From Haloquadratum walsbyi C23 (lineage in GTDB: Archaea > Halobacteriota > Halobacteria > Halobacteriales > Haloferacaceae), in NCBI RefSeq assembly GCF_000237865.1, contig NC_017459.1, positions 1,620,001 through 1,652,000 of the forward strand: DNA of 32,000 nucleotides. The letters run 5' to 3'. The position numbers and the translations under genes are program-made. The notes under the pieces were generated by a model. The model searched no databases, was not told the origin of the DNA, and worked only from the letters and a program-made list of their open reading frames with translations. Within the stretch, counting starts at the first letter, position 1, and each line of letters opens with the position of its first letter. Of the stretch, positions 1 through 32,000 are shown one piece after another.

Positions 1-832
1 GCTTCCTAACTTAATTTTGTGTCATCTGCGGTATTATGGAAAAGATATCCATGACTATTCCAGACTCGCTTGTAATAAATTAGCAATAATCGTGGATATT
101 TCTCGGAGGCGTTATTCGCAATGTAGAAAACAAATATAGGTGATACTGTGCGCGTACTATGTGGAGAAGGCGATTTTGTCTTGGATCCTTGTCAGCTGAC
201 TAAACTTTTTATTAACTGAGCTTATAGCTATCACCACTGGGTGTGTATCCGTCTCCAGAGATGTTTCTGAACTCGCTTGAGATGCATTCAGCCATCTCTT
301 GATCACTGTGATTATTCTTTTTTGAGTCCCTTCCGTCCCCATAGCCAGCCCAGCTTTTCACCAAATGAATCCTTGCTTAGATACTCATAATATTCTTGAT
401 CATCTCTTTGATCGACACCATATTCACTTTCCCAGTAAGGAATCGGCAGTTGACATTTCATACCATCGGTAGTGGTAATATGAAATAAAACAATTTTATG
501 GCTAACTCAATAGTCAACATTCAGAAAAACATGAATTCCGAACACTCTGTCATCTCAACCACGATTTTCCATAATCATAGTGAAATGACTATGAGCAATA
601 TATAATTGATCTCAATCAATTTCATCAGTGTCATCACCGCGAAAAACTGTCACACAAACAAATAAACGCTCTTTCTGTCACATGCCCAACGTCAGTCATC
701 AACTTGCTGTCGTAATTTACAAATGAAATTGTGAACGCATCCTCTTGTCCTGATCGTGCTTCCAGTTGGTCGGTTTCCTGCGGAACTAAGCCAGATCTGA
801 ACATTGAACAAGATATAATTGTATTCTTTTCA

Positions 833-851
833 GGCTGAGAACGACGGGAAG
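833..851. repeat. left copy of a 19-nt perfect inverted repeat (GGCTGAGAACGACGGGAAG)
   Basis: Exact reverse complement occurs at 14403-14421. Weaker similarity extends about 20 nt outward on both sides. Confidence 0.8.
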
Positions 852-1985
852 CGCCGGCATCCTTGTGACAATATGATTGAGCAAGTTATTGTTCAACACG
901 GCGATGTCCCTGATCCCAGTGATATTGAACAACTCATTTTCAATCTCATTGGTGGGGACTCAATATTGTGTTGATAATGAATTATTATAAATAATATTGT
1001 ATATATTATACATTATTGTGAAGTCAATGTTGACCGACAAAGTCAGTTATCTTGAATTGATAAAAAGCTATCTTGACTTATCAGAACCCACAAGATTGAC
1101 CGGTCGGAACAAAGTTAATGTCAGTTGCTTCTGAATCACAGTTGTGCTATTCTTACTTATTTTTGGACGAACGTAATATTCTGTATTCCGACATCGATTT
1201 ATTTCGTCTCATAACTGGACATTTGGTCATTTTAGATTAGAACTAAAGCGTGATTTACTCAGACGAGAATTTAATTCAGACACTGATCATATGATTCTTA
1301 TTCTGAGATACCTATCAATGCAAATCACACAAACTCCTGGGAGGACGGTGACGACATTTCGGGAACGACTTAATGAATGCCGTCAACCGACTCAAAAAAC
1401 TTCATAGAAGCGTTTTCTTGAATCCTTCAGACGGTTCCTTGTAGTGCATGTGATCGTAAGAATGAGTCTGGTTTCGTTCGGGAAGGCTCGGTTCTTGTAT
1501 GTATTATCGTCTTTTTTCGTTAGCTCGTGAGCAGGCTGTGGAGCCTGTCAGAAGGTTTTATTTTCATATATGCTACGGTTCATCTTTCATGAGAGAACGC
1601 TATCAGACACATCTGTTGGATCTCTCAGGTGGTCGCTTGTCTTTTACTGAATGTGACTGTGACAATCATTTCTGGTTTCGTCCGGGAAGCGGGCGCATCT
1701 TGTCTTTCTGTACCAGTGAATTGTGTGTGTATCAATTATACCATTGGTAATAATTGTTGAAAGTATATTATTAAAAGTATGCGGTTGCGGGTGGCGGTAG
1801 TTGTGCTGTTACTGTAGTGGATGCGTCTTCCCCCTTCCTGAACGTAAACAGTAATAAAGACAGCAACGCGGTAAAGACAACAGTATAATTAACAGCAGTA
1901 CTATTATAATAACTGTGCACAGTAACTGGGTACAATAAGGTAGGGTGGTAAGTCAATGTCCAGTAGTAATTGACTCAGCAAAAGT

Positions 1986-2084
1986 CAATAACGAATGGTA
2001 ATAATTACGGGGGTAATTTAATAACCAATGAACATTGCCGCGGCAAGAGACAATAACGACTGGTAATGATTATACGTAGGGGGT
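1986..2084. repeat. iteron-like direct repeats in an AT-rich non-coding region
   Basis: CAATAACGAATGGTAATAATTACGGGGGT (1986-2014) versus CAATAACGACTGGTAATGATTATACGTAGGGGGT (2051-2084). A partial third copy TGGTAATAATT lies near 1745. The AAGTCAAT motif recurs at 1021, 1950 and 1982. Confidence 0.5.
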
Positions 2085-2386
2085 CAAAGACAGTTGGAAC
2101 ATTGAGTGCCCCCACCCGGGGTCAAACAAACGCAACTCCGTCAGAAAATTGTTCTCGATTTTCACTTCCGCCTATGGGATTTCATCGAAGATAATTTAAG
2201 ATCGAGAGATTGATCTGAAGTAATCATAATTGACCGTTTGTTAAATTATCTTAGGAGCGGCGATAGAGACCCTATTTAAATGAAAGTGACAAAGATTTTT
2301 TCGAAGAACTGGCTCACTACCCACATCTGAGGACATGGTATTGATGTGTGGGGGTTTATCCCGGCATCCGCCCACCGTCTCTACGG

Positions 2387-3913
2387 ATGGATGTAACCGA
2401 AAGCGAAGAGAGCGAGGATCCTTCTCAACCCAGTATCAAGCGAGCACGTGAGTGTCTCTCCTCTGCTATCGCGAATGGATTCAGTAACTCTTCACCAGTG
2501 CTGGTTGACGCGCTTCCTGCTATGGGTAAGAGTCGGGGCGTCATCGAATGGGCGGCGAGTACTGGAAATCCGCTCACGGTTCTGACTGCCAGGCATGAAC
2601 TTTACAATCAATATACAGGTTGGTGTGACGAGCTGAACTTAATCTCGCGAATCCTTCCTTCATTTTATGATGACTGCCCATCTGCGAACGGAACACACGG
2701 AGAAAAATGGGAGAAACGAATAACTCAGATTTACAATCAGAGAGATCTCCTTCCCGGGGAGATACACGATAACGCGCATGAACTTTTTGATGAAGAACTT
2801 CCATGTCAAAAGGGGCACGACTGTTTATATTTCACCCGGCGAGATTTTGATCATACAAAATACGACGTGTTAATTGGTCACTACTCACACTGTTATTCAC
2901 CACAAAACATTGAAGATCGATACGTTGCAATAGACGAGTTCCCACAGGGTAGTTTTCTTTCAGAATATAGCGCCGAAACGGTCGCCGAATCGGTAGGCAA
3001 GTATCTTAATCAGAAAAATGAGTTGCCATTCAATTATCTCAAAGATATCGAAGAAAATCGACGGGATCCCGGAAAGAAACGAAGTGGACTGAAGTGGTTT
3101 ACCGAACACAATCCAGAGATTGAACGTGACTCTCTCAATATCATTGAAAATACTCGGGGCTATCATCCAGAAGCGCCGACAATGACATACGCGATTCTTG
3201 CAGCAGAGGATCTTGATAATCGATGGGAATACACAGATTTTCCTGACGAGCGAGTGGTGATCAATGACCCGAATGACAAGTCGCTAACTCTACTGAGACA
3301 GCCACCGTTCTCTGAAGCCACGAGTGTTATTGCTCTTGACGGAACACCAACCATCGAAAAATGGAAGCTAATGCTGGGCAATGACTTGGAGCATAGCCCT
3401 GTATTGAGCGATGATAAGAAACGGGCATATGTGCGAAAGACGCTCGGCATTCAGATTATCCAAACGACGAACGCAGCGAATCACTACTCAGGGAAATCAG
3501 CTATTTCCGTGACTCCAGAACGAGATATTGTTTTATTTGAGGGAATTGAAAGCCGCGAAAATCAAAAGCCTGCCCTCATTGTCTCACAAGCCGCCGAGGA
3601 AAATTACAGAGAACAAGAGGATCTTTCCGATGTCGTTGACGAGGTTGAACACTATGGGAATATCAAAGGGAGCAATAAGTTTAGTGATGCTCGCGTCGGG
3701 GTCATTTCTGGAAGTCCACATTACGGAGATAACTATATCAAAAAATGGTCTGCTCTCGCCGGGAAGTCTGTCTCTCGTGTCGAACGAACAAAGGGAATGG
3801 GTCAAGACTTCGGCACATTCGGGAATCAGATTCTCCATGGAATGCGTGAGAATGCTGTGCTCCAAGCAGCGATGAGATTTGGGTCTCACTATTCACTGCT
3901 CATTGCTCATTGA
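2387..3913 (+). CDS. uncharacterised P-loop NTPase, helicase-like
   Basis: The ORF is 2348-3913 (GTG start); the first ATG is at 2387 (MDVTESEE...). It has a Walker-A-like LPAMGKSRG and a Walker-B-like YVAIDEFPQ. VIALDGTPT and the C-terminal VLQAAMRFG resemble helicase motifs III and VI. Composition is acidic. I could not name the family by eye. Confidence 0.6.
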   Translation: MDVTESEESEDPSQPSIKRARECLSSAIANGFSNSSPVLVDALPAMGKSRGVIEWAASTGNPLTVLTARHELYNQYTGWCDELNLISRILPSFYDDCPSANGTHGEKWEKRITQIYNQRDLLPGEIHDNAHELFDEELPCQKGHDCLYFTRRDFDHTKYDVLIGHYSHCYSPQNIEDRYVAIDEFPQGSFLSEYSAETVAESVGKYLNQKNELPFNYLKDIEENRRDPGKKRSGLKWFTEHNPEIERDSLNIIENTRGYHPEAPTMTYAILAAEDLDNRWEYTDFPDERVVINDPNDKSLTLLRQPPFSEATSVIALDGTPTIEKWKLMLGNDLEHSPVLSDDKKRAYVRKTLGIQIIQTTNAANHYSGKSAISVTPERDIVLFEGIESRENQKPALIVSQAAEENYREQEDLSDVVDEVEHYGNIKGSNKFSDARVGVISGSPHYGDNYIKKWSALAGKSVSRVERTKGMGQDFGTFGNQILHGMRENAVLQAAMRFGSHYSLLIAH

Positions 3914-4198
3914 ATCCTCAATTTTCATCGTCACAAGTTTGTCTTCAACCTCACCAAGCTTACTGTCTATTTGCTCAATGAATTCATTAGTTTCCTTCGT
4001 TGTAATCGCGCCCTGACCAGATGGATCAATGAGATTCTCCTCTTCAAGAACACGTAGAGAGTATCGGACCTTGTGGTGCGCATAGCCGGTCTGGTCAGAC
4101 ACTTTGACGATACCAATCGGCTCGCTGTCGATAACCAGCCTCAGAATCTCCAGGTGGCGATCTAACATATTCACTTCTTTTTCGAGTCTACTAATCAT
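3893..4198 (-). CDS. small winged-helix (wHTH) transcription regulator
   Basis: 101 aa. The segment LDRHLEILRLVIDSEPIGIVKVSDQTGYAHHKVRYSLRVLEEENLIDPS is typical of archaeal wHTH regulators. The 3' end overlaps the convergent 2387-3913 gene by 21 nt. Confidence 0.7.
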   Translation of the reverse strand: MISRLEKEVNMLDRHLEILRLVIDSEPIGIVKVSDQTGYAHHKVRYSLRVLEEENLIDPSGQGAITTKETNEFIEQIDSKLGEVEDKLVTMKIEDSMSNEQ

Positions 4199-4403
4199 GT
4201 TGTTTGTTAGCGTACTTCACGTCGGTTAAGTGTTTTCTCTCTCACACTTGTGATCAGCTTCGTTGCAACTCTTGGATGGAATCTGTCAGCTCTATACGCC
4301 GGTCATACGGTATCTAAGTACGATAAAAACAGGCTGAAATGTAATATAGATAATACTACCTAAATTATAATTGAATAGATGTTTGAAACTCAATATTGCT
4401 ATC

Positions 4404-6080
4404 ATGCGAGCTGAATTCCGAAAAATCAGGGATTTATTTACTAAGGGCGGTACTAAATTTGAAGTTCCTGACTATCAACGGGGTTTTGAATGGGAGCGAA
4501 GTCAATTTGAAGATCTTTGGTTCGATATTCAGAGACTTGAAGATACAGAAGACATTCACTATCTTGGTAATATTATACTGCTAAAACAAGACAGCGAATC
4601 ATACGAGATTGTTGATGGACAGCAAAGAATGGTCACGATATCGATTTTTATGATGGCTATTAGGGATATTTTGTGCCAAGATAACCAAGATGATCGGAGG
4701 ATAGAAGATATAATCAATGCTTATCCCTCCGACCAGACCGACCCAGTCAGACGGATTCGTCTTAATGATGACGAAGCAGATGAACACTTTGAGAATCTCT
4801 GGTTGGGAAATAGTGAGAACATAGATGGATCTATCCAAACAGCATATGATTACTTTTTAGATCGATTAAATGATGTTGAACAGGAGAAAATCGAATCGTC
4901 GTTAGTGCCGAAGATTATCAAAAGTTTAAGAATAGTTGAGACTCGCTCAGATACAACAAGTTTAGCGTATATGATATTTCAAAGTCAGAATGAACGTGGT
5001 AAAGACGTTTCACCGGCAATTCTGGCAAAGGCACGGATTTTCGGAGCCGCTGACCGTGAGGAAAGCAGAGAAAGGCAACAAAAAATCACTGGACACTGGA
5101 AGAAAATATATCGGCGACTAAACTCAGAACTTGGCGGGACACGGTTTCATGAAAATACACGTGTGCGGCGGGTACTCAGTCATATATTAATTAATTCTGA
5201 AAGCTCGACACCAGCTCAAATTAGCAAATCCGCTTTTTATCGAACTTTTGATGAAGTAGTTCAGCAAAAAAATGACGTACTTAAGTTTGTCAAGGACATT
5301 GATAATCAAGTTGATACATATTTACAGATTGCAAGCAATGACCTGGATGTTGAGGCACGGGATTTTTCTGATGATGCCAAAAAGAGTCTTCAATACCTGA
5401 ATTCAGCTGCCACCCAAGGAGAGATATTATCACTTTCAATAATAACCAATACCGATGATAACAGACAAAGGGAGGAATTTCTAAGACTGGCTTCAGTTAT
5501 TGGCATGCGGATGCAGCTTGGAGGAGAGAGTTCCAGCGACATACTCGATGCGATTCATGCGGTTGCCAGCGATGTACGGGAATCTGATGACATTCGATCT
5601 ACTCTTCGACGGTCAGTGAGAAATAGAACGCCTGAAGATAGCGAAATAATCGAATATCTAAAAGCAAACTCATTGACTTTAGATGGATCATGGCGATTCC
5701 GGACACTGCTGATTCTTCAGAGCATAGAGAATGGAAGGCGAACTGGAACAAGTCTTGAATTGGGTTCTCTTGATATCGAACACATTGCTCCTCGTCGAAC
5801 GTTCGCAAAGTCAGAGTATGCTGAGTGGAGAATAGGTCTTGATATGGAAGAATTTGAAGAGAATGGCAAACGCGATTGTCTCGGCAATCTGACTTTGTTA
5901 CATAAAAATGACCATTCTGCTATTGACGAAAGTTCCTTTTCCCGAAAAAGTCGAGCATATAGGAATTCGGATATCAAGATTGCACAGGAAATCGCCGATA
6001 TCGATACTTGGAACCACGAAAAAATAGATGAAAGAAGTGAACGATTAGCCAAAGAATTGGTCAATCGATGGAGTATATGA
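4404..6080 (+). CDS. GmrSD-like Type IV restriction endonuclease (DUF262 N-terminal, DUF1524 His-Me C-terminal)
   Basis: DUF262 motifs are VPDYQRGFEWERSQ and IVDGQQR. DUF1524-like motifs are DIEHIAPRR and LGNLTLLHKNDHSAI. The ORF track starts at TTG 4371; the first ATG at 4404 (MRAEFRKI) is the more likely start. Confidence 0.85.
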   Translation: MRAEFRKIRDLFTKGGTKFEVPDYQRGFEWERSQFEDLWFDIQRLEDTEDIHYLGNIILLKQDSESYEIVDGQQRMVTISIFMMAIRDILCQDNQDDRRIEDIINAYPSDQTDPVRRIRLNDDEADEHFENLWLGNSENIDGSIQTAYDYFLDRLNDVEQEKIESSLVPKIIKSLRIVETRSDTTSLAYMIFQSQNERGKDVSPAILAKARIFGAADREESRERQQKITGHWKKIYRRLNSELGGTRFHENTRVRRVLSHILINSESSTPAQISKSAFYRTFDEVVQQKNDVLKFVKDIDNQVDTYLQIASNDLDVEARDFSDDAKKSLQYLNSAATQGEILSLSIITNTDDNRQREEFLRLASVIGMRMQLGGESSSDILDAIHAVASDVRESDDIRSTLRRSVRNRTPEDSEIIEYLKANSLTLDGSWRFRTLLILQSIENGRRTGTSLELGSLDIEHIAPRRTFAKSEYAEWRIGLDMEEFEENGKRDCLGNLTLLHKNDHSAIDESSFSRKSRAYRNSDIKIAQEIADIDTWNHEKIDERSERLAKELVNRWSI

Positions 6081-6124
6081 CTATCTGTCGCGGCGATTAA
6101 TTATAGATGGAAACAATCGCAGTT

Positions 6125-6859
6125 TCATAGATCGGCTTTCGAGAAGATGAGCCGTGCGCTGTTTTCTTTGAGCCATTCCGCGTGTTCCACATACTCGGGA
6201 TGATACTCTGAAACAAGATCCCAGAACGCCTGTGTATGATTCGGTTCACGGAGATGCGCTAATTCGTGGACCACAATATAGTCAATCACATCAGGTGAAG
6301 CCATCATCAACCGCCAATTGAGACCAAGTGTGCCGGACGGAGAGCAACTTCCCCATCTTGTTCGTTGATTCCGAATTTCGATTTGCGTGTACTCAACTCC
6401 CATTTGAGAAGCATACTGCTCGGCACGGTCGGCAAAGTGTTGGCGTGCCTGATTCCGATAGAAATTCTCCAATGCTCGTTTGACCGATGACTGCTTTACT
6501 GCGCTCTGTCGTAATCGAATCGTCTGGTATTGGTCCGTAGCGGACACAGTGTGGGACTGTCGAGATTCAATTACCAACTCGTGCGTTTCCCCAAGATATG
6601 GAAATTCTTCACCAGCTTCAAATGTCCGTTTAGGGGCTTCATCTCGATATGCTTGGTACATTCGTTGTTTTTCCAGCACCCACGAAGCGTTCTCCTTCAG
6701 TAGTTCTGTCGGAAGAGTATCTATTGAGTGAGGCACAACGACCGTCACCCCGTGAATGTCAACATCAATCCGTGGCTCTGATGCCTCTGCACTCCGCCGT
6801 ATCTCGTATTCAACGCTCTTTCCCAGCAACTCAATCTCGCGGAGTTGGACCTCACTCAT
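6125..6859 (-). CDS. DUF45/COG1451 (M48-like) zinc metallohydrolase
   Basis: HELAHLREPNH carries the HExxH zinc motif. The start overlaps the hsdR stop by 8 nt (TATGAGTGA junction), indicating an operon with hsdR. Confidence 0.85.
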   Translation of the reverse strand: MSEVQLREIELLGKSVEYEIRRSAEASEPRIDVDIHGVTVVVPHSIDTLPTELLKENASWVLEKQRMYQAYRDEAPKRTFEAGEEFPYLGETHELVIESRQSHTVSATDQYQTIRLRQSAVKQSSVKRALENFYRNQARQHFADRAEQYASQMGVEYTQIEIRNQRTRWGSCSPSGTLGLNWRLMMASPDVIDYIVVHELAHLREPNHTQAFWDLVSEYHPEYVEHAEWLKENSARLIFSKADL

Positions 6860-9830
6860 ACTGCTCAGCTGTCATCTCGTGATTTTGGATGAGATACTCC
6901 CGTATTGTATCAACGAACTCGTCATTTCCTGCGATGAGACTTCCGAGATCATATTCAACAACAAGCACATCTAACAGGATTCGTTCGATCTCGGAAATTG
7001 TCTGTTGATTTGTTTTCCAGCCATCGAACCCATAGTCAACTCGCTCATAGAACTGCTTAACAATATCTTCGGCAACGGATTCCGCCTGCTCTTCTGACTG
7101 AATCACCTCGCTGGTTTCCTCCGTGAGATGGGTATAAATGGCGAATTCAGCGTCATTCATCCCCTGCTCTTCTGCCTCTTCCTCGATTTCAAGAATTTCT
7201 TCCTCAACCGTTTTTAGCGCTTCAACTGCCTCAGGATCGTCAATTTCGCTTCCTTGCCACTGTGCAACGATGTCTGTCACCCGTTCACTGAGTCGCTTGT
7301 AACGTGGATTCTGGTTTTCACGCGGCTGAAGATGTTCCTGTGTGGCATGAGCAATCTGTGATGCCTTCACTGACGGATTCTCTGGTTCGTCTTCTTCTTC
7401 CAGATACTCTTCTCCGAGCTTGTATGTTGGAAAGTCACTTTTCACCTGTTCTATTGCGACGTTTTCACTCACTATCTTTCGGGTCTTCTCCCGCATATCT
7501 TCTTCAGGGTTATTCTCGCCACTGGTCGTCCGCTTGAACGCAACATGAATCCGACTCAGCCATTTATATCGCCTATCAATATCTTCTTGAACTAACCGAC
7601 CATCAGGTGCGACTGCCTCATAGAGATCCTGTAATTGACGGAACCCTCGTTTGAATTCACGTCGAGTTGGATGTGTCAGCACTCGCTCCACTGCCTCAGT
7701 CGTTGCCTCACTGGAGTCGGTCTTTGGAATCCCATCAAATATCTCCATTACGAACTCCAACTGGTCAACGAGATCATCAAACAGCTCGTCTTTGTCACGA
7801 GCGGCGTTTGCCTGTGTCTTCGTATCGTAATCGAGAGCGTCGTCAATGTTCTCAAAGACGCCTTGGAAATCGACAATCTCGCCATTCTCTTTCCCGTCTG
7901 CTGGTCGATTTGTTCGGGCAATTGCCTGCATCAGGTTGTGATTCTTCAAATTACGGTCGAGGTAGATCGTCTTCAAGACTGGAGCATCAAATCCGGTCAA
8001 GAGCATGTTATGAACGACCAGCAACTTCGGATTATCTTCATCCTTGAACTCATTGACTATCGAATCGCGCTCCTCTGAATCGGTATGGAATTGCTGGATG
8101 AGGTCGGAGTCGTCTTTTGTCGAGGTATAGAGAACTTCAACCTCCTCCTCACTCCGAAGCTCTATGAGTCGTTCACCATACATCGCTGCCGACTGACGAC
8201 TGGAAGTAACGACCATTCCCTTCCAGCCGTTTGGAGCAACGGAGTCGTCATAGTGCTGGTCAATCACTTCAACCGCTTTCTGTACCCGTGGCTCAATCTC
8301 AGCCAACATTCTCGACGTTACCTTCTCACGAATAACCGCCCGCTTCTCGTCCGTACTCAGTCCGCGGAACTGCTCTTCAAACTCCTCGTCAAGTCCTGAC
8401 TCATCTATCTGCCATTTCATTTCGTGGCGGAGCGTGAAGTACACAGGAAGAATTAATTCATCATCTATGCCTTCTTTCACTGAATAGCGATGAAGATAGT
8501 TTTCATCCTCTGGGGAGAACTCATCAAAGGTGTTTTTATCTTTCTCTCGCTCTCCTTCTCGAACGGGTGTGCCAGTGAAGCCAAAGTGAGTACAATCAGG
8601 TAAAGCGGCATCCAATCGACTCCCGAGGTCAGCCTCCATAAATCGGTGAGCCTCATCAGACATTACCACAACTTCGTCGTTGCCCTGTACGTCGGGATCC
8701 ACGTCTTGGAATTTTTGAACAGTGGTCAGAACGAGTTCGCTCTGTCCTTGCTTGATGAGTTCCTGTAAATGTTCGATACTCTCAGCTTCTTTCCACGCCT
8801 CTAAGGAGAGGTTCGTCAACTGATCCCGCATCTGGCTATTCAGCTTGTCTGTATCGACAATGATGAAAACCTGTGGATTACGGGCAACGTCTCGATCTAA
8901 CAGGTTCTCCGCCGCATACAACATCGTGAACGACTTGCCTGACCCTTGTGTGTGCCAAATAAGTCCCCGGTCGTGTTTGTCGCGATCAACCCGTCCCAAC
9001 ATCTCATTGACTGCGTAGTACTGCATATGCCGTGGAATAATCTTGGCGTTTCCACCCGCTCGTCGTTCGTAGAATACGAAGTTCTTGAGAATATCAAGGA
9101 GCGTTTGTGGGTTGCAAAGTGCCTGTATCGCCTGTTTGGGGTCGTGATCGTCTACAAACTCTTCTGGGGCATCATTCCACGGCTCATAGAACTCTTTCGA
9201 CGCTCCAACTGCACCGTATCTGAACTCTCGTGTATCCGCTGCGACATTGAATAGCGTCGGCACGAATAATCGAGGGAGGTCCTCTTCGTATGCCTGTAGG
9301 TCACTGACGGCGTTGTACCAATCGTTATCCTGTGCAACGCTTTTGAGTTCCATCGTCACCAGCGGGATCCCGTTGACAAACAGGTTCACGTCGGGACGGA
9401 TCGTCGTTTCACGAGAGACAGAAAACTGATTCAGAGCATGGAAGCGATTGTTCTCTGGGTTCTCATAATCAATCAGATCGACGTAGACCGTCCGGCTGGC
9501 ACTTCCGTTCTGCTTGACTGAGAATGTCTTGCCTTTGGTCAGTAACTCGTGGAAGGATTCGTTCCCATCCATCAGGTTCTCAACGTCAAGATCACGCTTG
9601 AGTGAGGAGATGAATTTCTCGACGTTCTCTTCTGTTAGGCAGTCGTTGATTGCGACGAGCTGTTCAGCCAGTAGGTCCCAGTAAATTACTTCATTGCTTC
9701 GGCGTTCGTATTCTGTATCAAGTACGGTCGCTCCTCGGCTTCCGTCCTGTCCGTGTGCTTCCCAACCGACGGCGTCAAGCCACGAGAGAAGCGAGCGTTC
9801 GATGCCGCCTTCGTTGGGGACGCTAACCAT
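6852..9830 (-). CDS. hsdR: Type I restriction enzyme R subunit
   Basis: 992 aa. The N-terminal nuclease motif is D..VNGIPLVTMELK. Helicase motif I is TQGSGKS and motif II is MSDEAHR. The long C-terminal domain is acidic. It overlaps both neighbours by 8 nt. Confidence 0.95.
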   Translation of the reverse strand: MVSVPNEGGIERSLLSWLDAVGWEAHGQDGSRGATVLDTEYERRSNEVIYWDLLAEQLVAINDCLTEENVEKFISSLKRDLDVENLMDGNESFHELLTKGKTFSVKQNGSASRTVYVDLIDYENPENNRFHALNQFSVSRETTIRPDVNLFVNGIPLVTMELKSVAQDNDWYNAVSDLQAYEEDLPRLFVPTLFNVAADTREFRYGAVGASKEFYEPWNDAPEEFVDDHDPKQAIQALCNPQTLLDILKNFVFYERRAGGNAKIIPRHMQYYAVNEMLGRVDRDKHDRGLIWHTQGSGKSFTMLYAAENLLDRDVARNPQVFIIVDTDKLNSQMRDQLTNLSLEAWKEAESIEHLQELIKQGQSELVLTTVQKFQDVDPDVQGNDEVVVMSDEAHRFMEADLGSRLDAALPDCTHFGFTGTPVREGEREKDKNTFDEFSPEDENYLHRYSVKEGIDDELILPVYFTLRHEMKWQIDESGLDEEFEEQFRGLSTDEKRAVIREKVTSRMLAEIEPRVQKAVEVIDQHYDDSVAPNGWKGMVVTSSRQSAAMYGERLIELRSEEEVEVLYTSTKDDSDLIQQFHTDSEERDSIVNEFKDEDNPKLLVVHNMLLTGFDAPVLKTIYLDRNLKNHNLMQAIARTNRPADGKENGEIVDFQGVFENIDDALDYDTKTQANAARDKDELFDDLVDQLEFVMEIFDGIPKTDSSEATTEAVERVLTHPTRREFKRGFRQLQDLYEAVAPDGRLVQEDIDRRYKWLSRIHVAFKRTTSGENNPEEDMREKTRKIVSENVAIEQVKSDFPTYKLGEEYLEEEDEPENPSVKASQIAHATQEHLQPRENQNPRYKRLSERVTDIVAQWQGSEIDDPEAVEALKTVEEEILEIEEEAEEQGMNDAEFAIYTHLTEETSEVIQSEEQAESVAEDIVKQFYERVDYGFDGWKTNQQTISEIERILLDVLVVEYDLGSLIAGNDEFVDTIREYLIQNHEMTAEQYE

Positions 9831-11187
9831 GTTGGGCGATTTCGTCGGGCACCTCTATGTTAGTGTCGGTTGTTCTGACTTTCCCCGAGGAGAGGTCTTG
9901 CATGAGTCCCCGTTTTATTCGACTTAATCGCTCCGCAATTTCTTGTTCTTTCTCAATCTCCTCATTTACATTGTCGAGAATTTCGACAACTTTCTCCTGG
10001 ATTTCTATTGGTGGAATCGGAATTGGTAGTCTTCTCATTGAGCCAATATTGAAGTTATTTTGCCCACCCCCTGCTTTCCAGGCGTCAATAAAGCCAATCG
10101 CCTTTTTTGAGTTTATATAGTATTGTAAATATTTTGAAAGTATTTTATTACCCGGGCGAGATATTATCAATGAGAAGCAATTGCCCCCGGCATATTCTTC
10201 ATTAACTACACAACTTTCTCCAAGATTCACACCTGTGCGAACGGTAAGAACATCCCCTTCGTTAAGAATAGATTTCGAATTCTGCTCATTGAATCTTTTT
10301 GAGATATATCTGAGGGAAGAGTCGTCAATGCCGTGTTCACGAACATTCTTTGAGCGAACAAATGGCACCCCGTCATCCGAATTAACATAATGTTCTGTGG
10401 CTCCTGAAACAATACCAACGGTAATCTCGTCACAGACTTCAGAGGCAGATCTAATTTCCCAACTACTTGACACTTCACCAATTCGCGTTTCTTTTGTATC
10501 CTGTTCATTTGATAGCCCGGTAGCAAATATGTCTTGTTTCACCCCAAGCTTTATATTTGATAAAGAATTAATGGCTTTTTGAGTTTTCTCGATCGCCTGG
10601 TCAACCGTGTAGAGTACGGTGGCGATTTTCCGCTGTTCCGACAGAGGGGGAGTAAGAAACTGTAAATCTGGGAAAAAGTCCAACTGGATTGATGGATGAG
10701 TACTCCCAATCCCCAGCCGTTCCAATTCTGGCTGACACCACTGGAAAATATACATAAGAAAATATGGATTAGACAGGTCTGGATAACACTCAAAAGTAAC
10801 AGTACTTTGGTCGGTCGCCATCTCTCGATTAAGAATAGCTGATTCACCTATTGAACCCGTTCGGCATAACGCTAAAGCCCCTTCTGGTATCAGCTTAGCT
10901 CCAGAGTTGGCTAAACCCTCTTCAGTTATGTTATCCTCAGTTTCGTCTATCTCTACAGTATCAAGTCCTGAAAGGTCGTGTATGGCTATCCACGGAATAT
11001 TACCATTCCAGTACTCGTCTGTATCCGTCGAAGGAGTATGTCCTGTTTTTATCTTAGTAATACTATTAGCACCTGCTACATCCCATCCAGATGGAAGTTG
11101 TTCTGCCCTTGTCAGTACGCTTGGACTACGAAAGTTGACTCCTGTCTCCTGATTAGCAATATCGTTGAGCTTCGTTTGTTCACTCAT
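9823..11187 (-). CDS. hsdS: Type I R-M specificity subunit (distal copy, two TRDs)
   Basis: 454 aa. The central conserved region is PPLSEQRKIATVLYTVDQAIEKT. The C-terminal conserved region is RIKRGLMQDLSSGKVRTTD. The stop overlaps the hsdR start. Confidence 0.9.
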   Translation of the reverse strand: MSEQTKLNDIANQETGVNFRSPSVLTRAEQLPSGWDVAGANSITKIKTGHTPSTDTDEYWNGNIPWIAIHDLSGLDTVEIDETEDNITEEGLANSGAKLIPEGALALCRTGSIGESAILNREMATDQSTVTFECYPDLSNPYFLMYIFQWCQPELERLGIGSTHPSIQLDFFPDLQFLTPPLSEQRKIATVLYTVDQAIEKTQKAINSLSNIKLGVKQDIFATGLSNEQDTKETRIGEVSSSWEIRSASEVCDEITVGIVSGATEHYVNSDDGVPFVRSKNVREHGIDDSSLRYISKRFNEQNSKSILNEGDVLTVRTGVNLGESCVVNEEYAGGNCFSLIISRPGNKILSKYLQYYINSKKAIGFIDAWKAGGGQNNFNIGSMRRLPIPIPPIEIQEKVVEILDNVNEEIEKEQEIAERLSRIKRGLMQDLSSGKVRTTDTNIEVPDEIAQHG

Positions 11188-11262
11188 AATTCAGTGCCTC
11201 CATATGCTGGGTCATCTGAGCCTCGATTTCGTCCCTCCTTCCCGTTGTCCAAGTCTCGAAAG
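11180..11262 (-). pseudogene. remnant of an hsdM 3' end fused to the start of the distal hsdS
   Basis: 11179-11229 matches 12684-12734 (the true hsdM 3' end / hsdS start) with about 3 mismatches in about 51 nt by eye. It translates to ...DEIEAQMTQHMEALNYE*, the same C-terminal peptide as HsdM. An in-frame stop lies upstream and there is no start. Confidence 0.7.
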
Positions 11263-11325
11263 CTCACAAGGGTATGATCGAACAAGAGGAATATAGAATA
11301 TCTCACAGTCTTTTTGAATGTAGCA

Positions 11326-12690
11326 TTAACCATGCTGTGCGACTTCCTGTGGAACATCTATATTCACGTCGGTCGTTCGGACTTCGCCTGAGAGGAGGTC
11401 TTGCATAAGTGCCCGTTTGAGACGTTGGAGTCGATCTTTTTTATTTTTCTCAGAACTAATTTTATCATCCATGGCTGACAACGATTCAGCTATTTTATTC
11501 TGTTCTTTTTTGCTTGGTCTAAATACTTTGGATGATCTCACAAACTCCATGGGAGCCATGTTCTTCATCGCTGAGCCTCTTGAACTCAGAACAAGTTGCC
11601 TTTGTCCGACTTTTGACTCTAAAAAGTATTTCATATAATTTACATTGAATAAATCGTCGTTGACTGAAAACTTGAGCAGCGCCTGATTTATTACACCCTG
11701 TTCATACTCTGAAGGCACTTTTGCAACCTTCCCTAATGTACCAGAGCAACTTATCAGCAGGTCGTCTTCCTCAACACTAAATCGCTCCATATCACGGTAT
11801 TTTTCTTTTGTAATATAGTAATCCCCATAATCAAATTCATCATATATTACATTCTGTTGCTGATATACTTTGTATCCTGAATCAACGAAAATTTCCTTTT
11901 TTAACATTCCACCAAACGGTCCTCTTCTGAGCCCGTTTTCCCCCTCTTTAGAGGATACTATCGTCTCAATTTCCCATTCTGCTGGCTTTGAATATATGAA
12001 AGCACCAATCCTAATATTTTCATAGCTCTCGTGATTGTAATACCCATCGAGGAACAAGTCATCCAACAGACCGCACTTCACTCTTTTTGTTTGATTGATG
12101 ATTTCTTCAGTCTTCTGAATCGCTTGGTCAACGGTGTGGAGGACGGTGGCGATTTTGCGCTGTTCTGAGAGTGGAGGGATAGCAATCTCTAACACTCCAA
12201 ACCGAGATGTATTCAAGTTTATTTGAGTACTTCCAGGTGCAAGAGATTTCAAGTAATTTTGTTGCCAGCTGATGTACTCATACAGATAATGTGGGTTCAA
12301 ATCATTCTCATAGTCTCGTAAAATGAGCCAACCGTCGTGAACACAAGATCTTGTCCCAGCGAACATCGGATAGCCACAAGTCCCACTATTGCTGACTAAA
12401 AGCGTCCCTGAATCAACTAATTTGCTCTTCTCAGCACCCTTTTCAGTAACAGTATCCTCTGTTTCTCCCGTGTATTTCTGGCTCTTCACATCCACGTCCC
12501 CAATTTTTATCCACGGGATGTCTCCCCCAAACAACTCAGGGTCGCCCTTCGGACGTGGTGACGCTCCCCGAGTGATTTCCATAATTTCATCAGCTTGATT
12601 CATATCCCACCTTTTAGCCAAAGAAGACTCATTCGAGGCTTTTGACTCACTAAATTCAGAAAACTCATCCAACGTCGCATCTTCACTCAT
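11326..12690 (-). CDS. hsdS: Type I R-M specificity subunit (proximal copy, two TRDs)
   Basis: 454 aa. The conserved regions are PPLSEQRKIATVLHTVDQAIQKT and RLKRALMQDLLSGEVRTTD. The TRDs look unrelated to those of the other copy. The start overlaps the hsdM stop by 8 nt. The stop is followed by an ATGGTTAA relic of the hsdR start. Confidence 0.9.
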   Translation of the reverse strand: MSEDATLDEFSEFSESKASNESSLAKRWDMNQADEIMEITRGASPRPKGDPELFGGDIPWIKIGDVDVKSQKYTGETEDTVTEKGAEKSKLVDSGTLLVSNSGTCGYPMFAGTRSCVHDGWLILRDYENDLNPHYLYEYISWQQNYLKSLAPGSTQINLNTSRFGVLEIAIPPLSEQRKIATVLHTVDQAIQKTEEIINQTKRVKCGLLDDLFLDGYYNHESYENIRIGAFIYSKPAEWEIETIVSSKEGENGLRRGPFGGMLKKEIFVDSGYKVYQQQNVIYDEFDYGDYYITKEKYRDMERFSVEEDDLLISCSGTLGKVAKVPSEYEQGVINQALLKFSVNDDLFNVNYMKYFLESKVGQRQLVLSSRGSAMKNMAPMEFVRSSKVFRPSKKEQNKIAESLSAMDDKISSEKNKKDRLQRLKRALMQDLLSGEVRTTDVNIDVPQEVAQHG

Positions 12691-14212
12691 AATTCAGAGC
12701 CTCCATATGCTGGGTCATCTGAGCCTCAATATCATTTCGCTCTGCCTGTAACTCCCGTAACTTTGCTAACTCATCTTCAACGTCAATATCCTCCTCTGGT
12801 TCGGTCGTATCGACGTACAAAGCGATGTTCAGGTTGTAGTCGTTCTCTCGGATCTCGTCCATTCTGACTGTCCGACTCACCCGTTCTTCTGTCGTCCAGT
12901 CTCGGAAGTTCCCAACGATGTGGTCAAGCCCCTCCTCAGTGAGCTGATTCTGGTTCGAGAGTTCGTCATAAAAGTCCTCATCAGCGGCGTGAATGAACTG
13001 CACCTCGCCCTCTCTATCAGTTGGCTTGTCGGTGTTCAGCACAAGGACAGCGGACGGAATCGAATTATTCTGAAAGAGGTTCTCGGGAAGTCCGACAATC
13101 GCCTCCAACATATCATTCTCCAACATCGGCTTCCGGTATCGCTGTTCGTGCTTTCTGAATAAAACGCCATGAGGAATCACAATAGATGCTTTCCCAGCTT
13201 CCCCGTCCTGATCGGGTCTTTTCAGTTGTTTTGCGATGTGCATGATGAAGGCGTAGTCACCGCGGTCAGCTCGGGGAAGTTTCTTATGCCAGTCAAAACG
13301 GTCGTATGGATCATCCTGAAGTTCGTCTTTCGCCCAGTCTGCGGAGAACGGGAAATTAGCGAGCACTCGATTGAAGCGGGCAACTGAGTTATCTGATTCG
13401 TCGGTAAATTGCGGATCAGCGAGTGAGTCCTCCCGTTCAATCTCTCCGTTGAGTCCGTGAATGGAGAGATTCATTTTGGCGATGGCGGCAATATCAGGGT
13501 TGATTTCTTGTCCTGTAAATTTCAGTTTTTTCGGCTCGCCGTTCTGCTCTTCACGGTAGTACCGAGCCGCCTCGATGAGCATCCCGCCGGAACCAACAGT
13601 CGGATCGTGGAAGTCGTGTCCATCCTCAAATTCATCAACAAGCCGAACACACAGGTTGACAATTTGTGGCGGGGTAAAGAACTGCCCACCAGACTTGCCC
13701 TCCTCCTCTGCGAAGTGGCGAACCAAGTCCATATACGCCTCACCGAGCATATCTGGCGGGACGCTGTCTGTATCTAAGTCGTATTTCGAGAGGTGTTCAA
13801 CGAGCCGTCCAAGTCGATCATCACCGAGAGCGTCTGCGTCGATGTAATCAGCTCGGAAGACGCCTCTTAATTCAGGGTTTACCTCAACGAGTGCGTCGAA
13901 ACTCTCGTTGAGTGCCTCGTCCACGTTATCACTGACCGCTCGAACGTCCTCCCACATGTACCCATCTGGTATAACAGGAATATCGTAGAGATTCTCACGA
14001 CGAGCGAACTCCTCACCATACTCTTCAAGATTCTCCTGATACTGCTTATCAAACTCATCGGAGATAGCTTTGTAATAGACAAGCGGAAGAATGTACTCTT
14101 TATAATCAGTCGAGTCAACTGCATCGCGGATAATATCAGCACACTTGAACAGGTGCGAGTCGATTTCATCAAGAGATACAGACATATGAGATAAATCTAT
14201 GTCCCTGTTCAA
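12683..14212 (-). CDS. hsdM: Type I R-M N6-adenine DNA methyltransferase subunit
   Basis: 509 aa. The AdoMet motif is DPTVGSGGML and the catalytic motif is NFPF (LANFPFSADW). The N-terminal HsdM domain is present. Confidence 0.95.
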   Translation of the reverse strand: MNRDIDLSHMSVSLDEIDSHLFKCADIIRDAVDSTDYKEYILPLVYYKAISDEFDKQYQENLEEYGEEFARRENLYDIPVIPDGYMWEDVRAVSDNVDEALNESFDALVEVNPELRGVFRADYIDADALGDDRLGRLVEHLSKYDLDTDSVPPDMLGEAYMDLVRHFAEEEGKSGGQFFTPPQIVNLCVRLVDEFEDGHDFHDPTVGSGGMLIEAARYYREEQNGEPKKLKFTGQEINPDIAAIAKMNLSIHGLNGEIEREDSLADPQFTDESDNSVARFNRVLANFPFSADWAKDELQDDPYDRFDWHKKLPRADRGDYAFIMHIAKQLKRPDQDGEAGKASIVIPHGVLFRKHEQRYRKPMLENDMLEAIVGLPENLFQNNSIPSAVLVLNTDKPTDREGEVQFIHAADEDFYDELSNQNQLTEEGLDHIVGNFRDWTTEERVSRTVRMDEIRENDYNLNIALYVDTTEPEEDIDVEDELAKLRELQAERNDIEAQMTQHMEALNYE

Positions 14213-14402
14213 GTAGTCTGTGGTAAAATGAACGAGAGTGAACAGGAAGATACCAGCACCGACGAATCAAGTGCGATTGAAATGGATTGACGGAGATGCG
14301 AACGCAAAGAGTTGTAGTTAATGCCAATTCCGCCCTCCTTTTGTCGTTGATACTTTTAGAACGAACAGTGGTAACGCTACTTATCGAGATACTGGCTGCG
14401 CC

Positions 14403-14421
14403 CTTCCCGTCGTTCTCAGCC
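14403..14421. repeat. right copy of the 19-nt perfect inverted repeat
   Basis: CTTCCCGTCGTTCTCAGCC is the reverse complement of 833-851. It lies 4 nt from the integrase stop codon (14426-14428). Confidence 0.8.
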
Positions 14422-14425
14422 AATA

Positions 14426-15457
14426 CTACAACTTATCAGCCCACTCCATTTGTCGATCTCGTCGGTCTTCCTCAGTTGGCGTATCATAATGCTTCTTCAA
14501 CACCTCCGTCGTTGCATCCACCCTATCCCCAATCGTATCAAAATCAGCCCCCTTATTACGCATATAAGTCACAAACCCCGCCCGAACACTATGAGGTGAA
14601 ACCGAATCCGGGCACTTTGAAGCGTGATTGTAACTCGTCCAATCACATTTCTCCGGGTCTTTATCTATCGGACACTCCATACCAATATAACACGGCTCAG
14701 TAATTCTATATATATTTCTTTGAATCGTCGATTTTTGTGGTCGCCCGTTTTTGGTTGCAACAAGCGGCTTTCTATTTTCATCATCAACAACACTGGGTCG
14801 AGTTTCCTCAATATAATCAGAAAGAAGCTCACCAACATTCCCGGAAACAGGCACTTCCCGTTCTCCCCAACGGTTATTTTTCAACGGTGTTCCTGTCTGT
14901 GGACGATTTTTGAATTTAATCACAGGTCGTTCGTACTCGTCAGGATAGAAGTCTCTGAGATCGAGTGCCCGAATACCACCAGTGCGAGCGCCGGTTTTCC
15001 ACATCAAGGTAAACAAAGCGTGTCGCAACGAAGCATACTCGTATTTGCTCAGGTACTTTTCGATAGCTGTTGCGTGTTCAGAGTGAAGGGCAACTTTTCG
15101 AGCTTGTTGTCGTTTATTTGCTGTTGGAACTTTGACTTTTTTTGCAAGCCCGCTTACAACAGCGTTAATTGCTTCCCATTCTTCGACAGCCAACCGGAAT
15201 GTTCTCATTGAGTTTTCAAGCGTGGTTGGGGCAACGTTTTCTTGTCGGTGGGCAAGATATTCGCGGCACATTCTGCTGTCGAGATCGTTGAGGTTTTCAA
15301 GTTCAACGTCGGGAAGGTCAGTCCATTCGAGAAAACGGTTGAGGCGACAGGTGTGTTCGTAGATAGTTGATTGGGAAAGTTCTGATTCCCGGCTTTGCAA
15401 GTACATTTGAACGCCTTCTTGTGGAGTCAGTGGTTCAAGTCCGTGGATTCGGGTCAT
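14426..15457 (-). CDS. tyrosine recombinase / phage-type integrase
   Basis: The catalytic signature is ARTGGIRALDL (Arg), HSVRAGFVTYM (HxxR) and LKKHY (Tyr). The N-terminal SAM-like domain is present. The ORF extends to 15502, but MTRIHGLEPLTPQEG at 15457 is the likely start. Confidence 0.9.
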   Translation of the reverse strand: MTRIHGLEPLTPQEGVQMYLQSRESELSQSTIYEHTCRLNRFLEWTDLPDVELENLNDLDSRMCREYLAHRQENVAPTTLENSMRTFRLAVEEWEAINAVVSGLAKKVKVPTANKRQQARKVALHSEHATAIEKYLSKYEYASLRHALFTLMWKTGARTGGIRALDLRDFYPDEYERPVIKFKNRPQTGTPLKNNRWGEREVPVSGNVGELLSDYIEETRPSVVDDENRKPLVATKNGRPQKSTIQRNIYRITEPCYIGMECPIDKDPEKCDWTSYNHASKCPDSVSPHSVRAGFVTYMRNKGADFDTIGDRVDATTEVLKKHYDTPTEEDRRDRQMEWADKL

Positions 15458-15538
15458 GGGAATAATGATTTGGCTCCGGGAGTAGGTACAGGAAGGTGGC
15501 AAAGTTGCGGTTATGGAGCGAACTATGTGAGCGACAGA

Positions 15539-15560
15539 GGTTCAAATCCCGGCGAGTCCA
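15539..15560 (+). other. tRNA 3'-end-like fragment (candidate att core)
   Basis: GGTTCAAATCCCGGCGAGTCCA reads as a T-loop, a 3' T-stem, a 3' acceptor strand and a discriminator. No matching 5' T-stem or 5' acceptor strand lies upstream, so it is a fragment and not a gene. It sits about 80 nt from the integrase start. Confidence 0.35.
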
Positions 15561-15714
15561 GTCGTTCGCTGTGCGGTCGTTGTGCGTTTGTTTTCGCGGA
15601 CGGCGTGGACCCAATTCATTACTTACACTCGATCACAACTACCTTCAGAGAGATTTTACGGCAACATTGTAAATACGCAATACTTTCTGCATACCCTCGC
15701 TGACTCTATGTCAT

Positions 15715-16059
15715 ATGCGACGCTGGCTATTGAAATCAAAGCTCCATCGGGCCCGTGTGACAGGCACCGAGAAGGATTATGAGGGGAGCATCTCCATCGA
15801 CGCGGCGCTTCTCTCGGAGGCCGACATCGCTGTCGGCGAACAGGTGCAAGTAGTCAACGTGACTAACGGTGAACGCTTTGAAACGTACACCATCGAGGGT
15901 GAATCCCGTCAGATGGAGCTCAACGGGGCCGCCGCCAGGCTGGCGGAGACGGGAGACGTAATCATCGTCATCTCCTATGGCCTCTATGTCAAGGACGAAC
16001 AACCAGAGCCCACAGTGCTACTGTTGGACGAGGAAAACCGGATTAGCGAACGAGAGTAA
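15715..16059 (+). CDS. panD: aspartate 1-decarboxylase, pyruvoyl-dependent
   Basis: Close by-eye match to bacterial PanD: SKLHRARVT, DYEGSISID (the Gly-Ser self-cleavage site), VNVTNGERFETY, LNGAAARLAETGDVIIVISY. Confidence 0.9.
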   Translation: MRRWLLKSKLHRARVTGTEKDYEGSISIDAALLSEADIAVGEQVQVVNVTNGERFETYTIEGESRQMELNGAAARLAETGDVIIVISYGLYVKDEQPEPTVLLLDEENRISERE

Positions 16060-16455
16060 TTTACCCGGGTTGCTCGACCGACAGCTATAGTAACCCTCTC
16101 GAAGATTCGCGTTCACCGCGCTGGTGTTTCAAATACTGTTTCAACATCTTTGTGATGGAGTCCCTTTCCTCAAGGAACGAACGAGCAACACGAAGTGAGC
16201 GAGTATGGAGGAGTCGTTGGCTTACCTCCCGGCGAGTGGTATCCGTACCTCCTCGTCGATGTGAATATCGATGTCGATGTCGGCCATCGTCCGTTCCAGT
16301 AGTATTATTGACCAGAATCCAGATGTAGATGCCTGATTTTTAGACACTCCCGGATCATAGAGGCACTATAAGAAAGTTTCGCGGTTCAGACGCATGAGGA
16401 AATTACATGATTCTCAAAGGGACTGTGACTGAGGGTATTTTTTTATTTCGCACAC

Positions 16456-16875
16456 ATGACAAAGAGTATGGATCAGTCCCTCCCCACCTTTAGTAAAAGA
16501 CGATTGGCTGGACTCATCGCCATTCTCTCATTCGGTCTGTCCTCGTTGTTCGCGGTCCTCGGATTGGGCACTATTGTGTCGGTCACATTCATTCTTGGAT
16601 TCTTTATTTTGTTACCATTGATTGGACTACTTGGTGCGGATTTCCCCCTCGTCGAATCAAGCGATGATAAATCCTCGGCAGATGAAACGACACGTGATGA
16701 GGATCCTCTCACCACGCTTCGACAGCGATACGCGAATGGAGAAATTGATGAGGCTGAATTTGAACGGCGGTTAGAATTGATGCTTGAAACTGAGGATGTC
16801 CAACAATCTACAACAAACTCAGACACTGACGATGTCTCTGATCAATTGCGTGAAATTAAGCGTGAGTTGGAGTGA
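16456..16875 (+). CDS. membrane protein with C-terminal SHOCT domain
   Basis: There are two hydrophobic segments. The SHOCT-like segment is LRQRYANGEIDEAEFERRLELML, followed by an acidic tail. Confidence 0.75.
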   Translation: MTKSMDQSLPTFSKRRLAGLIAILSFGLSSLFAVLGLGTIVSVTFILGFFILLPLIGLLGADFPLVESSDDKSSADETTRDEDPLTTLRQRYANGEIDEAEFERRLELMLETEDVQQSTTNSDTDDVSDQLREIKRELE

Positions 16876-16925
16876 GATATTAATTATTTTTAGACTGTAA
16901 ATAAAACATATGTTGTATACTTCAA

Positions 16926-16983
16926 GTGAACTACCCCTGCCTACTCAGCGGCTGACGCCGCTTTCTTGAGGGTGGGGGCTTCT
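16926..16983 (+). repeat. about 57-nt structured intergenic motif, copy 1
   Basis: GTGAAC..CCTACTC-AGCGGC-tgac-GCCGCT-TTCTTGAGGGTGGGGGCTTC. It is homologous to 25096-25152, with a compensatory change in the hairpin stem. Confidence 0.5.
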
Positions 16984-17147
16984 CTTACAGCCCGCTAAGA
17001 AAGTAAAATCGATATGATTAATATTGAATCACATCCAATGACTGTTTTATGATCACTCTGTGATCAGTGCGTCATTTGCTTATCTGTCAGCACCACATCA
17101 TCGTGTCTGCCGACAGAACAATACTACTGCTCACACAGTGTAGGATA

Positions 17148-18062
17148 ATGTCTGGAACCTCTGGAATTCATTCTCGCAATGTAAATGTAATGTGTCCGGT
17201 TGTAACGCCATTCATTAGCGATGATGATGTTGATCACGCTGGATTGCGCTCTGTGATTGAGTTTGTGAGCGACGCTGGAATTGATGGAATCGTCCCATGT
17301 GGTACGACCGGTGAATTCGCGAGTCTCACACCAATGGAATATCGCGCAGTCATTGAGACAGCAGTCGATGTGGCTGGTGAGACAACACCTGTGATTGCTG
17401 GTGTTGCTGCGACAGACATCCCATCCGTGCGGTCAAATATCGAATTTGCCGCTCAAACGGGCGCTGATGCTGCACTCCTCACACCGCCGTATTTTCACAC
17501 AGGACCAGGATCAACAGGTGTACAACAATTTTTTGAGTCTGTTGTTGCAGAGAGTCCCCTTTCGATCATACTGTATAATATCCCCGCATGTACCGGACAG
17601 CAAATCGACCCTGAAACAGTTGCCACACTAGCAGAGACTGATACAGTGATTGGATTGAAAGATTCGAGTGGTGATTTTGATTATCTTCTTGACATACTTT
17701 CGAGAACTGACTCCTCATTTCGCGTTTTTGAGGGATACGACCGGCATTATGTGAGTGGCGTTCATGCCGGAACAGCCGGCGGGATCAATGCACTCTCAAA
17801 TGTGCTTCCAGGGCGATTTTGTACGATTCGAGAGAAGGCGTTCAATGGCGAAACACAGACTGCATTCGAGAGTGAGCAATCAACACTCGCACCGCTGTTC
17901 GACCTTTGTTTAGAGTATGGATTCGCACCAGTCACAAAAGTGGGGCTCACACATCGCGGAGTCATTGATTCGGCAAGTGTGAGAGCACCGCTCGTCGAAC
18001 TGCCGGACGAGGTACACTCACGGGTTACAACTCTTGTTGCAGACGCAATTGTCGATAGCTGA
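17148..18062 (+). CDS. DapA/KDG-aldolase family class I aldolase
   Basis: Motifs are VTPF, GIVPCGTTGEFASLT and ILYNIP, plus the Schiff-base lysine in IGLKDSSGD. The start is chosen at ATG 17148; 17190 is an alternative. Confidence 0.85.
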   Translation: MSGTSGIHSRNVNVMCPVVTPFISDDDVDHAGLRSVIEFVSDAGIDGIVPCGTTGEFASLTPMEYRAVIETAVDVAGETTPVIAGVAATDIPSVRSNIEFAAQTGADAALLTPPYFHTGPGSTGVQQFFESVVAESPLSIILYNIPACTGQQIDPETVATLAETDTVIGLKDSSGDFDYLLDILSRTDSSFRVFEGYDRHYVSGVHAGTAGGINALSNVLPGRFCTIREKAFNGETQTAFESEQSTLAPLFDLCLEYGFAPVTKVGLTHRGVIDSASVRAPLVELPDEVHSRVTTLVADAIVDS

Positions 18063-18129
18063 ACAGACTTGCGTGTGAAGGGTATCATCAATATCAACAT
18101 CGACACCTTGTCATATCTCGCCATCGCAT

Positions 18130-19155
18130 ATGGATAATATGTCTGAGAAAATGCAAGCGGCTGTTGTCTCCGAGCCGGGAGCAGAATTTGATCTTGTTGA
18201 GCGTCCGGTCCCAGAGCCTGACTCGGAGGAAGTTCGTATTGCTGTTGAGGCGTGTGGCATCTGTCACAGTGATGTGTTTGTCAAAGAGGGAACCTATCCG
18301 GGGGTCAAGTACCCACGAGTTCCAGGTCATGAAGTCGCAGGACGGATTGACGCTGTCGGAGCAGATGTGAATATGTGGGAGATTGATGACCGCGTTGGTG
18401 TTGGATGGCATGGTGGTCACTGTTTCGACTGTGATCCATGCCGGCGTGGTGACTTCCAGCAATGTGTTGATGCCAAAGTAACGGGATTGACATATGACGG
18501 AGGATATGCTGAATATACGACTGTTCCCGCCGAGGCAGTGGCTGCGGTCCCTGAGGAATTAAATGCTGTTGAGGCAGCCCCACTACTCTGTGCCGGCGTG
18601 ACGACATATAACGCCCTTAGACATACCGACGCCCGCCCAGGCGATCTTGTTGCTGTACAAGGAATTGGTGGGCTTGGTCACCTTGGTATTCAATATGCGC
18701 ACGCAGCAGGGTTTGAGACGGTCGCACTTTCACGAAGCGCAGACAAAGAGTCACTTGCGAAGGATCTCGGTGCTGATCATTTTATTGATGCAACCGCGGT
18801 TGATCCAGCAGAACGGCTCACTGAACTTGGTGGCGCCTCAGTTATTCTTGCAACTGCTCCTGCGAGTGATGCAATTAGCAGTGTCGTTAGTGGGCTTGGA
18901 GCCGATGGGTCTGTTGTTGTTGTTGGGATTCCAGGTGAACCAATCGAAGCCAGCGGACAGGATCTTGTCGGAGCGCGAAGTAGCGTCGAGGGATGGGCGT
19001 CTGGGGATGCACGCGACTCACAGGATACACTTGAATTCAGTGCTCTTCGCTCGATTACCCCTGAAGTTGAGACATACTCACTCGATGAGGTGACGACAGC
19101 TTACAGTCAGATGATTGAGAATGAAGCACGCTTTCGTGCTGTCATTGAACCCTGA
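18130..19155 (+). CDS. zinc-dependent alcohol dehydrogenase (MDR family)
   Basis: Motifs are GICHSD, GHEVAGRI, the structural zinc site CFDCDPCRRGDFQQC and the Rossmann motif VQGIGGLGH. Confidence 0.9.
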   Translation: MDNMSEKMQAAVVSEPGAEFDLVERPVPEPDSEEVRIAVEACGICHSDVFVKEGTYPGVKYPRVPGHEVAGRIDAVGADVNMWEIDDRVGVGWHGGHCFDCDPCRRGDFQQCVDAKVTGLTYDGGYAEYTTVPAEAVAAVPEELNAVEAAPLLCAGVTTYNALRHTDARPGDLVAVQGIGGLGHLGIQYAHAAGFETVALSRSADKESLAKDLGADHFIDATAVDPAERLTELGGASVILATAPASDAISSVVSGLGADGSVVVVGIPGEPIEASGQDLVGARSSVEGWASGDARDSQDTLEFSALRSITPEVETYSLDEVTTAYSQMIENEARFRAVIEP

Positions 19156-19395
19156 CTGATTATCCAATAGCTGTTATCACGCGTCTCAGGTGGTTGAAGT
19201 AGTTCTGATTCAGATGATTGATCATCGCACCGGAGTGTATCCGGTACTCTTATGGCTGAGTGAACTAGAACGGAGCAAAACAAATAAAAACGCAATATGA
19301 GAGTTCTATGAGGAGAAAGCAGATAGAGCAATCATCTTATTGGGAGTATTTTGCAGTCAACAAAGAGGTTACCATATAATCGCTGAGTAATATAC

Positions 19396-19596
19396 TCAGT
19401 CGGCGCGGCGTTGCTCAACTGCTTGAGTCAGACGCTCTTTATTCACTGGAAGTCGGATTGGCTGTCGAGCACCAAGACGGGATCCAATGGCTGACTCAAG
19501 TCGATCAATTGCCGCTGATACAGCAACACCTGGTAAGTAGAATTCGCGTTCATCTTCGACGGTACGTTTCTGTTTTTCTGAGGTGTTTTGAACCAT
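19396..19596 (-). CDS. small hypothetical protein
   Basis: 66-aa ORF with haloarchaeal-like charged composition in an otherwise empty intergenic region. No motif recognised. Confidence 0.35.
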   Translation of the reverse strand: MVQNTSEKQKRTVEDEREFYLPGVAVSAAIDRLESAIGSRLGARQPIRLPVNKERLTQAVEQRRAD

Positions 19597-19920
19597 CTAT
19601 CTTTAGATAGGTCTTTTCTCCGTATGAGGGTTTGTCAGTACTCATTCATGCTTTTATATACAATATCTATCACGAATGATGAGGGTGAAATACCACGTAA
19701 TTATGATTGATACTATGACTATGGTAATTGCCCGCAAACAGCATGAGATGCATAAAAACGGTGAATCATGTATATTGTATCAACCGTTGATTCTCATCTC
19801 TTTCCAGCAATAATCCAGCAGTTATCTATGAATTATGATATATAATATATTGAATACTATCACACAGGATTGGGTTATATTTTGATTGACTTTTTGCGTG
19901 AAATAAACTATCCAACTAAG

Positions 19921-20349
19921 TTAGATTGAAAGTAACTCGACAAGATTTGATTCGGGATCGCGAAGAAAACAGACTCGTGTTCCCGTATCGGTTGTCTGAG
20001 GAGGACTAACCGTTTCGACATTGCCCGGAAGCGACGCATACATCTCATCAATATCCGAAACGGTAACTCCGATATGCGTTGTTCCAGAAGCATTCAGTTC
20101 GGTCGACGTTTGTTGTGTCTCTGATGGCGTATATGAAACGAGTTCAAGACGACCGTTACCAATATCAAGATGAACGAACTCAGCATGCGCATCTGGAACA
20201 TCAACGGCAGTCGCAAATTCCTCACCATCAACACTGAATCGGGTAAGAACGTCGATATTGAGCGTTTCAGTATAAAAATCGACTATTACCTCAAGCGCGT
20301 CGACAGTAATTCCAATATGATGCAGTTCTGGTGACGGTGTTGATGTCAT
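19921..20349 (-). CDS. VOC/glyoxalase family protein
   Basis: Two VOC half-motifs are present: HHIGITVDALE and HIGVTVSDIDE. The ATG at 20349 is preferred over the TTG at 20370. Confidence 0.85.
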   Translation of the reverse strand: MTSTPSPELHHIGITVDALEVIVDFYTETLNIDVLTRFSVDGEEFATAVDVPDAHAEFVHLDIGNGRLELVSYTPSETQQTSTELNASGTTHIGVTVSDIDEMYASLPGNVETVSPPQTTDTGTRVCFLRDPESNLVELLSI

Positions 20350-20584
20350 CACTGGTCTTAACGAGTGCAATCATAAATATAGTGTTGAATGATCGTTGCA
20401 TTGAATTGAGCGTCTTCAGTATATTATATTTGAGAGGCGGTCGAACTCAAACACCGCTGAGATGTCGTATAACATACACGGGAAATATGTGTGCGTCAAC
20501 ACACTCATATCTATGATTATTGAGTATTAGTTAGTTGTATAAGTGCATAATAACTATAACGTTTCGTTGACATGGGGTGAGTGC

Positions 20585-21250
20585 ATGGCATTCACAGATG
20601 AGATACGCCCCCGAGCAAATGAGATTTGGACAGCAATTGTTGAACATCCGATGGTTGCTGGTATTGGCGATGGGACGCTTCAAGCGGAGCCGTTTAAATA
20701 CTGGGTCCGACAGGATTATCAATATCTCATTGAATACAGCAGACTCTTTGCGCTTGGCGCGGCAAAAGCGCCAACGTTTGACCGCATGAAGACATTTACG
20801 CAGTTACTTACTGCAACACTCACCGAAGAGATGGATCTTCATCGGTCATATGCAGCAGAGTTTGGAATCACTGAGAGTGAACTTGAAACAACATCACTGT
20901 CGCCGACCACACAAGGATACACTGATTTTCTCCTTCGAACTGCGGCACTTGGTTCGTTCACAGACCTCGTTGTAGCATTATTACCCTGTATGTGGGGATT
21001 CAATGATGTAGCCACACAGCTTGCTGCTGACGGACTCCCCGCAGATGAACGATATGCGGCGTGGATTGAGATGTACACTGGCGAGGAGTTTAACGAACTC
21101 ACAGAGTGGTGTCTCACTCTTACTGATGAGATGACCGCTGGAGCAAGTGAGACGGATATTGAGCGGTATCGTCATATATTCGAGACCTCAGCACAGTATG
21201 AATATCGATTCTGGGATGCTGCATGGCGACGTGAGGAGTGGACAATCTAG
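20585..21250 (+). CDS. tenA: TenA/thiaminase II family protein
   Basis: WTAIVEHPMVAGIGDGTLQAEPFKYWVRQDYQYLIEYSRLFA is typical of TenA. The start is at the ATG of MAFTDEIRP. Confidence 0.85.
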   Translation: MAFTDEIRPRANEIWTAIVEHPMVAGIGDGTLQAEPFKYWVRQDYQYLIEYSRLFALGAAKAPTFDRMKTFTQLLTATLTEEMDLHRSYAAEFGITESELETTSLSPTTQGYTDFLLRTAALGSFTDLVVALLPCMWGFNDVATQLAADGLPADERYAAWIEMYTGEEFNELTEWCLTLTDEMTAGASETDIERYRHIFETSAQYEYRFWDAAWRREEWTI

Positions 21251-21338
21251 CAATGTATTTGAGAGACTTATCGAATGGTAATATGAAACTAATGAAGAGA
21301 CAATTGGTGGATATGACGAAATTTGGAGGCTGGATATC

Positions 21339-22910
21339 ATGGTGAGCACAACTCTTGTACTTGGACTCACCGTGATGACGCTTATTGGGTTCACAATTAC
21401 TGGTATGTGGTATAGCCAGGGTCGGGTTACATCAATTGAAGATCTCATTTCCGCACGGAATCAAGCGGGAGCTAATCGGATAACAGCAACACTTGTTGCA
21501 TCAGTTATGGGTGTGTGGATTCTGTTCGCAGCACCGGAAGCAGGAGCAGGGTTTGGTGTCGCAGCAGTTATTGGATATGCCGTTGGCGAGGCTGTACCGA
21601 TGTATGTTTATTCTCGGGTAGGTCCACGAATTCGAGAGTTGATTCCATCAGGACACTCACTCACTGAGTATGCCCGTGCACGCTATGGAACAGCAATGTA
21701 TGCGTTTGTCGTCGGTGTCAGCGGTCTGTATATGTTTGTGTTCGTTGCGGCGGAGTTGACTGGGATTGCAGGGGCACTTGCATTTGTTGCTGATGTTCCA
21801 CAGTGGCAAACAGCAACACTCGTTGGTGGTTTTGTATTACTATATACCGGCTATGGCGGACTTCGGGCAAGTATATTCACTGATACAGTACAGGCAGTTG
21901 TCGTTATCCCATTGTTAGCTGTTGCATTCATAGCAACGGTGTTTGCACTTGGTGGACCAAGTTCAGTTCTCGGAAATATCACAGCCGCTGATCCAGGACT
22001 TCTTGATCCAACAGCCGCAGCAGGGTTCCAGTTCGGGCTTGCACTTGCGTTTGCTATCCTTGGAGCGGAGTTACTTAATCAAACATGGTGGCAACGAATC
22101 TATGCGGGAACAGACAGTGAGAGTATCGCAGTTGCATTCCGCCGAGCGACGGTTCTGAATGGTCTTATTGTCTTTATCGCTGCATTTCTTGGTGTTGTTG
22201 CAGCGGGACATACAGATATCGTGACCAACCCCACAAGTGCAGCATACAATGCTGATGTAGCATTTTTTGTCTTACTCGAGACAGCGGTCCCAGAGTGGGT
22301 GATTCTTGTTGTGGTACTGCTTGCATTGTCACTTGTGATGAGCTCTGTCGATACACTATTTAATGCGCTTTCGAGTCTCATCACCGTTGATCTTGCTCGG
22401 ATATATCCGGGGAGTACTGATCGCCAACTTCGATGGATCGCACGTGGTTTTACACTTTGTATTGCATTTGCGGCTATCTATGTTAGTGTCCGAGCACAGA
22501 GTGTGCTTCGATTGTTTTTCCTTGCAGATCTTCTTGGGACAGCCCTTGCATTCCCACTTGTATATGGGCTCTACAGTGAGCGACTCACTGGCTTTGGTGC
22601 ACTCGCTGGGAGTCTCTCTGGACTTGCGGTTGGACTTGCGTATTTTCCGGACCTTCGTGGCTTTATTACTGCAATCCCGCTTGTCGGTCCAGCACTTCCG
22701 AGTGCTGACCCACTGTATCTCACCGCGTTTGGCGGATCATTTCTCACCTCAATCGGTGTTACAATAGTTATCTCTCGACTCACGACAACACGATTTGATC
22801 TTGATACGCTTAGTGCTGAGATCACACGTCTTGATGAACCAATAGCAGATGGTGGTCGGACGTATTCTGCGGAATCATCCCTATGCCCTGATGGGAACTC
22901 CGATGACTGA
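21339..22910 (+). CDS. sodium:solute symporter family transporter
   Basis: 523 aa with about 13 hydrophobic helices and SSS-like features. Substrate is unknown. Confidence 0.8.
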   Translation: MVSTTLVLGLTVMTLIGFTITGMWYSQGRVTSIEDLISARNQAGANRITATLVASVMGVWILFAAPEAGAGFGVAAVIGYAVGEAVPMYVYSRVGPRIRELIPSGHSLTEYARARYGTAMYAFVVGVSGLYMFVFVAAELTGIAGALAFVADVPQWQTATLVGGFVLLYTGYGGLRASIFTDTVQAVVVIPLLAVAFIATVFALGGPSSVLGNITAADPGLLDPTAAAGFQFGLALAFAILGAELLNQTWWQRIYAGTDSESIAVAFRRATVLNGLIVFIAAFLGVVAAGHTDIVTNPTSAAYNADVAFFVLLETAVPEWVILVVVLLALSLVMSSVDTLFNALSSLITVDLARIYPGSTDRQLRWIARGFTLCIAFAAIYVSVRAQSVLRLFFLADLLGTALAFPLVYGLYSERLTGFGALAGSLSGLAVGLAYFPDLRGFITAIPLVGPALPSADPLYLTAFGGSFLTSIGVTIVISRLTTTRFDLDTLSAEITRLDEPIADGGRTYSAESSLCPDGNSDD

Positions 22911-22929
22911 TTTAACTGAAAAATAAGAC

Positions 22930-23420
22930 TTGACATCTTCCTCCGCGTGAACGCGGAGGGATCCCACGGCACCACACCGTTGCGCTGAGTTGGGAGTCTC
23001 AGGTGCAGGTTCATAGACCGCCAAGCTCACACGCCGTGCGAATCAGTATGAAACCACATAACGGATAGCCTTCTTGGACTGGCAGTACCACATCTTACTT
23101 TCGGTACTCCTATCCTCAGCCGAAAACGCGTTCGTGTGTTGGCTTCCCTAAAGGAGCGGTGGTCGGCACTCGGGTTCACCAAACTCGGAGTTACTTGTAT
23201 TGGTGACGATAGCCCGATGGTTGTTTGTTTCCCACGTGGAGCACACCCTGCTTCCAGTGTGGGCGGACACTCACACTTGAATCGCCACCTTTGAATCGCC
23301 ACCTTTCGGGCACTCGGCTACACTAGGATCAGAGCCAGTGCGCCGACAGTTATATATACGTCATGTTGCGACCGTTCGGAAATCCCCGGTCTGAAGACCG
23401 TGGTATTGCGCCTGTATTAG
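22930..23420 (+). repeat. large hairpin-rich non-coding repeat, copy A (most diverged; first hairpin has no insert)
   Basis: It starts TTGACATCTTCCTCCGCG-TGAA-CGCGGAGG. It shares internal blocks with copies B and C: GGACT..AGTACC..GGTACTCCTATCC and GGAGTTACTT. The 3' boundary is approximate. Confidence 0.6.
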
Positions 23421-23575
23421 CTATAACTGAATAATATTGAGTACGATATGCTAATCATTGTGCTGATGACTTTCATGATTATAAGACTCTATTTCTCACT
23501 CAAATGCGGTTGACCTGGGAGACCACAGAAGGGTTATTGCATATAATCTACAATATTAATCAAGAGAGATATCAT

Positions 23576-24145
23576 ATGAGCACGACACCTGATGACTGGC
23601 AAGCAGCGATAAACGAGAGTCGAACGAACAAAGAACGATATTTTCGTAGTAGCGATCGGTCACCGGTGCCCCCGGAGTTTAGAGGCGAGTCATTTCCTGG
23701 CTTAGCGTATTATTCAATCGATCCAGAGTATCGATTTACCGTTCCACTCACGCGTGATGATGACCCAGAAACTATTACCGTCGAGACAACTGCTGATGGA
23801 GAGCAAACATACCGCCGCGTTGGGACCTTTGATATCACAGTTGAGACGACTCCAGTCTCAATCGCGGCATATGAACCAACGGATGGCAGTGATCGACTAT
23901 GGGTTCCATTCCGCGATGCAACAAGTGGATCCGAAACATACGGTGCAGGACGATATATTGATCTTGAGCCAACAGAAGACCACAATGACGATGGGACATG
24001 GACACTCGATCTGAATCGTGCGTATAATCCAACATGTGCGTACAATCCAGCATATGAGTGCCCGCTTGTCCCTGCGGAAAATTGGCTTGATGTTCCAATT
24101 GAGGTCGGCGAAAAAGACTTTCCTGGAAATTTCCATGATGATTAG
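23576..24145 (+). CDS. DUF1684 family protein
   Basis: ETYGAGRYIDLEP and LDLNRAYNPTCAYNPAYECP are typical of DUF1684. The start is at the ATG of MSTTPDDW. Confidence 0.85.
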   Translation: MSTTPDDWQAAINESRTNKERYFRSSDRSPVPPEFRGESFPGLAYYSIDPEYRFTVPLTRDDDPETITVETTADGEQTYRRVGTFDITVETTPVSIAAYEPTDGSDRLWVPFRDATSGSETYGAGRYIDLEPTEDHNDDGTWTLDLNRAYNPTCAYNPAYECPLVPAENWLDVPIEVGEKDFPGNFHDD

Positions 24146-24383
24146 GAATGGGTAATCGCCACAATCAGCTGTCACTGCTAATAAGTGCCATACGAGAGAT
24201 AAGCTAAAGCTGACATTGACTTTGACTGTGGCAAGCTACCGACAGATATCAAGCGCCTCCATTTCGATATAAAAATATCACATTGAGAAATACGCAGCGT
24301 CTCACTCACACTGTGGGTGTGTGAGGTACATGGCTATTAGACGTCATTAGTATGATACATACTCATTTCATGATCGACATAGA

Positions 24384-24893
24384 TCATTCTGAATGACGAA
24401 TCGTCAAGACAGGTGCATCTGAGAGACGAACGACCTTTTCTGCAACACTTCCAAGGAGATAATGATCAACACCGCGTCGCCCGTGTGTCCCCATCGTAAT
24501 CAAGTCAATATGATGATCATCAGCGTAATCAAGTATTTTCTGATAGACATCAGCACCGACCTGAACCTCCGTTCGGGTCCCAACCTCACCAAGATCGTCT
24601 GCAACATCATCAACAACTGTCTCACCGTACTCAAAGAGTGACCGACGCGTTTCCTCAGGAATCTCCGGTGATCCACGCATTCCTGATTGTTTCCCTGTCG
24701 ATGATTCACCGGTCATCCCGGAGATATTATCTGGCGATAACTCTGCGATCATACCTGATCCAACATGCCCGGGATCGACGATGAACAATACATGCACAGT
24801 TGCATCATGATTGAGTGCAATACTCTCAAGATGATCGAATGCTGCCTCAGCGTTCTCGCTCCCGTCTGTCGGATACAATATTTGACTGTACAT
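24384..24893 (-). CDS. universal stress protein (UspA family)
   Basis: Motifs are ILYPTDGSENA and ITMGTHGRRGVDHYLLGSVAEKVVRLSDAPVLTIR. The start is taken at the internal Met (MYSQ...); its coordinate is derived from the ORF track frame. Confidence 0.85.
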   Translation of the reverse strand: MYSQILYPTDGSENAEAAFDHLESIALNHDATVHVLFIVDPGHVGSGMIAELSPDNISGMTGESSTGKQSGMRGSPEIPEETRRSLFEYGETVVDDVADDLGEVGTRTEVQVGADVYQKILDYADDHHIDLITMGTHGRRGVDHYLLGSVAEKVVRLSDAPVLTIRHSE

Positions 24894-25095
24894 CCAGTAT
24901 AACCATTCAAATAACAATCATATAAAATAATTCATTATTGGCAATAATATATTATTATTTACTTATTTATTTGATGAATCACTTCGGGGGTCATATCAAA
25001 GCCTCGAGGCACTCACCTTGTTTATGCGTAGAATTCATTATATTGTAAACAATTTGTGGTTATAGAAGGTGCATCTAGAATCACATCGGTCTGCA

Positions 25096-25152
25096 GTGAA
25101 CGGCCTCGACCTACTCAGCCGTCAGAGACGGCTTCGGTGAGGACGGGGCTTC
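25096..25152 (+). repeat. about 57-nt structured intergenic motif, copy 2
   Basis: GTGAAC..CCTACTC-AGCCGTC-agag-GACGGCT-TCGGTGAGGACGGGGCTTCC. It aligns with 16926-16983. Confidence 0.5.
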
Positions 25153-25518
25153 CAGCGAAGTTTCCTTCAGGGTCTAATCAGATTCACAAGCAGAGAGAAT
25201 TATTCGTTGTGGGGCGCCCATGGCCCGCTCTAAACTCTCTTTCTCAAGCATTTTGTTTGAGAGGTTGAACATACCTGTCTGAACAGTGGCGAAACGACAA
25301 GAACGGATCGTGTTTCCGTCTGCGCTGCTGGTTTGAATTAGTTCTACGTTAAATAATAACTTATTTGATAGCTTAGATGTTAGTTATTCCAGTCTGCCAG
25401 GTGTATCCCCTCGCTACTCGTTCGTTTCACTCACTTCTTGAGGAGGGGGTCTTGCCCTCAGATTTGGATAATACGCCAACCAGGATGTTTATTGCTCTGA
25501 TAGAACAATATTGCCTAT

Positions 25519-26196
25519 ATGGACAGGCGGAATTATCTTCACGTTATTGCCGGCGCAGGGGCTTTCGCAACAGCTGGATGTCTTGGGTCAACACTGAGCT
25601 TTCGTGATAGTAATCCGAATGTCATTCTCGCCGAACCTGAGCGTGAGTACACAAGCGAAGAGTTGCCATATCCAGCATGGGGGCAGCGTGTTCCAGACGT
25701 AACACTTCCTAGTTCAATCGGGTCTCAGACGGTAACAATCAGAGATATTGAGACACCGTCGATTGTAACATTCTTTTATAGTCACTGTCAGACTGTCTGT
25801 CCAGTGTTAATCCAAACAGTACGTAACATCCAGGCAGACGCAATTGAAAATGACTATGCTGATCAAGTAACGTTCCTTCCGACGACATTCGACCCACAGC
25901 GTGATGACGCCGCACGACTTCGTGAATATAGCAAAACGATGAATATTGCAGTGGATAATGACAATTGGCAGTTCCTCCGCCCAGCATCGCCCGAACGAGC
26001 AAAAGCTGTCGTTGAGGAGGAATTCGGGGTTACCTTCGAGCGAACACATCCAGATGACATGGATATGTACATGTTCGCTCACTCTGCACTCACATATTTA
26101 ATTAATGCTGATGGGTATATTGAGCGTGCCTATCGAACACAGGCGCCAGATATCAGCCAAATGATCACCGACCTCAAACCACTCCGAGAGCAATGA
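25519..26196 (+). CDS. SCO1/SenC copper chaperone, Tat/lipobox signal
   Basis: The N-terminus MDRRNYLHVIAGAGAFATAGC has a twin-arginine motif and a lipobox. The CQTVCP motif and the downstream conserved His are present. Confidence 0.85.
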   Translation: MDRRNYLHVIAGAGAFATAGCLGSTLSFRDSNPNVILAEPEREYTSEELPYPAWGQRVPDVTLPSSIGSQTVTIRDIETPSIVTFFYSHCQTVCPVLIQTVRNIQADAIENDYADQVTFLPTTFDPQRDDAARLREYSKTMNIAVDNDNWQFLRPASPERAKAVVEEEFGVTFERTHPDDMDMYMFAHSALTYLINADGYIERAYRTQAPDISQMITDLKPLREQ

Positions 26197-26798
26197 GGCG
26201 GCGTGCGGTTCTCAAAGCTACTGGTGGGATTGTGCTTACCGGTGGAAGTGTGATGATACTACAGCGTGGAATCCCGACCCTGAATCCAACTGAGACACAA
26301 TCAGGCACCACGAGCGAATCCAGTGAGGCAGTTAATTCGAAGACGACATTTCCGATTCAGCTATCGACATTAGGCGCTGAGGGGTCTACAGAGAGAACAG
26401 TACGGGTTCCAACTGCGGGGATGCCGACAGTGATCGATTTATTCGCAACATGGTGCACACCATGTCAGGCGCAGATGGACGCACTCTCAACAGTCTATAG
26501 CAAATATAACGATCAGGTCGGATTTATTTCGGTCACAAACGAGCGGATTGGTGGAACGCTCACCCGTGCAGATATAAGATCGTGGTGGAATGAGCATGAT
26601 GGAAGGTGGAGTGTTGGTCTTGACCCCAAAAGCAAATTGATGAATATCCTTGGCGCACAGGGACTTCCATATCTTGCTATTACTGATACAACAGGAGAAA
26701 TACGATGGGAAGATACCGGTATGACATCAGCATCGACGCTCCAACGTGAGCTAGATGCTGTCTTATCTGAAAGTGAGGATGAGAACGAGAACGAGTGA
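26193..26798 (+). CDS. TlpA/ResA-like thiol-disulfide oxidoreductase
   Basis: The active site is WCTPCQ and the N-terminus has an RRR signal. It overlaps the SCO1 stop by 4 nt. Confidence 0.85.
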   Translation: MRRRAVLKATGGIVLTGGSVMILQRGIPTLNPTETQSGTTSESSEAVNSKTTFPIQLSTLGAEGSTERTVRVPTAGMPTVIDLFATWCTPCQAQMDALSTVYSKYNDQVGFISVTNERIGGTLTRADIRSWWNEHDGRWSVGLDPKSKLMNILGAQGLPYLAITDTTGEIRWEDTGMTSASTLQRELDAVLSESEDENENE

Positions 26799-26928
26799 GT
26801 ATAATTACAACCCTATCGATACAGCCGTTTTGATGATTCAATCTGTCACAAGCGCATGAGTCCTGTTGTATGTATACATGCATAATGTATCGAACCATCT
26901 GCATGGCTTTTATTCAATTGTGGAGACA

Positions 26929-27627
26929 ATGAGTATATCATTTCTAAGTATAATCGAGCAGATTGCACTCTTTGGATTCAAGACAAAAGTTGTTGGTATA
27001 CTCGCATTTGCCGCAGGTGCCGGGGTTGCAACATTTTTTGCACCCTGTGCATTTCCATTACTGCCGGGCTATATTGGCTATTATTTTAATCAACCCAAGA
27101 CACCATCGGGATTGCTTTCAGGGGTCACAGCCGCGAGTGGGGCAGTTGTGATGCTCGGAGTTGTCGCAGGGCTCACAGCAATCATTGGTCGTCGTCTCAC
27201 CACAATATTACCTCTATTCGAACCGGTTATTGGAGTTGCACTGATTATATTTGGAGTATTGTTATGGGTTGAATGGACGCCAACAACAATTCCACTTACG
27301 CGTCGACCGGACTCATTAGTTGGATTCGGTATCTTTGGTGCAGTCTATGCGGTTGCAGCCGCTGGATGTGTCATTCCCTTATTCCTTGGCGTGGTTACGC
27401 AGGCAGTTTCACTCTCGCCGACAAATGCGGCAGCCGTCCTTTTCACCTATGCTGCCGGGGTTGCACTTCCACTTATTGGCGTGACACTCCTTGCAGAGTC
27501 TGGTCTGACTGCCTGGCAGAGACTCGGGCATTATACAGGGCGGATTGAACAAATAGCAGCAGGTCTCCTTGTCACCGCTGGCGCTGGACAATTATATCTC
27601 TCGATTGTCGTACTTGATGTACTATAA
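26929..27627 (+). CDS. ccdA: CcdA/DsbD-family cytochrome c biogenesis thiol transporter
   Basis: Motifs are FFAPCAFPLLPGYIGYY and AAGCVIPLF, with six or more hydrophobic helices. The start is at the ATG of MSISFL. Confidence 0.85.
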   Translation: MSISFLSIIEQIALFGFKTKVVGILAFAAGAGVATFFAPCAFPLLPGYIGYYFNQPKTPSGLLSGVTAASGAVVMLGVVAGLTAIIGRRLTTILPLFEPVIGVALIIFGVLLWVEWTPTTIPLTRRPDSLVGFGIFGAVYAVAAAGCVIPLFLGVVTQAVSLSPTNAAAVLFTYAAGVALPLIGVTLLAESGLTAWQRLGHYTGRIEQIAAGLLVTAGAGQLYLSIVVLDVL

Positions 27628-27672
27628 CTATTATTAATCTTACATTCGCCACCTAAATGGAGTCCATTGCAA

Positions 27673-28294
27673 TTGACATCCTCCTCCGCGTGTGGTGCTC
27701 CTGAAAGCTTATTGAGGAATTCAATCCAAAATCTTGTCATAGAGTAGCTGCTGATACTATTGTGTAGGACCTGTGATTCGAAATGTTTCACGGAGTACTA
27801 TTAATGCGAAGGAATCCTGAGCGTGAGTGATGGAGATTTCAAGATTGCTATCCCATTAAGCACCCAAACGGTAAGAATCCGTAATGTTGCTTGCGGTCTG
27901 TAGCGGGTGGGACTATTGGGAGTACCAAGTCCCCGGTACTGCTATCCTCGACTCCGTTCGACCCTTCGTGGTTATTTGTGCCCGACGAGGGTTGAGTGGG
28001 CGTCAACGGACTTGGAGTTACTTTGAGTCTGCTTACAACGGTCAGTTCCAGTCAACTCCGGTCGAATCCTGCGAATCCTGTGAGGATTCGTCGGTTATTG
28101 ACTAGTTCGGATTACTGTTTGATCGCTTGTGGCGGGGAGGCCGCCATCGTCGGACGAGGCAGAATCACTCTGTTCTCGCCTGATAGTGATTCGTTCGAAT
28201 AGTTTCGCCGACGGTGTCGAATGACGCGGGTTCAGCGGCTCACATTACCGACACCAATAATCACGGCGATGAAGACTTGCACTAATCATTATGA
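27673..28294 (+). repeat. large hairpin-rich non-coding repeat, copy B
   Basis: The 5' 19-mer TTGACATCCTCCTCCGCGT is identical to copy C. Shared blocks are GGAATCCTGAGCGTGAG and GGCGG..GCCGCCATCGTCGGA. The 3' module 28207-28294 is about 85 percent identical to 30006-30094, and similarity stops at TATGA. Confidence 0.75.
27692..27804. mobile_element. about 113-nt insert in the loop of the first hairpin of copy B
   Basis: It lies between CCTCCGCGT and a degenerate 3' stem half TGCGAAGGA, where copy A has only the loop TGAA. Its sequence differs from the insert in copy C. No second copy in the window. Confidence 0.35.
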
Positions 28295-28369
28295 TTCCCA
28301 TGTCAGATTTTGACTGTCTGCCGATTCAATGTATGGATTAATAATCTCGGGATAGCTGTTGAACGTGAG

Positions 28370-28545
28370 TTGACTCCGAGGTGTCGGATTCATCCTGCGG
28401 CTTAGTGATTTAACAAACTCCTGGGTGAACTAATTCACTAATTCGATTCGAGAGAACCACTCTGACCGATGCATGTCTAGTTAAGCACCCACTTCTTCTG
28501 TGGACTACTAAGCCGCAGGGATTCTCCTCAAATCTGTGTGACTCG
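28370..28545 (+). repeat. truncated 5' portion of the large repeat family (copy D)
   Basis: TTGAC + CCGAGGTGTCGGATTC + ATCCTGCGGC [insert] GCCGCAGGGATTCTCC. This parallels the first hairpin of copy C, but similarity is lost afterwards. Confidence 0.5.
28402..28511 (+). mobile_element. about 110-nt MITE-like element N1, copy a, inside a perfect 8-bp stem
   Basis: TTAGTGATTTAAC...GGACTACTAA is flanked by CCTGCGGC / GCCGCAGG. It is about 90 percent identical by eye to 29402-29512, while the flanks are much less similar. Confidence 0.55.
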
Positions 28546-28673
28546 ATTAAAAGGGTTCATACAAATCATTCCGATGAGCAGGCGAAAAACCTCGCCCCTC
28601 AGGGGGAGAAATGCCAAGTGTTTGAATATCTTGCAACGATGTGCTCTTTACTCCTGGATTATACTATCACCGT

Positions 28674-29309
28674 ATGCGTGGAGGTGTCGTTCTTGCTGGT
28701 GGTCGATCGACACGCTTTGGAAATCGAGACAAAGCAGTCGTGACGCTTGCTGGGACGCCACTGATTAAACGAGTTGTTGATCGAATCGCAGGGGTCGTTG
28801 ATGAAATTGTCATCAATTGTCGTCAGTCACAACGTGATTCGATTACCGCAGCACTAGCTAAGAGTGATGTTGAGTTACAATTCGCAATTGATCAGACTCC
28901 AGATCGCGGTCCAATGGCAGGATTAGCTCGTGGACTTGAGATAACAGATGCAACATATACAATCGCCGTTGGTTGTGATATGCCATTTATTGACCCTGAT
29001 TTTGTTGAATATTTGTTTGAGCGCATTACCGAAGGATACGCTGATGCTGTTGTGCCACGTCTAAATGAATGGTATCAGCCGACGCATGCAGTATACACGA
29101 CGAATCCTATGTATGCTGCATGTCGCCGTGCGCTCGATAATGATGCACGACAGCTTATTGCCCCATTTGAGTATCTCGATGTGCTTACGATATCGAAATC
29201 AACAATCGATACACACACAACACAGCGGACATTCAGAAATGTGAATACGCCTGAAGAACTCTCGATGGCTGCAAGTGAACTCACCACCAATGATGACTCG
29301 ACTAATTAA
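28674..29309 (+). CDS. mobA: molybdenum cofactor guanylyltransferase
   Basis: MRGGVVLAGGRSTRFGNRDKA is the typical LAGGxSxRxG..DK N-terminus. The start is at the internal ATG 28674. Confidence 0.85.
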   Translation: MRGGVVLAGGRSTRFGNRDKAVVTLAGTPLIKRVVDRIAGVVDEIVINCRQSQRDSITAALAKSDVELQFAIDQTPDRGPMAGLARGLEITDATYTIAVGCDMPFIDPDFVEYLFERITEGYADAVVPRLNEWYQPTHAVYTTNPMYAACRRALDNDARQLIAPFEYLDVLTISKSTIDTHTTQRTFRNVNTPEELSMAASELTTNDDSTN

Positions 29310-29383
29310 CGGGGTGACGCTCTCCCTGCGCTGAGCAGTAGTTACTGAATTGGGTTCTTATCGAAGTAGCCGCAATAGCGGGA

Positions 29384-30094
29384 TTGACATCCTCCTCCGC
29401 GTATAGTGATTCAACAAACTTCTGGGTGAACTGATTCACTCATTCGATGCGAGAGAACTATTCTGACTGATGCATGTCTACTCAAGCACCCACTTCTTCT
29501 GTGAACTACTAAACGCGGAGGAATCCTGAGCGTGAGCGTGAATGGTGGAGATTGCAGGTTTGCAGCTCCACCAAACCCCGGTACGGTGAGAATCCATGTG
29601 GGGTTCACGGACTGTGGCGAGTCGAGTGGGACTGCTGGGACTGCTGGGAGTGCCACATCTCAGCCCCCGGTATTCCTATCCCCCCATCGTATTCGGACTC
29701 CCGGAGTTGGTTGTGCCGGAGAATCCGGCAGATTTCGACAGACTCGAAGTTACTTTCTGCGGTGTTTGCAAGCAGTCGGGCACTGCAACTGCATCTGCAT
29801 CGGTTCAGTATATTATATGAACCGACCGTTCACCTGACTGGTTCCGATTCCTGTCTGAGTGCATGGGGCGGACAGGCCGCCATCGTCGGAGTGACCGGAA
29901 TCGCCCTGCCCTGTTCCCAATCTGATTCCTATCTATAGATAGGCTTGCCTGTCAGTTCAAGCTCCGGAGTCCCAAATCTCAGCGTGACTATTGCAGCGGA
30001 GATTTCCTCCGGGGTGTCGAATGACGCGGGTTTAGCGACTCCCATCACCGACAGGAATGATCACGGCGGTAAAGACTTGCACTGATCACTATGA
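29384..30094 (+). repeat. large hairpin-rich non-coding repeat, copy C
   Basis: Same 5' 19-mer and 3' module as copy B. It has an internal tandem duplication, GGGACTGCTGGGACTGCTGGG. Only short, mutually overlapping ORFs occur, in several frames. Confidence 0.75.
29402..29512 (+). mobile_element. about 110-nt MITE-like element N1, copy b, in the loop of the first hairpin of copy C
   Basis: ATAGTGATTCAAC...GAACTACTAA lies between CTCCGCG and CGCGGAG. The internal hairpin GTGAA-ctg-TTCAC is conserved in both copies. Confidence 0.55.
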
Positions 30095-30152
30095 GTGCTA
30101 GCAATCATATTGTCACGCTGACACAGGTATCAACGAGAGGATTTGCGTCCGC

Positions 30153-30380
30153 TTATGACGAATCCAATCTAGGATGATTAATAAATAATGCATCTCCAAC
30201 AACAATACCCCCAGCGAGTGAGGCAACGCCCATCGAGGCTATCTGAGATAATGTAAGTGCAATTGCACACGTAATGTATGTGATACATACGATAAGTGGG
30301 ATTGCAATGAGAAGCTTGTCATAGATTGTCACTGAGAATGAGAATATAAGTGATCCAAATTGAGTGATCGGATCTAGCAT
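30153..30380 (-). CDS. small hydrophobic membrane protein (hypothetical)
   Basis: 75 aa with two clear hydrophobic helices. No recognisable family. Confidence 0.45.
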   Translation of the reverse strand: MLDPITQFGSLIFSFSVTIYDKLLIAIPLIVCITYITCAIALTLSQIASMGVASLAGGIVVGDALFINHPRLDSS

Positions 30381-30480
30381 TGTTTCTGTAATTATATCTC
30401 ATTAGATGAAGCTTCATAAAATCACATCATTCATATCGATTGTACTTGATCAGGTATTCGCACCAATTTTCCTGATACTG

Positions 30481-30548
30481 TTGGCTATAGTCACGCGAAG
30501 GATTTCGGCACCCCGAGGTGTCGGAAATCTCCACGTAGTTATAGCCAA
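30481..30548. repeat. 68-nt imperfect palindrome related to motifs in the large repeats
   Basis: TTGGCTATAGTCACGCGAAGGATTTCGGCACC / CCGAGGTGTCGGAAATCTCCACGTAGTTATAGCCAA. The half-site CCGAGGTGTCGGA also occurs at 28376-28388. Confidence 0.65.
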
Positions 30549-30681
30549 TAGTATGAAGGTATGATAAAATAAGTATGACATATTTGATTCATACATCTAG
30601 AGGCAGCCTCTCTTTTATATATAACGTGGCGAGCTGATGAGTGTCGCATCTCTTTTGAATACTCATTACACAGTACCATTG

Positions 30682-31002
30682 ATGACAGAGATTGATTCGG
30701 ATGCGCTCTTACCGAATGAACACGTAAAGAACGCTGTTCGTAATGAAGATATTACCCAACTGAGTCGCGGGGCGACAAATAAATATGCCTCAGAGGGTGA
30801 CACGTTTTCTATCGATGAGGATGTATTCGTTATATCGAGTGTTGATGAACGGACACTTGGTGATTTAACAGATTTAGACGCTCAACGGGAAGGATCAGAG
30901 TCACTGACAGCATATCGAGAACGGATGCAGCGTGTTCATACTGATGATTTTGAGTGGGATCCAACAAATAAAATTCTTACATATCAATTTGAGTCTGCCT
31001 AG
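30682..31002 (+). CDS. ASCH-domain-like small protein
   Basis: The pattern GDTF.I....F.I..V...TLGDLT..DA..EG..SL..YRE is reminiscent of ASCH/PUA-like proteins. The start is at the internal MTEIDSD. The family call is tentative. Confidence 0.5.
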   Translation: MTEIDSDALLPNEHVKNAVRNEDITQLSRGATNKYASEGDTFSIDEDVFVISSVDERTLGDLTDLDAQREGSESLTAYRERMQRVHTDDFEWDPTNKILTYQFESA

Positions 31003-31038
31003 ACGTCTCAGATATCGAGTCGAATTACTTTTTCATAC

Positions 31039-31758
31039 TCATCCAAGCGTCTGACACCGCTCGATGAGTGAGCAATCATCAATAATAACACCGTCGACTG
31101 CTGTGGAGTGATCATCTCCACTAATCCTGGCTAACGCAGTCAGCGTTTCAGCGTCCTCAACAGTCCATGCGTTAACATACAGTCCTTGTTCATGAGCTGC
31201 GCTGACAATGTCGGTTTCGATACAAAGTGATGCTGAGGGATGAACTGCTGTACATCCGATTTTGATGGCACGCATGAGTGCATCCTGTGGGTCTGTTGCA
31301 AATAGTAATGCAACGTCTGTGAGACCCGCTGAGACAGCTGCAGTTAGTGCAGTCGGGGCAAATGATGAGACAATAACATCATGGTCAAACTGGTTAATAT
31401 ACATCACAACATCATCAATAACAGATGGCTCTTTCAGTTCAATGTGCAATGTAACGTCTGTAGATACTGTCTGAAAGACCTCCTGTAATGTTGGCACATG
31501 TGCAGTCGAACCCGCAACATGCACTTGTTGTAGTTCGGACACCGAGGTATCTGAAACAAGCCCATCAACATCGGTGACACGATCAAGTCTGTTATCATGT
31601 ATTACGACAGATTCGCCTGTTCCACAGCGACGGACATCAAATTCAACCGCACCGGCGCTGCTTCCAGCGTTTTGAAGCGCCCTGAGTGTGTTCTCTGGAT
31701 ATTGGTGTGGACAGCCGCGATGAGCGATTGGTTGCACGTGATTTGTGCTTGCCATCAT
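31039..31758 (-). CDS. glycerophosphodiester phosphodiesterase (GDPD family)
   Basis: Motifs are IAHRGCPHQYPENTL and VEFDVRRCGTGESVVIHD, with the conserved HIELK region. Confidence 0.9.
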   Translation of the reverse strand: MMASTNHVQPIAHRGCPHQYPENTLRALQNAGSSAGAVEFDVRRCGTGESVVIHDNRLDRVTDVDGLVSDTSVSELQQVHVAGSTAHVPTLQEVFQTVSTDVTLHIELKEPSVIDDVVMYINQFDHDVIVSSFAPTALTAAVSAGLTDVALLFATDPQDALMRAIKIGCTAVHPSASLCIETDIVSAAHEQGLYVNAWTVEDAETLTALARISGDDHSTAVDGVIIDDCSLIERCQTLG

Positions 31759-32000
31759 ATATCATAATACCATCGCAACGTGAACGGCGACTTCTCCCGT
31801 CAGCTCGGCATCTCCGGCAACAGCTTACACAGGATATGTGATAATTATGAATGAGAGAATATGTCTGTCTTCAAAGAGCTACCATCCGATTGGCATCCGA
31901 TCTCGCCAGCATCGACCAGCAGGCGCGTTTGGTTTGAATCGTGCTAACCATGCTGGGGTATCTGCTCCCTCAGTTGGTGTCCGTGGTGCACCGGGTGTTG

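Follow-up and report, generated by a model that had tools for sequence, protein, structure and literature searches.

Haloquadratum walsbyi, the square archaeon of salt ponds, has in strain C23 a Type I restriction-modification operon with two hsdS genes between one hsdM and one hsdR. This raises the question how the second specificity gene came to lie there and whether the operon provides one specificity or two. In the following, the window is the whole stretch of 32,000 nt that was analyzed. A joint explanation is judged rather probable: the array originated as the scar of a crossover, two HsdS specificities work together, and translation of the distal gene is coupled through a small reading frame in the linker.

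Organization of the operon

The following features were assigned (window coordinates):

12683..14212 (-), hsdM (rmeM); Pfam N6_Mtase 1.7e-79 and HsdM_N, TIGR00497, PADLOC MTase_I
11326..12690 (-), hsdS-A, proximal specificity gene, 454 aa; Methylase_S 1.2e-34 in two stretches; CCC40456
11188..11325 (-), inter-cassette linker, 138 nt, decayed hsdR'-'hsdM fusion scar; homologous linkers in L059 and L056
9823..11187 (-), hsdS-B, distal specificity gene, 454 aa; Methylase_S 3.2e-41; CCC40455
6852..9830 (-), hsdR (rmeR), 992 aa; HSDR_N, SWI2_SNF2, ResIII, T1RH-like_C; TIGR00348 2.4e-149; CCC40454
6125..6859 (-), gene of a YgjP-like metallopeptidase (ygjP); PF01863 1.1e-59
14426..15502 (-), tyrosine recombinase/integrase at the island border; Phage_integrase 1.3e-7

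On the minus strand the order is hsdM, hsdS-A, the 138-nt linker, hsdS-B, hsdR and ygjP. Pfam, NCBIfam and PADLOC alike support HsdM, HsdR and a pair of Methylase_S proteins, each of which has two TRDs. The order hsdM, hsdS, hsdS, hsdR and the coordinates given in a preliminary description of this DNA agree exactly with the open reading frames. The operon proteins have exact NCBI matches (CCC40454-6) on the 3,148,033-bp H. walsbyi chromosome; hsdS-A corresponds to CCC40456/WP_014556073 and hsdS-B to CCC40455/WP_014556072, both annotated as RmeS. The hsdM reading frame opens with TTG at 14212. Alignment with its relatives begins only from residue 6-10, and the true start is likely the ATG at 14185. 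Overlaps of 8 nt were found between the TGA stop of hsdM and the ATG of hsdS-A, between the TAG stop of hsdS-B and the ATG of hsdR, and between the hsdR stop and ygjP. The latter gene follows hsdR in nearly all related loci, and its position at the operon end is conserved in the family.

Composition of the linker

The C23 linker combines the ATG that starts hsdR with a fragment from within hsdM and the last 50-60 nt of that gene:

11270..11333 (-), hsdR-start relic; the ATG (11333-11331) overlaps the hsdS-A stop, followed by about 60 nt of strongly decayed, putative hsdR 5' sequence
11244..11269 (-), internal hsdM fragment, derived from the region about 210-235 nt upstream of the hsdM stop
11180..11242 (-), terminal hsdM 3' relic, ...EIEAQMTQHMEALNYE*; 48/51 identical to 12683-12733

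The match of the terminal relic lies at 11180-11230 and encodes ...EIEAQMTQHMEALNYE* across the hsdS-B ATG; in tblastn 16 of 20 codons are identical. A 49-nt pattern of the hsdM end with at most three mismatches hit these two sites only, with 0 expected from shuffles. Hence, the similarity to hsdM, noted before as three mismatches in 51 nt with the same reading over the ATG, is significant and was upheld. Its extent to 11262 was not, as the homology edge is sharp and the contiguous match stops at about 11233-11242. A GGAGG box, 10-14 nt ahead of the hsdS-B ATG, is also part of the relic.

A relic of the hsdR start behind the proximal hsdS, also proposed earlier, is real: ATGGTTAA after hsdS-A is the family-wide overlapping hsdS-stop/hsdR-start junction, conserved throughout the family as CA(G/A)(C/T)ATGGTTA(G/A). 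Read in register, the relic translates to MVNATFKKTVRYSIFLLFDH..., which agrees with HsdR N-termini at 8 of 34 positions, and shuffled sequences reached the protein score in 8/3000 and the DNA identity in 7/3000 cases. This weak similarity suggests that the first 60 nt or so of the linker may be hsdR-derived. The internal fragment (...SFRDLDNG...) aligns with ...NFRDWTTEER... of HsdM and has 17/26 ungapped identity to window positions 12890-12915, a value reached by 29 of 5000 shuffles. An Rfam search of the linker gave no match, and no oligo-T terminator was found in it (no T run longer than 3).

Comparison of the two hsdS genes

HsdS-A and HsdS-B are both exactly 454 aa long, with 32% identity overall. 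Their approximate sub-parts are:

hsdS-A (-): TRD1 12187-12615; central conserved region 12055-12186; TRD2 11497-12054; C-terminal conserved region 11329-11496
hsdS-B (-): TRD1 10660-11097; central conserved region 10528-10659; TRD2 9994-10527; C-terminal conserved region 9826-9993

With identities of 30% in TRD1 and 24% in TRD2, the TRDs of the two proteins differ, as had been thought. hsdS-A ends with TAA and has a C-terminus of the 'non-terminal' type. An identity of 80-85% reported for the shared regions holds for the central core (10585-10650; 54/66, 82%; whole block 76/99, 77%) and is slightly too high for the C-terminal 100 nt (72%; 77% over 92 nt). The longest exact runs between the copies are 14 nt in the central and 12 nt in the C-terminal repeat, whereas the hsdM end and the linker relic share 29 nt. 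Therefore, the favoured deletion in C23 would remove the whole hsdS-A, and the suggested formation of hybrid hsdS genes by deletion between the direct repeats is a poor bet within this strain. Matching inverted repeats were not found at the hsdS copies. The central claim of the preliminary description, two full-length direct tandem hsdS cassettes with hsdM-3' and hsdR-start relics, is supported.

Related loci and origin of the array

About 48-50 related haloarchaeal loci of the family contain a single hsdS. One-cassette and chimeric versions, for which a comparison had been recommended, both exist in the environment. L011, L056 and L059 are environmental contigs of Haloquadratum type. In L011, hsdM leads directly into an hsdS-B of 99.3% identity, with 4 nt differences to C23 (3 synonymous, 1 non-synonymous); the 257 nt of hsdM present there could in principle be a long relic and not the real hsdM. 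L013 and L056 are environmental chimeras with breakpoints in the central conserved region of hsdS. L056 supports the linker/hsdS-B junction independently and has a second linker, about 65-75% identical, followed by another hsdS start; the segment homologous to the internal fragment matches hsdM there over 47 nt (83%). This probably implies at least three cassettes. In the central conserved region, stretches of 49-64 nt are identical between co-occurring alleles, so contigs could be chimeric there, which makes the mosaics L013 and L056 and the array of at least three cassettes less secure.

A second complete two-cassette array, hsdM-hsdS-linker-hsdS-hsdR, was found on a single contig (L059). 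All four TRDs differ from those of C23; the linker block is 87.6% (MAFFT) or 89.3% (blastn) identical, and the flanking hsdM and hsdR 85% and 79%. The homologous linkers of L059 and L056 measure 131 and 137 nt, and all hsdS genes in arrays encode 452-462 aa. Since a linker of 88-89% identity joins entirely different TRDs in L059, the architecture is old and maintained, which contradicts a one-off capture in C23.

Judged from its composition, the linker is what an unequal crossover between two hsdMSR operons left behind. These carried different hsdS alleles, and the first hsdR codons after one hsdS were joined to the last ~250 nt of hsdM before the other. An internal deletion then cut the hsdR'-'hsdM fusion down to ~135 nt, and the linker was afterwards inherited and exchanged along with the cassettes. 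In another haloarchaeon (L041) an undecayed in-frame fusion of ~52 hsdR and ~70 hsdM codons lies between two hsdS genes; this fusion is fresh and independent of the C23 linker. Of the earlier proposal that a cassette was inserted or captured at conserved junctions, the origin by recombination stands, but the scar has the form of an hsdR'-'hsdM fusion and not of a junction insertion. In natural Haloquadratum populations the linker joins unrelated TRD sets, the number of cassettes being one, two and probably at least three.

The tyrosine recombinase upstream of hsdM was absent from the preliminary description. Core genes begin directly after it, and its scores against Xer-like models were far under the cut-offs. 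It looks like an island integrase and not a shufflon enzyme, and is probably context outside the restriction-modification mechanism.

Two other explanations of the array were considered. It could be an assembly artefact in which two alleles of a mixed population were strung together, as short-read assemblies break at these repeats and L001 and L013 end inside or near the linker. This is extremely improbable: the window matches a finished genome from a pure culture, the linker is unique sequence, and L059 covers the entire homologous array in one contig. Furthermore, L001, a metagenome contig 100% identical to C23 hsdS-A, runs from this gene into the linker and overlaps within 11248-11283 with L056, which independently runs from the linker into hsdS-B. 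Programmed shuffling, in which the recombinase excises and reintegrates hsdS cassettes via the direct repeats like TvrR at the pneumococcal tvr (SpnIV) locus, is very unlikely. The gene does immediately precede hsdM on its strand, direct repeats flank the cassettes, the number and content of cassettes vary in the environment, and there is a precedent for excision and reintegration at direct repeats (PMC6265443). However, the recombinase is located outside the repeats, at the border of defence island and core genes. Homologues of 35-41% identity occur upstream of single-hsdS loci, and no recombinase is seen in most loci of the family, even where 7-10 kb of upstream flank is available. At tvr the excised segment contains both the recombinase and a toxin-antitoxin pair, an arrangement without counterpart at the C23 locus. 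Save for the hsdM end and its relic, the repeats are only 77% identical.

Translational coupling of hsdS-B

A further open reading frame spans the linker:

11184..11333 (-), relay ORF, 49 codons, MVNATF...GGTEL*; 8-nt overlap with hsdS-A and 4-nt overlap (ATGA) with the hsdS-B ATG

In C23 this frame has no internal stop, whereas the other two contain 2 and 3. Equivalent open frames occur in L059, the second L056 linker and L041, with 1-8 stops in the other two frames (C23 included). Every linker found has one open frame from the upstream hsdS stop to the downstream hsdS start, which persists although indels change the frame. An open frame is expected by chance with a probability of ~8-10% per linker; because of this value of about 0.1 and the shared ancestry of the linkers, selection keeping the relay frame open is suggestive, not proven.

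In H. volcanii translational coupling depends on overlaps and is nearly lost at a gap of ~20 nt (PMC10666635, PMC6728339). As the relay frame is open in every linker and bridges the hsdS-A stop to the hsdS-B ATG in C23, the distal gene has not simply lost its translational coupling; the earlier statement to that effect was too strong. The relay ORF probably passes coupling on to hsdS-B. It would keep the chain of stop/start overlaps unbroken (hsdM > hsdS-A > relay > hsdS-B > hsdR > ygjP), and termination-reinitiation, failing across ~20-nt gaps in haloarchaea, could thus still bring ribosomes to hsdS-B. We propose that the linker is kept because of this bridging frame.

Relation to known systems

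In the StySQ and EcoR124I/II class, hybrid specificities arise by recombination or unequal crossing-over within hsdS, which alters a single gene. Conserved central regions are crossover points here as well (breakpoints of L013 and L056), whereas the founding crossover occurred between hsdR 5' and hsdM 3' sequence and added an entire gene. Sau1 of S. aureus has two hsdMS units and one hsdR, and Lactococcus has plasmid-borne hsdS; several specificities come from shared catalytic subunits there, as would be the case at the C23 locus. Their extra hsdS genes are located at distant loci or on plasmids with own expression signals, whereas those of C23 are chained within a single operon. Hybrid specificities by recombination in hsdS conserved regions have been reviewed (PMC3874165).

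Locus 1 of Moraxella catarrhalis (S1/S2.Mca25240ORF1547P; PMC6241649) also comprises one hsdM, one hsdR and two hsdS of the same homology group; recombination at conserved repeats on their flanks moves TRDs from copy to copy and from strain to strain. The passages considered also mention an HsdR or HsdM/R set shared by several HsdS, and describe no comparable linker. In contrast, the C23 hsdS genes are directly adjacent and co-oriented within the hsdM-hsdR interval, with a conserved hsdR'-'hsdM-derived linker and bridging ORF; the host is archaeal and cassette number varies in the population.

Inverting systems (SpnD39III/ivr, S. suis; Atack et al. 2020, PMC7394358) likewise have several hsdS sequences per locus, diversify specificity by recombination in conserved hsdS regions and often have a tyrosine recombinase nearby. 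They depend on inverted repeats and on hsdS' copies that are partial and silent, and express a single specificity at a time, whereas in C23 both hsdS are complete, lie in direct orientation and are probably co-expressed. Atack et al. surveyed REBASE for inverted repeats only, so that this locus would not have been flagged. In pneumococcal tvr, direct repeats accompany the hsdS segments, and strains differ in how many cassettes they carry and in which order; the mobile units there are single-TRD segments, with recombinase and toxin-antitoxin pair within the excised circle (PMC6265443). In C23 the units are whole hsdS plus linker, and the recombinase lies outside the array at the island border. 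Extra hsdS genes in the same operon, co-expressed or co-purified with the M/R subunits, are known for BlihIA of Bacillus licheniformis and for Staphylococcus xylosus (PMC12429846, PMC10030836). There a full-length and a half hsdS occur, the extra gene having one TRD, with a single motif; both C23 genes have two TRDs.

One or two specificities

Expression of hsdS-B could alternatively be driven by a promoter within the linker, e.g. the conserved AT-rich box TTCTATATTCC, the relay frame being a non-functional leftover of the fusion. The linkers of C23, L059, L001 and L013 have an AT-rich block at one and the same position, where the second L056 linker reads TTGTTTATTTTTT, the GGAGG box could serve independent initiation, and a frame stays open without selection in ~10% of cases. 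We regard this as doubtful, with a modest chance of being right: no BRE-like element was identified in the linker, and in three diverged linkers frame-shifting indels have not closed this frame, whereas both others are interrupted by stops. Furthermore, all other operon junctions are 8-nt overlaps, which suggests that the operon relies on coupling. A linker promoter and the relay are compatible with each other. Somewhat further from expectation, and unlikely, is one hsdS as a silent or poorly expressed reserve, with a single working specificity at a time and the other copy as recombination material only. hsdS-B lacks direct coupling to hsdM and follows hsdS-A after a 138-nt gap, BlihIA has two hsdS genes yet a single motif (PMC12429846), and for other two-hsdS loci such as Moraxella locus 1 it is not known which copy is in use (PMC6241649). 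Against this, neither C23 gene is truncated; each encodes two TRDs and has normal conserved regions and a proper start context. hsdS-B retains the GGAGG box and the relay ORF, the linker has no terminator-like T run, and the changes in hsdS-B are 3 synonymous versus 1 non-synonymous. Arrays with wholly different TRDs still have both hsdS intact, and known silent shufflon copies are usually partial and inverted, whereas those of C23 are neither.

For Haloquadratum, the literature search gave a transcriptome for strain HBSQ001 only and no methylome paper. Both C23 hsdS are probably expressed. Since HsdS-A and HsdS-B retain the central and C-terminal conserved helices of the family, both are expected to form complexes with the same HsdM and HsdR. 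The C23 Type I enzyme set likely recognizes two DNA motifs, and one M/R set would yield two methylation and two restriction specificities.

Results

The two hsdS genes of C23 lie among the following features (window positions).

2348-3913, plus strand, open reading frame of 521 aa without Pfam or PADLOC match
4371-6080, plus strand, GmrSD-type Type IV restriction gene (PF03235 and PF07510; PADLOC Orf5, E = 0)
6125-6859, minus strand, YgjP-like metallopeptidase gene (PF01863)
6852-9830, minus strand, hsdR (HSDR_N 2.3e-41, SWI2_SNF2 3.5e-56, ResIII; TIGR00348 2.4e-149, above cut-off)
9823-11187, minus strand, distal hsdS-B (Methylase_S, two stretches; PADLOC Specificity_I end to end)
11188-11325, minus strand, linker of 138 nt between the hsdS genes
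11326-12690, minus strand, proximal hsdS-A (Methylase_S, two stretches; PADLOC Specificity_I end to end)
12683-14212, minus strand, hsdM (PF02384 1.7e-79, PF12161 1.1e-21, TIGR00497, PADLOC MTase_I 3e-97)
14426-15502, minus strand, tyrosine recombinase (Phage_integrase, weak match)

By its predicted proteins the locus classifies as a Type I R-M system. HsdM combines an N6-adenine methyltransferase with the HsdM N-terminal domain (Pfam, NCBIfam, PADLOC), HsdR a nuclease N-terminal domain with an SF2 translocase (Pfam, NCBIfam), and both HsdS possess two target recognition domains (TRDs) with the central and C-terminal conserved regions between and after them. A MADS-like defence system was rejected; its matches were far below the cut-offs and the Type I models far stronger. 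HsdR, HsdS-B and HsdS-A match CCC40454, CCC40455 and CCC40456 exactly, both S genes being annotated as RmeS. HsdS-A and HsdS-B each have exactly 454 aa and are 32% identical overall. The TRDs, described as unrelated in the preliminary description, are indeed only 30% (TRD1) and 24% (TRD2) identical, versus 55-59% for the central and C-terminal conserved regions. On the DNA level an identity of about 80-85% had been given for these shared regions; this applies to the central core (10585-10650, 82%), but the C-terminal 100 nt reach 72%.

The ygjP gene (6125-6859) and the end of hsdR overlap by 8 nt. Since practically all related haloarchaeal loci (L002-L054) have a YgjP-like gene (PF01863) after hsdR, ygjP behaves as a fourth gene of the Type I operon.

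The linker carries the end of hsdM. Positions 11180-11230 are identical to 12683-12733 in 48 of 51 nt and translate as ...EIEAQMTQHMEALNYE* over the hsdS-B ATG. A pattern of this 49-nt hsdM end with up to three mismatches matched these two sites only and none in shuffled sequences. The relic had been drawn as far as about 11262, but the similarity ends sharply at about 11233-11242. The relic of the hsdR start described after hsdS-A, ATGGTTAA, is real and represents the hsdS-stop/hsdR-start junction conserved across this haloarchaeal family. From this hsdR ATG (11333), where the linker begins, the next approximately 34 in-register codons show weak similarity to HsdR N-termini (8/34, including S13, D19 and D29), which was matched by 8/3000 shuffles for protein and 7/3000 for DNA. 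Positions 11244-11269 resemble an internal hsdM segment (...NFRDWTTEER...; 17/26 ungapped, 29/5000 shuffles as good), and this internal piece is much clearer in the homologous linker of the metagenome contig L056 (47 nt at 83%). The final 50-60 nt are the hsdM terminus. Because of this succession of an hsdR-like start, an internal hsdM fragment and the hsdM terminus, the linker is probably an older, decayed fusion of the hsdR 5' part to the hsdM 3' part (hsdR'-'hsdM) that lost about 150 nt by internal deletion. The former interpretation, a cassette inserted at the conserved operon junctions, was thus abandoned. The hsdR origin of the first linker part is weakly supported in C23; it leans on the conserved ATG junction and on locus L041.

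For comparison 9 reference genomes and 42 metagenome loci with HsdM of 56-86% identity were fetched and annotated. With the exception of L041, all show the order hsdM-hsdS-hsdR-ygjP with a single hsdS. The two hsdS genes of L041 flank a fusion in which about 52 codons from hsdR (MASIPSELGVERSVLSWLDGVGW...) continue in frame into about 70 C-terminal codons from hsdM (...EIEAQMTQHMEALNYE*), and which overlaps its neighbours on either side as a normal gene would. Such a junction would be expected from unequal crossover between two hsdMSR operons. As its breakpoints differ from those of the C23 linker, L041 represents an independent event. An exact 28-mer from the middle of the C23 linker gave 0 matches in a metagenome collection that does not hold the source of contig L001.

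The hsdS/hsdR junction of relatives shows other changes. Between hsdS and hsdR, L002 (12841-13175), L010 (12760-13094) and L030 have a small ORF with a hydrophobic product of about 110 codons (MVSDQGLNYAKGNLLAGPRQWKRMY...), starting at the same overlapping ATGGTTAG junction. Halomicrobium katesii (L009, 12814-14319) has a 19-codon hsdR 5' relic after hsdS, an insert of about 1.45 kb with an opposite-strand ORF and then an intact hsdR, another rearrangement at this junction. In the metagenome locus L016 (2800-3568) a gap of about 770 nt separates hsdS from hsdR.

Environmental contigs related to the C23 array (contig; source; relation to C23)
L001; JGI 3300042629; 100% identical to hsdS-A and most of the linker
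L011; JGI 3300042583; one-cassette version, hsdM allele (88% to C23) directly into hsdS-B, then hsdR; 99.3% over 11235..9703
L012, L057, L058; JGI and NCBI; other hsdS alleles preceding hsdR of 96.5-97% identity
L013; JGI 3300038322; hsdM allele (84%) and unrelated TRD1, joined in the central conserved region to TRD2, C-terminus and linker of hsdS-A (99.5%)
L056; JGI 3300042583; linker into the 5' half of hsdS-B (97%), independent confirmation of the linker/hsdS-B junction
L059; JGI 3300042629, reached via the protein of the linker ORF; hsdM 3' end, hsdS (452 aa), 131-nt linker, hsdS (462 aa) and hsdR on one contig

The search for one-cassette, two-cassette and chimeric versions proposed in the preliminary description, a cassette being a complete hsdS with linker, was carried out with these contigs. 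It yielded a one-cassette version (L011), a two-cassette version (L059) and two mosaics, possibly chimeric contigs (L013, L056). The hsdS of L056 differs in TRD2 and has a C-terminus of the A type; it is followed by a second linker of 137 nt, about 65-75% identical to that of C23, and by another hsdS start. This implies at least three cassettes, if the contig is not chimeric. Co-occurring alleles have exact runs of 49-64 nt in common within the central conserved region, and metagenome contigs may be chimeric there; this caveat covers both mosaics and the inference of at least three cassettes, not the second linker type or the finished sequence of C23.

In L059 all four TRDs are unrelated to those of C23. 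Its linker block is 87.6-89.3% identical to C23, above the flanking hsdM (85%) and hsdR (79%). Furthermore, its relic and distal hsdS start are 100% identical over 61 nt to the resident hsdM end and hsdS-A start of C23; therefore, the junction repeats do exchange. The tandem architecture is thus old, shared and maintained, with TRDs turning over.

A C-terminal type of their own (…VNIDVPQEVAQHG*, with slight variation) and a TAA stop characterise the non-terminal cassettes (11326-11430; L056, L059, L013); hsdR-adjacent cassettes have the family-consensus C-terminus and a TAG stop (C23: 9823-9927). Hence, the HsdS C-terminus appears to travel with the linker and not with the TRDs. The second linker of L056 (1456-1592) contains a T6 run (TTTATTTTTTGG) that is missing from the linker of C23 and could be a partial archaeal terminator between cassettes of that array.

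Overlapping stop and start codons were found at all junctions of the operon, if the open frame 11184-11333 that bridges the hsdS-A stop and the hsdS-B start (relay ORF) is counted. Overlaps of 8 nt occur at hsdM/hsdS-A (ATGAGTGA), hsdS-B/hsdR (ATGGTTAG), hsdR/ygjP and hsdS-A/relay ORF. The relay ORF is 49 codons long, from the ATG in the hsdR position to the TGA within the 4-nt ATGA overlap with hsdS-B. A loss of coupling of the distal hsdS to hsdM had been claimed: the 138-nt spacer does intervene, but it is bridged by this frame. The equivalent ORF is open in L059 (48 codons, 8-nt overlaps at both ends), in the second linker of L056 (50 codons) and in L041 (about 122 codons). Owing to indels of 1, 7 and 8 nt between linkers, the hsdM-derived part is read in different frames; the ORF is open nonetheless. 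In the four linkers the ATG frame has 0 internal stops and each other frame 1-8. The frame stayed open in 10% (C23) and 8% (L056) of the shuffles of the linker interior. Each case is weak and the linkers are related; taken together, the open frames suggest selection. A GGAGG box is kept 10-14 nt before the hsdS-B ATG. T runs in the C23 linker do not exceed 3, and an Rfam search with this linker gave no RNA match at E <= 1. Only one match (P0243, leading to L059) was obtained by homology search with the relay ORF; called relay ORFs are therefore low in prevalence or rarely annotated.

The best deletion substrate in C23 is the hsdM end with its relic (29-nt exact run, 47/49 identical), and recombination between both would cut out exactly hsdS-A plus the linker. 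Exact identity in the hsdS repeats extends over no more than 14 nt (central) and 12 nt (C-terminal), and formation of A-TRD1+B-TRD2 hybrids should therefore be rare. Neither these nor B-TRD1+A-TRD2 hybrids were detected among 240 retrieved homologues. The suggestion that the direct repeats yield hybrid specificities by deletion was accordingly not confirmed.

Discussion

The C23 operon combines one hsdM and one hsdR with two intact hsdS genes whose TRDs differ. The sequences also show the fusion scar, homologues of this scar and the overlapping junctions. Pairs of a full-length and a half hsdS are found in BlihIA and S. xylosus. Type I loci with two hsdS have a precedent in, for example, locus 1 of Moraxella catarrhalis, the copies in use being given there as unknown (PMC6241649). 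Duplicated hsdS with inverted repeats occur in about 4-6% of the Type I loci in REBASE; this survey searched inverted repeats only and archaea are unmentioned in its text (PMC7394358). In the literature we found no description of a direct tandem of complete hsdS with a conserved hsdR'-'hsdM linker and bridging ORF, of cassette-number polymorphism (1, 2, 3 or more) of this kind, or of such an array in archaea. The C23 array is hence filed as new among multi-hsdS loci, both S genes being already annotated. The tandem rmeS genes are not discussed in the C23 genome paper (PMC3119063), no Haloquadratum methylome paper was found in the literature, and the only Haloquadratum transcriptome there is that of strain HBSQ001.

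Membership in the inverting or the tvr class was rejected after testing of the defining features. Inverting SpnD39III-like loci have inverted hsdS repeats, extra hsdS that are partial or promoter-less and a locus-dedicated site-specific recombinase. In C23, by contrast, all long inter-gene repeats are direct, and both hsdS are complete 454-aa ORFs in operon orientation. Inverted pairs measure only 14-22 nt with 71-86% complementarity, and none pairs the hsdS conserved regions. A tyrosine recombinase does lie upstream of hsdM, at an island border, and its homologues accompany single-hsdS loci. At the pneumococcal tvr locus a recombinase with a TA module is situated between direct repeats, whereas only the linker separates the hsdS genes of C23; no TA-like ORF was seen at the array.

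Programmed shuffling of the cassettes by the recombinase upstream of hsdM was considered, as excision and reintegration at direct repeats by a tyrosine recombinase has a precedent at tvr (PMC6265443). There, however, the recombinase is inside the excised segment, whereas that of C23 is outside the array. Homologues of the C23 enzyme (35-41% identical) are found upstream of five single-hsdS loci, most loci of the family are without one, and inverted hsdS repeats are absent. Together with Xer models far below their cut-offs and a weak Phage_integrase match, we regard such shuffling as very improbable, and the integrase was rejected as shufflon recombinase in the main reading. Core metabolic genes (panD, DHDPS, ADH, TenA, solute symporter) start to the right of the integrase, which therefore marks the border of a defence island containing the R-M operon. 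The GmrSD-type gene is convergent with the operon, the 521-aa ORF upstream lies in a low-GC stretch (0.39-0.45), and both form with the integrase the defence island beside the core genes. About one quarter of the loci with sufficient upstream flank have a tyrosine recombinase gene before hsdM, in the same orientation (L006, L020, L025/L044, L028). This recurrence suggests that integrative elements often carry the hsdMSR-ygjP module.

A further-reaching reading is an expandable, non-inverting hsdM-(hsdS-linker)n-hsdS-hsdR array in Haloquadratum populations (n = 0, 1, >=2). The linker of about 135 nt would be co-opted as a dedicated translational relay and the cassettes co-expressed, one M/R set enforcing several specificities simultaneously; the arrangement would have arisen at least twice independently in haloarchaea (Haloquadratum lineage, L041). 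We put this forward tentatively, with a little less than even confidence. In the most probable mode of action, both HsdS would be made from one transcript via a chain of coupled translation, and each would join the common HsdM and HsdR in M2S and R2M2S complexes. Two bipartite motifs may then carry m6A methylation in the genome and be targets of ATP-dependent restriction in foreign DNA. Coupling by termination-reinitiation depends on overlaps in Haloferax volcanii, where gaps of about 20 nt almost eliminate it; among subunits of heteromeric complexes, short gene overlaps are overrepresented (PMC10666635; PMC6728339). Thus, a translated bridge is a plausible reason for conservation of the scar, and the linker offers a natural test case for the need of overlapping genes in haloarchaeal translational coupling.

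Type I specificity usually changes by TRD swaps within one hsdS or by inversion of silent copies. The C23 locus suggests a third, additive route of R-M diversification, which, if true, would be distinct from phase-variable shufflons: whole hsdS genes are stacked and a recycled fusion scar would keep the translational link. Surveys limited to inverted hsdS repeats overlook this class of multi-specificity loci. Haloquadratum dominates salterns under heavy viral pressure. Provided that both subunits are produced, a single M/R set would defend against DNA without either of two methylation patterns, and strains differing in cassette number or content would be different 'immunotypes', relevant to virus-host dynamics and gene-flow barriers in Haloquadratum.

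Follow-up and report, generated by a model that had tools for sequence, protein, structure and literature searches.

Transposition of IS200/IS605 elements uses hairpins of top-strand single-stranded DNA, as established for IS608 and ISDra2, and TnpA needs the subterminal hairpins only. In relatives that encode TnpB, the scaffold of the guide RNA (ωRNA) normally overlaps the 3' end of tnpB. A class of protein-less derivatives, the palindrome-associated transposable elements (PATEs) of the HqIRS56 type (HqIRS56-70), has been catalogued in Haloquadratum walsbyi (PMC3119063). These elements span 466-688 bp, use TTATA as target, end in ...GATTCCTCCGCG-loop-CGCGGAGGAGGATGTCAA, have neither inverted terminal repeats nor a transposase, and their palindromes are often disrupted by small mobile repeats (SMRs). 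The Haloquadratum SMRs HqIRS42, HqIRS43 and HqIRS55, of about 103-122 bp and with imperfect inverted terminal repeats (ITRs), insert with specificity into palindromes close to the ends of PATEs and of IS605-type transposons; for HqIRS55, a length of 109-122 bp and an ITR of 23/31 have been reported. That transposase-less IS200/IS605 derivatives can be expressed as RNA is shown by VNG_R0052 of Halobacterium salinarum, an intergenic 99-nt fusion of a left end (LE) and a right end (RE) (PMC4615843). Its 'RE-like tetraloop', an 8-bp stem capped by UUCA, recurs in haloarchaeal IS1341-type sotRNAs, in PATE RNAs and in HgcC (PMC4615843), and current usage treats sotRNAs as ωRNAs (PMC12558985). In Geobacillus stearothermophilus, protein-less PATE-like elements have LE and RE in common with tnpB/iscB elements, the ωRNAs they often encode would have to be used by TnpB and the elements mobilised by TnpA, both in trans, and PATEs are said to 'often encode ωRNAs' needing TnpB in trans (10.1101/2023.03.14.532601).

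Here, we analysed a window of 32,000 nucleotides of the H. walsbyi C23 genome containing three non-coding repeats, A, B and C. The repeats agree with the HqIRS56-type PATEs in right end, target, size range, SMR-disrupted palindromes and the lack of terminal repeats and transposase. Copy A also has the HqIRS56 left end, whereas the left half of B and C is unlike the HqIRS56 consensus; the canonical left end of the family of B and C resembles HqIRS54 and ISHwa24 (GAGGAGAA..hairpin..GGATGAATC). Compared to VNG_R0052, the elements are considerably longer (~490-700 nt) and contain a large conserved core, and they differ from the bacterial Geobacillus elements in ends and transposon-adjacent motif (TAM), with no counterpart of their middle module reported there. 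The ωRNA content and the cross-genus unit of ~520 nt outlined below are not described in the Haloquadratum catalogue (PMC3119063).

The repeats are very likely PATEs read on the minus strand

The window contains three exact copies of the 19-mer TTGACATCYTCCTCCGCGT, at + strand positions 22930, 27673 and 29384; the chance expectation is 0.03 matches, and 0 of 100 shuffles gave as many as three. The shared blocks named in the original prediction are likewise present: GGAATCCTGAGCGTGAG and GGCGG..GCCGCCATCGTCGGA are common to B and C, as is a far-end module of 82 nt that is 87% identical between 28213-28294 (B) and 30013-30094 (C). The copies start 19, 45 and 74 nt past the + strand stop codons of an SSF symporter gene (A), a membrane-protein ORF (B) and a MobA-like gene (C), in keeping with the predicted spacing of 20-75 nt.

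Read as its reverse complement, the shared "5' end" is the right end published for the PATE HqIRS56 and for the tnpB transposon ISHwa21 (...CCTCCGCG-loop-CGCGGAGGAGGATGTCAA). In local alignments, positions 22965..22930 of copy A, its RE, match the 3' end of HqIRS56, and positions 22995..22930 that of ISHwa24, while the LE at 23426..23382 agrees with the HqIRS56 5' end at 39 of 45 positions, including TTATA, the target pentanucleotide published for HqIRS56 (termini from Table S9 of PMC3119063). The apparent identity with catalogued HqIRS elements is one of termini, not of coordinates. Copy A is a complete HqIRS56-type PATE of 492 nt on the minus strand (22930..23421; RE at 22930, LE at 23421), bordered by its target and TAM at 23422..23426 (TATAA on the + strand, TTATA on the minus strand). 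Its RE subterminal hairpin (22938..22957, minus strand) reads CCUCCGCG-UUCA-CGCGGAGG, followed by AAGAUGUCAA, and is built from an 8-bp stem and a UUCA tetraloop. TTGAC, originally proposed as the flanking target, is the element's own terminus, being the reverse complement of the right-end ...GGATGTCAA; the target is TTATA (TCATA in B and C) and adjoins the other end. The suggestion of PATE-like IS200/IS605 elements was right as to kind but had the geometry reversed, with the strand, the terminus and the target side exchanged. The elements do not share the orientation of the upstream genes but are convergent with them. On the minus strand, the layout would run from the 5-nt TTATA/TCATA target/TAM through a left end with subterminal hairpin, a non-coding core and a scaffold module of ~190 nt to the right-end hairpin and GGATGTCAA.

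In seven loci (L007, L042, L101, L072, L096, L092 and L018), an intact or decayed tnpB gene is followed by this right terminus, and the ORF in L007 carries the Pfam domains OrfB_IS605 and Cas12f1-like_TNB. In L072 and L101 (~1.6 kb), both end regions are common with the PATE; the tnpB-bearing relatives match it at these two regions only, the LE region and the 3' module. Taken together, we consider it very likely that A, B, C and a further fragment at 28309-28536 are PATEs, that is, protein-less, non-autonomous members of the IS200/IS605 family, lying on the window minus strand and carrying an ωRNA-scaffold module; TnpA would mobilise them, and TnpB would use their guide RNA, in trans. All three repeats are genuine, yet they are ordinary members of a class already catalogued in Haloquadratum.

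B and C belong to a pan-haloarchaeal family and carry nested insertions

Relatives in other Halobacteria, which the original prediction had proposed to look for, were found in many genera. B and C are members of a ~520-nt family: over ~510 nt, C shares 77-79% identity with units from Haloquadratum MAGs, Natribaculum, Halorubrum and Haloplanus, and identities across the many genera range from 67 to 93%. The units sit in unrelated contexts, on plasmids as well as chromosomes, and of 16 complete units taken from different genera, 14 have the target TATAA at their end, beyond which the flanks diverge. Aligned to the family profile, C (29384..30089, minus strand; RE at 29384) covers positions 47-504 at 30022-29510 (357.6 bits) and 502-522 at 29404-29384, and B (27673..28289, minus strand; RE at 27673) covers 503-522 at 27692-27673 and 143-503 at 28183-27802 (215.7 bits). 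Copy A is covered at positions 281-522 only. At their far ends, B and C carry the 82-nt module and lack the canonical left-end hairpin, and the target is TCATA; on the + strand, TATGA adjoins C at 30090-30094 and B at 28290-28294, exactly where the B-C similarity ends.

The limits first given need correction: A ends at 23421 with TATAA beyond it, and in B, colinear homology to the family extends as far as 28536 and takes in a left-end hairpin of the canonical type. This fourth piece, D (28309..28536, minus strand), represents the LE half of the ~520-nt family (profile 3-128), matching positions 34-128 at 28402-28309 (46.8 bits) and 3-32 at 28539-28510. Its LE hairpin arms, CCTGCGGCTTAGT and ACTAAGCCGCAGG, are 100% complementary. 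Relative to the RE stem, this stem carries three changes, and for each of them the paired base on the opposite arm has changed to match. Between the B core and D lies an odd segment of 125 nt (28184..28308, minus strand), which contains the 82-nt module and its TATGA, has no profile match and stands in place of profile positions 129-142. It may be a nested or recombined fragment within one element or mark the boundary of two abutting elements.

The middles described as variable and full of indels resolve largely into nested insertions of ~110 nt, one of ~109 nt splitting the RE hairpin loop of B (27693..27801), one of ~107 nt in the LE hairpin loop of D (28403..28509) and one of ~105 nt in the RE hairpin loop of C (29405..29509). 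The profile alignment is broken exactly between the two hairpin arms in B, and between the arms in D. The D insert is 90% identical to 29404-29512, the C insert; the B insert has no similarity to either and is of a different sequence type. An inverted repeat of 36 nt, 72% complementary, extends from the host stem into the C insert, in agreement with HqIRS55, while that of the B insert is weak, and no copy of the three inserts was present in any of the loci compared. By size, site and ITR, measured against the published descriptions only, the inserts fit secondary SMR insertions. Such inserts would interfere with recognition by TnpA as well as with the 3' hairpin of the ωRNA, so that B, C and D are probably immobilised copies; A is intact.

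The elements have no coding signal

Since the ωRNA scaffold as a norm overlaps the end of a gene, the copies might be what is left of a decayed coding gene, tnpB for instance. Disrupted C-terminal tnpB coding sequence does persist in some published PATEs, HqIRS71 among them. However, tblastn with a cognate TnpB at E up to 10 matched neither the three copies nor the family units, although the same search detected genuine tnpB remnants in other loci, and none of 47 six-frame ORFs matched Pfam. Variability is flat across codon positions (0.157/0.192/0.165), gap lengths show no bias to multiples of three and open frames differ among family members. The predicted absence of a coding signal is borne out by these data, and an origin as decayed gene fragments appears highly improbable.

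Conserved structure points to the minus strand

In a set of 37 non-redundant family members with a mean identity of 69%, conserved structure was far stronger on the top strand of the element, the window minus strand, than on the bottom strand (MFE z -15.4 vs -5.9), as was covariation (z +11.5 vs +5.8). Double-sided changes affected 37 of 100 top-strand pairs, as compared to 4-16 in slid controls. For helices predicted on both strands, G·U outnumbered A·C by 39 to 26, a modest excess. The strand assignment accordingly follows from energy, covariation and covariance models, the wobble count not being decisive.

These data bear on the idea of structured + strand RNAs or 3'-UTR regulatory elements of the upstream genes, for which the start of all three copies 19-74 nt past a + strand stop and the G·U pairs in one + strand stem had spoken. 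Across the family, not one compensatory pair supports that stem (AGTGCC/GGTACT, helices 9-10), which had been read as a sign of a + strand RNA, and its pairing is lost in the most divergent members; an overlapping opposite-strand helix (helix 15) has compensatory pairs at 3 of 5 positions. Moreover, every measure gives a weaker consensus fold for the + strand, the same-side placement (3/3) is not significant, the termini are transposon ends and the ~520-nt unit recurs in unrelated contexts in many genomes. A + strand or gene-associated regulatory role therefore has next to no plausibility. What stands of the proposed large structured RNA is the covarying structure, but it lies on the minus strand, and its 3' ~190 nt correspond to the known ωRNA/sotRNA.

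The 3' end resembles a TnpB guide-RNA scaffold

The Rfam model HgcC (RF00062) matched copy A over its full length at 23028..22917 on the minus strand (35.6 bits, E 2e-5; curated gathering score 50), the alignment reaching into the flank 3' of the RE. The related sot0042 model (RF02656) matched, again in full, 179 nt of a Halorubrum unit (L001 5170..4992) homologous to the 3' module of C (36.5 bits, E 6e-6 to 8e-8; curated gathering score 88). Both scores are below their gathering thresholds; tnpB-bearing relatives score 31-77 bits with the covariance models, a range that includes the PATE. All matches are on the top strand. As in haloarchaeal IS1341-type elements, the module directly precedes the right-end boundary, over ~180 nt, has a UUYA loop on a terminal hairpin of 8-9 bp and conserves the block AGGAGUA.CGG...UUGGCAC...CCA. 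In contrast to those elements, the PATEs have no overlapping tnpB ORF, their sequence has drifted, free of coding constraint, and a structured, PATE-specific middle precedes the module in place of tnpB. In C, the sot0042-like module lies at 29510..29700 (minus strand; block GGAUAGGAAUACCGGGGGCU..UGGCACUCCCAGCAGUCCC) and its structure signal differs by strand (z -8.3 for the top and -2.1 for the bottom strand). Both tnpB elements and the various PATE subfamilies conserve the module, whereas the remaining parts differ. The last ~190 nt probably share homology, in sequence as well as in structure, with the scaffold of the TnpB guide RNA, known as sotRNA in Halobacterium.

From the scaffold, RE boundary and guide architecture of TnpB/ωRNA, the flank 3' of the A RE (22910..22929, minus strand; GUCUUAUUUUUCAGUUAAAU) would be expected to serve as the guide of a read-through ωRNA. 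This flank shares bases with the SSF symporter stop codon.

Alternatively, the internal structure might act at the DNA level only, for example in the folding of single-stranded DNA during TnpA excision and integration or in replication-fork events, with no functional RNA and with the module as a decaying relic of the tnpB 3' end. The use of top-strand hairpins by IS200/IS605 elements, structure above the null on both strands (bottom z -5.9), the weak wobble asymmetry and the Rfam scores below threshold are in line with this. Yet subterminal hairpins suffice for TnpA, and the 3' module is nevertheless conserved beyond a single PATE subfamily and strongly strand-asymmetric. A functionless relic should not hold 67-93% identity and compensatory changes over many genera. 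In addition, RNA is made from a Halobacterium PATE, and growth changes when it is overexpressed (PMC4615843). We therefore regard a purely DNA-level function as unlikely, and favour PATEs carrying an ωRNA scaffold.

A PATE-specific middle module with covarying helices

The residual interest lies in the ~230-nt middle module, located in C at 29701..29935 (minus strand; approximately profile positions 100-330). It is PATE-specific, has covarying helices and matches neither an Rfam family nor a protein family; it is missing from the tnpB-bearing relatives compared. Its structure scores z -9.0 on the top and -5.8 on the bottom strand, with a covariation z of +7.9 and 0 of 100 shuffles as good. Compensatory pairs number 3, 3, 3 and 6 in A4 helices 5, 6, 8 and 9, the last being compensated in 6 of 7 pairs. 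The module contains the hairpin GGCGG-ACAGG-CCGCC (+ strand reading), whose palindromic stem forms on the minus strand too. The conserved helices of the elements could act in single-stranded DNA during transposition instead of RNA.

One possibility is that the middle is cargo, either an independent structured ncRNA or an extra 5' domain by which the ωRNA would reach an unusual length, with a function of its own and with the IS605 ends merely spreading it. Its restriction to PATEs, the lack of a family match, the structural and covariation scores, helices rich in compensatory pairs such as A4 helix 9, and its retention in at least 15 genera would agree with such a role. The strand asymmetry is weaker here, however, and not every PATE with this RE needs the middle, since the 5' half is different in A and in other PATE subfamilies; the cross-genus similarity may also reflect recent horizontal spread rather than selection. 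We thus view the cargo interpretation as tentative, a minority prospect beside PATEs with an ωRNA-scaffold module.

Implications for PATE mobility

Neither tnpA nor tnpB is found within the 32-kb window, and for this reason both proteins are assumed to be supplied in trans. Based on the biology of the family, a TnpA (Y1/HUH) encoded elsewhere would recognise the two top-strand hairpins, excise the element as single-stranded DNA and reinsert it 3' of TTATA. Transcription toward the right end and into the flank would yield an ωRNA with ~16-20 nt of flanking DNA sequence as guide, and TnpB from an IS1341-type relative, such as an ISHwa21-like element, would bind this PATE RNA in trans. TnpB would then cut the emptied donor site (TTATA plus guide), and recombinational repair would restore the element.

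Ends, target and orientation of the elements

The three repeats of the window (GC content 46%), copies A (22930-23421), B (27673-28289) and C (29384-30089), share on the plus strand the 19-mer TTGACATCYTCCTCCGCGT, which matches exactly at 22930, 27673 and 29384 and at no other window position, with ~0.03 matches expected by chance. The sequence blocks that had been described as common to the copies were likewise present in our pairwise and repeat analyses. The feature is real, is of a known kind and belongs to a largely known family, the palindrome-associated transposable elements (PATEs), non-autonomous members of the IS200/IS605 family. The published 3′ end of PATE HqIRS56 is ...GGGATTCCTCCGCGTGAACCCGGAGGAGGATGTCAA, that of the tnpB transposon ISHwa21 is ...GGGATTCCTCCGCGTGAACGCGGAGGAGGATGTCAA, and HqIRS56 starts with TTATA|TGCTGAGCAGGCGCAATACCACGATCTTCAGGCCGTGGAT (PMC3119063 Table S9; Dyall-Smith et al., 2011). 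Because the shared 19-mer corresponds to this published right end (RE) in reverse complement, TTGAC, which the original prediction had offered as the flanking target, is the terminus of the element itself, and the target, TTATA, lies at the opposite end. The suggestion of an IS200/IS605 (PATE-like) origin was thus right in kind, as borne out by the published termini and the TTATA target, whereas strand and target had been reversed. With the window minus strand as the functional (top) strand, it follows that the elements are convergent and not, as proposed, co-oriented with the genes upstream of them, which encode an SSF symporter, a membrane-protein ORF beside SCO1 and thioredoxin genes, and a MobA-like transferase. 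The predicted guides of the elements overlap the ends of these genes.

The elements have the further hallmarks of PATEs. They are ~490-870 nt long, too short for a transposase gene and without one, and carry subterminal palindromes near both ends without inverted terminal repeats. The RE hairpin has the arms CCTCCGCG/CGCGGAGG; the left-end (LE) hairpin has the arms CCTGCGGC/GCCGCAGG in the ~520-nt family described below and in D, a fourth piece at 28309-28536, and CCACGGTC/GACCGGGG in copy A, and is supported by four compensatory pairs (helix 2 of the family alignment). A conserved target of 4-5 nt lies 5′ of the left end: TTATA in 14 of 16 complete family units and in copy A, with the variants TCATA in B and C and TCACA in fragment D. 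No flanking direct repeats indicating target duplication were seen at the elements. Finally, the ends are homologous to the published ISHwa21 and ISHwa24 termini and to those of tnpB-bearing loci. The HqIRS56-type RE terminus, ...GGGATTCCTCCGCGTGAAC.CGGAGGAGGATGTCAA, is matched by copy A at 22965..22930, its right end agreeing with HqIRS56 and with 66 nt of ISHwa24, and the far end of copy A (23426..23382, minus) equals the HqIRS56 left end at 39/45 positions, TTATA included. In B and C, profile alignment located both RE arms and the terminus, with inserts separating them; these two copies do not match the HqIRS56 left end, the left end of their family being different. The HqIRS56-type group is described as heterogeneous (PMC3119063); it comprises HqIRS56-70, measures 466-688 bp and has ~80 copies per genome, with strain-specific insertions (7 and 7 for HqIRS56, 1 and 2 for HqIRS57; PMC3119063 Table S8).

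The family alignment also contains a 4-bp long-range complementarity (columns 51-54 vs 616-619, helix 3; for example in the unit at 4983-5504 of locus L001, on a Halorubrum ezzemoulense megaplasmid), in which GACA directly 3′ of the LE hairpin is complementary to UGUC in the RE terminus GGAUGUCAA. LE-RE pairing is one conceivable reason, the TnpA 'guide' logic of IS608 another; being invariant in 16/16 units, these pairs carry no information on structure. Other PATE-type ends occur elsewhere in the window. A mini-PATE of ~69 nt, 'terminal-only' and of the HqIRS71/ISNph20 type, lies at 16926-16998 (minus) and reads TTAG|CGGGCTGTAAGAGAAGCCCCCACCCTCAAGAAAGCGGCGTCAGCCGCTGAGTAGGCAGGGGTAGTTCAC, with the published TTAG target and GTAGTTCAC terminus. 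Between the Usp and SCO1 genes, a 600-nt non-coding stretch (24918-25518) holds further minus-strand right ends of PATE type, one HqIRS71-like (25156..25096, ending GTTCAC) and one an HqIRS46-like hairpin (25017..24975), and is probably a patchwork of mobile-element remnants.

An ωRNA-like 3′ module on the top strand

At gathering thresholds, Rfam gave no match in the whole window. In a permissive scan, HgcC (RF00062) matched the minus strand precisely where the 5′ end of copy A had been placed, with the full model covered at 35.6 bits (E 2e-5; gathering score 50) and the HgcC terminal hairpin plus AGGAGGUCAG aligned to CCUCCGCG-UUCA-CGCGGAGG plus AAGAUGUCAA of copy A. A second model, sot0042 (RF02656), derived from the Halobacterium tnpB 3′ RNA, aligned end to end, on the top strand, with the final ~180 nt of the Halorubrum PATE, at 36.5 bits (E 6e-6 to 8e-8; gathering score 88). 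Relatives that carry tnpB scored 31-77 bits with this model, likewise <88. The matches lie at the 3′ end of the element and end at the RE boundary, the RNA model stopping at the RE hairpin, 9-10 nt short of the terminus. Moreover, the best conserved of the shared blocks, GGGACT..GGAGTRCC..CGGTAYT.CTATCC, gives in reverse complement the sot0042 core AGGAGUA.CGG...UUGGCAC...CCA. An "RE-like tetraloop", consisting of an 8-bp stem capped by a UUCA tetraloop close to the 3′ end, has been described in sotRNAs (which overlap the 3′ ends of haloarchaeal IS1341-type tnpB genes), in HgcC and in a transcribed PATE, a class of element first defined in Haloquadratum walsbyi (PMC4615843; Gomes-Filho et al.), and sotRNAs are nowadays equated with ωRNAs (PMC12558985). 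In sequence and structure, the PATE 3′ module corresponds to the TnpB guide-RNA scaffold; since neither the HgcC nor the sot0042 scores of the PATEs attain the gathering thresholds, we term it ωRNA-like and not a family member. L001 also has, ~4 kb away from its PATE unit, a segment (9219-9402) that scores 161.5 bits with sot0042, above the gathering score, with no tnpB listed there in the plasmid gene table, which is incomplete; a tnpB element or pseudogene is probably adjacent.

Folding of the family as RNA agrees with the top strand. For 16 units, the consensus fold energy was -97.8 kcal/mol on the top and -74.8 kcal/mol on the bottom (window plus) strand, and double-sided changes were seen at 37/100 top-strand pairs (slid-partner controls 4-16) and 20/89 bottom-strand pairs (controls 3-13), with covariation scores of 0.238 (slid controls 0.02-0.07) and 0.186 (0.04-0.06), respectively. 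Among 37 non-redundant members (mean identity 69%), set against a column shuffle that preserves conservation, the MFE z was -15.4 for the top and -5.9 for the bottom strand, and the covariation z was +11.5 and +5.8, respectively. The top strand also had the lower MFE z for the 3′ module alone (-8.3 vs -2.1) and for the middle module alone (-9.0 vs -5.8). The G-U pairs originally cited in favour of a plus-strand RNA did not hold up: the plus-strand stem AGTGCC/GGTACT has 0 compensatory pairs and is broken in two family loci (L065 and L119), whereas 3/5 pairs of the overlapping top-strand helix GGGGG/CUCCC are compensatory. In helices common to both folds, an unbiased wobble count of 39 G·U vs 26 A·C was not decisive, and the strand call therefore rests on the energies, the covariation and the two covariance-model matches. 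A structured RNA on the plus strand, being weaker in energy and covariation across the family, was rejected. Of the idea of an unrecognised large structured RNA, the conserved, covarying structure stands, whereas its 3′ module is of the known ωRNA kind and sits on the minus strand.

We also considered that the copies could be decayed fragments of one protein gene. tblastn with the cognate TnpB (E up to 10) gave no match in A, B, C or the family units, and Pfam searches of 47 six-frame ORFs returned nothing except one chance match (E 0.03). Open frames over homologous DNA differ from member to member, variability by codon position was even (0.157/0.192/0.165), and gap-run lengths modulo 3 were 62/116/77. 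The tblastn, Pfam, codon-position and frame tests led us to reject a decayed gene and uphold the earlier statement that the copies have no coding signal and no conserved ORF.

A protein-less family with tnpB-bearing relatives

The search for further copies was productive, yielding relatives in many haloarchaeal genera, on plasmids and chromosomes. By BLAST, the ~510-nt core of C recurs at ~77% identity on plasmids of Natribaculum, Halorubrum, Haloplanus, Natrinema and Halobacterium, where the matches occupy intergenic DNA that is unannotated and has no tnpB in its vicinity, and a terminus scan of the genome collection found at least 120 loci, nearly all in Halobacteria, Haloquadratum MAGs among them. 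Among the matches listed, ~45 loci contain the greater part of the unit and 16 are complete ~515-525-nt units that end ...GCCGCAGGTATTCTCCTTGAnnCTnTATAA and beyond which the flanks diverge. Between the Halorubrum, Haloplanus and Natribaculum copies identity is ~93%, which suggests recent horizontal spread. Two units less than 5 kb apart on opposite strands of the Halorarius halobius chromosome (locus L041, 1872-2337 and 6898-7402) show local clustering of the family's elements. Carriage by viruses was also considered and dismissed, as the five terminus matches on viral contigs comprised four chance matches inside coding sequence and one 47-nt contig end.

The anticipated tnpB genes flanked by the shared end exist as well: in seven loci among the matches listed, tnpB or its remnants lie behind the common terminus, and the ORF of one of them, L007, has Pfam OrfB_IS605 and Cas12f1-like_TNB domains. 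The tnpB elements and the PATE have in common only positions ~1-100 and ~330-522 of the family profile. Natrinema gelatinilyticum BND6 harbours the L007 tnpB element together with PATE units (L026, L040).

Anatomy of the copies and their nested inserts

We aligned a profile made from the 16 complete family units (positions 1-522) to the window. Copy A is intact and represents a separate subfamily, having only profile 281-522 in common with the units. In copy C, whose nearest DNA match among those listed is a Haloquadratum MAG at only ~79%, the RE terminus (29404-29384, minus; profile 502-522) is followed by a ~105-nt insert in the RE hairpin loop that interrupts the alignment (29405-29509), by the core (30022-29510, minus; profile 47-504) and by an 82-nt module ending TATGA (30013-30094) that is shared with B. 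Copy B consists of the RE terminus (27692-27673, minus; profile 503-522), a ~109-nt insert of a different sequence type (27693-27801), the core (28183-27802, minus; profile 143-503) and an odd 125-nt segment (28184-28308) that contains the 82-nt module, 87% identical to that of C and likewise ending TATGA. This segment replaces profile 129-142, inside an AT-rich stretch and the columns right after it, and may be a nested element, a recombined fragment or a two-element junction. Directly beyond it, D comprises profile 34-128 (28402-28309, minus), a ~107-nt insert 90% identical to that of C (28403-28509) and a left end (28539-28510, minus; profile 3-32, of which 3-5 are target). B and D may be one internally rearranged element or two abutting elements.

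The three inserts, 105-109 nt long, each separate the two arms of a terminal hairpin. A long imperfect inverted repeat is present in the C/D-type insert; in that of B, an inverted repeat is only weakly discernible, by eye. Small mobile repeats (SMRs; HqIRS42/43/55) of 103-122 bp are known to insert into near-terminal palindromes of PATEs and IS605-type transposons (PMC3119063). In size, inverted terminal repeats and position inside near-terminal palindromes, our inserts appear to behave like these SMRs; no copies of the inserts were found in the family loci compared. As such inserts would disrupt the ωRNA 3′ hairpin as well as TnpA recognition, B, C and fragment D are probably inactive copies.

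Predicted mobilisation and the middle module

The elements have transposon ends, a target motif, same-ended tnpB relatives, an ωRNA-like 3′ module and hairpin inserts. From IS200/IS605 biology, we infer that TnpA acting in trans would mobilise them via the top-strand hairpins, that transcription toward the RE and on into the flank would produce a guide RNA, with the predicted guide being the 16-20 nt beyond GGATGTCAA, and that TnpB in trans would cut the emptied site of TTATA plus flank, leading to element retention.

The middle module of ~230 nt (profile ~100-330; ~29701-29935 in C) is specific to the PATEs and not found in the tnpB-bearing relatives, has covarying helices conserved in at least 15 haloarchaeal genera, and matched no Rfam or Pfam family. 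Ahead of the helices lie the box TTnAAGTGACAGG (profile 106-118), with T, T, A and A fixed in 36-37/37 members, and then the AT-rich TAYATATAGG (profile 125-135), both at ~29915-29960 in C. Promoter function or use as an internal TTATA-like target is possible; since the tnpB relatives have a TATA-like box comparably far from the left end, 24-27 nt in front of the tnpB ATG, a retained promoter is plausible. That the middle module is a functional structured RNA domain, either a 5′ extension of the ωRNA or an independent non-coding RNA cargo, is a tentative proposal that we consider rather unlikely. As an extension, it could be unusually large and replace the missing tnpB mRNA context, helping, for instance, to stabilise or process the RNA or to load TnpB in trans; as cargo, it could be spread by the IS605 ends.

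A restriction-modification locus in the same window

A type I restriction-modification locus occupies 6855-15502 (minus), with hsdR (6855-9830), two tandem hsdS genes (9826-11187 and 11329-12690), hsdM (12686-14212) and an adjoining tyrosine recombinase gene (14429-15502), all on the minus strand. Conserved segments of the hsdS genes are 77-82% identical (repeats D2, D3, D5). The arrangement of the locus resembles recombinase-driven hsdS shuffling. Together with the adjoining genes for a GmrSD-type (type IV) restriction endonuclease (4371-6077) and a YgjP-like metallopeptidase (6128-6859), the locus is a small defence island.

Implications

The appropriate annotation for the repeats is that of IS200/IS605 PATEs carrying nested SMR insertions, and not of new RNA genes or 3′-UTR regulators; they also caution that strand and target are easily reversed when such elements are read from sequence alone. 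The ~520-nt family is a single protein-less unit with a TnpB guide-RNA scaffold, present at 67-93% identity on plasmids and chromosomes of many haloarchaeal genera, and its spread supports modular, trans-acting guide RNAs and nucleases in these transposons. If the middle module is functional, the unit would be a natural ωRNA-only element with an extra RNA domain, which, if true, would bear on the separation of guide-RNA genes from nucleases toward CRISPR-like arrangements.

Follow-up and report, generated by a model that had tools for sequence, protein, structure and literature searches.

The window analyzed here, a 32-kb stretch of Haloquadratum walsbyi C23 DNA (chromosome positions 1,620,001-1,652,000) that is 98.6% identical to HBSQ001, carries three related host elements (A, B, and C; ~77% identical to each other) and a short repeat, designated N1, that is present in two copies (Table 1). 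Three landmarks listed in Table S5 for C23 agree with its coordinates. Exact look-ups of window proteins led to the HBSQ001 locus for the Usp protein and gave no record for the 75-aa and 189-aa proteins. A repeat search over the window returned the two copies as a 109-nt direct repeat (28403-28511 and 29404-29512) with 90% identity, which is far beyond chance expectation for a repeat of this length in 32 kb. The initial annotation had described two ~110-nt copies of about 90% identity that are more conserved than their hosts, and both statements agree with our data.

Table 1. Positions of N1, its host elements, and the associated hairpins in the window
Feature	Position	Strand	Description	Remark
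N1 copy 1	28403..28510	+	108-nt foldback small mobile repeat, almost certainly SMR-A type, TAGTGATTTAAC…GTGGACTACTA	26-copy comparison and filled/empty loops
N1 copy 2	29404..29511	+	108 nt, TAGTGATTCAAC…GTGAACTACTA	26-copy comparison and filled/empty loops
Left arm, hairpin split by N1 copy 1	28394..28401	+	CCTGCGGC	T28402 is a loop residue
Right arm, hairpin split by N1 copy 1	28512..28519	+	GCCGCAGG	A28511 is a loop residue
Left arm of 3' (RE) near-terminal palindrome, host C	29394..29401	+	CCTCCGCG	Loop residues TA, 29402-29403
Right arm of RE palindrome, host C	29514..29521	+	CGCGGAGG	Loop residues AA, 29512-29513
Empty RE hairpin, host A	22940..22959	+	CCTCCGCG-TGAA-CGCGGAGG	TGAA loop, 22948-22951
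Host A	22930..23421	-	Uninterrupted HqIRS56-type PATE	Target TATAA (reverse complement of TTATA), 23422-23426
Host B	27673..28546	-	PATE of the same group as hosts A and C	Extent to 28546 inferred
Host C	29384..30094	-	HqIRS56-type PATE, IS200/IS605-derived, non-coding	Far (LE) boundary uncertain
Internal hairpin, host C	29803..29824	+	GGTTCA-GTATATTATA-TGAACC	Empty in the window; N1 copy there in L007/L023
N2	27693..27800	+	108-nt foldback repeat, sequence-unrelated to N1, TGGTGCTCCTGAAA…TTTCACGGAGTACTA	RE hairpin loop (TG^…AA) of host B

Judged from their sequence, the hosts are HqIRS56/54-type PATEs, derived from IS200/IS605 and lying on the minus strand, and the hairpins struck by N1 are their near-terminal palindromes. 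Read as its reverse complement, the host end TTGACATCCTCCTCCGCG…CGCGGAGGAATCC gives the 3' end published for HqIRS56, and the opposite end of host A agrees with the HqIRS56 5' end together with the TTATA target. The termini that Table S9 lists for HqIRS56 and HqIRS54 agree with the N1-bearing host ends. Host C has the RE terminus …GGATGTCAA (plus-strand reading, TTGACATCC). In reverse complement, the hairpin at N1 copy 1 is similar to the 5' (LE) near-terminal palindrome of HqIRS54/ISHwa24-type elements (Table S9; HqIRS54 copy of HBSQ001), and its LE-like tail, GGGATTCTCCTCAAATCTGTGTGACTCGA, reaches about position 28546 and is followed by TTAA, a boundary that we place by analogy. Host B is ~550 bp long without its three inserts, namely N2 in the RE hairpin, a third repeat (N3) at an internal position, and N1 copy 1 in the LE-type hairpin.

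The perfect stems that had been noted around both copies (CCTGCGGC/GCCGCAGG at the first site and CCTCCGCG/CGCGGAGG at the second) are present, and so is the empty-site hairpin in host A, where the arms of the second site are closed by TGAA alone. In host C, the split loop TA^AA corresponds to the TAAA loop of empty paralogues. In addition, host A (22917-23028, minus strand) aligned with the Rfam family HgcC (RF00062) over the full model length (35.6 bits, E = 1.6e-6, against a gathering score of 50 bits), with the RE hairpin falling on the 3'-terminal stem-loop of the model in this below-gathering match. The HgcC search gave no match in hosts B and C, which N2 and N1 interrupt. Rfam families searched over the whole window yielded no match at the gathering threshold, and at the E-value threshold the HgcC-like match in host A was the sole one, with nothing found inside N1.

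The exact boundaries of N1 were set from 26 copies and from the comparison of filled with empty loops. All 26 copies are 108 nt long, without indels, and are 83-99% identical. Every copy begins and ends with TA, within the fixed termini TAGTG…CTACTA. The terminal inverted repeats reported earlier are real and longer than first seen, with complementarity at 16 of 25 positions (TAGTGATTCA…GGGTG versus CACCC…TGAACTACTA), and the ends pair on folding; indeed, DNA folding joins the host arm and the N1 repeat into a single continuous stem (z about -3 to -4). The internal hairpin of N1, GTGAA-nnnn-TTCAC, which had been noted as GTGAA-nnn-TTCAC, was seen in every copy collected, although this conservation is partly forced because the search pattern used to collect N1 included that motif.

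We then considered where N1 is inserted. BLAST produced 95 hits in 0.78 Mb of Haloquadratum DNA, which resolve into 32 distinct flank pairs. Perfect inverted flanks of at least 7 bp occur in 19 of these contexts (59%), compared with 0.5% of 5000 positions drawn at random. In each of the 19 palindromic contexts the numbers of residues that stay unpaired between the host stem and the N1 stem (0 to 6 on either side of N1) differ by at most 1 nt, and the insertion point is no more than 1 nt away from the dyad center (TG^AA, TT^CA, TA^AA). The flanking nucleotides themselves are not conserved (T, TA, CG, GA, CC, TG, among others), and N1 is found in both orientations, at ~5 versus 5 relative to the PATE RE. 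The sites comprise LE hairpins, RE hairpins, one internal hairpin, and, apart from PATE hairpins, palindromes of 10-13 bp located within DDE transposase genes or close to them. The targets are mostly near-terminal hairpins of IS200/IS605-type transposons and PATE derivatives. The idea of a mobile element that targets the hairpin loops of another repeat is supported by at least 19 different palindromic contexts, and N1 is not confined to one host family with which it co-diverges, since some of these palindromes lie outside that family. Palindromic flanks are not universal, however: 13 of the 32 flank pairs have none, and most of these look like recombinants between N1 copies or metagenome assembly chimeras, which weakens the survey counts.

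Empty counterparts of these sites are available at both paralogous and orthologous positions. Besides the TGAA loop of host A, empty paralogous hairpins with TAAA and TTCA loops occur elsewhere, and the split loops TG^AA, TT^CA, and TA^AA rebuild the empty loops exactly once N1 is removed. One orthologous polymorphism was found, at 29803-29824, which is empty in the window and in other strains and is filled by N1 in L007/L023; a comparison of strains for filled and empty hairpins had been suggested in the initial annotation, and neither of the two observations named there as refuting the idea holds. L011 and L068 are colinear, with no base duplicated. Collectively, N1 inserts simply, in either orientation, with neither duplication nor deletion of the target. 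Of the TA-containing junctions proposed earlier, the TA is indeed present but belongs to the element, and no duplication of TA or TTAA is seen at filled and empty loops. The empty paralogue of an IS630-type element already carries the palindrome and the insertion there is simple, which rules out that an insertion creates its own flanking palindrome.

N1 is accompanied in the window by two sequence-unrelated repeats of the same format. N1, N2, and N3 are each 108 nt long and have the termini TAGTG…YACTA. N3, which shares these ends, is flanked by 3-nt direct repeats (TGA or TCA) and has no palindromic target, so the three families may not share one mechanism. When inverted 8-mers enclosing any insert of 70-330 nt were scanned for, the result was too noisy because 20 loci cover the same region, and counting by distinct contexts left N1 as the only insert that stood out. 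A scan of the genome collection returned three N1 copies, which come from J07HQW1 and Haloquadratum sp. LUM.47, and none from C23 or HBSQ001, whereas searches of the plasmid collection with N1 and N2 gave no match and scans of viral contigs for the N1 and N2 patterns gave none.

Repeats of this kind have been described in H. walsbyi, including strain C23, as the small mobile repeats SMR-A (families HqIRS42, HqIRS43, and HqIRS55), which are ~110 bp long, have inverted terminal repeats with no relation to resident transposons, and lack target duplication, as judged from strain-specific insertions, as well as coding capacity (Dyall-Smith et al. 2011, PMC3119063). They reside inside near-terminal palindromes of PATEs or IS605-type elements, in up to 54 copies and in either orientation at the same site, and their mobilization was termed "enigmatic" (PMC3119063). 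N1 is almost certainly an SMR-A-type mobile insert, and the phenomenon is already published, so that our observation is a rediscovery. It resembles SMR-A in its length, which is too short for a transposase, in its prominent terminal inverted repeats, in the lack of target duplication, and in its siting within near-terminal palindromes of PATE/IS605-type elements, and none of its features contradicts membership. The assignment was made by length, repeats, and target sites as described, and the repeat statistics of N1 (16/25, 108 nt) are ambiguous in Table S8 between HqIRS42 (15/25, 103-112 bp) and HqIRS43 (16/23, 107-109 bp) (PMC3119063). To the published description we add the exact dyad-center insertion, targets that include palindromes outside PATEs, and three families with a common 108-nt length and TAGTG…YACTA ends.

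We consider it very probable that N1 belongs to the SMR-A class, as a non-autonomous foldback DNA element of 108 nt that is centered in the apical loops of pre-existing palindromes. That it is instead immobile, a variable apical expansion of an HgcC/omega-RNA-like terminal stem-loop at the PATE right end that co-evolves with its host, is highly improbable, even though the RE hairpin aligns with the HgcC terminal stem-loop, the N1 repeat extends the host stem on DNA folding, and a 54-nt expansion of this loop is present in ISNph12 of Natronomonas (Table S9). The same 108 nt occurs in LE, RE, and internal hairpins and in unrelated palindromes inside DDE transposase genes, in both orientations, at 90% identity against 77% for the hosts, and is polymorphic between strains; the structured-RNA stem that had been offered as the alternative origin is therefore rejected. 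Archaeal introns, like N1, sit between two paired exon-like arms. Splicing of N1 from PATE transcripts as a bulge-helix-bulge intron has nevertheless practically no likelihood, given that the junctions, with 0 to 6 unpaired residues per side, show no geometry of 3-nt bulge, 4-bp helix, and 3-nt bulge, and that no Rfam family was found in N1. Another possibility is that insertion is untargeted, that only N1 copies in the loop tips of PATE/IS605 hairpins survive because the host stays functional, and that these copies then hitch-hike with the PATE. In DNA hairpins as in RNA stems, the tip is the site where an insert disrupts least, and at different loci several N1 copies do occupy one and the same loop in related HqIRS56-type PATEs. 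These copies, however, differ by ~10% and lie in either orientation, which points to independent hits; N1 is also exactly centered in the non-PATE palindromes of DDE transposase genes, where survival explains no centering, and the excess of palindromic flanks (59% versus 0.5%) is too strong for filtering alone. We regard such a scenario as improbable.

Two further proposals concern the enzyme and the consequence of insertion. If N1 were an ordinary MITE, moved by an IS630/Tc1-like DDE transposase with TA duplication and a mere preference for AT-rich or bent loop DNA, the TA at both ends of all copies would be expected, IS630-type transposases (ISHwa7-like) are present in these genomes, and N3, with the same termini, has direct repeats. 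This origin is very unlikely, however, as deletion of the whole TAGTG…CTACTA unit restores the loops TGAA, TTCA, and TAAA exactly, whereas TA duplication predicts 6-nt loops (e.g., TGTAAA) that are unseen in empty copies; L011 and L068 lack a duplicated base, and the 2011 study likewise found no target duplication at strain-specific insertions (PMC3119063). The authors of that study proposed that SMR-A act in the inactivation of PATE/IS605-type elements, and 104 of the 192 nested-element events in two genomes are indeed SMR-A in a PATE or IS605-type element, with most tnpA and tnpB genes in the two H. walsbyi genomes being disrupted (PMC3119063). Inactivation is not obvious, since insertion at the loop tip keeps both stem arms and lengthens the hairpin. 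Moreover, palindromes in general serve as targets, those of DDE elements among them, so that the enrichment in PATEs can reflect where strong palindromes occur, and no host gene is linked to SMR-A; we deem this role unlikely.

For the movement of N1 as a foldback DNA element, we postulate that it would be mobilized in trans by an enzyme encoded elsewhere, which would recognize the shared termini and, instead of a target sequence, the tip of a hairpin or cruciform. Once joined, the ends of an excised N1 (…CTACTA|TAGTG…) could form a hairpin with the joint in mid-loop at TA|TA, in which case donor and target would be equivalent hairpin tips, exchanged at the center of a ~4-nt loop. Single-stranded DNA would be the likeliest substrate, as in IS200/IS605 transposition. 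N1 has neither the GC-rich subterminal hairpins nor the conserved target oligonucleotide of IS200/IS605, which makes the action of a canonical TnpA doubtful. This form of hairpin-tip exchange is a tentative proposal that we rate as possible but rather unlikely. In 0.78 Mb of Haloquadratum DNA, a search for TAGTG…CACTA ends spaced 0.3-5 kb apart, as an autonomous element would have them, returned N3-copy pairs only, so that the IS-like partner sharing the N1 termini that the initial annotation had envisaged did not emerge there, and assembled contigs contained no excised joints or tandem copies (CTACTA…TAGTG).

The question left by the 2011 study is how such a repeat enters hairpin tips without a transposase, a target duplication, or a sequence target. 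Our data constrain the mechanism by the exact dyad center of unrelated pre-existing palindromes, by the use of both orientations, and by three mutually unrelated families that agree in length and terminal pentamers. Since the hairpins are now seen as part of the RNA scaffold region of TnpB-type elements, SMR-A may bear on how apical insertions in such guide RNAs are tolerated or lead to their inactivation. In a bolder version, which we hold to be unlikely, SMR-A might move through an undescribed, sequence-independent exchange between the hairpin tip formed by the joined ends of the excised 108-nt foldback and the tip of any strong palindrome, carried out by a machinery that reads only the TAGTG…YACTA ends and the 108-nt length. 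The inserts would then also remodel guide RNAs, as the hairpins they prefer would be 3'-terminal stem-loops in HgcC/omega-RNA-like transcripts of TnpB-type elements.

Classical MITEs are, like N1, short, non-coding, bounded by terminal inverted repeats, and, as proposed for N1, moved in trans, but they have their repeat in common with a resident IS and generate target duplications, and N1 shows no target-site duplication of fixed length. PATEs and IS200/IS605 elements resemble N1 in the lack of target duplication, in the dependence on DNA hairpins, and probably also in single-strand chemistry. IS200/IS605 elements, however, have no terminal inverted repeats and insert strand-specifically 3' of a fixed 4-5-nt target, whereas N1 has inverted repeats and neither a sequence target nor an orientation bias; its inverted repeats and non-conserved flanks likewise set it apart from IS200/IS605-derived PATEs. 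Insertion directed at the palindromic repeats of another element class is shared with IS1397 and ISKpn1 (IS3 family), which insert into the loop of REP palindromic units (the central loop for IS1397), and with IS1111/IS110-group elements, which target REP or attC palindromes. Unlike N1, all of these are autonomous elements with transposase genes and are specific to one palindrome family, and IS1397 produces short target duplications. REPINs differ in being bacterial and in their link to a RAYT gene that is present as a single copy between REPs (Bertels and Rainey 2011, PMC3116915), and insertion into the loop tips of hairpins of other elements is not known for them. Yet they share with N1 the foldback structure of two inverted arms, the length of ~100 nt, the non-autonomous state, the many copies, and the lack of target duplication, and they are considered to transpose in the form of single-stranded hairpins by means of IS200-like enzymes, the RAYT transposases (PMC3116915).

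A repeat search of the window found the small mobile repeat N1 as two ~109-nt copies with 90% identity, at 28403-28511 and 29404-29512, close to the two ~110-nt copies of ~90% identity in the initial annotation. As it had also noted, N1 is more conserved than its hosts, since hosts B and C, the repeats around the two copies, share only ~77% identity. With 26 further copies and a comparison of filled versus empty loops, the unit was delimited to exactly 108 nt, 5'-TAGTGATTCAAC…GTGAACTACTA-3', and 27 distinct sequences show zero indels although their pairwise identity ranges from 83 to 99%. Its ends are indeed imperfect inverted repeats (16 of 25 positions complementary). Inspection of both sites confirmed that N1 lies between the halves of perfect stems, and that in host A, the third host copy, the corresponding hairpin (22940-22959) is closed by the 4-nt loop TGAA.

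Positions of N1, related inserts, host stems, and strain-specific features (window coordinates unless marked C23; ^ marks the insertion point)
Feature	Position	Length	Description
N1 copy 1	28403-28510	108 nt	Boundaries from further copies and loop comparison
N1 copy 2	29404-29511	108 nt	Boundaries from further copies and loop comparison
Site 1 stem, around N1 copy 1	28394-28401 and 28512-28519		Perfect; CCTGCGGC and GCCGCAGG
Site 2 stem, around N1 copy 2	29394-29401 and 29514-29521		Perfect; CCTCCGCG and CGCGGAGG
N2	27693-27800		Foldback, sequence-unrelated to N1; in right-end hairpin of host B, loop TG^…AA
N3	28184-28291; partial copy 30013-30091		Foldback TAGTGATTCGT…CTAATCATTA, unrelated in sequence
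130-bp block	C23 1635539-1635668	130 bp	Table S5, PMC3119063; fits window coordinates
HqIRS54 insertion, HBSQ001 only	Adjoins C23 1635539-1635668		Table S5, PMC3119063; fits window
HqIRS41, C23 only versus HBSQ001	30471-30554 (C23 1650471-1650554)	84 bp	Inverted repeats ACTGTTGGCTATAGTCACG / CGTAGTTATAGCCAATAGT; Table S5, PMC3119063

Reverse-complementing the "5' end" of the hosts, TTGACATCCTCCTCCGCG…CGCGGAGGAATCC, gives the HqIRS56 3' end as published, …GGGATTCCTCCGCGTGAACCCGGAGGAGGATGTCAA, and the same operation on the opposite end of host A, …GACCGTGGTATTGCGCCTG…/TATAA, gives the HqIRS56 5' end plus its TTATA target; therefore, the hosts are IS200/IS605-derived PATEs on the minus strand. 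N1 copy 2, like N2 in host B, has entered the near-terminal palindrome at the 3' end of its PATE. Around N1 copy 1, the hairpin GGATTCATCC-TGCGGC…GCCGCA-GGGATTCTCCTC is similar to the 5' palindrome found in HqIRS54/ISHwa24-type elements. It probably marks the left end of host B, in which case this host would comprise ~550 bp plus three inserts. Just upstream of mobA, a forward-oriented fragment (28575-28625, TGAGCAGGCGAAAAACCTCGCCCCTCAGGGGGAG) resembles an HqIRS56-type PATE 5' end with its hairpin and may be a terminal-only remnant. HgcC-type RNAs overlap IS1341/TnpB elements, and we take them to be the RNA now named omega or right-end RNA. The right-end region of host A (22917-23028, minus strand) matched the whole Rfam HgcC model (RF00062) at a relaxed threshold, with 35.6 bits (E = 1.6e-6) against a gathering score of 50; its near-terminal palindrome aligns with the last, 3'-terminal stem-loop, after which come AAGATGTCAA and the flanking DNA.

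Our survey of 0.78 Mb of Haloquadratum DNA from genome and metagenome collections (one scan each), together with strain variants of the locus, yielded 95 N1 matches, which fall into 32 contexts with distinct flanks. In 19 of these, N1 has perfect inverted flanks of 7-14 bp, a pattern seen at 0.5% of 5000 randomly chosen positions. In all 19 palindromic contexts, the count of unpaired residues on one side of N1 is within one of the count on the other side, and the two are equal in 13; the loops split were TG^AA, TT^CA, TA^AA, TT^TA, and AA^AA. The initial annotation asked whether the flanks are always palindromic; the other 13 contexts lack a palindrome, and most of them pair one known hairpin arm with the distal arm from a different N1 site. 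We read them as assembly chimeras or as products of recombination between N1 copies, a caveat on the survey counts. Since taking out the 108-nt unit rebuilds the TGAA, TTCA, and TAAA loops present in empty copies, target duplication is absent and the terminal TA belongs to N1, which answers the initial question whether TA or TTAA is duplicated. Relative to the PATE right end, the two orientations of N1 occurred at ~5 : 5.

Filled and empty hairpins could also be compared across strains, at one orthologous site: the internal hairpin of host C, GGTTCA-GTATATTATA-TGAACC (29803-29824), contains no insert in the window or in several strains but is N1-filled in others (L007/L023). Not all targets belong to PATEs: some are within or adjoin genes for DDE transposases, of the DDE_3 (IS630/ISHwa7-like), DDE_Tnp_1, and DDE_5 types. 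In H. walsbyi J07HQW1, an IS630-type (ISHwa7-like) element contains a perfect 12-bp palindrome with N1 at its centre (locus L011, 5953-6060). An N1-free paralogue (L068, about 1094-1120) aligns without gaps across the junction and already carries this palindrome in imperfect form, …AACCGATCTTCG-GAT-CAAGGATCGGCT…, with three mismatches; hence, the palindrome is older than the insertion, and the event was a simple insertion at GA^T. Folded as a single strand, the N1 and host stems form one long helix (z about -3 to -4), and insertion at the tip preserves both stem arms. The centred palindromic flanks, simple insertion, and polymorphic site support the initial proposal of a small mobile element that targets hairpin loops, and we reject the alternative origin of N1 as a variable expansion stem of a structured RNA.

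Collectively, N1 has a fixed length and fixed ends and enters the dyad centre of pre-existing, unrelated palindromes by simple insertion, in either orientation. We infer that insertion recognises structure rather than sequence, the most likely target being the apical loop of a hairpin in single-stranded DNA (the form in which the hairpins of IS200/IS605 are active) or that of a cruciform. Excised N1 with its ends joined, …GAACTACTA/TAGTGATTC…, would itself be a palindrome, with the joint central in a TA/TA tip loop. Donor joint and target palindrome would present equivalent hairpin tips, and a symmetric exchange of these tips would explain both the missing duplication and the missing orientation bias. 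For the enzyme that moves N1, canonical IS200-type TnpA qualifies as a candidate only through association, since its hairpin and guide features are missing from N1, which moreover enters palindromes that TnpA should not bind. A partner element, such as an autonomous one sharing the N1 termini, was not found in the 0.78 Mb of Haloquadratum DNA, the plasmid collection, or the viral contigs.

Similar inserts were observed for N2 (108 nt in six of eight contexts, 107 nt in two), which, like N1, occupies TG^AA and CTT^CAG loop centres. One N2 copy (L010, about 17137-17243) links a right-end arm to a left-end arm, which suggests that a PATE core was deleted through an SMR. N3 (108 nt in all seven contexts) shares with N1 and N2 a TAGTG start (TGGTG in some N2 copies) and a YACTA finish; in place of palindromic flanks it has 3-nt direct repeats (TGA…TGA, at other sites TCA…TCA), and it may be HqIRS55. 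In L007, N3 lies inverted at another position of host C, and the window site is empty (about 29856-29860).

The window corresponds to C23 1,620,001-1,652,000, since the three tabulated Table S5 landmarks fall into register once 1,620,000 is added to window positions. Positions 15669-32000 are 98.6% identical to the syntenic HBSQ001 locus (AM180088; L017), retrieved through a protein look-up, where both N1 copies and N2 occupy identical places. Positions 1-15538 are part of DV7, a 19.7-kb insertion that is specific to C23 and lies at a tRNA gene (Table S5, PMC3119063), and this part holds two diverged tandem gene copies (9824-11230 and 11327-12733, 77-82% identical). In some metagenome contigs, synteny ends exactly at an N1 copy (L019, about 6372-6479; L001, L003, and L010, downstream of locus position about 10840), through either real recombination between copies or assembly chimeras at the repeat. 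The L019 copy is a hybrid, with the left flank of site 1 and a right flank that starts like that of site 2, and mobA was not called on this contig.

Larger MITE-like elements also occupy such loops, since the left-end hairpin (CCCCGC…GCGGG) of the HBSQ001-specific HqIRS54 (L017 19234-19868; HBSQ001 1604478-1605112) is split by a ~255-nt element with inverted repeats CTGTCTTTTACCCA…. In addition, ISNph12 of Natronomonas pharaonis has a 54-nt insertion in its right-end hairpin loop relative to HqIRS46 (Table S9, PMC3119063); therefore, loop-tip insertions in IS605-type hairpins may occur outside Haloquadratum.

Small hairpin-targeting repeats are already published for strain C23. Dyall-Smith et al. 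2011 (PMC3119063) described three families of type A small mobile repeats (SMR-A; HqIRS42, 43, and 55). These measure about 110 bp, end in prominent inverted repeats, leave the target unduplicated, and number up to 54 per genome; they share a strong preference for inserting into near-terminal palindromes, whether of PATEs or of IS605-type transposons, and such insertions account for 104 of 192 nested events. One site sometimes has opposite orientations in the two strains. Those authors called the mobilisation mode enigmatic and proposed a defence role, and our literature search found no later work on the SMR-A mechanism. Since the strong palindromes of the genome lie mostly within mobile elements, PATE "attack" may instead be a by-product of structure targeting. 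The remaining interest of N1 is its mechanism, plus the constraints set by the survey. N1 fits every SMR-A feature checked, matched to the class by the published description rather than by SMR reference sequences, and its 16/25 repeat and invariant 108 nt place it between HqIRS42 (15/25, 103-112 bp) and HqIRS43 (16/23, 107-109 bp).
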